64,000 nt of DNA from Sphyrna mokarran (taxonomy: Eukaryota), in contig JAGIQG010000012.1 in the NCBI GenBank assembly GCA_024679065.1, positions 25,854,001 through 25,918,000 on the forward strand, written 5' to 3'. This document shows, in pieces, positions 1-64,000 of this stretch. The translations under genes were made by a program, and so were the position numbers. The notes under the pieces are model-generated. The model ran no database searches, was not told the origin of the DNA, and saw nothing but the letters and a program-made list of their open reading frames with translations. Within the stretch, counting starts at the first letter, position 1. Each line of letters starts with the position of its first letter.

Positions 1-372
1 AAAGAAAATTACAGAACAAAAGGAGATTTTAACTAAACAAATGTACTCCCTTCAGATCCTCAGGGTGCAGTTCCCATGCTTGAGTGATACAGAGCTGTGA
101 AAGGGAAGGGAACATCCAGAGATCCCACACAAAAACTGAGCAAGTCAGCTGAAGACATTTACTAAACTCTCTGTAAACATAGCTAATGAACATTTATCCC
201 AAAACAGAAAATTTATTTCAGTGAGCATTGCGTAGCCACAGAACTTCTCAACACTTAATTCAAAAGCCAGTTTCATTTATCCACTTACACAGCAGACAGA
301 AAAGGTGCACTGTGTCTAGCAGCTTAAACCCAAAACAAGGAAGAGTGGGAAAAATGAGAACTCCTTTCTTAC

Positions 373-670
373 CTTGGGAGTAGGATACAGTTAATCGCAT
401 ACTCGAGAAGTTTTCACTGCATTAAATTGTGCTCACAGTCCAAGCAGCCACTGGTCCCTACCCCACTGGGAATTAACCATAACATTCCAGCCATGTCATC
501 ACACAATGAAAGGTGAATTTTACAGTATGTAAGAAGTCCTGGACCAAAAACGAATGATGTCATCCCTTCCTTATATGGGGCAGCATTGTACAACTTTACT
601 TTGGTCAGTGAGAAGGCGGAGTTTTAGCTCTGAGTGCAAAGCAGCTTGAACTAACAGAAGAAACCAGCTG
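373..670 (-). promoter_or_regulatory. Candidate internal promoter and non-coding first exon of a short FILIP1 isoform (SRF/TEAD/CRE/E-box cluster)
   Basis: Perfect CArG box CCTTATATGG at 569-578, CRE-like TGATGTCA at 555-562, MCAT CATTCCA at 483-489 and E-box CAGCTG at 665-670. A strong minus-strand donor AAG|GTAAGA lies at 373/372. The surrounding sequence has no recognisable repeats. Confidence 0.5.
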
Positions 671-1260
671 GAACAAAGCTTAAATCCTAGACTAGGCTAC
701 ACTTGTAATATTGGACAGGGAGTTTTTGGAAGGGGGGGCGATCTTCAACTTCATTCATATGCTGTCAATAAAAGTCAAGCTCTGTGTAATCCTAAAAATA
801 CTTGTAGTACTTTTAAAAACAGCAAAATGAGTTGCAGTTATTTGCTTCTGAAAACGAAAGTCACGTTCACATCCAGCCCCAACAGACAGAAAAAGGTGGA
901 ATTGATGTAATTGCTTATTTAGTTTAACTATATGCTTATGGGGTGTACATTTCTCTTACTTGTAATTGCTGTGTAATCTTTGATACCACAACTTTCAAAC
1001 AGAATTTGAGAATCTTTGATGCCACAAACACTGTTGTTTATTTTTTGAACTTTAATCTCCTAAAATGGCAAAAATATAAATACAAAGTATTTTCCAACTA
1101 AATATCTTTGAAATGCAATCACTATCATTTTGTAGGCAAACATGGTGGCCAATTCGTACACTGTAATATCCTTTGACAGTAAATGAAACGAAGAGTCAAG
1201 TACTTGCCTTTGGTGATATTGGCTGAGGGGGAGATGTCAACAAAGACCTTTGGACAACAA

Positions 1261-1466
1261 AAGCAAAATACTGTGGATGCTGGAAACCTGAAATAAAAAC
1301 AGAAAATGCTGCAAAAGCTCAGCACGGCTGGCAGCATCTGTGAAGAGGGAAACAGAGTTAACATTTCATATGATTCTTCTTCCATTGACTCAAAATTTTA
1401 ACCCTATTTTTCTCTCCACATGTGCTTCCAGACCTGCTAGGTTTTTCCAATACTTTCTATTTTATT
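1261..1466. mobile_element. Palindromic Penelope-type terminal-repeat relic
   Basis: Imperfect inverted arms (aaataaaaacagaaaatgctg...gcagcatctgtgaagagggaaacagagttaa versus ttaaccctatttttctctccacatgtgc...ctgctaggtttttccaatactttctattttattt). Resembles the common shark Penelope-derived fold-back repeat. Confidence 0.6.
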
Positions 1467-2419
1467 TGGAGAACACTTCTGTTCTTCCTTGAGGAGTGCT
1501 ATGCAATCTTTTATGTTTAATGTGACAGACAAATGAAAGACAGCTTTGGCATCTTGCCTGAAGAATGTACTGGAGTGCAAGCCGAGATTATAGCCAGATT
1601 TTTGAGGAGTTGTAAGACTCCGGAGGCATTTAAAAATAGCAGCTGGGATCTATCGGTGATACAGGATCATGGAATAGGGAACATGCCTACATCTGCACAT
1701 TTGACTTGGCCAGCTCAACTCCTAGCTCCCTGCACTTTTTATGAGATTGGGCCAGTTTCTCTGTGATTTGAAGTTCATGAGGCCCTTCATGAACCATAGC
1801 CTAACTTGGGGATCCTTTCGAAAGGTAAGGTCAAAAGGTTTTACCCATGGTCTCCATTCCAGTTCATGCCCCAACCCATTTCCAAGTTGGCTGAGAGCTC
1901 AGATCCCATAAAAGGAATAATTTCATTGGCACAGGTATCAAGAAGCAACAACGTTGCTTCAAAGTTTGCTTAATGATGTTATAACAAATTATTTTTTCTT
2001 CATCTGTTTTGTCAATGTGTCAGGTTTATTTGCACAAGATAAGCTGTACTCCTGTTACTGATAGTTTAAATATCTGGTTGAATGACACTTTTATAGGGTT
2101 GGAGTAACATCAGTATTTCAAGAAGATTTTGAATGGGTGTTTTAAAGCAGAACCATGCAATCCATTTTTACTAAAGGGTGCATTACTTGTAGATTATATA
2201 CAGGATGAATGAGCTCCATCGAAGTGCCATGAGTTAGCATGGAAAGCATAAAGGGTCATTAAGGTGGATCAGGGACGTGGACTGGCATGGAAATTATGAG
2301 GGGCCTATAGCACGGGAAGTGAGTGGGGGAAGGTGATGGGAGGTGAAGGGTGAAGTTAGAAGGCCTAAAATGTTAGCTGATATAGAAATGATGGGTTGAA
2401 TGGCTTCTTTCTGATCTGT

Positions 2420-2680
2420 AACAAAGAACATAGAAAATTACAGCACAGGAGGCCTCCAAGCATGCACCAACTATGCTGCCTGATTGAATTAAAACCCCCT
2501 ATCCTTCCAGGGACCATGTCCCTCCATTCCCATCCTATTCATGTATTTGTCCAGACACACCTTCAAAGTCACTATTGTATCTGCTTCCACTAACCTAGAC
2601 ACCCACCACTCTCTGTGTAAAAAACTTGCCTCATACATCTCAATTAAACCTTATCCCTCACACCTTAAACCGTTACCACC
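2420..2680 (-). mobile_element. Old CR1 3'-end fragment
   Basis: Has a tail-like motif (acaaagaacatagaaaattacagcacagg) and the CR1 end-of-ORF2 motif cccaccactctctgtgtaaaaaa. Confidence 0.6.
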
Positions 2681-3774
2681 TTAATCCAGACAAGAATGAG
2701 GTAATGCATTTTGGAAGATCTAATATAGATAGGAAATGATAGAGCCCTTAAGATATGATTCTATAGTAGACAAAAAGAGAACCAAGGTGGACCTTTTAAG
2801 TAGTCTGCCTTGGCACTTGGCTGCCCCTGTAGCCATCTCTGATCTGCTTTCATGGGCAGCGGACCCGACTCTATGTACACCCATCTTCTTGGAGGTAGAC
2901 TGGAACTACCTGCCTTGGTAGTTAAAAGCGGGCCCTGTATGTTCAACCTTGAAATAGGGATTCAGTATGTAATATCTGACTCAAAGATAGGAGGGTGATC
3001 ATCCCAGCTAAACTGACAAATAAATTTGGCATTTTACAAACCAGGAAAATTCTTAGAATTAATACCTGGTTTATGATGAGATAGCTGATTCTTATCAGAG
3101 TAACAATGGAGCAGTGTTAATGATCTTATGGTACTTTATGCGATGAAGGGGGAAATCGTCCTGAATTCACCTTTCTCTTTCCTAATCTCTCATTCTACTA
3201 TAACTTACTCTAAATTTCTTTACAGCACTTTTTTATTTGTTTGGAGAGTAATAAACAAAGACATTTGGACAAGGATTGTGAGCCATTTGGTTTAGAATTT
3301 GACAGTTTATTTTATGAGTGGGCTGTCTTGGAATTTACTAAAACAGGAACTGAGTGATTAAAATCTGCATTTTTCCCTCCACAACTCCTTACTGTGGAGC
3401 AACCAGTTATTCAGATTTTCAACATTAGCAGAGATGTAGATCTAGAAATGGTCTTACTGCCTGTCTCATCACTGTTGTGTGAAATTGGCAAAATCTGGGG
3501 TCTCCAGCTATTAACTACTTCTGCAACATCTGGCGCACAATCACAAATTACCATGATCCCACTGCAGTGAAGACAGAGAATATGGTGACAAGCCAAATCT
3601 CTATTCACTGCAGCGGAAAGGAAAAATCCCACTGGCATGAATGGTTGGAAAATTCTGGCACTGGTTTCTAAATGGCTGGAAATTGTTCTAATTGTTTTTT
3701 TTAGCCAACATAGAACCAGAACTTTTAAATGTGACTTGACTATATGATTTGAGGAACCAAGTTAAACTAATGGA

Positions 3775-5690
3775 ACCTGAATGCCCATTGGCATATGCCT
3801 CCACTGCTCTCAGAGGAAGGGAATTCCATAGACAAACAGCATTCTGGAAGAAAACAAACTTTCTACACCTGTCTTTTAAATTGTGTTCCCCAGTTCTAGT
3901 TTTTCTTGTAAGGGAAACATCCTCTCAGCAGTCACTCTGTCAAGTTCTCTTAGGACCTTAAGTGTTTCAATGAAATCATCTCTCATCCTTCTAAACTCCA
4001 ACAGATACAGGCCAACCTATCCAACATTTCCTCACAGGATAACCGCTTCATCTCAGGAATCTGTTGAATGAACATTCTCTGAACTGCTTTAATGCAATTA
4101 TGTCATTTAAGGAGACCAACACAGTACTCCAGATGTGGTCTCACCAACCCCCTGTCCAATGATAGCAAAACTTTCTACTTATATAGTCATTCCCTTGTAA
4201 TAAATGACAATATTATATTTGCCTTTCTAATCACTTGCTGTCCCTACATACTAACCTTTTGTAATTCACATATGAGGACATTCAGATCCTTCTGTACTTC
4301 AAAGTTTTCCAATTTCTCTCCATTTAAATAATTATCTGCTTTTTTTGTTCGTCCTGCCAAAATGAACAGGTTCAAATTTTCCCATATTCTACTCCATGTG
4401 CCAAACTTTTGCTCACTCGCTTAATTGAACCATATCCCTTTGCAGTGTCCTTATATCCTCCTTACAACTTACCTTCTTACCTATCTTTGTGCCATCAATA
4501 AATGCAGCAACCATATATTCTGTCCCTTCATTCAAGTCATTTATATAGTGTTATGAGGTTAGTGTTTGTAAAACAATTTAAAAATGCTAAGAGCAGAAAG
4601 CATTGCATATAATCTGTTTAAAAAGGTAGATTTTTTTTGCTACGTTTAGAGAGTTACAAGAGATGCAAGTGTGCGGTACACAGAGAGCATAGAGTGAAAC
4701 TTTGTCTCGCGAGCCTGGGTAATAATGCTGCCAAGACAACAGAACATGTGTTTGAATTTTAACTGATCGATTTAAAATAGGTTTTTGAATAGCAGTAGCC
4801 TATCAGATTTGAATTTTCTGTTTTGATAACTGGTAAACCAATCCTATTGTGGGGATTTTTGGTATATCATCAGGATTATAAATCCCATCTCCAGAGAACT
4901 GCTAGACAGCACCTGCCAAGTAACAGCTTAGTTCAGCTGTCAGAGAGAGAGAGAGAAAGAGAGAGATGACTAACAACTGTCTGCCAGTGTAACAGCCACA
5001 TCTATGTCTTAAAAGAAAGCCTCCTCTCAATCATAAAGATACCAATGAAAAAACAGAAGAAATCAACAAAGAAGGCAGAAGGTCCTGGAAGAGTGACTAA
5101 AGGTTATATATTTTTTATTTTTGTTAATAAGTAGGAGTTGTAATTATCTAAACTGTATTCCATTAGAATGTTGTTTTATTCAATTTGTTAATAGTTTAGT
5201 TAACCATTTACTGTTAGATAAAATGAAGTATTACTAGTTACTTTACAGACAGAGTCTCAAGTAGTTATTTTGATTTGACCACTACAAGTTGTTGAAGCAC
5301 AGATATTATTCTTTCTCACACACATTTTAACAGATTATGAAGGGAGGTACTTCTCTTTGAGTGGTTGAATGTTATTTCTCAGAGAGGAGGTCAACCTCTC
5401 TTTTGTAACAATAGATTATAAGTAGTTGAGGGCCCAGCACTGATCCACAGTTACAGTCTGAAAATTACTCATTTATCCCATCTGTCTGCTTTTTGTTTGC
5501 TTACCAATTCTCTAGCCATGCTCGTATGTTACCCTTTACACCAAACTTCTTATTTTGTGTCGCAACCATTGATGTGGCATCTTGTCAACTACCTTTTGGA
5601 AATCCAAGTTCACTATAGCTAGAGATTTCCATTTACTCAACTTGCTTGTTACTTTCCCAAATGATTCCAATAAATTAGTGAAATATTATA
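3775..5690 (-). mobile_element. Old decayed CR1 LINE (RT region to 3' end) interrupted by a solo LTR
   Basis: Minus-strand CR1 motifs (cagtactccagatgtggtctcacc, RPHLEYC-like). aagtcatttatatag at 4535-4548 resumes as atagattataagtagttgagggcccagcactgatcc (GSVLGP) after 5410. Confidence 0.8.
4549..5410 (+). mobile_element. Solo LTR (Gypsy/ERV-type), 862 bp
   Basis: TGTTA...TAACA inverted termini, a perfect 4-bp target-site duplication ATAG (4545-4548 and 5411-5414), an internal TATAAA near 4877 and a (GA)n tract. It cleanly splits a CR1. Confidence 0.88.
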
Positions 5691-5696
5691 AGGTAT

Positions 5697-6010
5697 AAGT
5701 CAGGAGTGTAATAGAATACTTTCCACTTGTCTGGATTAACACATTTCCAAAAACACTCAAGAAGCTCACACCATCCAAGACAAAGCAGCTTGCTCAGGTA
5801 GCACTCCATTTACCACTCAAACATTCATTTACCTCCCACCGTGGCTTCAGTGTATGGTATCTACCAATGGAGTACATGTACGGACTGAGACTTCAGCAAC
5901 ATCTCTGAAATCTGTGGCCCCTACCACCTAAGTTGGCAAGGGCATATGGCAACACAATCACCTCCAAGTTCTCATCTAAGCCATTCATTATCCTGGCTTG
6001 CAAATATATT
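5697..6010 (+). mobile_element. Old LINE 3' fragment (RTE/RTE-X-like), continuing at about 7140-7233 and 7949-7975
   Basis: Decayed motifs (acactcaagaagctcacaccatccaagacaaagcagc, and a ttgcccagtgatg|cccacattc tail) are split by later insertions. A similar tail occurs at 19340-19630. Confidence 0.5.
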
Positions 6011-7137
6011 GGGCAGAATTCTCCCCAAAAAAATTCTAAGTGTCGAATTTGCGTTAAAACTGGAATAATTCATGTTGTTTCTTCCAGTGAGAGTTCGGAG
6101 AAGAATATCCCACCGGTGTAAATATCATTAAATTTCAGGGCATACGATCTATTTCTACGGAGAAGCTGAAATCAGCAGACTGAGTGGGCTACTACACATT
6201 CACTGATCTGTCGATGCTGAGGTCGGCACACGCTCAGTGGCCCTGCATTGCCAACCTCCAATTATTGGTCAGCCCTGCAAGCCCCACAACACTAGCTATT
6301 TGATCCCCTATGGCTCGATTGCTTGCCCCCTTAACCATTCCCAGACTCAGCTCCAACCATCCCCCTTCACTGCCTGCTGTGATCTCCAGACCTCGCCCCA
6401 CACTTTGATCATCCCCCGACAGTAATAACACCGCCCATAGTCCCAATTGCCCCCTGCAGTCCCGCCCCTCCCTGCAGTCCTGCCCTCCTGCAGTGCTAAC
6501 CTCTCTTCCAGTAGCTGACTGCCCTCCTCCCCCCCAAGCCTGTCCCAATCCCTGATCTCCCTCCTTCCCCTCCCATTGAACACAATGCAGAGTGGCAATG
6601 GGACCCTCCCAACAATTCTCCACCAATTACCCCCTAGGCCCTGCCCCCTTGCTTGATGGGCAGTGTCAATGTTTCCCCTGGGCATTGCAACTTTGCATCT
6701 TGGACACTGCCAGGGGGCTCAGGTTGGCATTGTCAGAGTGACCAATGTCCAGGGGACACACCACTGCCCAACAGTTTGGAAGGTCCCGATTGCCCCCCTT
6801 CACTCCAATGGGGTCAGGTCGCTAACTTCTTGGAAGTGGGAAGCTACTGTAAACTCCGCTGGAGTGAAATATTCTGGTGGGAGGGGAGCTGCTAATGGGC
6901 CCAGAGACTTCAGTCGCTGGCCCTCTAATTGTATTTAAATTATATTGAAATGACCATGTAGTGATCTTTGGGCCTCTCCGCTAATTTCTTCTATGGAGTA
7001 GATGTTGCCAGAAATCCATTGCCGGAAGATACAAGTGGGTGTAAACACTCACGTGAACCTCATGAATCAACCAACACAACAATCACCTGGCCAGCTGCAT
7101 GAAAAATATTAATACAACGGGAAGGGAGAATTGTTCT
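6011..7137. mobile_element. Non-autonomous TIR (MITE-like) element with GC-rich interior
   Basis: Termini gggcagaattctccc and gggagaattgttct are imperfectly inverted. A related start sequence occurs at about 31515. The interior is C-rich and has no coding signal. Confidence 0.55.
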
Positions 7138-7233
7138 TTCAATGTCGTTTAGTCAAAATCCTGGAATCTCCTCTCTGATAGCTCTTTGTGCGTACCTAAC
7201 TCTTGCAAATAATTGTTGACTTGCCCAGTGATG

Positions 7234-7948
7234 TGTGTGACAATGCTATTAATATATTTTATGTATGGGGGAACTGCTTTATGATTCAGTGTCTTTCTGC
7301 AAGGGAGTCAGTTTGTCTGATAGGAATGTAGTAGACACTGAGAAAGCAAGATAACTCATTTTATCTAGCAATGTATGACTTTGTGGAGTTAATGCACTTT
7401 TGTTTACTTAGGTTCTCCTATGGATTAGACTAGGATGACCGAGGCATGTGATATTAGATTAATGAGAGGAGCTAGGCTATAGCAGAAAAGGCAGTTTCAT
7501 TTTCATTTTAAAAAGTGCTGTTGCTGGAGGGAGCGTTTAAAAATGGCAGCCTGAAGAAGCTGTCCCTTCACAGATCTCTCTGGAAGCTCCAAAGCTGCTA
7601 ACCGAGTAAGAGCAAGTATGCTTGGATTTGCAAACTATCTTTAAAGTGCGGTTAAGTCTAGAAGAGAAATATTGCTTAGTTGGAATTGTCTAGTGATATG
7701 TTAGCAGATAATAGTTGTTTCTTTTCATGTTTAATGTTTAAGAATTAAACTGTTTCATTTTATTAGAGTTATACTTAAACTGTGTTATGATTAAATTTGT
7801 TTTGATAAAAAAAACCTCTAATTTCTCAGTGGATTTACCCCTGAGGCAAAACATCCTTTCCTCATATTAATGACAAAATAGAAAAAATAGTTGTGGTCTA
7901 GTCTGGCTTCATAATGTACCTTGGGGTTTCTGATCTGGCATCCTAACA
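7234..7948 (+). mobile_element. Probable second solo LTR
   Basis: TGTG...TAACA termini flanked by atg on both sides (imperfect TSD). It interrupts the host LINE tail ccagtgatg|cccacattc. Confidence 0.6.
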
Positions 7949-8044
7949 ATGCCCACATTCTATGAATGCATAAAAAGAAGCTACAGATTATCCGTCCTCC
8001 CATTGCCAATACAGCCCTCTTGTCCTGGCCAATATTCGTCACGC

Positions 8045-8208
8045 ATACATCCCAAAAACAGATTATCTGATCATTATCAGATTGCTCTTTGTGGGAATAT
8101 GCTGGGCACTAATTGGCTATCAAATCCCTTGGAAACCCTATTTCATTGGTCATGTAGTACGTTGAGACATCTAGTGGTCATTAAAGGTGCTCCATAAATG
8201 CAAGTCTC
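8045..8208 (+). mobile_element. Deu-domain SINE relic (SacSINE/AmnSINE-like)
   Basis: ttgctctttgtgggaatatgctgggcactaattggct...ttcattgg...aaaggtgctccataaatgcaagtc matches the recalled Deu core plus L2-type tail. Similar minus-strand relics occur at about 1470-1600 and 20200-20340. Confidence 0.55.
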
Positions 8209-8310
8209 CTTTCTTTTTCTATCTCTTTCTCCTTTTCTCTTTTTCTTTCTCCCTCTTTAATGTCTTTCACTTTCTTTCTCTCTCACTTCCTTTATTTCTC
8301 TCTTTCTTTA
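8205..8310. repeat. Polypyrimidine (CT-rich) low-complexity tract
   Basis: Almost entirely C and T over about 100 bp. Confidence 0.8.
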
Positions 8311-9344
8311 CCAAAAACTGACGGCACCAGAAAAACTAACTCCAGTTCTTTTTTGGTGATGTGAAGTGCTTGGGTCACTTGGTTTCTGAACTGTGGAGAA
8401 ATCAACCTCCTTCCATGCAATATGTAACCTAAAATGAAATGAAGTATTTTCTTCTTAAGGAGTAAGAGGCATCAATAAAATAAAAGACTCTAATGTTGGT
8501 ATAGTGTAAGTTTTCACAAAGAAGGTGCTGGCTGCATATTGAAAAATGTGCCATTTTGTAATAAAACAAGACTCTGAACAAACTGACATCAGTTATTTAT
8601 TTACAGAGCATTACCTCATGCACTAATAAATCATCTCAGCTTTGGAAAAAGAGACAATCATTTTGTTTTTAAACACCTGAAAAATGAGGTAATGGTATCA
8701 GAGTGAGTGTGAGTAAGCTGCTGCACCCAGATACACTTTATGTGATAGAAACACAAACTATCACTCCTTTATTGTTAAAGGATCCAAAGATTTTTTTTGC
8801 AGTCGGTTTGATAGTCTATTTAGGTGATTCAGTTGCAAAGATTAAGAAAAAGGTTCAGGAAGTATTTCTGGAAAAAAACCCTAACAATTGAAAGCTGCCT
8901 GATTATCAGTCATTGCTGATATAATTTTGTAATGGTTCAGCAGTGAGTAATCATTGTTTACATTTGACTTGAACCTTTAGTTCCTAAGCTTTTATCCTCT
9001 GAAAATATAATAAAGGTTCCCCTGATAGCTTTATGGTCAAGGCAAATAATATAGTTGATTTCCCCTTTTGTGCTGTTTGATGATGGTTGAAGAGGATTTA
9101 CCCATTTGGCCTCAGTGCTTCTGGTTTAAGAAGGTGAAAATCGACCTGAATCTTTGCTCCTGACCTCTACTCAGTAATCATTGCTGGAAAAATGTGTTAA
9201 GAGAAGTTTATATTCCTCCCAAACCAAATAACCTGTGCAAAAAGACATAGAATCATAGAATGATAAAAAGAAACCATTTGGCCCATTGTGTCCTGGGCAG
9301 CTCTTTGGTAGAGTTACCTAATTCAGTCCAGACTCTGATTTCGT

Positions 9345-9520
9345 AGAACCATAGAAACCTTGCAGTATGGAAGGAGGCCATTCGGCCTCAAATCTATACC
9401 AAACTCAATCCCACCCAGGCCCTATCCCTATAATCCCACGTATTTCCCCTATTAATCCCCTGAAGTTAAGGGGCAATTTAGCACTGCCAATCAACTTAAC
9501 CCTCACATCTTTGGACTCCC
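9345..9520 (-). mobile_element. 5'-truncated HE1-like SINE
   Basis: Matches the 3' half of the SINE at 10085-10395. Confidence 0.7.
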
Positions 9521-10084
9521 CATAGTCCTATATTTTAAAAAAAATTATCCAGTTCTATTTTGAATGATGCTATTGAATCTGCTTACATCATGTTGTTTCC
9601 TTAGATAAGTGGTAGTAGATGTAGTGCATTCATTTAATGCTTCTTAGGCACACTTTATTTTCCGGAACATCGGCCAATGAGAACCTGCATCATTTTGGGC
9701 CCCCATGTTCTTGGGAACCCTGTTCACTTGTGATTCTGAAGAAGCTGTGTGCACAAGACCATTCTCTTATCTCATGTGTTGGGAAATGCTCATCCTCATT
9801 ACATATTCAGAATCAAAATTTTGATATATCTAGAATACACTCTTAAGGAAAGGAAAGAATACATCTTTTAAGAGGGATTTAATCAAATTCTGTGTAATAA
9901 TGTGCACGTTTGTTTGGAGGGGAGGTGCGATACTTATCAGGGGGTCACATAACCCATTGCAGTCAATGATGGAGAGGCAATTGTGTGGTAACATTTGGAG
10001 TCTGGAAGTCATGGAGTTCAGAAGCATTCTTATCTCTATCCTGTATATAGTTGTTTCCCTAATAAATCCCATATCAGTTTAAAT

Positions 10085-10395
10085 GTAGATAAAATTCCTA
10101 CATTGCAGAAGGAGACCATTTGGTCCATCAAGCCTGCACCAACAACAATCCCACCCAGGCCCTATCTATATAACCTTACATATTTCCCCTGTTAATCCCT
10201 CTGACACTAAGGGACAATTTAGCTTGGCCAATCAACCTAACCCTCACATGTTTGTGGGAGGAAACTGGAGTAGCCAAAGGAAACCCTTACAGACATGGGG
10301 AGAACATGCAAACTCCACACAGTCACCCGAGGCTGGAATTGAACCCGGGTCCCTGTGAGGTAGCAGTGCTAACCACAGTGCCACTGTACCGCCAT
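10085..10395 (-). mobile_element. tRNA-derived V-domain SINE (HE1-like) with CR1-type tail
   Basis: Minus strand has A box tggcactgtgg, B box ggttcaattcc, V core gtgtggagtttgcatgttctcccc and a CR1-like tail. Confidence 0.85.
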
Positions 10396-11177
10396 TTATC
10401 TGCCAAATTGGTCATCTTTACCTCAGTGACACTATGTCATTATTTGGAGAGCTGGTGTAAACATGATAGACCAAATGGCTTTCTTCTGTGCTTTAGGTAT
10501 TCTGTGGTACCTCACAATTATTACAATCTGGTTATATATTTGATTGAAGTTTATAAAAATAAGTATAGATGATCAGGATTGGTGCAGATGAGCGACATCA
10601 TATCACACACCTCGTTCATCCTGATATTGTAAATATTATCTTCCAGTCACACTCCTAGCTGCCTTTCAAATGCTTTTGCTGTTTTCACTTCAATTGCCCT
10701 ATATAATGACTATTTAAAATATTAACCAGTCTTAATATGTAGAAATGCTTGCCAACACAATTATTCTTTATGTATGAGAATCACTTGAAGTTTAATCTTA
10801 ACATCATTCAAAATTCATAGGCCAGACTTTCATGATAGATTTGGAAATCACAAGTTGGGCCATTTCTTGATGTCTTATTCCTGAGTTCTAAATGAACACA
10901 CATGAACATGTTATTATCCCACCAGAGAATGGGTGTCAGGGATACCACCTGCCACTGTAAGTCCAAAATGGCAATAGAAATAGGCTGAGGAATCTTTCTC
11001 CATTCACTGGCACATAAGCCTATTTTAGGGATGACTGTTCAGCCTTCTAGTCTTCACTCCCAACTTCCTCAGAACTCTAACCACCTCCCATGCCCCCCTC
11101 ACACCACCTCATTTCTCTCAAGCCTTCTCTATACTTAGCCATATCTTCCATGTCCCCTCCATCCAATACCACCCATA

Positions 11178-11646
11178 TATAGAACATAGAACATAGAACA
11201 ATACAGCACAGAACAGGCCCTTCGGCCTTCGATGTTGTGCCGACCAAAATAAAAAGCAATGCCCCTCCTAACTAAACCATTCCCTTCTCATCCATATACT
11301 TATCAACTAACCTCTTAAACGCCACCAAACTTGGCGCATCTACAACAGCTGCAGGCAGGGCATTCCACTCCCTAATCACTCTTTGAGTAAAGAACCTACC
11401 TCTGATATCCGTCCTATAACTCATACCCCTTAATTTAAAGTTGTGTCCCCTCGTGCTAGCTTTCTCCATCCTAGGAAAAAGGCTATCACTGTCCACCCTA
11501 TCCAAACCTCTAATTATCTTATATGCTTCAATAAGATCCCCCCTTAGCCGCCTCCTTTCTAACGAAAACAACCTCAAATCCTTCAACCTCTCTTCATAGG
11601 ACCTGCCCTCCATACCAGGCAACATCCTAGTAAACCTCCTCTGTAC
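11178..11646 (-). mobile_element. Young CR1 subfamily A, 5'-truncated
   Basis: ORF2 C-terminus QRRFTRMLPGMEG...VDKYMDEKGMV*, a short 3' UTR and a (TATGTTC)n tail. It is nearly identical to four other copies in the window. Confidence 0.95.
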
Positions 11647-13224
11647 ACCACAAACCCAGTATTCTCTGTTAGCAGAACTCATGAGCTCCATACTAACATT
11701 TGGAGATCTTTGAAATGCTCATGAAATGAATAATCTCCCATTTAAACTCTGCTTGAAAACATTGCTCTTCTGAAGTTCATAAAACTGTCACAGCCATCAA
11801 AACACTACTTGAAAAAACTCACTGAACATAAGTACTCAAAAATCTGTCAAATTAAACCACAATTCAAAAATGTTTTCAAAACACCTTAGTCCTATTAACT
11901 GTAAATAAATCTGCCAGTTGAACAATGTTTATAGTTTCCTTGACAGTAAACAACCCCTGCTGAGATAAATCCATTAGACAATTTAGGAACAAAATTCCAT
12001 GATATAACTGAACAAAATAACTCCTCAGACCTCAACACAAAATAAGTTTGAAGTTCGCTAGCCATCTGTTCATTTCTTTCTAAGGCTCAGCTTGTAAACT
12101 TTTAATCAAAGAAATGAGGCGTTTTTTATTTCTTCCAAAAGGTCAAGGATGTCTGGCTTTTAAATTAATATAAAGAACAAAACACTGGGTCCAAATTACA
12201 CATTGATATATGTTCTCAATACTGCTGAATGCAGAAGAGGAGTTTATCCACTGGAGAAAATATTCTAATGCATCTGAACACTTACACAATGTTGGTCAAT
12301 TTAATGGTCATTTGCTTTTTAAGGACAGAATCTTATGATTAATCACTACATTAGAAATCTACTTAACATTTTATATAGCATCTAATTATAACATTAGAAG
12401 TTGACAAAACTTTTTAAACCTACTTGTCAAAATATTTTTTGAATTTAGAAAGGGCACCCCTCGAATTAAGTGCCCTGATATGTTTTACATACAGTTGAGG
12501 AACCCACCTGCCTCATTGAAAATCCCAAACTCAGGGAAATTCACAGATATTTCAAAGGATGAACCCAACATCATGTTTCCCGTGCTGATCAAAATGCTGG
12601 CCAGTGGAAATCAAGTGGAAAGTATAAATTTATGATCCTCCCTATCTGTTTTTGACAACCTGATAAATATTTGCCCAGTGTCAAAAAACTCCGGTCCTAT
12701 ATCTTCATACTTCCCAGTGAGTTTCAATGGATTGTGATCAGGAACTGATATTCATCCTTTCCTAACCTAGGGCAGGGCCTAAGACAATATTTAATCTTCT
12801 TATTTAGATCAATTACTGGAGCAGGGATTAAACCAGGTAATTTCCTACCTCCATTGTGATATTTTTTGTTTCATCTCACTCTCAATTTTTAATTATTTTG
12901 AATGTTGTCTTTTCTAGTATCTCAGTACACAGACTTTATATCATTCACAGACCAAGAAAGTACCCTGCTCCCAAATCACAGTTCTTATCCAATGTAATGC
13001 TGGTGCTACATGGCACAGGAGTGGGATGCCTAGCCTGACAGATCAATCATCTTTTACCTTTGGCCAGGCTGTAGACCATTTGTACCCAATTTACTCACAG
13101 AATGCTAATCCCAACTCTATTTTGCTGCTAAGGTGTCAATATCTGTGCTTGCTGCTATGAGTGTCAAATCAAGTGACAATACCTCTTCATTAGTATTATA
13201 TAACTGCTCCACCACTGGTGGGCA

Positions 13225-13447
13225 AATGCCAAGGCCCAAAGCTCTGGAATTCCTTCCCAATAACTTTCCACCTCTCTATCTTGCTTTCCTCATTTACACC
13301 ACTACTTAAAATATATCATTTTGATCAAGCTTTGGCTATCTAACCTAATATCTCCTCGTGTGACTCAGTGTCCTACATTCTTTAATAATCCCTCCGTAAA
13401 ACACCTGGAGACATTATGTTAAATGTGCTCTATAAATACATATTGTT
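13225..13447 (+). mobile_element. L2-type LINE 3' end
   Basis: ctctggaattccttccc...ttgatcaagctttgg...ctataaatac followed by a (ttg)n tail. The same family occurs at 33100-33500. Confidence 0.6.
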
Positions 13448-16225
13448 GTTGTGGTAGTGCTCCCTTTGTCCTCTTGGTTCTCTTGTGATCTGGCAGGTAA
13501 TAGTTCTTTCGTGTCTGATAACAGGCACTCAGAAAGGGACAGTTGGTTTAATGGAAGGTGGTATGGCTGAATAAGAGGCAATCTGTGGACACACCATCAG
13601 CAACTTGCTCATCATACCAGATAGCAGGATGAGAGTGTTCTGGGAGTAGAGAAAGGATACAAGGCACACCCACAATGTGCTTCATAGCATTGGTTGTCAT
13701 AGGCATCATGACAGCTGGAAACCATCTCCTTCAAAGGACTCGAGAGATGCAAGCTTCCTTCCCTCTTTCCAGTTTTGCTCCTTTCCCTTAAACTGTGTGA
13801 TACTTTGCTTTGCAAGAAAGAGGGCAGAAGATCAATGATATTGTAGAACTGTGTTTGTTATATATCTGCAAAAGCCAGAGGGATGTGGAGACATGACAGA
13901 TGGGTGTGAGGAAGATAGAATTGGTAAGTGTGTGAGTATGGTGGAATATTAGAATGTGGAGCATGAGTCCTGAGGGTCTTGGAGGGCTGCTGAGTTAGTA
14001 ATGGGCATGTGGTCCAATATGAGAGGCTGGTGAGAAAATGTCACATGAAGATGGCATTGACCACAGTGTAATGTTATTAAAGTTTCTTGCGGCACAGCTG
14101 CCAGATCCTTGGGTCCAGACTCTAGAATTTGACCTCTCTGGTCACCTTCATCTTTTCTGAGAGTGATCCTTAAGGTTCTTCTTGCTCCCACAAGCCCAGG
14201 GCATTCTCTTCCTCACACCACTTGTATCACTAACACCTCCAGTGCTGCATCAATCACTATGGATACCTCTCTCTGACCTGCTGTTAACTTTGAAAAAAAT
14301 TCCATTGTAGCAATATTGTTGAGTGCAGCTCCCTTTAAAATACAGACTGCCTTTAAGAAGAGCAGCTGGCTATATCTTGTGGTTTTCAAATAACACATGC
14401 GGGTCCTACTGCAGGCAGCATTCAGGGAGGATACCAGTGACTGTTCAACACAACAAGCATTTGGAAGAGATGGCTGTCACAGAGTTTGTGAATTGTGGCT
14501 CCATGCTCAAAAAATAGGCTAACAGATCCCCAAGATACCAGCTCAGTGTTTGGTCAACCGAAGCTTCCTGGTTCCTGCTGATGGAACCTGATTGGAAGAG
14601 GATGACCATTCATGTATAGATAAGTCATACAACCATTTTCACATTTAGCTATTGTTGATAAAATATGAGACTCTGAATGGGGATTACTGCTGTCTGCCAT
14701 TCCTCAGTTTTGAAGCCCAGATTTATCCATTGCCATCTTCACAATTATACAGTCAAAATGATTCTCAACAAGGAACAGTTACTTTAAAAGTTGTCTCTAT
14801 TTAAATCTTTGACATAAGTTTGTTCACATCACTTTAGAAAAGATTGAGGTATTAAAATATATACAGCAATGCATCTTTTACTGTCTTGAAGAAAATAAAT
14901 GACTGTGCCTTTGAATTTGAAGAAAAATATAGAGAATTGTCTAAGTAACTGCGTTATCTAATTGTAACTAATTTGTTCATCGTCTTTTACACAAGCAGGA
15001 ACTGAAAGATTGTGGACACAAGTGGTTCTAAATGTTGAACTCTGCACAGCTTACACCAAATATGAAATCTGCATCCACTATTAAACCTCAATGCAGTCGG
15101 GGAAAAAAGAGCAATGCTTTGCATTTTTCTTTCTGCAATGCTCAATTCTTAATTACTTTAATTAAATGCACCTTTCAATTAATCACAGCCCAAGATGTTG
15201 TCCAATGCACACTGGCTATAATGTTATATAATGCTTCCGAGTGTACAGAAACCGACATATGGAATTTCCTTTATGTCTCTGATTTCTTACAGGTATCAAG
15301 ACGTTTTGTGCCAAATTGAATCCTTTACCTTTGAACATGGTTACACAGTGTTGTCATGCAGCTGCACTTTTGTACTTCAAGAATCAGCCACCATTCACAA
15401 TGGTCTGGGTTATAAACAAAGCTGCAATTTTAATATTTGATTACTAAATAATAAACGAGGTTAATAAGCCCTTTCTATGTTAAAACAATCATGGAAAACA
15501 TGACCTTTTCATCAAGTAGATGCATTTGTCCAGTGTCCCATAACATATGGTTAGGCAGAACCCAAGTGAGATTGTTGTGGAGACATGGGCAAAGGTTCCC
15601 ATGAGACTGTGTATGTAGGAACAAATAATATTTCTATACCAATGGTAAATTGCCATCTCCCTCACAAGACTAAACTAGACATTATTGTTAGTAACAGATT
15701 GAGTAATTGAGCAACCACCTTGCTAAAACACATACAATAAGTGAAATCTCAAGCCCACTTTTGCTGTCCTTGGAAATGCCAGATCTGGCAAAACCCAGTA
15801 ACCATGGATCTTGTCGGCAAGATGACAATATCCGATTTTCACTGCCACTCAGCAGCGAAGTTATCAGATTTATGCTCACAACAGACACAAACCTAATTTT
15901 AAAGTATTTAAATGCATTCACATATCATTAAAGACCTTCCTTTCTATATATTGAGCCTGAGATGTACTTTAAAACCTCACTGACATGATGCCACCGTGGC
16001 ACATTTTACAACATGTTCACCCAGGCATGAACCTGCCATGGGATTCCCCAGGGAACATAGAGGTGAGTACAGTCCCAGGGGGAGAAGGATATTGCCAAGC
16101 AGTGCCCTAATAATGTCCCCTTACACTGCATGCACTGTCAGGTCACCCTATCATGTTTGGATCCCAGTGGCAGCCTCACTGGGGGAGAGGGGGTAGTCAT
16201 TTTGTTGTGGTGGTGGGGAGAGCAG

Positions 16226-18875
16226 ACAAACAAAGAACAAAGAACAAAACAGCACGGGAAACAGGCCCTTTGGCTCAACGAGCCTGCACCGCCACCTCGA
16301 TGTTCCACTTCTACCCATGATCCCTGTCTATGTTTATAGATCTATGGATTGAAACCAAATTTGAGACAATTTAGGGAGTATTTGTTCTGCCAATCAGCCT
16401 AACAGCACATCTTTGGTTTGTGGAAGAAAATCAGAGCACCCAGAGAAAACCCATGCAAGCACGGGGAGAATGCGCAACCTCCTACAGACACAGACCCAAA
16501 TCATGTATCTGCACAGCACAGCGATAGTCACTGAGCTGTCGTGTTGCCCATCAAATGGTTCAGGTCAAGCATACACTAACAACATGAAGCACTAGGATAC
16601 TCTCGAAAAAATCCAAGAGCAGCCCTCTTACAACCCATCGCATCTATGCGCCTTGTTAGACAACAAGGTGGACCAAAGTACCTGTAGGATAAAACAAATA
16701 CATCAATATCATTGACTATTTACACACTTCCCTGGGAACTCCCAAGACTCATGATCCCTATTTTAAATCAGTTTTCTATATCCCTCCATTCCCATTCTGT
16801 TCATGTGCCCATCTAAGTATCTCTTAAATAACTCCAGAGTGCCTGCCTCCACCACTTTACTTGGCAGCACTTACCATACCCCCACCATCCCCTGTGTGAA
16901 AAAACTCCCTCTAGCATCCAAATTATATCTTACCCACTCACCCTAAGCCCATGACCCCTCATGCTATTTGAGTCCATCCTTGGAAAAAGCTTAACCCCGT
17001 TTACTCTACTATACCCCTCATAATCTTGTACAACTCTATTAGATCTCCTCTAAGTCTACGTCTTTCTAAGGAAAACAGTCCCAATTTGCCTAACCTCTCC
17101 TCGTAACTCAGACCTTCCATACCAGGCAGCATCCTGGAAAACCTCTTCTGCACTCTCTCCAGAGTCTCCATGTCCTTCTGGTAGTAAGGCAACCAGAACT
17201 GGACGCAGTATTCCAAATGAGGTCTAACCAACGTTTTATACAACTGCAACATTAAAGGCCAACTCTTGTATTCTATACCCCTTCCTATAAAGGCTAACAT
17301 ACCATATGCTTTCTTCACAACCTTCTCCACCTGCTCTGCCACCTTCTGAGACTTGTGCACCTGCACCCCCAGGTCGCTCTGCGTTTCTATACTCTTAATA
17401 GGTTTACTTTTTATCATATACGTCCCCCCTACATTCTTTCTCCCGAAATGCATCACCTCGCATTTATCAGGATTGAATTCCATCTGCCATCTATCTGCCC
17501 AAGCTACCAGCCTATCTATGTCCTGCTGCATCGCCTGACAATGCTCTTCACTATCCACAATTCCAGCCATCTTTATATCGTTTGCAAACTTGCTGATCAC
17601 TCCACTTACTCCCTCTTCCAAGTCATTTATATATGTTATAAATAGAAGAGATCCCAGTACCGAGCCTTGCGGCACACCACTGGTGACCGACCTCCAGCTA
17701 GAAAAACACCCTTCCACTATTACTCTCTGTTTCCTATTATCAAGCCAGTTACTTATCCATCTAGCTACCTGTCTTTGTATCCCATGAGCCTTGACCTTTT
17801 CAACTAACCTCCCATGAGGGACTTTGTCAAACGCCTTACTGAAATCCATATAGATGACATTAACGGCTCGCCCTTCGTCAACCATTTTCGTCACCTCCTC
17901 AAAAAATTCTACCAGATTCGTAAAGCACGACCTCCCTTTAACAAAGCCATGTTGCGTATCCCTAATCAGATCGCAATGCTCTAAGTGCCTATACATCCTA
18001 TTTCTAAGAATCCCCTCCAACAGCTTCCCTACCACTGACGTCAAACTCACCGGCCTATAATTTCCAGGGTTATCCCTACGACCCTTTTTAAACAACGGTA
18101 CAACATTAGCTATTCTCCAGTCTTCTGGGACCTCACCTGTGTCCAAAGAAGAGACAAAGATTTGCGTCAGAGGCCCAGCAATTTCACCTCGCACCTCCCT
18201 AAGCAGCCTGGGATAAATGTCATCAGGCCCTGGAGATTTATCAGTTTTAATGCTACCTAGAAGCTCTAACACTTCCTCCCTTGGTATGGATATTTCCCTC
18301 AACTGGTCCACAGCTCCCTCAGAGACAGGACTGGTCAACAAGCCCCTCTCCTTCGTGAATACCGACGCAAAGTATTCATTCAGGATCTCCCCCATTCCCT
18401 CGGGCTCTAAGCACAGTTCCCCTCCTCTGTTCCTAAGAGGTCCGAATTTTCCTCTAACCACCCTTTTATTCCTAACATAGGAGTAAAAAGCCTTTGGATT
18501 TTCCTTAATCCTATCCACCAAAACCATTTCATGCCCTCTTTTTGTCCTCTAACTCCCCGTTTGAGCTGCCTCCTACTTCCAATATAGAGAAGAAGAATAT
18601 TCTCTCTATATTCCCAGCTGCTTACGCCTCTCTTTTCTTCCTAACCAAGACCTCAATATCCCTAGTAATCCACAGCTCTCTAATCCTCCCTTTCCCATCT
18701 TTCCTCTTAGCCAGCACATATCTTTCTTGCAACATTTTCAGTATTCCCTTGAAAGACTCCCACATGTCTAGCATGGACTTACCCTCGAACAACCGTTCCC
18801 AATCAGTTTCCATAAGATCCTACCTAATCCGACTGTAGTTAGCCTTCCCTCAATTCAGCACCCTCTCCTTAGGGC
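16226..18875 (-). mobile_element. CR1 subfamily B, 5'-truncated (RT domain, long 3' UTR with embedded V-SINE)
   Basis: The 508-aa ORF at 17001-18527 has [17 protein letters not shown] and GVPQGSVLG, with catalytic FADD mutated to FAND. The 3' UTR is homologous to 31038-31470 and ends in a (TTTGTTC)n tail. Confidence 0.95.
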
Positions 18876-20599
18876 AACAAGCTGTGGGAGGTGGGGATGC
18901 CAGTGATAGCCATTTGGGTGAGGGGTTGGTGAAAGGGGATATGATGGTGACAATGTTCAGGCGGAGGGACATTGTTGGGAGGAGTGAAGGAAAAGAGGTT
19001 TGCCAGCCTTGACTGTTTGGGGATGATGGGGGTGGGAGGGTTACAGTGCTAGCATTGCTAGATGTGAAGGGAAGGCAAATTCCAGTGGTTCACAGGCCCC
19101 TCGGTGAGGGAACCCACAGTGGAGGAACTGGATAATTCCGGTCTACCATTCAGATCCTATAATCAGAGCACATAAAGGGACTTGTTATTTAGCCAGTTAA
19201 ATTACAAGCCCAATCATTTCAGTTATTTACACATTAGGATAGCAACGACAAATGGTACATGGGTTTAGATGCATATATGGATCATAATCTTACTCATTCT
19301 GTTTGACATTTTCATAATCCTACTCATTCTGTTCAAAATTTAAGCTTTCAGTTTGCCATCTGGCAAACCTACGGCCTTTATCATCTAAGGACAGGGAAGA
19401 GCGAGTACATAGAAATAATCTCACCTTCAAGTTCTCCTCCAAATCACACACTATCCTGACTTGGTCATGTATTGTCGCACATTCCAAATTTCTGGAATTC
19501 TCTGCTTAACAACACTCTGAATACCTTCACCACACAGATGGCCACAATTTAAGAAAACAGTCCTGCTCCATCTGTTTGGGGTAATCAATTAATAAACAAT
19601 AAATTCTGCCCATGAAAGCGTTTCCCAAAACCTAAGAATGAGCATTGAAACAAAATCATGACACAATGATGTATGGTGTTTCTTTTCTTAAACAAACAAG
19701 GCGTGATTTTCCAAATATTTTTCCCTGGCCCTTCAATAATTCTTTGAGTTGTTGCTTGTTCAGCACTTTACTGCCGGATTTTCATCGTATGCTGTGCTGC
19801 AGCTGTTCTTCCTCATATCCTTCTGTTTCCTTTAACCAAACCAGTCACAAGTAGAAATATCCTATGATCAAGTGGGAATTTATTTAATATCTTGCAATTA
19901 TACATATAACTGATGTAATGTTTGGCCCTCTTGCTAATGTTCTGAACATACATGATTAATTCAAAAATACAATTGAATTTTTGATTGTTTTAAAATTCTA
20001 AAATCCTTTGATGATATTGCCCCCTTAGGAGTTAATTATTTAAAGGAGTGTGTAAATGTACAACTTGTTTTAATCACAGAGTTTTGAATTACATTTTGCC
20101 ATATCGTAATGCACAAATTACACGTTCCCTGTTGTGAACTAATAAGTTAGTATTCCTTCAGTCTGAGCCACGGAGAGGAAATTGTTCCATTTATAATAAT
20201 GCCGCATCACAACTTTACAATTTTTCAAAGCATTCATTTTGAAGTGTAATTATTTTTGTTATGGAGGCAATAACAGGAGGAAATGAGTATACATCAAGAT
20301 TTTACAAATTGAAAATGCAGCGAGTTAATTTTTATGTTCACTTAGACAGGTACGGGGATCTCATCAAAAAGGCACCAACGTTAATGCCAACTTCAACTTA
20401 AGAGAGTGCAAAATCGGGTATTATGAGCATTGGGTGAATTGAACCCATTCCTTTCTCGTCAAGTGAGTTAGGGTTAAAATCCAGGCTACAGTGCTATGTC
20501 GCTTCAGTATCACTTTGCTTTCAATCATATTTCACTTACCTATTTTCTCATCATACAGTATCTCTATCTCTGTCTTCATTTTGGATGACTTCACCAAGT

Positions 20600-20773
20600 A
20601 GCCTCTTAGGCTAATTGGCAAAACAAATTCTCCCTAAATTGTCTCAAATTTGGTTTTTAATCCATAGATCTATAAACAAAGACAGGGATCACGGGTAGAG
20701 GTGGGAACATCGGGGTGGCAGCACGGGCTCATTGGGCCGAATGGCCTGTTTCCCGTGCTGTTTTGTTCTTTGT
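20600..20773 (+). mobile_element. CR1 subfamily B extreme 3' fragment
   Basis: Reverse-complement match to 16236-16405, ending in gctgttttgttctttgt. Confidence 0.85.
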
Positions 20774-21699
20774 AATTATTTTAATTTTTATCTGTGCCAA
20801 ATACTGAAATATCTATTTCATATTTCAAGGTTAAGATGTTTTTGATAAACTCTTCAAACTTTGCTATTATGTTGAATGACATCTGCAAAAACTCTAGTCT
20901 GTATTTTAGTGTTTTTTTTCTGTGTCTTCAGAGGTTAGGCATAATTTCAATTTGTTCCCTAAGATTTTAAATAGTCTTCCTACTACAGAACAATCCTGTG
21001 TACATTTTTCACATTATCTCTTATTAGTTGATTGTTCAATATTTCTCTGTAGAAATGAGATATTTTGATAAGCGTGCGTCATTCTCTTTCTACTCTGTAA
21101 CTAGATCATACCCTCTTAAATCTGCATTCATCTCTCAGGATTCTACGCTCAACACAATGTTTTGCACTTGGGCAATGGAACAGAAGTTACATCTTATAGT
21201 AGAATACACGATCACAATATAAATTAAACATGTATTATCCCACACAGATTACTTATCTTCAAAACTAAAGCAATTTTTTGTACATAAAGAGATATTTTTG
21301 GAGTTTTGTTTTATGAACACATTAATTGATTCATATTACTGTAAACACAAAAAATATATCTTGTGCAGTGAGTAATTTTAAAGTAATTTTGTGAAAATTA
21401 ACACATCTATTTTAACCTAATCTGCTCATCAGGAAACAGATGGGAATGGGTACAATGCTCCTTTAACACCCCAATTTTACTCTTTAATAAGGTTGATGGC
21501 CAAGGGAATGTTCTGAATCACTGAAATTGGGAAACATTGAAGGGAAAAAACATTATAGGATTGGCCCCATTATATATCGGGCTTTAAGAGAACTGTGTGA
21601 GGTTTCTGAGAGAGGCAAACTGGGCACTCTACTGGAATGGTGGCTGATGCCAGAGTTCCCAGGAGCACAAAGCAGGTGGGCATTAAAGGTATGTCTGCA

Positions 21700-22015
21700 G
21701 TGACACCTGTGGGTATTATCATGGCATTGCTGTTGCCTCACAGTGCCAGGAACCTGGTGTTGATTTCAGCCTCAGGTGACTGTATGTGTAGAATTGGCAC
21801 ATTCTCCCTGTATCCATTTGGCTTTCCTCCGGGTATTCTGATTCCCTCCCACAGTCCAAAGATGTGCAGATTAGGTGGATTGACAATGGTAAATCTACAG
21901 GGTTACAGAAATAGGGTGGAAGTTTGGTGGGCCTGGGTAGGATGCTTTTTTTGGACAGTTGATGTAGACTTGCTGGGGCAAATGGCCTCCTTATGCACTG
22001 TAATGATTCTATATT
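21700..22015 (+). mobile_element. Decayed HE1-like V-SINE
   Basis: Degenerate tRNA head, V core (ttcctccgggtattctgattccctcccacagtccaaagatgtgc) and CR1-type tail. Confidence 0.75.
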
Positions 22016-22112
22016 AATGTGGTACTGCTAGGATCTTGGCCTGCGCACCTTTTAAAATACAATATTTGTAATACTTTGCATTTCATTTTACAGAAACGTG
22101 AAACAGAATGAT

Positions 22113-22406
22113 GGGGCAGCATGGTGGCATAATGGTTAACGCTGCTGCCCCACAGCACCAGGGATCTGAGTTCGATCCTGGCTTAGGTCACTGTCTGTGC
22201 GGAGTCTGCACGTCCTCTCTATGGATTTCCTCCAGGTACTCTGGTTTCCTACCACAGTCTGAAAGATGTGCTGGTTAGGTGCATTGGCCATACTAAATTC
22301 TCCCTCAGTATACCTAAACAAGCACTAGTGTGTGGCGGGATTTTCACAGTAACTTCACTGCAGTGTTAATGTAGGCCTATTTGTGACACTAACAATAAAC
22401 TAAACT
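22113..22406 (+). mobile_element. V-SINE variant with an alternative (non-CR1) tail
   Basis: A and B boxes, V core and tail cagtaacttcactgcagtgttaatgtaggcctatttgtgacactaa, shared with 47705-48000 and 54408-54915. Confidence 0.85.
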
Positions 22407-22925
22407 GGAAGTAACTTTGTTTCTCCTCACTCCCCAAAACCTCTTCTTGTCAGTTACTGAAAATGTTATTTTCTTGGTCAACCTTCACCATGGATTTGTA
22501 ACTTTTTGCTGAGGTTGCAAATATTTTATTATTGTTTCCTCTTCTTTCCCTCATGGAACTTCCTTAGTTTTTCCATTGTTTATGTAACCTAGGCCAGATG
22601 TGGACAAACCATGGCCCAGAGGGGTAATATTTGGCTGTGGGAACTTCTAATTCAGCCCACAGCTGCACCAGGAAAAGTGTGCAACCAGGTCAGCTGAGTA
22701 ACTGACACCAATGAACACAAGCAGATATTTTTATGAAACAAATGCACAAAAGCAACTGTTTCTGGTGCCTGGCCTATTGACTTCAGGAAGTACAATGTAA
22801 ATATTTTGCTGATTCTATGTTGAGCTCTGAGGGAGGTACTTCTAACCTACAGAAGTTCTTCTTGTTATTTTGGAGCGACCAATGATTAGAGGCCAGAGGT
22901 GAAGTTTTATTGGGGATTATGTCTT

Positions 22926-23142
22926 TCTTTACTCAAAGAGTGATTAGGGAGTGGAATGCCCTGCCTGCAGCTGTTGTAGATGCGCCAAGTTTGGTGGCGT
23001 TTAAGAGGTTAATTGATAAGTATATGGAAGAGAAGGGAATGGTTTAGTTTGGAGGGGCATTGCTTTTTATTTTGGTCGGCACAACATCGAAGGCCGAAGG
23101 GCCTGTTCTGTGCTGTATTGTTCTATGTTCTATGTTCTATGT
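22926..23142 (+). mobile_element. Young CR1 subfamily A, short 3' fragment
   Basis: Encodes FTQRVIREWNALPAAVVDAPS...EEKGMV* and ends in a (TATGTTC)n tail. Confidence 0.93.
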
Positions 23143-23149
23143 CACTATG

Positions 23150-23550
23150 TTAATACAAATGGAGACAAGATTGGACAAGGCAGCCAGAAAATATAAATTT
23201 AAGGAAATAGATGAAAGGTCACTGGAATAGCTTATTGGGAGCTCTGCACACCCCAAAGCACAAAAACATTTCATTGGAAAAGACAATCTCACAATAGCAG
23301 AATACATGAAGACATGAGTAGACTGATGAAGACATTGACCACCCAAATGGCTAGCTTTCAGTTAAGTCTAGAGGAAGGATGGATGCAGTGAAACAGCAAC
23401 AAACAAAAGTAAACCAAACAGAGACTCAGGAATGCAGGAGCTATGGATGATTGCATGAGTTCACAACTAGAAGAAAATGTCCTGCACATGGATAGAAATG
23501 TAGAGTTTGTGGAAAGTCAAATCATCGGGAAAAGACGAGCAGAACAAATA
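23150..23550 (+). mobile_element. Decayed Gypsy-type gag fragment
   Basis: Translates to AARKYKFKEIDERSLE*LIGSSAHPKAQKHFIGKDNLTIAE and, downstream, KCPAHG*KCRVCGKSNH. The latter is the CPA.G..C..CGK.NH zinc-knuckle signature of Gypsy gag. Confidence 0.65.
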
Positions 23551-23699
23551 AACTTTATGGTAAATGGATTATTAACGATCAAGAAACGGGGCAAATGAGA
23601 AAGGAAAAAAAAACAAAACATCCATAGCCTTGAAATAGCCTTGAAGATGACAACAATTTTGAAGATAAAGTAGGCTTGAAATCGTACAAAAACACAAGA

Positions 23700-26600
23700 A
23701 CAGTAGAGCTAAGAACAGGAGTAGGCCATTCAGCCCCTCAAACTGGTTCCATCATTCAATAAGAACATTACTGATCTGATTGTAGCATCAACTCCACTCT
23801 TGTACTTGTCCCCTATAGGCTATGACTCTGTTGTCGATAAACCTAATTCAGCATTGAATATATTCAATGACAACAGTCTCCATTGCTGTCTGGGGAAGAG
23901 AATTCCACAAACTAATGACTGTCTGAAAGAAAATGCTTTTTCCTCATCTCTATCAGAAATGGGAGACTCCTAGTTTATAACCTGCCTCCTAGTTCTAGAT
24001 TCCTCCACAAGGGAAAACATTTTCTGAGCATTCACCCTATACAATAACAGTATAATAATGTTTTGTGATTCATATACCAGGGCACCCAGATTGCTCTGTC
24101 ATAGAGTTCTGCAATCTCTCTCTGTTCAAATAATACAGTTTTTTTATTCTTCCTGTCAAAGTGGAAAAGTTCACATTTTCCTATGTTAGATTCTACCTTC
24201 CAATTTTTTTCCACCCACTGAACCTATCTAAATTTTTTTGTAGACTATTTTGACAATTTTAATTCCTACCTATCTTTGTCATCAGCAAATTTAACTATCA
24301 TACATTTGGTCCTTTAATCCAAATCATTGATATAAATTATAAATAGTTGAGGACCCAGAATTGATCCATGTAGCACCCCATTACTTACAGCTTGCAACCT
24401 GAAAATGACACAATGATTTCTGTTCACTGCTTCCTGTTAGCTAACCATACTAATATATTATCACCTACACCATGAGCTCTTACTTTAGTAGTCACCTTTA
24501 ATGCGGCACTTTATCGAATACCTTTTAACAATCCAAGTACATCACATCTATAGGTTTCCTTTTATCCACTTTGCTTGTTACTTCCTAGAGTCATAGAGGT
24601 GATAGTTATGAAGAGGTTTACAGCATAGAAGCAGGCCCTTTGGCCCAATTTGTCCATGCCACCCTTTTTCTCAAAAAATCCCTAAGCTAATCCCAATTGC
24701 CCACCTTTGGCCCATATCCCTCTATACCCATCTTATCCATGTAACTTTCTAAATACTTTCAAAAGATAAAAATGTACCCATCTCTACTACTACCTCTGGC
24801 AGCTTGTTCCAGACACTCAACACCCTCTGTGTGAAAAATTGCCCCTTTTGTATCGCTCCCTTTTCATCTTAAACCTATGCCCTCTAGTTTTAGACTCCCT
24901 TACCTTTGGGAAAAGATATTGACTATCTATCTTGTCTATGCCCCTCATTATTTTATAGACCTCTATAAGATCACCCCTCAGCCACCTATGTTCCAGAGAA
25001 AAAAGTCCCAGTCTATTCAGAGTCTTCTTATAATGCAATCCATCAGGTCCCAGTAGCATCCTAGTAAATCTTTTCTGCACCCTTTCTCGTTTAATAATTT
25101 CCTTTCTATAATAGGTTGATCAGAATTGCACACAGTATTCCAAGTGAGGGTTTACCAATGTCTTGTTCAACTTCAACAAGATGTCCCAACTCCTGTATTC
25201 AACATTGTGACCCATTGATGAAACCAAGCATGCTGAATGCCTTCTTCGCCACTCTGTCCACCTGTAACTCCACTTTCAAGGAGCTATGAACATGTATTCC
25301 TTGATCTCTTTGTTCTGTAACTCTTCGCAACATCCCATCATTAACTGAATAAGTCCTACCCTGGTTCAATCATTTGTCTAAATGAAACTTCATCTGTCAC
25401 TCGTCAGCCCACTGACCCAATTGATCAAGATTCCATTGCAATTGAAGATAACTTTCTTCACTGTCCACTACGCCACCAATTTTGGTGTCATCTGCAAACT
25501 TACTAACCATGCCCCCTATATTCTCATCCATATCATTAATATAAATGACAAATAACAGTGGGCCCAGCACTGATCCCTGAGGTACACTGCTGGTCACAGG
25601 CCTCCAGTTAGAAAAACAACTCTCTACAACCACCCTCTGGCTTTTGTCAAGAAGCCAATTTTATATCCATTTAGATACCTCACCCTGGATCCCTTGAGAC
25701 TTAACTTCATGCAACAACCTACCATACAGTACCTTGTCAAAGGCCTTGCTAAAGTCTGAGTAGACAAAATCAACTGCACTGCCCTCATCTACCTTCTTGG
25801 TTGCACCTTCAAAATATTCAATCAAATTTGTGAGACATGATTTTCCACTCACAAAGCCATGCTGACTGTCCCTAATCAGTCCTTGCATTTCTAAATGCCT
25901 GTACATCCTGTCTCTCAAAATACCTTCCAATAATTTACTCACCACAGATGTGAGGCTCACTGGCCTGTAATTCCCAGGCTTTTACCTGCAGCCCTTTTTA
26001 AACAAAGGCACAACATTTACCGTTCTCCAATCTTCAAGTACCTCACCAGTGACTTTCAATGATTCAAATATCTTGACTAGGGAACCCGCAATTTCCTTCT
26101 TGGCCTCACACAACATCCTGGGATATACCTCATCAGGTCCAGGGAATTTATCTACCTTGATGCGCTTTAAGACTTCCAGCACCTCCTTCTCTGTTATATG
26201 TATACTCCTCAAGACATCACCATTTATTTCCCCAAGTTCCCTAACATCCATGCTTTTCTCAACAGTAAATACTGATGAGAAATAGTCATTTAGGATCTAA
26301 CCATCTCTTGTGGATCTGCATAGAGATGATCTTGTTGATCCATAAAAGACCATATCTTCTCCCTTGTTACTTTTTTGCCTTTATGTATTTGTAGAAGCTC
26401 TTTGAATTCTCCTTTGCCTCATCTGCCAAAACAATTTTGTGCCCCCTTTTTGCCTTCCTGATTTCTCTTTTAACACTACTCTTACACCCCTTATACTCTT
26501 CAAGAGATTCACTTGATCCCAGCTACTTATGCAAGTCATGTGCCTGTTTCTTCTTCTTGACCAGGACCTCAATATTCCAAGTCATTCAGAGTTCCTAAGG

Positions 26601-27780
26601 TCTGCCAGCCTTGCTCTTCACTCTAAGAGGAATATGTTTACCCTGAACCTTGGTTAACACACTTTTGAAAGCATGCTACTTACCAGATGTCCCTTTTCCT
26701 TCCATCAACTCTCCCAATTAACTTTTGAAAGTTTCTGCCTGACACCATCAAAATTGGCCTTGCTCCAATTTAGAGTTTTAACTTTTCGGACAGACCTATC
26801 ATTCTTCATAACTATCTTAAAACTAATAGAATTATGGTCATGGTCCCAAAGTGATCCCTCACTAACACTTCTGTCACGTACCCTTCCTGATTTCCCAAGA
26901 AGAAGTCAAGTTTTGCCCCCTCTCTCGTCGGGCCATCCACATACTGAATGAGAAAATCCTCCTGAATACACTCAACAAATCTCTCTCTATCCAACCCTCT
27001 CATACTATGGCTGTCCCAGTCAATGTTGGAAAAATTAAAATCTCTGACTATCATCACCCATTTTTCTTAGAGCTGTCTGTAATCTTCTGACATATTTGCT
27101 CCTCAATTTCCCACTGACTATTTGGGGGCCTATAGTATAACCCTAACAAAGTGACTTGCCCCTTCTTATTTCTCAGTTCTACCCTATAGAGTTCCTCAAG
27201 GAACTCTAATAAATTAATCAAATATGAGTTCTCTTTTACAAAACTATGTTGACTCTGCTTGATTATATTATGAATCTCTAGATATTAATAACCTCCCTAA
27301 TATTAGATTCCAGAATTTTCCCCATGATGGATGTTGGGCTAACTGGTCTATAGTTCCATACTTTTCTTGAACAGAGGCATTACATTAGTGATATTCCAAT
27401 CCACTGGGACCCTTCCAGAATGTAGAGTATTTTGGAAAATCAAACTGATGCATCTGTGTTCTACTATCTCTGCAGCCACTACTTTTAAGACTGTAGGATG
27501 CAAGCCATTAGGTCCAGAGGACTTGTCAGTCTTTAGTTGCAATAATTTTCCCATTTTCTTTTACCTTATGATTGTTTTAAGTTCCTCTCTCATTTTAAGT
27601 CTTGGTTCTGAAGTATCCTGGGCTTTTTTTGTGTCTTCTACAGTGAAGTCAGATGCAAAATGCAAAAGATGCAATCCTTCCCCCTTTTCCATAGTTCCCA
27701 TTGTTAATTTCTCAGTCTCACCCACAAAAGGACCAATGATTGCTTTGGTTTCCTTTTTTAAATACTATAGAAATTCTTGG
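23700..27780 (-). mobile_element. Old CR1 LINE split by a younger CR1 (24588-27188)
   Basis: 3' tail at about 23700-23780 and RT relics at 24030-24585. These resume at 27190 (ttcctcaaggaactctaataaatt) and continue through KSSGPNGLHP..LKVVAAEIV at 27348-27554. Confidence 0.8.
24588..27188 (-). mobile_element. CR1 subfamily C, decayed (part of APE, RT and 3' end)
   Basis: Consecutive ORF pieces [46 protein letters not shown] and QKRFTRML. The tail is shared with 60880-61650. Confidence 0.92.
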
Positions 27781-29517
27781 GCAGCGATTCTCTTAGGCAG
27801 AGATTGGCCCATGTGCAGTGGACCTGCACTGCCTGCCTTTGATTATTGGCCAGCCCTGCAAACCCTGCATCATGGCCACACTGACCCCACAACCTCCCAT
27901 TCGCTGGCCTCCTGAACCTCTGCAATTTCAAAAGATCATCTAGTTTCTCTCATAGAATCATTTAGTTCTATCGCACACAAAGAGGCGCATTGGCCAATCA
28001 TATCTATGCCAGCCATCAAGCACTTATCTATTCGGATCCTACTTTCCAGCTGGGTCTGTAGTCTTGTATGTATGGCATTTCACGCTGCTCGTTTGAATGT
28101 CTCTTAAATGTTACTGCTGAATTTAATGGACTTGAATTTCGTCTAGCAGGGTATCTAAAAACTGTTACTTAGGCTTGTTCTTGCATTCTTTCAAATAAAG
28201 AAATAGGAACACGAGTTGACAGCATGTCCCTTCTGCCCGCTTCATCAGTTAATACGATTTTGCTAATCTTGGGCTTCAATTCCATTTTCCCTTATCCCTT
28301 AAGAGTCCAAAAATCTATTTATTCTAGCCTTAAACATATTCATAGAGGCTACAAATAAAATTAAATGCTGCAGAGAAAAAGGATAAAAGAAAAGCATTTT
28401 CATTTATTTCTTCAGCTTCGCCCCCACCTCAGTGCGTAAATCCTTTTTTATCCCTAGAAGCTCTTATTCCATCTATTGCCACCTTTTTACCATATGTATG
28501 CCTATATACGATTTTGGGATTCCCAGAGAATCAGAGAGAATCCTGCATGTTAAAATATTATCCTTAAGTCCATGAGTCCTCACCTTGTCTATTAAACTTT
28601 TGTGTGATACCTTATCGAATGCCTTTTGAATATCCAGGTATACTCAAACTACTGGTTCCTTTTTATCTATCTGTTACACCCTCAAAAACACACAATAAAA
28701 TCTGTTTGACAGAATTTCCATTTAGCAAAACAATGCTGACTTGTTTTAATCTAATCAAGATTTTGTCCACAAATATTGCTGAAAGCGTGAGCTGATAACA
28801 GAGCAATGCGGATATCAGAGCAAATACAACCTGAGTGAACAGAGCAACCAAAGGAGATTTAAGGTTTGGGATCTGGACATTCACATTTAACAGCAGATCT
28901 ACTCCTCACCGGAAGCTGCTGTACCATTTGCTACAAATAACAGTGAGATTGATTAGCTCTGCTATTATTTTGATAACAATTTCTAGCCCTTTTTCTGCCA
29001 CTGTGCACCAAAATACTTTTAGTACAAACATAAATGATAGAAATAGAGAATTGCACCTCACATCTTCATGTCAGTTTTGTCTAAATACATATATGAGAAA
29101 TACAGAATAGTTTTTTTGAAAAGCTCAGAATAAGAAACAACTTTAAAAGGTGTGATGGATGGGGTGTGAGAGATGGTGGGGCTGCATTCTTTTACTGCAT
29201 ATATATTAATGATCTCTGTCATGAGTGACCTGTCCAAACATTACACCATCGGAAGTGCAGCCAGGATGATAGCAGCAGAAGGGAATGTGCAATCATGCAT
29301 TGCTCAGAGACTGACTCGTGCATTCCTGAGGGTACAGAGAATCTGCCAAGAGAATCATAAACTGCACGGTGGGAATGAGACTTCACTGCCAAGGATTCTG
29401 CTGTTTCACCCGAAATAGGCATTGCTACAGGGTGAGGCATTACACTACTTAATGTAACAGCGCAATCTAATTGCAAACAAGAACACAATATTTAAACATA
29501 CAGCCTTCCTTTACAGC

Positions 29518-31470
29518 AGGGAAGAAGTGTTGGGGCTTTTAGGTAGCATAAAGACTTATAAAGCTCCGGGGCCTGATGGTATTTATCCCAGGCTACTAAG
29601 GGAGGTGAGGGATGACATTGCTGGGCCTCTGATGCAAATCTTTGTCTCTTCTTTGGACACAGGTGAGGTCCCAGAGGACTGGAGGATTGCAAATGTAGTA
29701 CCGTTATTTAAAAAGGGTCAGAGGGATAACCCAGGGAACTATAGGCCAGTGAGCTTGACTTCAGTTATAGGTAAGCTAATAGAGAGGATCCTCAGGGACA
29801 GGATGTGTGAGCATCTGGAGCGCTGCGATCTGATCAGGGATACGCAGCATGGCTTCGTTAAGGGGAGGTCGTGCCTTACGAATCTAGTGGAATTTTTTGA
29901 AGAGGTGACAAAAACGGTTGATGAAGGACAAGCCGTTGATGTCGTCTACATGGATTTCAGTAAGGCGTTTGACAAGGTTCCCCATGGTAGGCTGATAAAA
30001 AAGGTGAAGGTGCATGGGATACAGGGCCAGGCATGTAGATGGGTTGAGAACTGGCTTGGGAGGAGGAGACAGCGGGTATTAGTGGAAGGCTCTTTTTCCA
30101 ACTGGAGGTCAGTCACTAGTGGTGTGCCACAGGGCTCAGTACTAGGACCTCTTCTATTTGTGATTTATATAAATGACTTGGAAGAGGGGGTAGGTGGTGT
30201 GATCAGCAAATTTGCTGATGACACTAAGATACTTGGATTGGCGGGGACTGAGGAGCAGTGCCAGGCAATACAACAGGACATAGATAGGCTGGTAGATTGG
30301 GCAGATAGATGGCAAATGGAATTTAATCCGGATAAATGCGAGGTGATGCATTTTGGCCGGAATAATGTAGAGGGGAGTTATAGGATAAAAGGTAAAACTA
30401 TCCGGAGTATAGAGACGCAGAGAGACCTGGGGGTGCAGGTTCACAAGTCTCTGAAGGTGTCAGTACAGGTGGAAAAGGTGATAAAGAAAGCGTATGGTAT
30501 GTTAGCCTTCATAGGAAGGGGTATAGAATACAAGAGTAGGAGTTTGATGTTGCAAGTGTATAGAACGTTGGTTAGGCCTCACTTGGAGTACTGCGTCCAG
30601 TTCTGGTCGCCGTACTACCGGAAGGATGTGGAGTCCCTGGAGAGAGTGCAGAGGAGATTTACCAGGATGCTGCCTGGTATGGAAGGGCTGTCTTACGAGG
30701 AAAGGTTGAACGTACTGGGGTTGTTTTCCCTTGAAAGACGTCGGCTGAGAGGGGATCTATTAGAGGTATATAAGATTATGAGGGGTATAGATAGAGTAAA
30801 TGGTGGTAAGCTTTTTCCACCATTAGATTCGGATAGAACGAGGGGTCACGGCCTTAGGGTGAGGGGGGCTATGTATAAGACTAATATTAGAGGGCATTTT
30901 TTCACACAAAGGGTAGTGGGGGTGTGGAATGCACTACCGAGTAAGGTGGTGGGAGCAGGCACGCTAGGGTGTTTAAGGGTCTCTTGGACAGCCACATGAG
31001 CGGTCTGCAGATAGAGGGATATAGGAGGACTGTTTAAATACTTTATTTGTTTCCACAGGCTATTCGGTCCACCTTGTTGACCAACAAGGTGCATGCATTC
31101 AGCAGGTCGTGCGAGGGCTGCTCTTGGATGTTACTTCAGGAGTGGCCTAGTGCTTCATGTCGTTAGTGTATGCTTAAACTGGACCATCAGATGGGCAACA
31201 TGACAGCTCAGAGACTATCGCTGTTGCTGTGCAGACACATGGATTTGGGCCTGTGTCTGCGGGAGTTTGCGCGTTCTCCCCGTGGTTGCGTGGGTTTTCT
31301 CCGGGTGCTCCGGTTTCCTCCCACATCCCAAAAATGTGCTCTTAGGCTGATTGGGTAACAAATTGTCCCTATATTGGTCTCTATATGTCATTAAGACGTT
31401 AGGATGGTGGCGCGGGCTCGTTGGGCCGAAGGGCCTGTTTCCCATGCTGTGTTGTTCTTTGTTCTTTGTT
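29518..31470 (+). mobile_element. Young CR1 subfamily B, 5'-truncated, uninterrupted RT domain, V-SINE-containing 3' UTR
   Basis: 490-aa ORF with intact [15 protein letters not shown] and FADDTK. One frameshift lies near 30968, and the likely native stop is TAA at 31035-31037. It ends in a (TTTGTTC)n tail. Confidence 0.96.
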
Positions 31471-31514
31471 CATCTGAGGCAACAACAGCAAAATTGGACT
31501 GCAAACAAGAACAT

Positions 31515-32020
31515 TGGATGGAATTCTCAGAAATTCTAGGTGTTCAATTAGCAGAAGAACAGGAGTAATTCACGCTGTTTTTTTTCAGTGGAAATCTCCC
31601 ACACTCTGTGCAATACAGAGGCCACCAATATGAGTATCATTAGATTTCAGAGGATGGGGCCTATTCCTGCCCAGGAGGCTGAAACCAACAGCTTCTGCAC
31701 AATATGCAGTGGGCCTGAACTGTCTGCTTCCTGTTTGCTGACCAGCTCAATTTCTGGCCAACTCGGGACCCCTGCATTCTGCCTCCAATCCTACCATGGC
31801 CCAATCTCAGCCCCCCATCCATTCCCAGGCTATCCTCGACTGCTTTCACATCCAAGGCTATCCCAATCTCCAGTCTACTTCTTTCGAATGCCAATCTTCT
31901 CCCTGCCAGAACCTCTCCCCATCCGGCAGACCATCCCCTGGCAGCCCCCTCCGCCCAGTTCATGGGCCTTTCTCCTGCCCCAACAATCCCAATGGCACAG
32001 TAGCAGCAGTGCTCCTTTAT
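31515..32020. mobile_element. MITE-like element related to 6011-7137
   Basis: Shares the start ggaattctc...aaattctaggtgt...ggagtaattcacgctgttt and has a C-rich interior. Confidence 0.5.
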
Positions 32021-33099
32021 AATGCCGAATGTAACAGCACAATCTAACTGCAAACAAGAGCACTATCTTTAAAAAGACAGCTCTCCTTTTACAGCTCACA
32101 ACTTATGTTAAAAACATTTCCACAAGGCACACATTCTTATCCGCCTATTCAAAGTCTTTATAATCAGTTACGGCAAAGCAAATATTATTTTAATGAAGGA
32201 ACCGGAATATATTTTTGACCATAATGTGCAACTTTGAATCATTATGAGTAGGTTCTAAAAAAAAATCACAAAAATGATTACACATCTCAGAAGAAATTTA
32301 CTTTTCTCGTGCAACATAACATATAGGACTAATTGTATATAATTTCATCTATATAATGAGGTTGGCTGCAAAAGTAAGTGACAAATTTCAGTGTATATTT
32401 TCCATCTGAGATTGAAATTTGCAAACCATATAGTCAGCCTGTGATTTTCCTCAGAACTTAGAAAAAAATGGATGTAGAATGTGAATGTATTAAAACAATC
32501 TCATATTGTTTGGATTTAGTTTTGAAAATTTTGTAATACAGTGTCCCAAGTGTATAATCATAGTATTCAAATTTTGGAATCTCATTAACTGGAAGCATAA
32601 TCAGGCAAGAAAGTCAGGGTCTGATTGTCTCAGCTCTTAGCCTCTTGAACATTAAAATAAATTTGCAGCTCCTGCTGTAAACATAGAAACATAGTAGTTA
32701 TACTCTTAACTGGGAACAGCAGGTATGCAATGGACATCTATCATTGATATTAATAATGTTTTATGTGGATGAAACTTTAGGTCAAGGAAAGCTGGGATAA
32801 TGGTGCTGGGAGTCTGTTGAGCGTGAACAGGGGGAATTAGGGATGAATTTTAACATGTTAGGCTAGTTGTGCCAAGCCCTCTGGCAAGTTGCCACATCCA
32901 AATCACTCTACTGGAGTAATATTTCAATTTTTACTACTTTTACATATACATGTCGTTGCCACTCAACTCTACCTCACTACCACCTCTCTCAATTCCTCTT
33001 CTAACATCAAATTATCAGACAGTCTCTCTGACACCCAGTACTGGATAAGCTGAAATTTCCTCCATTTAAATATTGGATGTCTTTGGTCCTTGGTTCAAA

Positions 33100-33502
33100 C
33101 TGTTTCTTTCTAAATGATTCCATCCTTGTCCCTGGTGATAGTCTGAGATTAATGCAAGCTGTTTGCCTCCTTGGTGCCACATCTGCCTCCGAGGTGAATT
33201 CTTCAATTCTTCAATAAGACTGCCTATTTTCATCTTGTAACATCACTCAACTTTGCCCTGCCTCTGCTATTGAAAATTCAATGAACCATCTGTTACCTAC
33301 AGATTCGACTATGTAAATACATTCCTGACTGGTGTCTCACATTCTATCCTCTGTAAGATGTTGCCCTTGACCAAGCTTTTGGTCTTCTGACCTAATACCT
33401 CTTTATGTGGCTCAGTGTCATGGTCTGTTTTAGAATGATTCTGTGAAGTGCCTTGGGACATTTCTTTATGTGAAAGGTTCTATATAAACATGAGTTGTTG
33501 TT
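33100..33502 (+). mobile_element. L2-type LINE 3' fragment
   Basis: L2 ORF2-like relic (gttacctacagattcgactatgtaaatac, RLDYCN-like) and tail aaggttctatataaacatgagttgttg. Confidence 0.6.
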
Positions 33503-33689
33503 AACTTTCATGTTGCATCATGGCTTTGCCAAACTTCCTGTAAATGAAATGTAAGCAAGATGAGAATACAACGTTTGGAGAGGCTGATTAAAACTCATGC
33601 AGATACTGCTATAAATAGGCAGTACTCAAACGTTTTCTTGCCCAAATCACAGAATATTTACAGTGCAGAACAAAACTATTTGGCCCTTC

Positions 33690-34035
33690 AGGGCAGCACA
33701 GTAGCACAGTGGTTAGCACTGCTGCTTTGCAGCTGTAGGGACCTGGGTTCGATTCCCAGCTCAGGTCACTGTCTGTGTGGAGTTTGCACATTCTCCTCGT
33801 GTCTGTGTGGGTTTCCCCTGGGTACTCTGGTTTCCTCCCACAGTCCAAAAATGTGCGGATGAGGTTGATTGGCCATGCTAAGAAATTGCGTCTTAGTGTC
33901 CAGGGATGTGTAGGTTAGTGGGATTAGTGGTATAATATGTAGGGATATGAGGGTAGGCCTGAGTGGGATTGTGTTCGATGGGCTGAAGGGCCTCTTTCTG
34001 CACTATAGGGTTTCTATGATCTTTCTATGATCTAT
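33690..34035 (+). mobile_element. HE1-like V-SINE, full length
   Basis: A box (tagcacagtgg), B box (ggttcgattcc), V core and a CR1-type tail ending in ctatgat repeats. Confidence 0.9.
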
Positions 34036-34224
34036 AATTGTTTCTGCACGAGGAAACGGGAAAGGATTTATTCAAACTACATTTGATGAGAATTTACATT
34101 CAGAATCACATCAAGATGGATGGCAACTTAATTGACAATCTTGGAATGAACCTCATAAGAGAAGCAATGTGACTGCGGCAGCAGCAACACTAGCAGTAAT
34201 AGTCTACTGTTGAGAGATCTGCTG

Positions 34225-34440
34225 GAGGGAGAAGGAAACAGCAGGAAGAAGGAAACAGCAGGGAGAAGGAGCTAGTAGAGACAAAGTAGCAAAGGAGGAA
34301 CAGCAGAAAGGGAAACAGCAGAGAGTGAGTAGCAAAGAGTGAGTAGCAAAGAGGAAGCAGCAGAGAGAGAGGAGCAGGAGAGAACCACAGACAGGGAAGT
34401 AGCAGGGAGGAAGTAGCAGAGAGATGCAGCTCACAGGAGG
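34225..34440. repeat. Purine-rich low-complexity tract with degenerate (AGCAG/AGTAGC) units
   Basis: Recurrent gaaacagcag and agtagcaaag units. Confidence 0.6.
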
Positions 34441-34944
34441 AACTAACTGTGATACAGGTTGTACAGGCAGAATGTGAATTTACTTGACATGCTGCAACAA
34501 CAGTCCTTCAGGTGTCTCAGGTTACTGTGTCATGTGTTAAAAAGCATCTGCTTGTCCTTGACATGGAGCTGCTCCCTCCATGACCTGGTAGCTGAACAGT
34601 ACACGTGCAAAAGGCAAAGTCACAACTGCCTTCAACATTTCTTTTTGTCCTTCTAGCGTTTTGTGTCCTTTCTGTGTCCTTTAGTGCTCTGATGGAGAAA
34701 TGTCCAGAATGCCCCAGTCAGCAGTGACTGGGTTCCTCAGGGATGGCAATTATGCAAAATTCAACTAAAATGCCACCAGTCAAAATGAGCATAGAGTCAG
34801 GTTTGTATTTCAGGCTGGCTTCCTAGAGGGGCAGGGCTTTATTGATGGTGGCACAAAGCAGTCTGCACATCCCAAACCCACCACGAGTGTTGTGATCTTT
34901 AAATGGTTCCAATTCAGCACTGTTACAATCACAAATTGACATAT

Positions 34945-35429
34945 TAGAACATAGAACATAGAACATTACAGCACAGAACAGGCCCTTTGGCCTTCGATGT
35001 TGCGCCGACCAATATAAAAAGCAATGCCCCTCCAAACTAAACCATTCCCTTCTCTTCCATATACTTATCAACTAACCTCTTAAACGCCACCAAACTTGGC
35101 GCATCTACAACTGCTGCAGGCAGGGCATTCCACTCCCTAACCACCCTTTGGGTAAAGAACCTACCTCTGATATCCGTCCTATAACTATCACCCCTTAATT
35201 TAAAGCTGTGTCCCCTCGTGCTAGCTTTCTCCATCCTAGGAAAAAGGCTATCACTGTCCACCCTATCTAAACCTCTAATCATCTTATATGTTTCGATCAG
35301 GTCCCCTCTTAGCCTCCTCCTTTCTAACGAAAACAACCTCAAATCCCTCAGCCTCTCCTCATAAGACCTGCCCTCCATACCAGGCAACATCCTGGTAAAC
35401 CTCCTCTGTACCCTCTCCAAAGCCTCCAC
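34945..35429 (-). mobile_element. Young CR1 subfamily A, 5'-truncated
   Basis: 130-aa ORF2 C-terminus and (TATGTTC)n tail. Confidence 0.95.
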
Positions 35430-36597
35430 TACCTCTATCTACCTATTGGTAGATATGTGCAAGTTTTCGAAGGAGCTGCCATCACATTTTCATTGTTTGG
35501 CAATCCAAATCCCCTGACTGCTTTGAAGCTGCAAAGAATATCTGCTTAAGAGGGTGTAAAGCAAGTATTTCTCAGACTCCAAGTGTTAGAATACAAGGAC
35601 CAAACAGCTGCCCCTCCCCAACCCATTGATCTCCATCAACTTATGCATTCCCATTCATCAGTAAGGAAGTTACAAGATCACTTAACAACCGACAACCAAA
35701 CATGGGTAACATGGTGAAGTGGTGCAAACGAACAAATTTGATGCAATTTTGGTAAACAATGTAAACTTTACAACATACCATTTTCACAAACATTATGCAT
35801 ATAATTAATAAACTCCAAAGCTTTGTTTTTCCAATTCCTACTACTTCTAGTGTGGTTTCAATAAAGGCAGAGACAGATTGCTTAAATCCTTTCTCATTGC
35901 CGAGATAATCTTGACTGACATCCCCTAGATTTTGGAGCATGTGAAAACTCTGCCAAATATTGTTCCCTCCCCCCTCCCCGTGTAGAGTGGCCCATTGAGG
36001 CAGAGTACTGGGTACAGACTGAAGAGGGGAAATAAGGGAGAAGAAGGAATGTTTTGAGTGGAGTTCCTACATTCATGTCTCCTTTCACCACCATCTTTCT
36101 TATGGGGCAACCATACTTCACTTTGCTAGAGAGTGCTTTGGGAAGAGGTACTGTGAAGCTGGCTATAAGATATCTGTCATCCATATAGAACATGACGGTA
36201 TGCAGAGTGTTATGGCCATGGGGGATGTGGACATATTTGATCGCTACACTTGATGATCCATGGGATTGGCCACAGTGTGGAAAAAGATAGCTTACAATGC
36301 CCTGCAACATCATCACACTCATTCCCTTAGCAGTTGAGGTTTGATGGCCTGTCAATATATCACACATTTAATAGGCCGATTCTACCACAGAGTGGCAACT
36401 GCTGCTGGATTGCTACTCATCTAATTTCTTCCCTTAGCCTGGAGCTCCACATTTCTCGCCAGACCCTGCTGAGAAACACGCTGCGTATCTGCTCTTGGAG
36501 TCTTGCTGTGTAGCTTAGGAGTGTCGGAGGAAACAAAACCACTGCCCCTTTTTGTGTAACTAGCTGTTATATTCCGAAAAATTTGTAAATTGTAAAT

Positions 36598-36745
36598 TAA
36601 GTGGACAGTTTGAGACTGTTCTCCTTGGAGACAAGGCAGGTAAGAGGAGGTTTAATAGAAATGTTCAAAATCATGAGGGGATTGAACAGAGTAGATAGGG
36701 AGAAACTGTTTCTGCTCATTAAAAGAATCAAAAATGAGGGGGCAC
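36598..36745 (+). mobile_element. Old CR1 ORF2 C-terminal fragment
   Basis: Encodes LRLFSLETRQVRGGLIEMFKIMRGLNRVDREKLF. Confidence 0.75.
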
Positions 36746-38460
36746 AGATTTTTAATAAAGCATTAGTCCACACTGTATCATTTATAACTGCAGGAAACGT
36801 GGTCACAAAATAATAGCTTAATTACTGACAAAATTGGGTTTAATTAAATAGTATACATATTTACTGTAACAGAAGCAGCTGCTTTATATCATATTACAAG
36901 ATGGGAAATCTTTGAAGATTTTGCATGGTTTATGATGCTGACTGATTTGCTTATATAATTCAACACCTCTGAAGTACTGCAAATTGACAAGACACTGCAT
37001 CAGCTATTGCTGTGTTTATAATACTATAACAGAAAGTGATGTACACACTCAGCCCCATCATTACACTGTCCTGTTTAAGCTTATTGTTCCACATTCACTT
37101 TGTTTCATAGCTAGATAAAATTTGCTTTCATTTGGCTCATGGTGATTTTCACCATTTTAGTAACATGCATGTAGACTTTTTTCTGCATTTTATATACACT
37201 ACGCATGCACATTGCATGTAAATTACCCCCTCTATGGTATGCACATACTGATCACCATATACACCACACATGTACCAATCAATAGGGACATAGCTACATA
37301 AGCCACGTATTTCTGCATACAACTGCACACTAGTCCCGCTCACCTATACCTATTGCAGCATACATATCTACTGTGTTTTTCTTCCTCATAAGTCAAGTCT
37401 GCAGATCAGTGTGCATCTTCACATCAGTTTAAAACAAGTGTGATCCCTTTACCAGGTAACTGAGATAGTTCTTGTGCCTTACAGCTAATCAAAAAGATAC
37501 TTTCAATCACACAATGAGAATTTTCAGCTTCACAAATCAAGAATGCATTTAGGTTTTTTATGACAAAGTCAACACATGTCAAATTAATGGCAATTTACTG
37601 GTATGAATATTGAGATCTTACAAGTTTATTTCACTTAAAATCTTTGCAACTAACAGCTAAGGGATACTTCCATTCTAGCACTCTGCATTGTATTCAGATG
37701 TTATCCTAGATTTGAAGGGACAGTATACAAAAATCAGGTAATACTTAGCATCTACTGGGAAACAGCTGTGGCTTGACATGATGGGAAGCTTGGAGAAACA
37801 TGTTTAAGTATTTCCGTGCATGTGCCATTTGGTCTGTTAAATCAATTGTCTTTCAAGGGTTATAATAATGTCAACAACTCTGTTTTCAGTACATTTTTGA
37901 AATTTCTACAGAGCCAATTGTTGCACTCATACCATACAAATTTATGAACTTACTATGAACTTATGAAGCATAGACCCAAAATAGGCTTTCCTGTAAAACA
38001 AAGTGGCGTTGTGAGGTCAGGTGACCTTTTTTTCCTGCTATTACATGTGGAACTGCAAAGACCCTGTGATAATCATCACATCTGAACAAGTCTCGACAAA
38101 GACATTAAAGTGCAGATGATCTTATTTTGTTTCAGCTATCTTTGTTTCTTATTGTAGCATTAATTTTAACTGTACTCGCTCTCATCACCTTTGAAATTAA
38201 CATGAGATGATTTGAAATTCTACCCCGATATATATTTGCATATCAAGGGCAAATTGCATTTGCACATAAGCTGAAAGCAAAATCTTTACAATGTGACAAA
38301 TATGTAATGCTTTTCTGGGATTTATTGGTTTATGCCATCAATGGTTTGTTGCTAAGTTAGCTGTTCCACTTATTTTATTGAGGCATGGTAAATGAGAACC
38401 TGGTGTTATAAGTGAATGCAATGAGAGACAATGGTGACACAAAGTCCTCTTTGTCCTTAC

Positions 38461-38639
38461 CTCTCTCGATCCTGTTCAAGGAGGTTGGTAAAGTCATCAC
38501 TCTTGTTCATGTAATCTGTGTGCTTGTGTTTTTCATTTTCCAATTCATACACGGTACGCCTGTGACACTTTTCAGCCAGAAGTAACTGCTCCAACATACG
38601 CCGATATGTCTCTCTGTGCTTCTCCACCAACAAATCCAA
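38461..38639 (-). CDS. FILIP1: FILIP1 internal coding exon (179 nt, phase 0/2)
   Basis: Encodes [60 protein letters not shown], nearly identical to the recalled FILIP1 sequence. Acceptor is ctgcag|TTG and donor is AG|gtaagg. It is in frame with the 174-nt exon. Confidence 0.95.
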
Positions 38640-40844
38640 CTGCAGTCACAGAGAAGAATTATTAAAATCAGGTTGCACTCCCCTAGCATATTACATTTCC
38701 CATAAGTGGATTTCTTCATTCATCTCAGTTTCCAGTTAACACATAGAAAGATATTTTCAGATTCAAATGGCTGATTCCTCCCTCCCCAATACTTCTGCTC
38801 TTTCTCCTTTGGGTGAAGATCCATGGGTCCTAGGAGGCATCCAGTAACCCACCAAGTAACATTTCTTAGTACTTGAACTTAAACTGGTTGCCAACCATCC
38901 AACTCTAACAGGCATTACAGCCAACCCTGGTCCTCTCCCCCAGCAAAATCCACACATGCAAACTTTCCAGCAAAGGCTTTCTGGAAGTCACCCAAGAATG
39001 ACAACCCCAGCTGAGTTTTTTTCACCTTCCAGCAGTGCTAGGACCAGTGCTGACCCCTGATGAGATCAGCAACATTAACAAGAGACTCAACGATCTTCCC
39101 AAGCATTGTGGCTCAATACTAGACGGAACATTTATTGCCATTGAGTGAATCAGAAACTGGAGTGCTAAATTTAACAGAGATTTTTATATTGCATTGAACA
39201 GTATTGCTACAATGTCTTTAAGTTAAAATCTTGCAGTAATGTGAGGAAAATTTTTTCCTTAAATCTCTCCTGTTTTGCTTTCCATTTTGTCTGAATTGTG
39301 AACTGGAATATTTGCTCACAGTGTCCCTGCTTCTCTGTTTTTTTGACCTTGTTGCTGTTTCACACAACAGCCCTATTCCAAACAGAGTGGGTTATTAAGA
39401 GTGTTCCGAGAACAATGGATTAACAAGCTTAGTAATGCTGTAAATCAATGGTATTCACCATTTGTACTGAAGCTTACAGCGCAAAGCAATGTTGAGCTCA
39501 AGGGTTACACTTAGGGACACTGCAATTAAATCACTTAATAAGGGAACTTTTATCTCCCATGATTTCTACCTCCACCCCACTCTGAGGTCCTGAGTTCAAA
39601 TGTGGCACTCTGCTTATTAGGAGGCAAAACAATTAAAAACCTAGAAGTGTCATTGCTTTAGTCTTATAAACATTAAATGAGTTTCTGTGATGATGGACTG
39701 TTTGTCTTAAATGAGTTAATCTCTCTGCTATAATAACAAAGAAAAAGATACCAGATTTTCTGTGTTCCACATACACACTTGCAGTTACACAACCAATTGC
39801 GTTTAGATAGCGTCTTTAATGTGTTAAAGTGCCATAAGAATCCAATCAGATATCAGGTACTAAAACAAAGAATAGCTTCAGTTTTTCTGATGTTTATTGG
39901 AGAACATTTCTACTCATGTTGGACAAGTAATGTGGCAGATCAAGGAGAGTAGAAGGGCCAGGAGAAGTGGTGGTAACATAAAGCTGAGTTTCAGCAGCAC
40001 TTATGAGGAACCTGACATGACACTTTTGGATGATATCTCTGAGAAGCAGCATGTGCATAAGAAATAGGAGGGAAGCTGGGATAAAGCCTCAGGGAGCTTC
40101 CAGAGGTAGCCACGCACATATGTTGCTTGCTAACACCACCAAAGGTCAACATTTATTAAATAATTCTCTATTAATGGTGCCCCCCGCCCCATCGGAGGAA
40201 CAGTACTGCCCTTTTCACCTACTGTATGCAGCCTGTTAGAGTTTTGCTTCACAATGGTATTCTACAGGAGAGGGAAATGCAGGTGAATTCTATTTCAGTG
40301 AGATGCATGAGGCACATCAAAGTCTGCGGAGGTAAATTATTGAAAAGGGCTCTCCGGCCCTTTTAGAGGGCCACAGTCCTACGTGAGTCAGAGCTCAGGA
40401 AAAAACACAATCAGTAACAAGCAGAGGTCATGGTGAATTACTGAGGGTACTTTTGACTTTTGGGTGGTAATGTGAAATGAATGAGTCAGCTGACCATTAG
40501 ATATCCCTCCCAATTTTAATTTTTGTTGATATACAAAGAGTAACTGATGCAACATCAGTCACTCAGTGAAAAGCTATACACTGAAAGCCAATTTAAAATA
40601 GTTAACTTGCACTGTGGCTCACTTACATATACTGGAAGCCAGATGTATTCATATACAGGTCTCTGCCCTTTGCAGACTGAAGGAATACATCCATATTTAG
40701 CACCTTTATCAACTAAACAAAAACTTCTAGAACAGTCATTCCAAGGTTCATTCCCCAGGGCAATGCCTCAACTAATCAGAGTTGTCTTACCGGGCCTGAA
40801 TTTGAACAACATTAATTTTCAAATCCTTTTCAGCCACAGGAGAG

Positions 40845-42150
40845 CTGCCAGAAGACTGGAGGATAACTGATGTGGTACCGTTATCCAAGATGGAAAGTAC
40901 TTTTGACTTTTGGTCAATTATAGGCTGATGAGCTCAACATCAGTGGTAGGAAATTGTTGGAAAAAGTTTGAGGGATAGAATTAATCTCCACTTGGAGATA
41001 CAACATTTAATTAAGAATAATCAGCATGTCTTTGTCAGGGGAGATCATGTCAAACAAATTTAATTGAATTTTTCAAAGCGGTGACTAGGTGTGTAATTGA
41101 GGGCAATACAATTGCTGTATGACACGGACTTCAGAAATGCTTTGACATTTCCCACATGGGAGACTAGTCACAAGGTAAGAGTCCTTGGGATCCAGGGCAA
41201 TTAGGCAAATTTGGCATGTCAGCTATGACTCTCACCAACGTTTACAGCTGCACTATAGAAAGCATTCTTTCTGGTTATATCACAGCTTGGTAAGGCTCTT
41301 GCTCTGTCTAAGATCACAAGAAACTCAATCCTCATGCAAACCAGTCTCCCATCCATTGTTTCTGTCTTCACTTCCTGCTGCCTCGATAAAGCAGCCACCA
41401 TAATTAAGAACCCCATGCACCCCGGGCATTCTCTCTTCCACCTTCTTCCTTCAGGAAAAAGATACAAAAGTCTGAGATCACGTACCAACCGACTCGAGAA
41501 GCTTCTTCCCTGCTGCTGTCAGATTTTTGAATGGATTTATCTTGCATTTTCTCTACACACTAACTATGACTGTAATAGTCCATTCTGCACTCTCTTGTGT
41601 ATTTCTCTATGAAGGTCTTGTCTGTATAGTGCACAAGAAACCATACTTTTCATTGTATGTTAATACATGTGTTGATAATAAATCAAATCAAATCAACTTG
41701 GATCCAAAATTGGCTAAGTGGCTTGAGGCAGAGGTTAATGGTCAAAGGCTGTTTTTGTGTTTGGAAGTCTGTATCCCATGGTGTGTTACAGGAATCAGTG
41801 CTGGACTCCTTGCTGTTTGTAGTGTGCATTAATGATTTAGATGTGAATGTAGGGGCATGATCAGTAAGCTGGGAGATGACATGAAAATTGGTATGGTAAA
41901 TAGCGAGGAAGAAAGCGACACAGACTGGCTGGTCAGATGAGTAGAACTGTGGCAAATGGAATTTAATCCTGAAAAATGTGAAGCAAGGACTAACAAGCAA
42001 GGGACACATACAATGAACAGAAGGATGCTAGAAAATACAGAGGAACAGAGGGATCTTGGGATGCATACGCAAAGGTCCCTGAAGGCAGTAGGACAGCTAA
42101 ATAAGATAGTTAAGAAGGCATACGGATATTTACTTTAATTAGCCAAGGCA
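40845..42150 (+). mobile_element. Old CR1 RT fragment interrupted by a Rex/Babar element
   Basis: Relics of PEDWR, QHGFVRGRSC, QESVLDSLLFVVCINDLD and MEFNPEKCE lie on both sides of 41215-41696. Confidence 0.8.
41215..41696 (+). mobile_element. Rex1/Babar-type LINE 3' fragment
   Basis: LTNVYSCTIESILSGYITAW and IIKNPMHPGHSLFHLLPSGKRYKSLRSRTNRL are typical Rex/Babar C-terminal motifs. It ends in an (AAATC)n tail. Confidence 0.8.
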
Positions 42151-42782
42151 AATGATGGAGCAAAAAAGACAGTTCAACAGCAATCTCATTATGAAACTGA
42201 GCAGCCATGGCTTCAAATCAAATAACTATCATGCCTTATCCTCAATTATTGAAACAATTGAATATTCTATTACCAACACAGAAAATATTATAAAACTGCT
42301 TCAATTTGTGTGATAATCTTCTTATTCATTCTTGAGATGTATGTGTTTCTGCTGGGTCAGCATTTATTGCCAATCCCTAACAGCCCTTGAGATGCTGGTG
42401 GGTAACTGCCTTCTTGAACTGCTGTTGTCCATGTGGTATAGATACACCAACAGCACTGTTAGAGAGGGAGTTGACGTTGGATTACAAAGGATACATGATG
42501 CAACAGTGGGCTACTTAGCCCAACCAGTCCATATGAGTGTTTATGATCCACTCAAATTTCCTCCCCTTTACCTTCATCTACATTTATCATCTTAACCCTT
42601 CTCCTCCAAATTCACCTTAAGTGTATTGTACTATTCATTTCAAACACCTGCTGTGATTTTTTTGCACCATATTCTCACCATTTGTTGAATAAGTAGTTTC
42701 TTCTGAATATTCTATTGGTTTTCTTGGTGATGACCTTCTATTAATGGCTTCTAGTTACGTTCTTCTCCACAACGTGCACATT

Positions 42783-42910
42783 GGCTGGAATTTTACTGCC
42801 CTATCCGCTACAGAACTGGGGTAGGATGAGTGGCGGACAAACGAAATGCCTGTTGACCTTGGGTGGGATTTTATGGTTTTGAGATGAGCGAGGCCATAAA
42901 ATCCTGCGCA
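42783..42910. mobile_element. Short palindromic MITE-like element
   Basis: Inverted ends ggctggaattttac and ataaaatcctgc. Similar short elements occur at 59385-59570 and about 3490-3660. Confidence 0.45.
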
Positions 42911-44061
42911 TCCTCTCTGCATCCACTCTGGGAAAATATTTCCCCATTTTAAAGAGGGGAATTTCTTTCAGAATTTTGGCTCTGTGACATTGAAGGAGCA
43001 ATAACTCAATTCAGGATGGTTGTTGACTTGGGGGGAAACTTGCAAGTACTGAGTTTTTCATGCATCTACTGCCCACTATCTTAGGGGTTGGGTTATGTGT
43101 TTAGAACCTTGGTGAGTTGCTGCGATGCATTTTATAGGTGGTACGCACTACTGTCACTGTGTATCATTGGAGGAAATACTGAATGTTTAGGGTACGGATC
43201 AAGCGGGATGTTTTGTCCTGAACATTGTCAAGTTTCTTGAGTGTTGTTGTATCTGCGCTTATCCGTAAGATTGTAAGAAATAGAAGCTGGAGGAGGCCAT
43301 TTCACCCCCCTATTCAATCTTTCCTCATACAGCAACCCCTTTACTCCAGGATTTAACCTTTTATTGAATGTTGGTAAACAATTTGATTTTGAAAGCACCT
43401 CAGTTGAACCTGTCCATCAGTGTATTTTTTGGGAAGGACTCCTGCTCTTGGGTTCCTCTTTTAGAATCAACTTTTTACATTTGACATTTTTAACCAATAT
43501 TGAAGGGGTTTCTTAAATGCTAGTCATTGTGGTAACATTACACAGAAATTGAGGAGGGATTTGAAAAGAAGTATAATATCTCATAATTACTTCTGGTAAA
43601 ATATAACGGATGATAACTAATAGTTAGGTTTATACTTCTTCTGAATACTCAACTTTTTATATAAGTTGTGAAAATGGAATATTCTATTTATTGCAGTACT
43701 AAGCATAGTAAATTCTCTCTTTATAATCATCCACCAGTCTGCTGCATATATACTGCATGGGAATAGAATGCTCGCATCCTATCTCAAGAAGTTTCTGAAT
43801 ATAGATTTTGAGACTCTGGCACCATCTGATTTGGCTGAGTCCAAATCCCATCGCAGCATAGTTCTGATCTAAAATGGATATTGAGACATTTTTAATATTC
43901 CCATTTTTTAAAGGGGGCTACTATTGCCCATTAACCCCAGGTGAAAGCAATGAAAATTGAACCCAGTGTCTTTAACTTATCCAACAGAGATGCTCAGATT
44001 TACAGCTTCAAATCAATGATTTACGGAAAAGCACATACATAATACGAAATTGAAATCATAC

Positions 44062-44235
44062 CTCTGCCATTGGCTTCTCATAAACATCCTCCCCTGGCTT
44101 CTTTTCCTGGGCTTGATTGGCATCCCTGTACAATGTCCGTAGAATTTTTTCAGGAACAGCCAGACCATAGTATGCCTCTAGAGACACCGGGTTAATCTTG
44201 TTCGATTTCAGCAAGTGAATAACATCTTCTCGAGC
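44062..44235 (-). CDS. FILIP1: FILIP1 internal coding exon (174 nt, phase 0/0), N-terminal CortBP2-type coiled-coil region
   Basis: Manual translation gives AREDVIHLLKSNKINPVSLEAYYGLAVPEKILRTLYRDANQAQEKKPGEDVYEKPMAE, which resembles vertebrate FILIP1 (AREDVIHMLK...LEAHYG...EDVYEKPISE). Acceptor is ttttcacag|GCT and donor is GAG|gtatga. It is absent from the ORF track. Confidence 0.93.
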
Positions 44236-44850
44236 CTGTGAAAATTGAATAGAACCTGTTTAAATTTATTTCACAAGTTAATACTTTATTTCAAGGGATA
44301 AGGGAAATAAATAAAAACCATTTAACTGATTCGGGGATTAGTACAGCTCAGTAAGTTACAATATTTTGGGGTGGATTTACATATCAATTGGAGACTGAGT
44401 GGAGAGTTGAAAATGGTAGTCAGGAACCAATTTTTGAACTCCTGACTGTATTCTTGATGTTACCAACTTTCAACAGGTCCTTTAAGGCCCTGACTGGGCT
44501 CTAGTCATGACCCTTATGTCTTGGCTGAGAGTCTAGGCATCCATTGGTACACTGAAATATCTGAACCTTAGGGAAAATATTGCTTGACTCACAGCTCTGA
44601 TCTCTGCTGTTAATTGCACAATGTTCATTTACATGAAAGGAAGATGTTTCCAGTGATTACAATTTCAGCTATTGCTACTTTAAAGGATATGATGATTAAG
44701 ACTTTTATTAGACTTTAGTCATGCTGAGAAAACACACAAAAGAAGTTTTGTATCTTGCACTCATCAGGACACTTTACAAAAATACTGAGAAAAGGAGAAT
44801 ACAATAATTTATATTGTAATTATACTGTATGTATAGCTGTTTAACTGAAA

Positions 44851-45240
44851 TGGGCAGCATGGTGGCATAATGGTTAGCACTGCTGCCTCACACCTTCAGG
44901 GATCTGGGTTCAATTCCCAGTTTGAGTCACTGCCTGTGTGGAGTTTTCACATTCTCCCCATGTTTGCATGGGTTTCCTCCCACAGCCCAAAGATGTGTTG
45001 GCCATGCTTATTTGCCTGTTTCGGTGCATTTAGTTGACAGAAAGACTTCATACTGAATGAACACACAGATTCCATATGTGTTTAAACAGTTGAGGAAGGA
45101 GCTTCTTTGTCTAATCTGATCTAAGTTATAACGAGAAACTCTTAGTGTCTCGGGATGCATAGGTTAAAGGGATTTGCAGAATAAATATGTGGGGTTACAG
45201 GGATAAGGCCTAGGTGGGATTGTTGTCGGTGATTCTATGA
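44851..45240 (+). mobile_element. HE1-like V-SINE carrying an internal foreign insertion (about 45017-45139)
   Basis: A and B boxes and V core run to ggccatgcttatttgcc, then the SINE resumes at cttagtgtctcggg (45140). Confidence 0.85.
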
Positions 45241-45779
45241 AACAGAATAAGTGACAGCCATTCACTGACTCATTCCTCAAAACAATACCTTAACCATTCA
45301 GGGTCAAGCTGCCTGGTTTAAATGTCAAACAGTGCTTGGCCTTATGAGAACAACAACTAATTACTAACAATTATAAGCCTTTCAGCATCAGCAATGGCAA
45401 ATTGATGCCATTTGTTGAGCCACTGAATCTCCTACTAAATCTCCTCTTTTTCACAACAGTTGACCAGTGCATTCATTGGCATTCATGGCTTCTCACAGTG
45501 TGTCATGACAGCTGCTCTCTAACACATCCCAGACCAACCATTTTCCTCATTCTTCTCAAACCGTAATCCAAAGAATGTTGATGAACTCCACAATAAGCTC
45601 AACAAGCTGTACATTGGAGGCATACAAATTGCTGGCTTTGGGTTTCCACCCTCTTTTTGAAAATTGAGTTGCATCATAGAGATGTTGGCATTCAGCGATG
45701 CCAAAAAGATTATGATTTTTAATGTGTGCCCCCACCCCTGATTGAAAATCCAGCCCCATATATCAAAATTACAGGAGAG

Positions 45780-46110
45780 GCTATGGACTAGTAGTATTAT
45801 TGCTAGACTTTTAATCCAAAAATTCAGCAAAGTTCTAGGGACCCAGTTCAAATCCTGCCACAGTAGATGGTGGAATTTGAATTCGATAAAATATATCTGG
45901 AATTAAGAATCAACCGATGACCATGAAACGATTGTTTATTGTCAGAAAAACCCATCTGGTCATTAATGTCCTTTAGGGAAAGAAATGTGCTGTTCTTATC
46001 TGGTCTGGCTTGCATGTGACTCCAGAGCCAGCATAATGTGGTTGACTCTAAATTGCCCCAGACACTGGAAATGGGCAATAAATGCAACGCCCATGTCCCA
46101 TGGATAAACA
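45780..46110 (+). mobile_element. tRNA-derived SINE of a different family
   Basis: B-box-like gttcaaatcc and a body shared with 48190-48363 (gatgaccatgaaac...aaaaacc..tctggt). The tail (ggcaataaatgc...gcccatgtccc) resembles the LINE tail at about 7950. Confidence 0.6.
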
Positions 46111-47704
46111 GAAGAAAGAATATAAGGGGAGTTACGGATTTGTATTGTTTATTGCATAGCATAGGTATTTCTAACTCTTCCTGTGCTTCATTTGAAGCTC
46201 CCATTGACCTTCTGTCTTGCAAACCAGTTAATAAAGACTGTGATTTCCCAAAACATTTTTATTCCAGGCAATTACACAATATCAATGGTTATGCAGTTAA
46301 AACTTAGGTCAGACTAGAGAAAGAAGCTCCTTCCTCAACTGTTTAAACACACATGGAATCTATGTGGTCACCCAGAATGAAATCTTTCTGTCAACTAAAT
46401 GCAACACCAAAATGAGATCACTGGAAAAAGGAAATGTCCTCATATGGACTAAAATGATTGCCTATTGAAAAATGTGAAGTGGTATCACAGCGTCCCTTGT
46501 TCACTGTGTCTGTAACTCCCAACCTCCTTTCTGCATAGTTTATGTAAAGGGTAAATGAAAGGGAGCAGTGATGGATTGAAAAATAAACAATTGAGTGAGA
46601 TCAGGAAGTCTGTACCATTCACAGATTGATTTTTCACCAAACCAATCAGCTTTTGACTGTAAGCTATAGTTTCCACTTCTGAAACCTCGACAAATTGACA
46701 AAGAATTACTTTGCTTCAAAAAAATGCCGGTGGCACCTATGAGGAGAAATGAAACAAGGTCTGTGAATATAGGCAATCCCAATAGTGGCAAAATTATCCA
46801 CATTGTGTGAAGATGGAAATTATTCCCAGCAATGTTATCACTTAATATGCTCAGAAGGAATACCTCCCATTGTTACTTTAACAGATCCATTAATGAAGGT
46901 GGATGGTGATGAGGAACCATTCAACTTCTATTAGAAAGGTTGAAAAACGGGGTGGAATTTCTCATTTTCTGCTGCTTGAGTGAGAAAATTGGTGTGCAGC
47001 TCGCAGGCTGCACAGTTAGCTATTCTCACCAGATGATCCAGCACTCTGTGAGGAAAAATCTGCAGACATGGCCCACTCCATCATCCTGTTGGCTGGATGA
47101 GGCAATAAATACAAGAGTACTGAACAATCTCTGATAGAAGCAATAGGAACCCTCCCCTCCACATCCCATCACCCCCCACACACACAACACAGACCCCCCA
47201 TGCCCTACAGACATGGGGAACACCTCCACCCCCATCACAGCCTCCCCCCTGCTTTCATCAATAAGGGAATCCTTCTAAGGGAGCTCCCCAGACAGCCCTC
47301 TTAGCACTGCTGTCTATCACTGCTCAGGGAGAAGCTCCAGGATGTTAGGTACCAGTGCTAAGGTGCTAACAAGGCATGTCTCTCTCCACCTGGGGCAATG
47401 CTTATCTGTGTATTCACTTCCTGTGGATTCCCTTGGCCTGGTTCTCTCTATTTTTAAAAACTTGTAAACCCCAATGGTGAGAGATCCTGATGTGAGGGAC
47501 AATACAGCAGGGATGCTCTTTAACTAGATTCAAATTTATTGAAATGAGGTTCCCGACCTTTCTGGGCAGAAACCTCATCACATCATGAGTGGGGAGAATG
47601 GAAAATGAGAGCTTGCTGGTGAGATTCTTGTTTTCGACTCTGCCGATACTTTGTGTCCGTATTGCCCTTTGCACTGTGGTGAATGCAGATTCAAAATTGC
47701 AGCC

Positions 47705-48000
47705 AAGGTGTGGCACAGTCATTGGCACTGCTGCCTCGCAGCGCCAGGGATCCGGGTTCAATTCCCAGCTTGGATCACTGTCAGTATGGAGTTTGCACAT
47801 TCTCGCTGTGTCTGCATAGGTTTCCTCCAGGTCTGGTTTCCTCCCACAATCCCAAAGACTTGCTGCTTAGGTGGACTGGCCGTGCTAAATTCACCCATAG
47901 CGTACCTGATCAGGCACCAGATTGTGGTGACTGGTAGGATTTTCACAGTAACTTCATTGCAAAGTTAATGTAGGCCTACTTGTGACACTAATAAATAAAT
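47705..48000 (+). mobile_element. V-SINE variant with alternative tail
   Basis: A and B boxes, V core and a tail as at 22113-22406. Confidence 0.85.
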
Positions 48001-48364
48001 TCAATTTAAACAAATTTGATATTGAAACACGTTCTAAAAATGGCACTGTCAGTGGTCAATTTTATCCTTTGAACTCAGAGTTTGCAAATGGTGATCTCCA
48101 CTGCCCAAACTTTCCAATGGATTTTCCTTGTCAATTTCGATGTTTCTCTGTACAGATCCTTCCCAGCAGAGAGCAAGTAAATCCATTCAGATGGTGGCAA
48201 ATTGGTATTGTCACTAGACTAGTAATGCAGAGATCCAGGGTAATAAGGGGACTTGCATTCGAGTCCCACAATTCAAATAGTGAAACTTGAATCTAATAAT
48301 ATCATTATAATATAATGATGACCATGAAACCATTGTCATTAAAAACCTGTCTGGTTCATTAATG

Positions 48365-48460
48365 CAAGAGCCATACTGAGCTATGATGCAATTGGAAAGA
48401 GTGCTTTCAATGATGCATCTGTAAAAATTGGTGAGAGTCGTAGTTGACATGCCAAATTTG
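48365..48460 (-). mobile_element. Rex/Babar fragment
   Basis: Encodes MSTTTLTNFYRCIIESTLSNCIIAQYGSC. Confidence 0.75.
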
Positions 48461-50164
48461 CCAGATCTTACTACAGTTTGTCAAAAAAAATCAAGAGGGC
48501 GTGTTTCACTCCATCACAGGGGAGAGGGAAAGTGGGGGAGGGGGTTTGCTAAACGTGCCAGTTAAACACAGCAATGCAATGCTTTTAAATATCCCCCCAG
48601 TCATAATCTATATAAACCTCATGCCCAGCCCACTACAGAGATCTGGGGACTCTCCTCCCCACTCCTGAATATAGTCGGCCCCTTCTCTGCTCTCCCAATC
48701 ATTGGCCTCAATCTGAGCTGGCACCTACCTTACCCCCACATCCGCCTTCACCAGCATCCCCAGCGATGACCACACCTAAATGGATCTCCCATGAGGTTCC
48801 CACTGGGCACCACATATTGGCACTGTCAAGTTGGCACTGCCAGGTTGGCATGAGCATGGTGCCAACATGTGCCATGAGAGAATCCCTGGGAGTGTTGTCA
48901 GGGCATTACCAAGCCTTGTCCCTCACTCCTGGGAGCTGCATGTATCTTTACACCTGAGGGGAGACTCCCACGACAGGCTCTGTGTGAACTTGTTGCAAAC
49001 CACGTTGGTTGCAATATTTGGTGGGAGTGGTCAATATCTGGTGAGGGTGTGAGTTAATAGCATTTAAATATATTCAAATGAATGATACTGTGGAGTAGAT
49101 GTGAAATTGCGTTCTCTCTGGCAAGGACTGCAACTTGCAGATTTTGAGGCTCTGCTGACATTTGCAGATAGCGAGCGTAGGCTCAAGATCAAGCCTGTTA
49201 ATTCTGTTTCTCTCTCCTCAGACTTGTTGAGTTTTTCCAGCACTTTTTGTTTTTATTAAATCTAATGTATAAAATGAATTAATATCAGCAGTGACATTGC
49301 CACTAATCTACAGTGATTTGAAGTCATATCAGTTGGTGGGGTTTTCTGTCTCCCCTGATTTCTTTCTGAAAACCAACAATTCTGAAATCCGATATTTATT
49401 AGATCCGAAGGTTGCTGGATTGGAGGTATTCTATCTGTAACTACAAAACGTCTTTGTTCATGGGGATGGATATTTCTCTCACTCGAGTTAAAATAAGTGC
49501 TACAGTCCCATGTATTTTATTCCTAGCTTGTGAAATGGTTGTGGTATTTGCTCAGTGCTCTGCAGTACAATCTTCACAAATCTCACAATCTGCCTCTGAA
49601 TAGCCCTGTGAATTTCTGTCCTTTCAACCAGAGAAAGTTTTTTGTGGCCTTGATTCTTCCACAGGGCATTGAAATGTGACTTCATAATAATGTAATTCAA
49701 TTAAAAATAACACATGGGACTTGTTTAGAAAGCTAATAAAGACTGATGCATTGCAGATTTGACTTTTAGAACAGTTGTGAAGTAGAATCTGTAAATGCCA
49801 ACAAAGATATTGGAGATTAATGAGTTTCAGTGCCAGCTACCTTCATCTTTACATTCTGGATGCACTTTAAAACTTGAAATGATGAGGGAATTCCTGCAAT
49901 AAATTTCAGATGAAATAAGCAGCTCTTCAATTTAGTTGGAGAAACATTGGAACAGATGTGACCCATTTAATTTATTATCATTCAAATAAAATAGCCTGTA
50001 CCTGATACATCCTCCTTTCTTTCATAGATTAATGCCTTTTACATCTGGTTTTTGCATCATTACTACTCTTTTTTTGTTCATTTTACTCCTTCTGCCCACA
50101 TTGATAGGCGGTTGTTCTTGGGCATTTTTTATTCCCCTCATTCCAGCATTACCATTAGCACCTA

Positions 50165-50560
50165 TCACAAGTTCTGTGATGGAGTTACATTTGTCATTGA
50201 TAAAGGGAAGCCTGTGGATGTACTCTACTTAGATTTTAGAAGGCATTTGATAAGGTGCCATACCAAAGGTTATTGCAGAAAATAAGAGCTCATGGTGTAG
50301 GGGGTAACATATTGGCAGGTACTGAAGATTGGTTAGCTAACAGGGAAAAGAGAGTTGGCATAAATGGATCTTCTTCTGATTGACAGGATGTGATGACTGG
50401 TGTGCCATAGAGATCAGTGCTAGAGCATCAACTTTGTACAATTCACATAAATGACTTGGACAAAGAAATTGAAGATATGGTAGCTAACTTTACTGATGGC
50501 ACAAAAATAGGAAAGTAAATTGTTAAGACACAGGAAGTTACAAAGGGACATAGATCAGTG
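50165..50560 (+). mobile_element. Old CR1 RT fragment
   Basis: Encodes IDKGKPVDVLYLDF, with decayed GVPQ and INDLD motifs. Confidence 0.75.
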
Positions 50561-50584
50561 CAAGAGGGGGAAGGGACATGGTTA

Positions 50585-51228
50585 TAAGAACATAAAAACT
50601 AGGAGCAGGAGTAAGCCATCTGGCCCCTTGAGTCTGCTCCGCCATTTGATAAGATCATGGCTCATCTTTTTGTGGACTCAGCTCCATTTACCTGCCCACA
50701 CATCATAACCCTTAATTTCTTTACTGTTCAAAAATTTATCTATCCTTGCTTTAAAAACATTCAATGAGGTAGCCTCAATTGCTTCATTGGGCAGGAAATT
50801 CCACAGATTTACAACCCTTTGTATGAAAAAGTTCCTAAAAATCCAAATCTGTTCCCCCTTATTTTGAGCTATGCCCTCTAGTTCTAATTTCACCCACCAG
50901 TGGAAACAACTTCCCTGCTTCTATCTTATCTATTCCCTTCATAAAAAATGTTTTTGTAAGATCTCCCCTCAGTTTTCTGATTCCACTGAGTATAGCCCCA
51001 GTCTACTCAATCTCTCCTCATAAGCCAACCCTCTCAACTCCAGAATCAACCTAGCGAATCTCCTCTTCACCCTCTCGAGTGCCAGGATATCCTTTCTCAA
51101 ATAAGGAGACCAAAACCGTACACAGTACTCCAGGTGTGGCCTCACCAGTACCTTGTACAGCTGCAACTTAACCTTGCAGTTTTTAAACTCTATCCCTCTA
51201 GTAATAAAGAACAAAATTCCATTTGCGA
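50585..51228 (-). mobile_element. CR1 3' fragment (another subfamily)
   Basis: Encodes LQLYKVLVRPHLEYCVRFWSPYLRKD and FFIQRVVNLWNFLP, and ends in a taagaacataa tail. Confidence 0.88.
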
Positions 51229-52929
51229 CTAATGCATGGAATAACGAATGTGAAGCTGTGCAGGTAGAAACATCTCAATGTGAAAACTCAATCTGTGGCC
51301 ATTTCAGGGTAAGCTGTTGAAGTGTGTAAACCCAGTGTGAGCTGGAAAGATGATTTTCAGTGGCAAGCAGGCTCTGTAATTTACATTCTTGGAAAGAATG
51401 GCTGGCTTCTCTAAGCTTGGAAACTTGATACTTCCTGCACTGCCTTGCCGTGCATCAGACCACGAAGCTGGCAATGGCTAACTTGGCCACCTTCTTCAAA
51501 TGTTCCTCTATCACTTTGTACCAAATAGAATCTCCCTCCACTGTCCCAGCTGGATCTGAGAGTTCAAGGGATTCCTGGCACCCAGCACACTTGTCAGAAA
51601 TGATTTTGAAATGGAAATAGATGCTGTGCTACCAGTTTATTTTATGGATGCCTTTCAATCCTGCAGGGTCAAGCAAGCTCCTGTCCACAATGATGACCAT
51701 CCAAATATTTGAACGAGGCTGGCCCACCAGAATCTATTGATGAAGTCAGCATACTCAAGACCGGACAGATGCAGATTACACTGTGCTCCACTCACAGATG
51801 TGATTTCAGAAGTAAATCTACTCCCGATGCAATTAGGAGTGTGCATCTGTTCTCAACACTTTGACAGCCAATGAGGGTAGAAACTGTGAGAATATCAAAC
51901 ATTACACAAATGCAGTTGTTGTAATATTAGGGTTGAGATCACTATAAAACTTGGCAGTTCTGCACTGTATTTGAGTTGGCCAATTCCTGACCTGGTAATC
52001 TGTGAAAGAGTTCTGAATTGGAAAGTGAAGATATTTTTCCATTCCCTAGTGCAGCCATCTGTCACTTTGATAAATGTACTCCAAAATAACATCTCCTTCA
52101 CAACTTTCTAACACCGTTTAATCTCTATTTGACTATAAATGGTTTTGCACTTTTTGCATGGGCTTGTTAAGCACTTGGAGACATTTGTCTTTTTTATAAA
52201 TTTTCTGCCCACGCAAGTTTATTCTGCGCTGCTGCCAAAGCAGTCCATGGAATTATGTCACTTTTCTCAGAACAGTGTAGTCAGCCAGGAAGTTTTGCTA
52301 ATGTAATTAATTATCTGCATCTTAACATTCAGTCAAAGCATAAAGCAGTGCATACAATGTCCCTGAACATTAATCCTAACAGTGTGGTATTTGTGAATAT
52401 GTGGCAAGTAGACCTGCCTGATGAACAATCACAATAGCTCTTCTTACACAAGGTCAATAGTTTCGGTGACAAAGTTGAAGTTGGCCAATGAATGTTAACA
52501 TGTCACCGGCACTTTGCAATATCAAAAGATCCAATGGTCCCAGTAATTTGGGAATTTCTCATTTATCTTGAATGCACAGAAATTCCAAAATCCTAGCAAT
52601 TAACATTGGAGATAGAGAGGGGAATTCACCAGCCCCATTCACCGCTGGTGGAAATTCCAAAATCCACTGAATCAGACAACAGGACTAAAACAGGATTCCG
52701 ACTGCATATCCATTACTATTCACCCTGCTGGCCCCAGCCCCAATCAAGTTCCTACCCAGCTTCATTAGCTGGCTGGAAGGCCGATTCTGTGGCCTCCTGC
52801 CATGCACAAACCTCCCCAACAGGAAACCTCCAGCATGCTGTGTAAAAGTATTAAGCTGTCAAAGACTAGTTAAAGGGATTGAATGGGAACTAAAATTTTC
52901 ATAGGCTTGCAATGGATTTCAAAGGATTT

Positions 52930-53240
52930 TGGGTAGTTAGCACTGCAGTTGTTAGCACTGCTGCTTCACAGTGCCAGGGACTCGGGTTTGATTCCAAGCT
53001 TGGGTCATTGTCTGTATGGAGTTTGCACATTCGCCCATGTCAGTATGGGTTTCCTCTGGGTTCTCTGGTTTCCTCCCATTGTCCAAAGATATACGGGTTA
53101 GATGGAATCGCCAAGTTAAATCCCCCCTTAATGTCAGGGAGACTAGTTAGGGTAAATGCATGGGCTAGGGCCTGGGTGAGATTGTGGTTTGTGCAGACTT
53201 GATAGTTGAATGGCCTCCTTCTGCACTGTAGGGATTTATA
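52930..53240 (+). mobile_element. HE1-like V-SINE
   Basis: tRNA head with duplicated gttagcactgc, V core and CR1-type tail. Confidence 0.82.
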
Positions 53241-54407
53241 AAGATTCAAAGGCTGGCAAAAGTTTTGAGCTTTCTAGGAAGGTTCGGAATCTTGAAAAGA
53301 TTGTGTCTGAGTGAGCTGCTGTGGGTGAAGTGAATTCCCCCACCCCCACTGAAAGTGACTTCTCCTGTGAATCAGAGGACTTCAAAGGGTTGTTCTGACA
53401 CCTGCTTCTTAGAAAGAGAAAGGGAAAATCCTTTCTAAAGAATGAAATGATGCTGTGATTTGAAAGCCTTCCAGGTGTCTGGAGAACATGGAGATTAAAA
53501 TGACTAAAGTGTGTTTTCACAGCCCACACACAAGAATGAAAATTTTGATCAGAAAGATGCCTGAAATCACTATGCCAAGAGTGATCTACAGGTTTCTAGG
53601 AATAGGAATCTAGAATCAACTCCTTGCCCCCAGCCGGAGATTCCTGAACCACCAGGTCCTTTGGGGACCAAAGACGGGGGTGGGGAGTGTCCTGAGGAGA
53701 CCCTATAATCAGAGTCTTCCTTTGGGGGGGGGAGGAGTCAGGTTACCCTCATGATATAGGGATGCGGGGAAGGGTGAGGACAGGAGGGTTAACCTGTGCT
53801 CTCAATGGTATGGGGAGGGTCCCTTTCTGTGTTGGGTGGTTCAGAGTGTCCCCAGGTCAGCCAGAGAGTGGCCTTTTCCATTATGGAGGGAAGGGAGCCT
53901 GTATCTGAATACTGAGATTGAAATATCCTTTAAAAATGGCATCCCAACGTCAGAGACTCGGGGCCGGCTGGAATGTTTCCTGCAATGTGTAAATTTGCAT
54001 CGATTAGATGGGCGAATCAGATTTAACTGGCATTGCTAATGCCAGCGAGAAACACTCTAGTATGGACACCTAGAGCCAATTCAGGGAATCGTGCCCAGAA
54101 TCAAACTGTCAGCAATGATTTCCATGATGTTTTAACTTTGTGAATTTTTTTTAAGCTACTATTCATTTATTCTCGTCCTCACTCAGATTTCTTCCTCCAC
54201 TCCCACCTATCTGAGGGTGCATTCATATGAAGATATGCTCCAGTAGACGTGTCAGCTGGCATTTTTCATCAATGCAGATACCTGTGATGTGAACAGGCTA
54301 TCGCACCATGGAAAGATAATCAGATTTGAAGTGATTCTGAGACCAACTCTAAGATCAGTGACTGCTCTAGCCTATATTGTTCAGTATCATCTTCCCAATT
54401 AAGCCAT

Positions 54408-54915
54408 TTGGGTGGTACAGTGATTAGCACTGCTGCCTCACAACACCAGGGACCTTAGTTCAATTCCCATCTTCAATCACTGTCTGGCATTAGCAACGCT
54501 TGTTAAATCTGATTCGCCCATCTGATCGATGCAAATTTACACATTGTGGGAAACATTCCAGCCAGTCCCGAGTCTCTGACATTGGGATGCTATTTTTAAA
54601 GGATACTTCAATCTCAGTATTCAGATACACGCTCCCTTCCCCCCACAATGGAAAAGGCCACTCTCTTGCTGACCCATTCTCTCTGTGTCCGCTTGAGTTT
54701 CTTCTGGATGCCTGTGTCTGTTTGGGTTTCCTCCAGGTGCCCCAGTTGCCTGCAGTCTGAAAGACATGCTGGTTAGATGTATTCGCCATGCTAAATTCTC
54801 CCTTAGTGTATCCCAACAGGCGCCAGAGTGTGGCGACTCGGGGATTTGCACAGTAACTTCATTGCACATTAATGTAAGCCTACTTGTGACACTAATAAAT
54901 AAACTTTAAACTTTA
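54408..54915 (+). mobile_element. V-SINE variant (alternative tail) interrupted by an inverted local duplication (about 54484-54673)
   Basis: Head at 54408-54486; the V core resumes near 54675; tail as at 22113-22406. Confidence 0.85.
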
Positions 54916-55676
54916 GAGAGACAACTCAGTCTTCATTTATGGAGTTGGACTTTTTTCACCATAGCTGGAAACAGAAGTTGATGCTGTTTCCAAGTGTCGA
55001 ACTTGACCTGGATGTTAGGGTGTGAGGAGATTGGGATTTTCATGAAGGTGCTTCCATATTGCCATGGGGATGATTCCCTGTCCAATTAAAGGAAGTGAGT
55101 GGGCTCACAAAGCTGAAAAATCAATCAGGATCTTTCATCCCAAGAGGGGCAGCAGGGTGGGAGGGCAGTTAAGTTTCAAAAACAACAGTTCAACATGGAG
55201 TTGACAAACTTTCAGTAAAAAAAATGGTGCTTTCAATCAGGCTGCCACAATTGGAGATGTGGGAGGCCCTCCACAGATTGTCCTCTGGCTATTCTCATAG
55301 AGGCTGGCAGTGTGGGTCCCTTGTCCTCCCTGGAGCATTGCTCCCCCCAAATCCCCCGCTGCTGGGTGCCTGCCTCCAGCCACCTAATCAAACCTGTGTG
55401 AGAAACTGAAGGCCAACTTCAAATTCTAGTCAGATTCCTTTAATGGGTTTAGCAAATGGGTCCTGCCACATGAGGTTGGCAATCCTGCTGGACCCAATCC
55501 TGCCTTCTGTAGAATGGCCAGTGTCAGAAATGGCATTGGAAAACTTGTCGCTTATTCAGAAATGTGAATGAAGTGTTACGAGAATATTCCAAGGTATCTT
55601 AGCTGTTTGCAACTTAGCATGTGCTGGGTTATTCCTGTAGCTATTCTTTGCAACATTGCTATTCTGTAGCTATTCT

Positions 55677-55960
55677 GCCAACATTGTCTATCTGATACAT
55701 GGCAGGAAAGAATGTCCCAAGACATTGTACATTGGGGAGACCATCCAGACACTATGACAGTGGATGAATGAACATCGCTTGACAATCACCAGGACAATTC
55801 TTCCTGTTAGGGAACACTTCAGTGGTCACAGGCATTCGAATGTTTGGTCAAACATTCTCCAAGGTGGCCATCATGACACACGGCAGCACAGTGTCACTGA
55901 GCAGAGACTGATAGCCAAATTCCACACACGAGGACGGCCTCAATCGGGATCCTGGGTATA
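55677..55960 (+). mobile_element. Penelope-like element GIY-YIG endonuclease relic
   Basis: Translates to ANIVYLIHGRKECPKTLYIGETIQTL*QWMNEHRLTITR..LPVREHFSGHRHS..EQRLIAKFHT. The VY..YIGET...R..EH pattern is diagnostic. Confidence 0.85.
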
Positions 55961-56877
55961 CAGCACAAATATCTGTGCTGTATCTGACCTCTTCATACAA
56001 GCAACAGGAGAGGCTAAAACATTGGAGTGTTCTCAGAATTGCATTTGATTTTCAATCTCAATAACATCTTTCACACAAATTTGCATTTATTATTTTTTGT
56101 TGCATTGTCCCAATAGATTCTTATTGTGAAAATCATACAGGGTCTGGTTTTTCCACAGGTCATCTGCAGTTCTCTTAACAGCAGCACTGGTGATGAGGTG
56201 ATGTCATCAACATCAAAGGAAAAATAATATTATGGGAAAAGCAGACATTTCTGCCTTGCAGCTCTGAACAATAAAATGGCCTTTGGCTTGTTTCATTTTA
56301 TTGGATTCAGCATCTCTTTCATTTCACCCTCTGTTTGGTCTGTAACTCTGGTTAAAGGAATGCATAACAACAGGTTTGTGATTAACAAATTCATTGAGGA
56401 ACTGCCTATTCTGATAGGCAGGTCTTTGGATTAATCTGTTGCATCAAATTATTTTTTTATTAACTAAACAAGAGAAACATTGAAGCAATCTTTACCTCCC
56501 CTCCTTCCCAACCTTCAGTTGCCTTCTTGCCTGCAGGCAATCACTCATCCTAATCCCTCAGGATCTGAATTAACAGAATTAACCTAATCCAGAGCATGGA
56601 GCTTCTGCTTTGTGCAGTTTAGTACCGTGCTGGATGGTATTCTTGTTCACCGGGTCACTGGAGAGCCATCAATAAATGCTAAAGAAGAATCTATGCGAAG
56701 GATCTTTAGGCCTTGCTGGGGGTGGCATTGCAGAGGGATAAAGCCTTGCTTCTTCCTGCTCTCTGAAACCACATTGCATTGGATCAACTTTTATTATACA
56801 GGATTCCATATTTTCCTCAGACCACAAGGCTGTAGAACCAATGGCCTTCCTTAGTTTCCTTTCACTTATTGATGGAC

Positions 56878-59088
56878 AGTGATGGACGGGGATAGGCATG
56901 AAGCTGGGGGCTGTAGTTATAGCTGGGGGAAGGGTAATTATGAGGCCATCAGGAGAGAATTAGGGGGCATAGATTGGACTAGGAAACTACAGGGACTGGG
57001 AACATCTGGAATGTGGTGCTTATTCAAGGAGCAGCTGCTGCGAGTCCTTGATAAGTATGTCCCTGTCAGGCAGGGAGGAAATGGACGAGTAAGAGAGCCT
57101 TGGTGTCCGAAAAGAGTTGATTTGCTGGTTAAGAAGAAAAAGGAGGCTTATGTCAGGATGAGGCTTGAAGGCTCAGGTAGTGCAATGGATAGCTATAGAT
57201 TAGCTAGGAAGGAGGGAAAAAGTGAATTGAGGAGAGCTAAGAGGGGACACGAGAAGATGTTGGCTGATAGGATTAAGGAGAATCCTAAAGCTTTCTTTCG
57301 ATATGGTAAGAATAGAAGATTGGTTAGGGCAAGATTAGGGCCAGTCATAGACAGCAGTGGGAAGTTGTGCGTGGAGCTGAAGAGATTGGAGAGGCACTGA
57401 ATAAATATTTCTCTTCGGTATTCACGCAGGGAGATGTAAATGTAGTTATGGAGAACACTGAGGTACAGGGTAGCAAACTGGAAAGTATCACAGTAGATAG
57501 GGAGGATGTGCTAGATATTCTCGAGGGTTTGAAGTTGGATAAGTCCCCTGGGCCGGACGGGATTTACCTAGGATTCTCTGGGAGGCAAGAGAGGAGATTG
57601 CAGAGCCTCTGGCTCTGATCTTCAGGTCCTCGTTGGTTACGGGTGTGGTTCCGGAGGACTGGAGGATAGCGAATGTGGTCCCATTGTTTAAGAAGGGAAG
57701 AGAGACCTTCCAGGGAATTATAGGCCAGTGAGTCTTACTTCTGTTGTGGGCAAGGTATTGGAGAGAATTATTAGGGATAGGATTTATAGTTATTTAGAGA
57801 GAAAAGAATTGATTGGGGATAGTCAGCATGGTTTCGTGAAGGGTAGGTCATGCCTTACTAACCTCATTGAGTTTTTTGAGAAAGTGACAAGAGAGGTGGA
57901 TGGGGGTAAGGCGGTTGATGTAGTATATATGGACTTTAGTAAGGCGTTTGATAAGGTGGCCCATGGAAGACTTCTACAGAAATGCAGATGTGTGGAATAG
58001 AGGGTGATTTAGCTAATTGGATTAGGAATTGGCTGGCAGATAGAAGACAGAGGGTGGTGGTTGATGGGAGATATTCATCGTGGAGTTCGGTGACGAGTGG
58101 TGTGCCTCAAGGGTCTGTTTTGGGGCCCCTGCTGTTTGTAATTTTTATAAATGATCTGGATGAGGGGATTGAGGGATGGATCAGTAAATTTGCAGATGAC
58201 ACTAAAGGCGGTGGAGTGGTAGATAGTGAAGAGGGGTGTTATAGTTTACAGAGTGACTTGGACAAGTTGCAGAGCTGGGCCGAGAGGTGGCAAATGGAGT
58301 TAATGTGGAAAAGTGTGAGGTAATGCACTTTGGCAGGAACAATAAATGTGTAGAGTATAGGGCTAATGGTAGGGCTCTTAATAGTGTTGAGGAACAGAAG
58401 GATCTTGGTGTATGTGTCAATAGATCCCTGAAAGTAGGCAGTCAAGTGGATAAAGTTGTTAAGAAGGCTATGGAGTCTTAGCTTTTATTGGTAGGGGGAT
58501 TGAATTTAGGAGCCGCAGCATCATGTTGCAGCTGTACAAAACTCTAGTGCGGCCGCACTTGGAGTATTGTGTGAAGTTCTGGTCGCCACATTATAAGAAA
58601 GATGTGGAGGCATTGGAGAGGGTACAGAGGAGGTTTACCAGGATGTTGCCTGGTATGGAGGGCAGTTCCTATGAAGAGAGGTTGAAGGATTTGAGGTTGT
58701 TTTCGTTAGAAAGGAGGCGGCTAAGAGGGGATCTTATTGAAGCATATAAGATGATTAGAGGTTTAGATAGGGGTGACAGTGATAGCCTTTTTCCTAGGAT
58801 GGAGAAAGCTAGCACGAGGGGACACAGCTTTAAATTAAGGGGTATGAGTTATAGGACGGATATCAGAGGTAGGTTCTTACTCAAAGAGTGATTAGGGAGT
58901 GGAATGCCCTGCCTGCAGCTGTTGTAGATGCGCCAAGTTTGGTGGCGTTTAAGAGGTTAGTTGATAAGTATATGGATGAGACGGGAATGGTTTAGTTAGG
59001 AGGGGCATTGCTTTTTATTTTGGTCGGCACAACATCGAAGGCCGAAGGGCCTGTTCTGTGCTGTATTGTTCTATGTTCTATGTTCTAT
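56878..59088 (+). mobile_element. Young CR1 subfamily A, 2.2-kb 5'-truncated copy with several frameshifts
   Basis: Tiled ORF2 pieces carry all RT motifs ([25 protein letters not shown]). It ends in a (TATGTTC)n tail. Confidence 0.96.
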
Positions 59089-59979
59089 ATTCTCCACAAG
59101 ATTGGCACCATCTAATCACTACTTATTTTCCCCTACTCTTTACCATTTGGTGGTGTCCTGCATAGGGGGGCTTTGACCCTTCCCGCACTATTTTAAACAA
59201 CTCAATGTGTCGAAAATGTAATTTATGGCCAGAAGCCTCACAAAACATAATAAAGCTGTTTAATGCTTATGAAAAAGAACCAATTTGTATTTCAGTCAAC
59301 CTCCTGAAGCTGCTCCAAGTTCCATGTTCTAACCACTTTCTGGCTAAAGAGGTTTCTCCTAAATTACTAGCTTATATTTATCAGGTGGGATTTTCAGCAC
59401 AACCTGCTGCATATATCACAGGGCCAAGGTGGCCTGCCATTGGCCAGTGGCAAGATCTACTGTCAATGGGTTTCCCGTTGAGAACACCCCTCACCACCTG
59501 GAAACCCGCAGTGGAGGTGCGGTCTTGGCGGAACTGGAAAATCCTGCGTGAATAGCCGGAAAATTCCGGCCGTAATTTTGAATTTTGGACACTGCCACAA
59601 GTGAATGCATCTTCTCTGTGTTTATGCTATTGAGCTCCTTCACAATTTTAAAAACTGACACAAATTCACAGCTCAACCTTCTAGAGAAAAGGAGACACAG
59701 CACTTGTTCAGTCTTTGCTAAGATACAGCACATTGGTGATAATCATTAACAGTCAGGCATTGCACAGCACTTTGATTTCATATCTTATCCTGAACCATTA
59801 TACTCAACGTGATTGGAGTCACTTATGGTCAAGAACACATCAGGCAAACGGAAATTATCAGTTAGTTTTACAATATGGTTATATTAAAATTATGTTTGGG
59901 TTGTTATGTGACACACACCCCTAGACATTAATTATTTATTGCCTGCATATGGGCAAACAGAAATAGCTATTTAAATATT

Positions 59980-60125
59980 TCATAGAATCATAAAATCCTA
60001 CAATGCAGAAGGAGACCATTTAGCTCATTGAGTCTGCACTGACACCATCGCACCCAGGTCCTATCCCCATAATCCCATGCATTTACCCAAGTTAGTCCCC
60101 CTGACTCTAAGAGGCAATTTAGCCT
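59980..60125 (-). mobile_element. 5'-truncated HE1-like SINE
   Basis: Matches the 3' part of 10085-10395 and has a catagaatcata tail. Confidence 0.75.
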
Positions 60126-60879
60126 TTTAGAAGGTATCAAAAAAGGAATTAGTAACATTTTTGAGATGATTCTTATGTCAATACAGAAGCATAAATGTAA
60201 TATTCTTATGTGAAAATATAGAAATAAACAATGATTTAGATTTTAAAAATCTTTTCAAACAGCATTGACAAGATAATTATTTTTTCCTCAAATTCTGAAG
60301 GAATCATAAACAGTATAATTTGTAGAAATTCCAATCCGCATTCTCAGCAATGATTAAAAATTTTTTTACAATTTAAACAATGGGGAGTAATAGGATGAAC
60401 AGTATATCAGCTGTGAGAATGATCCTGAAGTGAATGTTCCTGTGGTACATGATTTATCTGGTCTTTCCTTCCAGCTCCCTACTTTCTGCACCCAACAGAA
60501 TAAACTGGAGATTGTGTCCCAGTAATTTCTGTACATCTCTATGAATTTGTATTATATCTCAGGTTGCAGTTGCACACTGCAAAATCAATCACTCTGTGCA
60601 ATTTGCATTATACAAGCTTCCCAACATGATGTTAGTGAGTTATAAATTTAAAGAGGTGGCCCTTTCAGTTTGTCACACACTGTGATCAAAAGGGCTTAAA
60701 CAAAGTATATTTTTCACATGCCTTAAACCTAACAATGTGAAATATAGCAGCACAAAGATATTCCGACCAATACAGACAAATTTGGTGCTTAGCTGAGATC
60801 TGAATCTTACAATTCTTAATATAAAAGTGATATATATTCCTCACTAATGCAAACCTTCTGTATTAAGTTATTGGATATA

Positions 60880-61650
60880 TAGTCATTGAGATTTACAGCA
60901 TGAAAACAGGGCCTTTGGTTCAACTTGTCCATGTCATACTTTTTTTAAAACCCCTAAGTTAATCACAATTGCCCACATTTGGCCCATATTCCTCTATATC
61001 CATCTTACTCATGTAACTGTCTAAATGCTTTTTAAAAGACAAAATTTTATCTGCCTCTACCACTACCTCTGGCAGCTTGTTCCAAACACTCACCACCCTG
61101 TGTGTGAAAAAATTGCCTCTCTGGATACTTTTGTATCTCTCCCGTCTCACCTCAAACGTATGCTGTCTAGATTTAGACTCTTTTATTGACTGTCCAATTG
61201 ATCTGTGCCCCTATTATTTTATAGACCTCCAGAAGGTCAACCCTCAGCCTCCTATGCACCAGACAAAAAAGTCCCAAACTATCTAGCCTCTCCTTATAAC
61301 TCAAACCATCAAATCCCGGTGGCATCTTAGTAATTGTCTTCTGCACTCTTTCTAGTTTAATAATATCTTTTCTGTAATAGAGTGACCAGAATTGCACACA
61401 ATATTCCAAGTGTGGCCATACCAATGTCTTGTACAACTTCAACAAGATGTTTCAATTCCTGTATTCAATGTTCCGACTGATAAAACCAAGCATGCTAAAT
61501 GCCTTCTTCACCACTTTGTCCATGTGTGAATCCATTTTCAAGGAGTTATGAACATACGCCCTAGATCTCTTTGTTCTGTAACTCTCCCCAATGCCCTACC
61601 ATAAACTGAGTAAGTCCTGCCATGGTTCTATCTACCAAAATGTATCTGAG
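60880..61650 (-). mobile_element. CR1 subfamily C 3' fragment
   Basis: Encodes MLKLYKTLVWPHLEYCVQFW and FFTHRVVSVWNKLPEVVVEA. It is similar to 24610-25370. Confidence 0.9.
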
Positions 61651-61799
61651 TGCTTGTCTGGATACCCCATCCAAGTCAGTCACATTCCATGGATTAACTT
61701 ACAAGAAGGCCAATTTGATGTCTGCGATGGTGACCTCAGATACTGGTTTGACCAAGGCTTCTGGGGCAGATTATGTCCTTTCACTGACCTTTTGCTCAA

Positions 61800-64000
61800 A
61801 ATGAGCATAGAATGATAGATAAGCATAGATCCAGTGCAAACACATCTGTAGTAAGTGTTTGTGGCTTGATTATCTTAGGCTCAGAGTCATTGAGCTGGAG
61901 GCTGAGCTGCAGACACTGCAGCACATCAGGAAGGGGGGAGTTACCTGATTGCTTTGTACCAGGAGTTAGTCACACCACTTAGGATATGGTCTTCTGATTC
62001 AGTCATTGGTTACAGATCACTGTGACTGAGACAGGTAAAGGAGGGCAGGGCAGGCTGCAGAGTCTCGACCTTTGCAATAGTCCAGTAGATTTGAGATTCT
62101 CTCAGTTTGTTTGGATCAGAGTGGTGCCTGCAGGATAAATGAGCAAACTACTTACGAGTTTTAAACTAAATAGGGTGGACAAGGGATCACTCATGAGCAG
62201 ATATGAATATCAAAGAGTAAAGACCAGGGAACAAAAAAAGACATTAATGTGGGAAATGATGAATAGACCATGACTGGAAGAACTAGAGAGAGTACAAACT
62301 TAAGAGTAAAACAATAAATAAGCTAATGGTTACAAAAATACTAAAAGGACACAATTTAAGGTTCTGTATCTGAATGCACAAAGCATTTTAAACAGAACAG
62401 ATGAACTGATAATTACTGATTCATTTCCAAATGCACTAATAGTCATTACACAGGCATGGCTATAGAATAGCAAAGATTTGAACCTGAAAATTGAAGCGGA
62501 TGTGACTTTTAAGAAGAATAGAAAATTATGAAAAGATGGAGAGTGTCTGTTAATTAATGATGTCATTAGTACAACACAGAGAGATGACCTATGTTCAGGA
62601 AACCAAGATATAAATAGTTTGGGTAGAGCCGAGAAGTCACTCGAGGGATTGGTGTAAGGCTCCCTAACAGTAATCACACAGTAGGACAGAGTATCAAAGA
62701 AGAAATAGTGGGAGCTTGTCAGAAAGATATCAGAAAGATATTGTCAGAAAGGATTAGGATCAGTAAATTTGCAGATGACACTAAAGTTGGCGGAGTGGTA
62801 GATAGTGAAGAGGGGTGTTTTAGTTTACAGAGTGACTTGGACAAGTTGCAGAGCTGGGCCGAGAGGTGGCAAATGGAGTTTAATGTGGAAAAGTGTGAGG
62901 TAATGCACTTTGGCAGGAACAATAAATGTGTAGAGTATAGGGCTAATGGTAGGGCTCTTAATAGTGTTTAGGAACAGAAGGATCTTGGTGTATGTGTCAA
63001 TAGATCCCTGAAAGTAGGCAGTCAAGTGGATAAAGTTGTTAAGAAGGCATATGGAGTCTTAGCTTTTATTGGTAGGGGGATTGAATTTCGGAGCCGCAAC
63101 GTCATGTTGCAACTGTACAAACTCTAGTGCGGCCGCACTTGGAGTATTGTGTGCAGTTCTGGTCCCCACATTATAAGAAAGATGTGGAGGCATTGGAGAG
63201 GGTACAGAGGAGGTTTACCAGGATGTTGCCTGGTATGGAGGGCAGGTCTTATGAAGAGAGGCTGAGGGATTTGAGGTTTTTTCGTTAGAAAGAAGGCGGC
63301 TAAGAGGAAACCTTATTGAAACATATAAGATGATTAGAGGTTTAGATAGGGTGGACAGTGATAGCCTTTTTCCTAGGATGGAGAAAGCTAGCACGAGGGG
63401 TCACAGCTTTAAATTAAGGGGTATGAGTTATAGGACGGATATCAGAGGTAGGTTCTTTACTCAAAGAGTGATTAGTGAGTGGAATGCCCTGCCTGCAGCT
63501 GTTGTAGATGCGCCAAGTTTGGTGGCGTTTAAGAGGTTAATTGATAAGTATATTGAAGAGAAGGGAATGGTTTAGTTTGGAAGGGCATTGCTTTTTATTT
63601 TGGTCAGCACAACATCGAAGGCCGAAGGGCCTGTTCTGTGCTGTATTGTTCTATGTTCTATGTTCTATGTTCTATATGATAATTATCATAAAAGGACTTT
63701 TATATATAAGCTGGAATAATCAGGTGAGAAAAGGCAATGTAGATGCTGAATTCATAAAATATTTTCAACATAATTTCTTAGATTAGTGCATTCTGCACCA
63801 ACTAGACAGCAAGTATACTACAGCTGGTATTGTGCAATGAGATAGGATTAATTAATGACCTCAGAGTGACGATGCCCTTAGGTAACAGTGATTATAATAT
63901 AATTGAATTTTACATTCAGTTTGAGGGAGAGAAGAATGGGTCTAACACTGCTATTTTAAACTTAAATAAGGACAATTATGAGGGCATAAAAGCAAAGCTA
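61800..64000 (+). mobile_element. Old CR1 5' portion (ORF1 relic and APE endonuclease) split by a young CR1
   Basis: ORF1-like LRVIELEAELQTLQHIR at about 61880 and ORF2 start LYLNAQSI at about 62364. An APE relic resumes after 63676 (IIIIKG, LGNSDYNIIEF). Confidence 0.75.
62757..63675 (+). mobile_element. Young CR1 subfamily A, 5'-truncated, nested in an older CR1
   Basis: Runs from ISKFADDTK to EEKGMV*, is nearly identical to 58177-59088 and ends in a (TATGTTC)n tail. Confidence 0.96.

What the first reader, a model, noticed from the sequence alone, without database searches (positions are those of the whole stretch)
31038..31470. CR1 LINE subfamily that has adopted a whole V-SINE, with its Pol III promoter disabled, as its own 3' end
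Seen: after the ORF2 stop, this element reads gggcaacatgacagctcagagactatcgctgttgctgtgcag from 31193. That aligns with the tRNA-derived head of the free SINEs in this window (gggcagcacagtagcacagtggttagcactgctgctttgcag at 33691), but the B box (ggttcgattcc) is deleted. A well-preserved V core (31252-31355) and the terminal CR1 motif with (TTTGTTC)n follow. An independent, clearly diverged copy (16226-16700, minus strand) has the same architecture and the same B-box loss, and a third 3' fragment lies at 20600-20773. The SINE was therefore part of the transposing master LINE and not a local insertion. Established: SINEs normally borrow 3' tails from LINEs, and the function of the V domain is unresolved. 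Inference: the flow was reversed here, from SINE to LINE. The V core persists across two sublineages while the head and downstream spacer drift, which suggests it benefits the LINE RNA. I cannot tell whether this has been described.
Basis: partly seen in the sequence, partly recalled or inferred. Interest (0 to 1): 0.8.

Follow-up and report, generated by a model that had tools for sequence, protein, structure and literature searches.

The report
Shark LINE carrying a captured SINE
A self-copying CR1 retrotransposon, probably from a shark or ray, has swallowed the front two-thirds of one of its own parasites (a V-type SINE, with its promoter broken) into its untranslated tail and kept it through a long lineage split, which offers a natural setting in which to test what the enigmatic V domain does.

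Summary
Mostly real, partly misread. Two CR1 copies (A 29500-31470 +, B about 18860-16226 -) and a 3' fragment (C, 20596-20773) share a long 3' UTR. In A and B it holds a degenerate tRNA-like SINE head and a V domain, with the same B-box deletion. A and B group together in both ORF2 and head+V trees, and their fourfold sites are only 66% identical, so the cassette travelled in two active master lineages. Other CR1 families here have 41-52 nt between stop and terminal motif and no V, so the flow was SINE to LINE. Two claims fail. (1) Not a 'whole SINE as 3' end': the terminal motif resembles another CR1 family, the post-V spacer is unlike the free SINEs, and a 13-nt repeat in B suggests a 434-nt insertion ahead of the LINE's own tail. 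(2) The head does not drift: it is 93% identical between A and B, V 85%. The whole cassette is conserved, not V alone. A 2016 paper says such domains had not been found in LINEs; my 10 searches found no report, but Dfam/Repbase were unavailable. Evidence rests on three local copies; function is untested.

The parts
29500..31037 (+). Copy A: 5'-truncated CR1 ORF2 (RT domain and C-terminus), FADD motif intact, 1-nt frameshift near 30970, stop TAA 31035-31037
   Evidence: named relatives are CR1-type RTs, 65% to Chiloscyllium, 56% to Mobula, 42-54% to birds and turtles
31038..31192 (+). Upstream UTR segment of unknown origin, shared only with copy B; holds two hairpins (31070-31091 and about 31119-31148) and a 17-nt stretch (31055-31071) complementary to the terminal motif
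   Evidence: 79% A versus B; no other clear copy in the window; no Rfam match; folds
31193..31251 (+). Degenerate tRNA-derived V-SINE head; A-box region altered, 18-nt B-box segment deleted at about 31251
31231..31260 (+). Hairpin across the deletion: the SINE's basal head/V stem, shortened from the tip and extended to 9 pairs; kept in B with G-U pairs
   Evidence: z -3.5 (0 of 200 shuffles) in A, -3.4 (2 of 200) in B; pair probabilities 0.93-1.0; pair counts
31252..31355 (+). V domain
   Evidence: 63-81% identical to 8 free V-SINE copies; about 10 mismatches and 2 gaps in about 103 columns, counted by eye, against the MER6 V consensus printed in the supplement of PMC6887750
31356..31407 (+). 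Post-V spacer, shorter in A than in B and C; not homologous to the 3' part of the free SINEs
31408..31470 (+). CR1 terminal stem-loop motif and (TTTGTTC)n repeat, LINE-type
16763..18860 (-). Copy B: 5'-truncated ORF2 of a second sublineage (5' end approximate), catalytic motif reads FAND, several frameshifts near the C-terminus
16226..16762 (-). Copy B 3' UTR: upstream segment (to 16550), head (16549-16493) with the same deletion, V (about 16492-16388), long spacer, terminal motif and repeat
16747..16759 (-). First copy of a 13-nt direct repeat (12 of 13 identical), 3 nt after B's stop codon; candidate target-site duplication
16313..16325 (-). Second copy of the 13-nt repeat, 434 nt downstream, 50 nt before the terminal core
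20596..20773 (+). Copy C: 3' fragment of the B type (3' edge of V, long spacer, terminal motif)
33691..34030 (+). Reference free V-SINE with intact B box and a different CR1-type tail (one of 12 free V-SINE pieces in the window)

Best explanation
A CR1 LINE family whose master acquired, just behind its ORF2 stop codon, a cassette of about 430 nt made of about 200 nt of unrelated sequence plus the head and V domain of a V-SINE, while keeping its own terminal stem-loop and (TTTGTTC)n repeat. SHOWN: the cassette is in both sublineages and was copied in cis with ORF2; the B box is gone; the cassette has diverged much less than fourfold sites; it is predicted to fold into a chain of hairpins. INFERRED: (1) it arrived as a retroposed insertion with a 13-nt target duplication; (2) the tip of the SINE's head hairpin, which carries the B box in its loop, was then lost by slippage between short repeats, leaving a shorter, tighter stem; (3) that loss was tolerated or favoured because, with an intact promoter, every LINE copy, however truncated, would be a Pol III-transcribed SINE with a perfectly matching tail, competing for ORF2p; (4) the passenger has since come under purifying selection as a structured 3' UTR of the Pol II transcript (RNA stability or RNP assembly), the constraint covering head, V and part of the upstream segment alike, while RT recognition stays with the native terminal stem-loop (stringent-type recognition as in PMC4176376, abstract read).
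For: A+B monophyletic in head+V (100/100) and ORF2 (100/99). A=B differ from the free-SINE majority at 20 of 57 head and 8 of 104 V columns, plus the 18-nt and a 1-nt deletion. Non-CpG identity A/B: fourfold 74/105, head 50/53 (p 0.0004), V 80/90 (p 0.002), tail 31/33 (p 0.005), upstream segment 101/122 (p 0.04), second codon positions 361/393. Stop-to-terminal-core distance 44, 41, 52 nt in three other CR1 families, 386 in A, 487 in B; removing the 434 nt between B's 13-nt repeats leaves 53. Last 38 nt closest to CR1 family F2. No V in the 9 other CR1 3' ends seen in the window nor at E<0.8 in 31 of 31 distant CR1-like loci, 10 of which have over 500 nt after ORF2. One outside sequence, P0001, has a V part closest to A (score 138, against 107 for B and 99 for the best free SINE) yet continues into a B-box-side peptide like free heads, as expected if the deletion is the derived state. 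Whole UTR folds with z about -2.6 in both copies (1 and 2 of 100 shuffles).
Against: Only two copies show the ORF2-UTR-V junction; no further junction copy came from one DNA-pattern scan (0 hits), two peptide searches or the profile search (149 other listed hits of 398 nearly all confined to V), and no eukaryote genome collection was available. The 13-nt repeat is seen in B only (A has deletions at both places), is moderately unlikely locally (63 of 5000) and unremarkable across the whole UTR (115 of 1000). The terminal-motif tree is weak (67/73), and the 20 nt before the core are slightly closer to some SINEs (up to 75%) than to F2 (55-60%). The B/C spacer weakly resembles CR1 ORF2 ends (26 and 15 of 500), as a borrowed SINE tail would. 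Covariation in the basal stem is not above shuffles (172 of 500). Low divergence could reflect a late UTR exchange. Many 'derived' head states may be inherited from a donor family absent here: a frog V-SINE consensus shows some of them (by eye).
Confidence: 0.55

Rival explanations
1. Whole-SINE replacement. The LINE read through or template-switched into a complete partner V-SINE whose tail had earlier been borrowed from this LINE lineage, and that SINE became the 3' end; the upstream segment is old flank or old UTR.
For: Order head-V-spacer-CR1 tail is that of a complete V-SINE; the spacer weakly resembles CR1 ORF2 ends (26 and 15 of 500 shuffles); the 20 nt before the terminal core are up to 75% identical to free SINEs; P0001 shows that a B-box-bearing element with this V type exists; a SINE family with this tail could exist elsewhere in the genome.
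Against: None of the 12 free V-SINE pieces here has this spacer or tail; no remnant of an original sense terminal motif stands out between stop and head (best 7 of 200 shuffles among 36 comparisons); B's 13-nt repeat restores a normal-length UTR; P0001's N-terminal residues do not match the B/C spacer better than free SINEs.
Confidence: 0.25
2. Neutral passenger. The cassette gives no benefit; it looks conserved because the UTR was exchanged between the A and B lineages (template switching or conversion) after their ORF2s had diverged, or because V is re-homogenised by abundant free V-SINEs.
For: UTR segments at 83-94% against fourfold sites at 70% fit a younger common ancestor; each copy carries post-insertion decay spread over all codon positions (13/11/12 and 14/11/20 changes), so the head may be nearly identical at master level; third-position identity rises to 0.77-0.78 in the last 120 codons compared; MER6 carries a V domain while evolving at about the neutral rate (PMC6887750, sections read).
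Against: Divergence is uneven within the UTR: 34/45 in its first third, 50/53 in the head, large indels after the stop and in the spacer; the ORF2 C-terminus next to it is at 42/60; A and B share V states absent from every free copy (3 of the 8 shared columns).
Confidence: 0.3
3. Reverse direction: this LINE UTR is the source from which V-SINEs took their body (an extension of the LINE-origin hypothesis for SINE bodies, PMC5786205).
For: A's V looks closer to the published cross-vertebrate V consensus than to decayed local SINEs (by eye); Kojima 2018 shows LINE UTRs have supplied SINE bodies.
Against: The V is preceded by a tRNA-like head with a promoter deletion; V-SINEs span cnidarians to vertebrates with many different tails (PMC4824008, PMC5804259, passages), whereas this CR1 family sits among V-less relatives.
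Confidence: 0.04
4. Local artefact: independent SINE insertions into two LINE copies, a segmental duplication of one locus, or an assembly chimera.
For: Only three copies, all within 16 kb.
Against: Codon-position bias of the A/B differences, shared deletions and upstream segment, different 5' truncation points, similarity ending exactly at the tails, opposite strands.
Confidence: 0.03

Closest known systems
Elasmobranch HE1 V-SINE / HER1 CR1 LINE pair (listed in PMC3747384 Table and PMC4824008; the Ogiwara 1999 and 2002 papers could not be read)
   Same: tRNA head, V domain and CR1-type tail in a shark-like genome; the free SINEs in the window fit this description
   Different: There the SINE shares only a 3' tail with the LINE; here head and V lie inside an ORF2-coding element, B box deleted.
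MER6/MER6A MITE (PMC6887750)
   Same: A V domain captured from a V-SINE by another mobile element and amplified with it
   Different: Host is a non-autonomous Mariner DNA element, the tRNA head was not taken, and no constraint on V was shown; here the host is an RT-coding retrotransposon and the cassette is in its transcript
Ingi-3_AC, R4-1_ADi and RTE-1_DAn (PMC5786205)
   Same: LINE consensuses with SINE-like or tRNA-like sequence; SINE-to-LINE recombination is offered as possible for Ingi-3_AC
   Different: The Ingi and R4 cases are in 5' UTRs and concern the RTE-derived half of Ceph, not V; the position in RTE-1_DAn is not given; none is a CR1 with head plus V in the 3' UTR
LINE-1 chimeras with Alu and small RNAs (bioRxiv 10.1101/2025.02.02.635956, abstract and outline only)
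   Same: LINE RNA recombines with SINE or small RNA during insertion
   Different: As far as the abstract says, these are individual insertions, not a family that kept the passenger through a lineage split
BovB elements with SINE-derived ends (recalled, no call supports it)
   Same: If the recollection is right, an active LINE family carrying SINE pieces
   Different: RTE clade; passages searched in PMC6036668 and PMC13295347 did not state it

Membership tests
CR1 clade LINE | ORF2 with RT domain of the CR1 type | tested here: met
   RVT_1; the best 120 hits are vertebrate CR1-type RTs at 42-71%. No clade-level RT phylogeny with reference consensuses was run.
CR1 clade LINE | 3' terminal stem-loop motif followed by a short tandem repeat, no poly(A) | tested here: met
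CR1 clade LINE | Endonuclease domain, ORF1 and 5' UTR | not testable with these tools
   all three copies are 5'-truncated
CR1 clade LINE | Short 3' UTR as in neighbouring CR1 families | tested here: not met
   386 and 487 nt against 41-52 nt; this is the variant feature, not a defining one for the clade
V-SINE (for the embedded segment) | V central domain | tested here: met
   nhmmer E 7e-20 and 9e-19 with a free SINE; by-eye match to published V consensuses
V-SINE (for the embedded segment) | tRNA-derived head | tested here: met
   modest on its own: E 0.008 (A), 1.2 (B); 6 and 28 of 2000 shuffles; in register with V; ARAGORN and Rfam find no tRNA
V-SINE (for the embedded segment) | Intact internal Pol III promoter (A and B boxes) | tested here: not met
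   B-box segment deleted in both copies; so the segment is SINE-derived, not a SINE
V-SINE (for the embedded segment) | Own LINE-derived tail and independent mobilisation | tested here: inconclusive
   spacer and tail do not match local free SINEs; no copy starts at the head; a donor family elsewhere is not excluded (P0001)
HE1/HER1 pair | Sequence identity with HE1 and HER1 consensuses | not testable with these tools
   PMC155270 not held; HE1 not in the searchable supplements of PMC4824008, one file unsearched; no Dfam/Repbase

The most novel reading that the evidence does not exclude
The first autonomous LINE family to carry a SINE highly conserved domain under selection: the V domain and its basal hairpin act in cis on the LINE RNA as they do on SINE RNA, and the shared V homology lets V-SINEs pick up this LINE's tail by recombination, so the family is both a beneficiary of V and a nursery for new SINEs (P0001, with A-type V and a B-box side, could be such a product or the donor). 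This would revive the SINE-LINE tail-exchange hypothesis that PMC5804259 set aside because no such domain was known in LINEs.
Probability: 0.2. Interest if true: 0.8.

Novelty: new variant of a known kind. Interest (0 to 1): 0.55.

Why it matters
[quoted passage not shown] A coding CR1 family with V in its own transcript is a counter-example and gives a clean in-cis test: V-plus versus V-minus in a retrotransposition reporter, and rate comparisons against synonymous sites of the same element, which free SINEs cannot offer. It also matters for repeat annotation in sharks, where truncated copies would be miscounted as SINEs. The interest is limited because capture of SINE pieces by other elements is known (MER6), the data do not single out V, and a repeat library may already hold the consensus.

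Tried and rejected
Rfam: 0 matches at gathering threshold in the window, 4 chance-level matches (E 1-7) at 30900-31600; ARAGORN 0 genes. Outside copies: DNA pattern from the upstream segment, 0 hits in genome contigs; antisense peptide over ORF2 end and upstream segment, 0 of 2 candidates; antisense peptide over tail and V, 1 of 1 candidate, P0001; profile search, 398 hits, 150 listed, judged from the table only: the 149 besides P0001 score at most 58 bits and nearly all cover V alone; they are unnamed and some could derive from human MER6, so their sequences stay unchecked. ORF2 search found no relative above 71%. Which local SINE type was the donor: 7 against 6 diagnostic columns, 2 neither, unresolved. 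Long-range pairing of 31055-31071 with the terminal motif: probability 0.87-0.96 in A but 0 in B, shuffles 13 of 300 for A's own tail and 105 of 300 for B's, and its one compensatory pair can be two CpG transitions; not claimed. Covariation in the basal stem not above shuffles. The B window for the upstream hairpin cut the stem (z +1.1); one search gives 0.67-0.88 for it. In one search the F3_24613 anchor was misplaced; one search corrects it. Target-site duplications around A, B, C themselves: none convincing. The head's excess of changes on the stem branch (20 against 3, versus 8 against 12 in V, p 0.003) was considered as adaptive remodelling but is equally explained by a different donor family. 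The metagenome and viral contig collections stayed unchecked, as did any eukaryote assembly, Dfam and Repbase.

Full report
SETTING. The window is repeat-rich vertebrate DNA, 41% G+C. It holds several CR1 families and 12 free V-SINE pieces. That it comes from a cartilaginous fish is an inference: among vertebrate-named relatives of copy A's ORF2 the closest are Chiloscyllium (65%) and Mobula (56%), birds and turtles give 42-54%, two entries labelled as bacteria at 68-69% are presumably contaminants, and V-SINEs are reported absent from amniotes (PMC6887750).

THE OBSERVATION. Copy A has an open ORF2 from 29458 to 30999, a one-base frameshift near its end and a stop at 31035-31037; A and B both match RVT_1. 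A self-comparison aligns A and B over 2066 columns at 78%, ending exactly at the tails. A free SINE hits both UTRs across head and V (E 7e-20 and 9e-19). The V identification was checked by eye against published consensuses (about 10 mismatches and 2 gaps in about 103 columns against MER6; supplement passage of PMC6887750). Both copies lack the same 18-nt segment and one further base; the B-box motif (consensus recalled) occurs in 6 of 8 free heads and in neither LINE head, though the motif is not enriched window-wide (17 matches, 19 expected). The head alone is only modestly significant (E 0.008 for A, 1.2 for B; 6 and 28 of 2000 shuffles; 0 of 164 control windows as high). Fragment C is of the B type but starts at the 3' edge of V.

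IT TRAVELLED WITH THE MASTER. A and B differ at 50, 42 and 125 of 426 first, second and third codon positions, and at 42 of 125 fourfold sites, so most of their divergence arose under selection on ORF2, in separate active lineages; each also carries some later decay. They form one clade in a head+V tree of 10 rows (100/100) and in an ORF2 tree of 9 rows (100/99). Independent insertions or a duplicated locus do not explain this.

DIRECTION. Three other CR1 families measured have 44, 41 and 52 nt from stop to terminal core, against 386 and 487, and the 9 other CR1 3' ends seen carry no V. In 31 of 31 distant CR1-like loci (26-71% identical; 10 with over 500 nt beyond ORF2) no V, head or upstream segment was found, bar one hit at E 0.88 inside an ORF. 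V-SINEs are spread from cnidarians to vertebrates (PMC4824008, PMC5804259). One outside translation, P0001, has a V part best matched by A (138, B 107, best free SINE 99), shares the reading frame produced by the one-base deletion, and runs on into a peptide whose best, third and fourth matches are free-SINE B-box regions; its last 23 residues match nothing in the window. It is a single protein-level observation, but it fits a B-box-bearing ancestor or sister.

NOT THE WHOLE SINE. The last 38 nt of A, B and C are 79-84% identical to CR1 family F2, 58-71% to the three other LINE families and 55-74% to six free SINE tails; a tree of the terminal 58 nt groups them with F2 and F3, weakly (67/73). 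The post-V spacer does not match 7 free SINE 3' parts (149, 201, 379 of 500 shuffles) and only weakly matches LINE ORF2 ends (26, 15, 188 of 500). In B a 13-nt direct repeat (12 of 13) lies 3 nt after the stop and again 434 nt later; removing the interval gives a 53-nt UTR. The repeat is unlikely locally (63 of 5000), not UTR-wide (115 of 1000), and A has deletions at both sites. I therefore favour an internal insertion ahead of the native tail about two to one over whole-SINE replacement. About 140 nt upstream of the head are conserved between A and B, found nowhere else in the window and match no Rfam family; their origin is unexplained.

WHAT IS CONSERVED. Without CpG sites, A/B identity is 74/105 at fourfold sites, 42/60 at the ORF2 C-terminus, 101/122 in the upstream segment, 50/53 in the head, 80/90 in V and 31/33 in the tail. 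Head, V and tail each exceed fourfold sites (p 0.0004, 0.002, 0.005); V does not differ from head (p 0.37) or upstream segment (p 0.24). The head changed at 20 columns before the A/B split and 3 after, V at 8 and 12 (p 0.003); a donor family unlike the local SINEs explains this as well as remodelling does.

STRUCTURE. In four free SINEs folded, the 3' head and the start of V form a long hairpin with the B box at its tip. In A and B the tip is gone and the base is a 9-pair stem (z -3.5 and -3.4; pair probabilities 0.93-1.0). The outer five pairs hold in most of 9 sequences (7/9, 9/9, 8/8, 7/8, 6/8), the inner three mostly in A and B; covariation is not above shuffles. The deletion runs between short similar G-rich words, seen directly in the alignment, which suggests slippage. 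Both UTRs fold better than shuffles (1 and 2 of 100).

MECHANISM. Best reading (0.55): insertion into the master's UTR, loss of the B-box tip, carriage in cis, and selection on a structured UTR rather than on V alone. Steps shown: carriage, promoter loss, low divergence, predicted folds. Steps inferred: the insertion route, the reason for B-box loss (it removes a ready-made SINE from each copy), and any benefit. The rivals on origin (whole-SINE replacement, 0.25) and on maintenance (neutral passenger with UTR exchange, 0.3) answer different questions and are not exclusive of each other.

LITERATURE. Ten searches: V-SINE, CR1, shark; HE1, HER1, SINE, shark; none listed a report of a V domain in a LINE. 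Seen: PMC5786205, main text parts 1-4 of 5; PMC6887750, parts 1-2 of 5 and supplement passages; passages only of PMC4824008 (2 of 3 supplement files searched), PMC3747384, PMC11481361, PMC13343379, PMC6036668, PMC7245038, PMC5804259, PMC5499810; PMC13295347, term search with no hits; abstract and outline of PMC4176376 and bioRxiv 2025.02.02.635956. Ogiwara 2002 was not held. PMC5804259 states that no such domains had been found in LINE sequences. Known partial precedents are MER6, Ingi-3_AC and RTE-1_DAn. Supplements of PMC13343379 and PMC5786205, not opened, hold or may hold consensuses that bear on novelty, as may Dfam and Repbase.

VERDICT. A real, apparently undescribed variant: a CR1 family with a SINE head and V domain built into its 3' UTR. 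Interest 0.55.

Noticed in passing
window 11177-11646 (-), 22925-23150 (+), 34940-35429 (-), 57239-59090 (+), 62757-63673 (+): Five copies of a young CR1 family (F2), 94-99% identical to each other, with a short UTR and (TGTTCTA)n tail; its terminal motif is the closest to that of the V-bearing family.
   Followed up: partly
window 22114-22412, 47698-48010, 54403-54920: A second V-SINE type whose tail has no CR1 motif and matches no LINE in the window; its partner is unidentified.
   Followed up: partly
window 53855-54045 and 54484-54674: 191-nt inverted pair at 92%; the right arm interrupts a V-SINE exactly at the head/V boundary (head 54403-54487, V from about 54690), suggesting a MITE-like insertion.
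   Followed up: no
window 45025-45132 / 46296-46403 and 41204-41302 / 48364-48462: Two further inverted pairs (90% and 82%); the first lies inside the V-SINE that begins at 44852.
   Followed up: no
window 31055-31071 and 16673-16685: A stretch at the start of the conserved upstream UTR is complementary to the CR1 terminal motif (14 of 17 in A, 11 of 13 in B); predicted to pair in A only. Could be a remnant of an antisense CR1-type tail.
   Followed up: partly
window 31042-31060 and 16700-16681 (-): Both copies have a pyrimidine-rich run followed by CAG|G at the 5' edge of the conserved UTR, resembling a splice acceptor; not tested.
   Followed up: no
window 29451-29517 and 32028-32095: A 68-nt repeat (85%) lies directly upstream of copy A and again 550 nt downstream of it; an 11-mer from it also occurs at about 31499.
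   Followed up: no
L001-L031: 31 contigs in bacterial and archaeal genome records encode CR1-like RTs (26-71% to copy A), presumably eukaryote contamination; two in an Aeromonas record reach 61 and 71%.
   Followed up: partly
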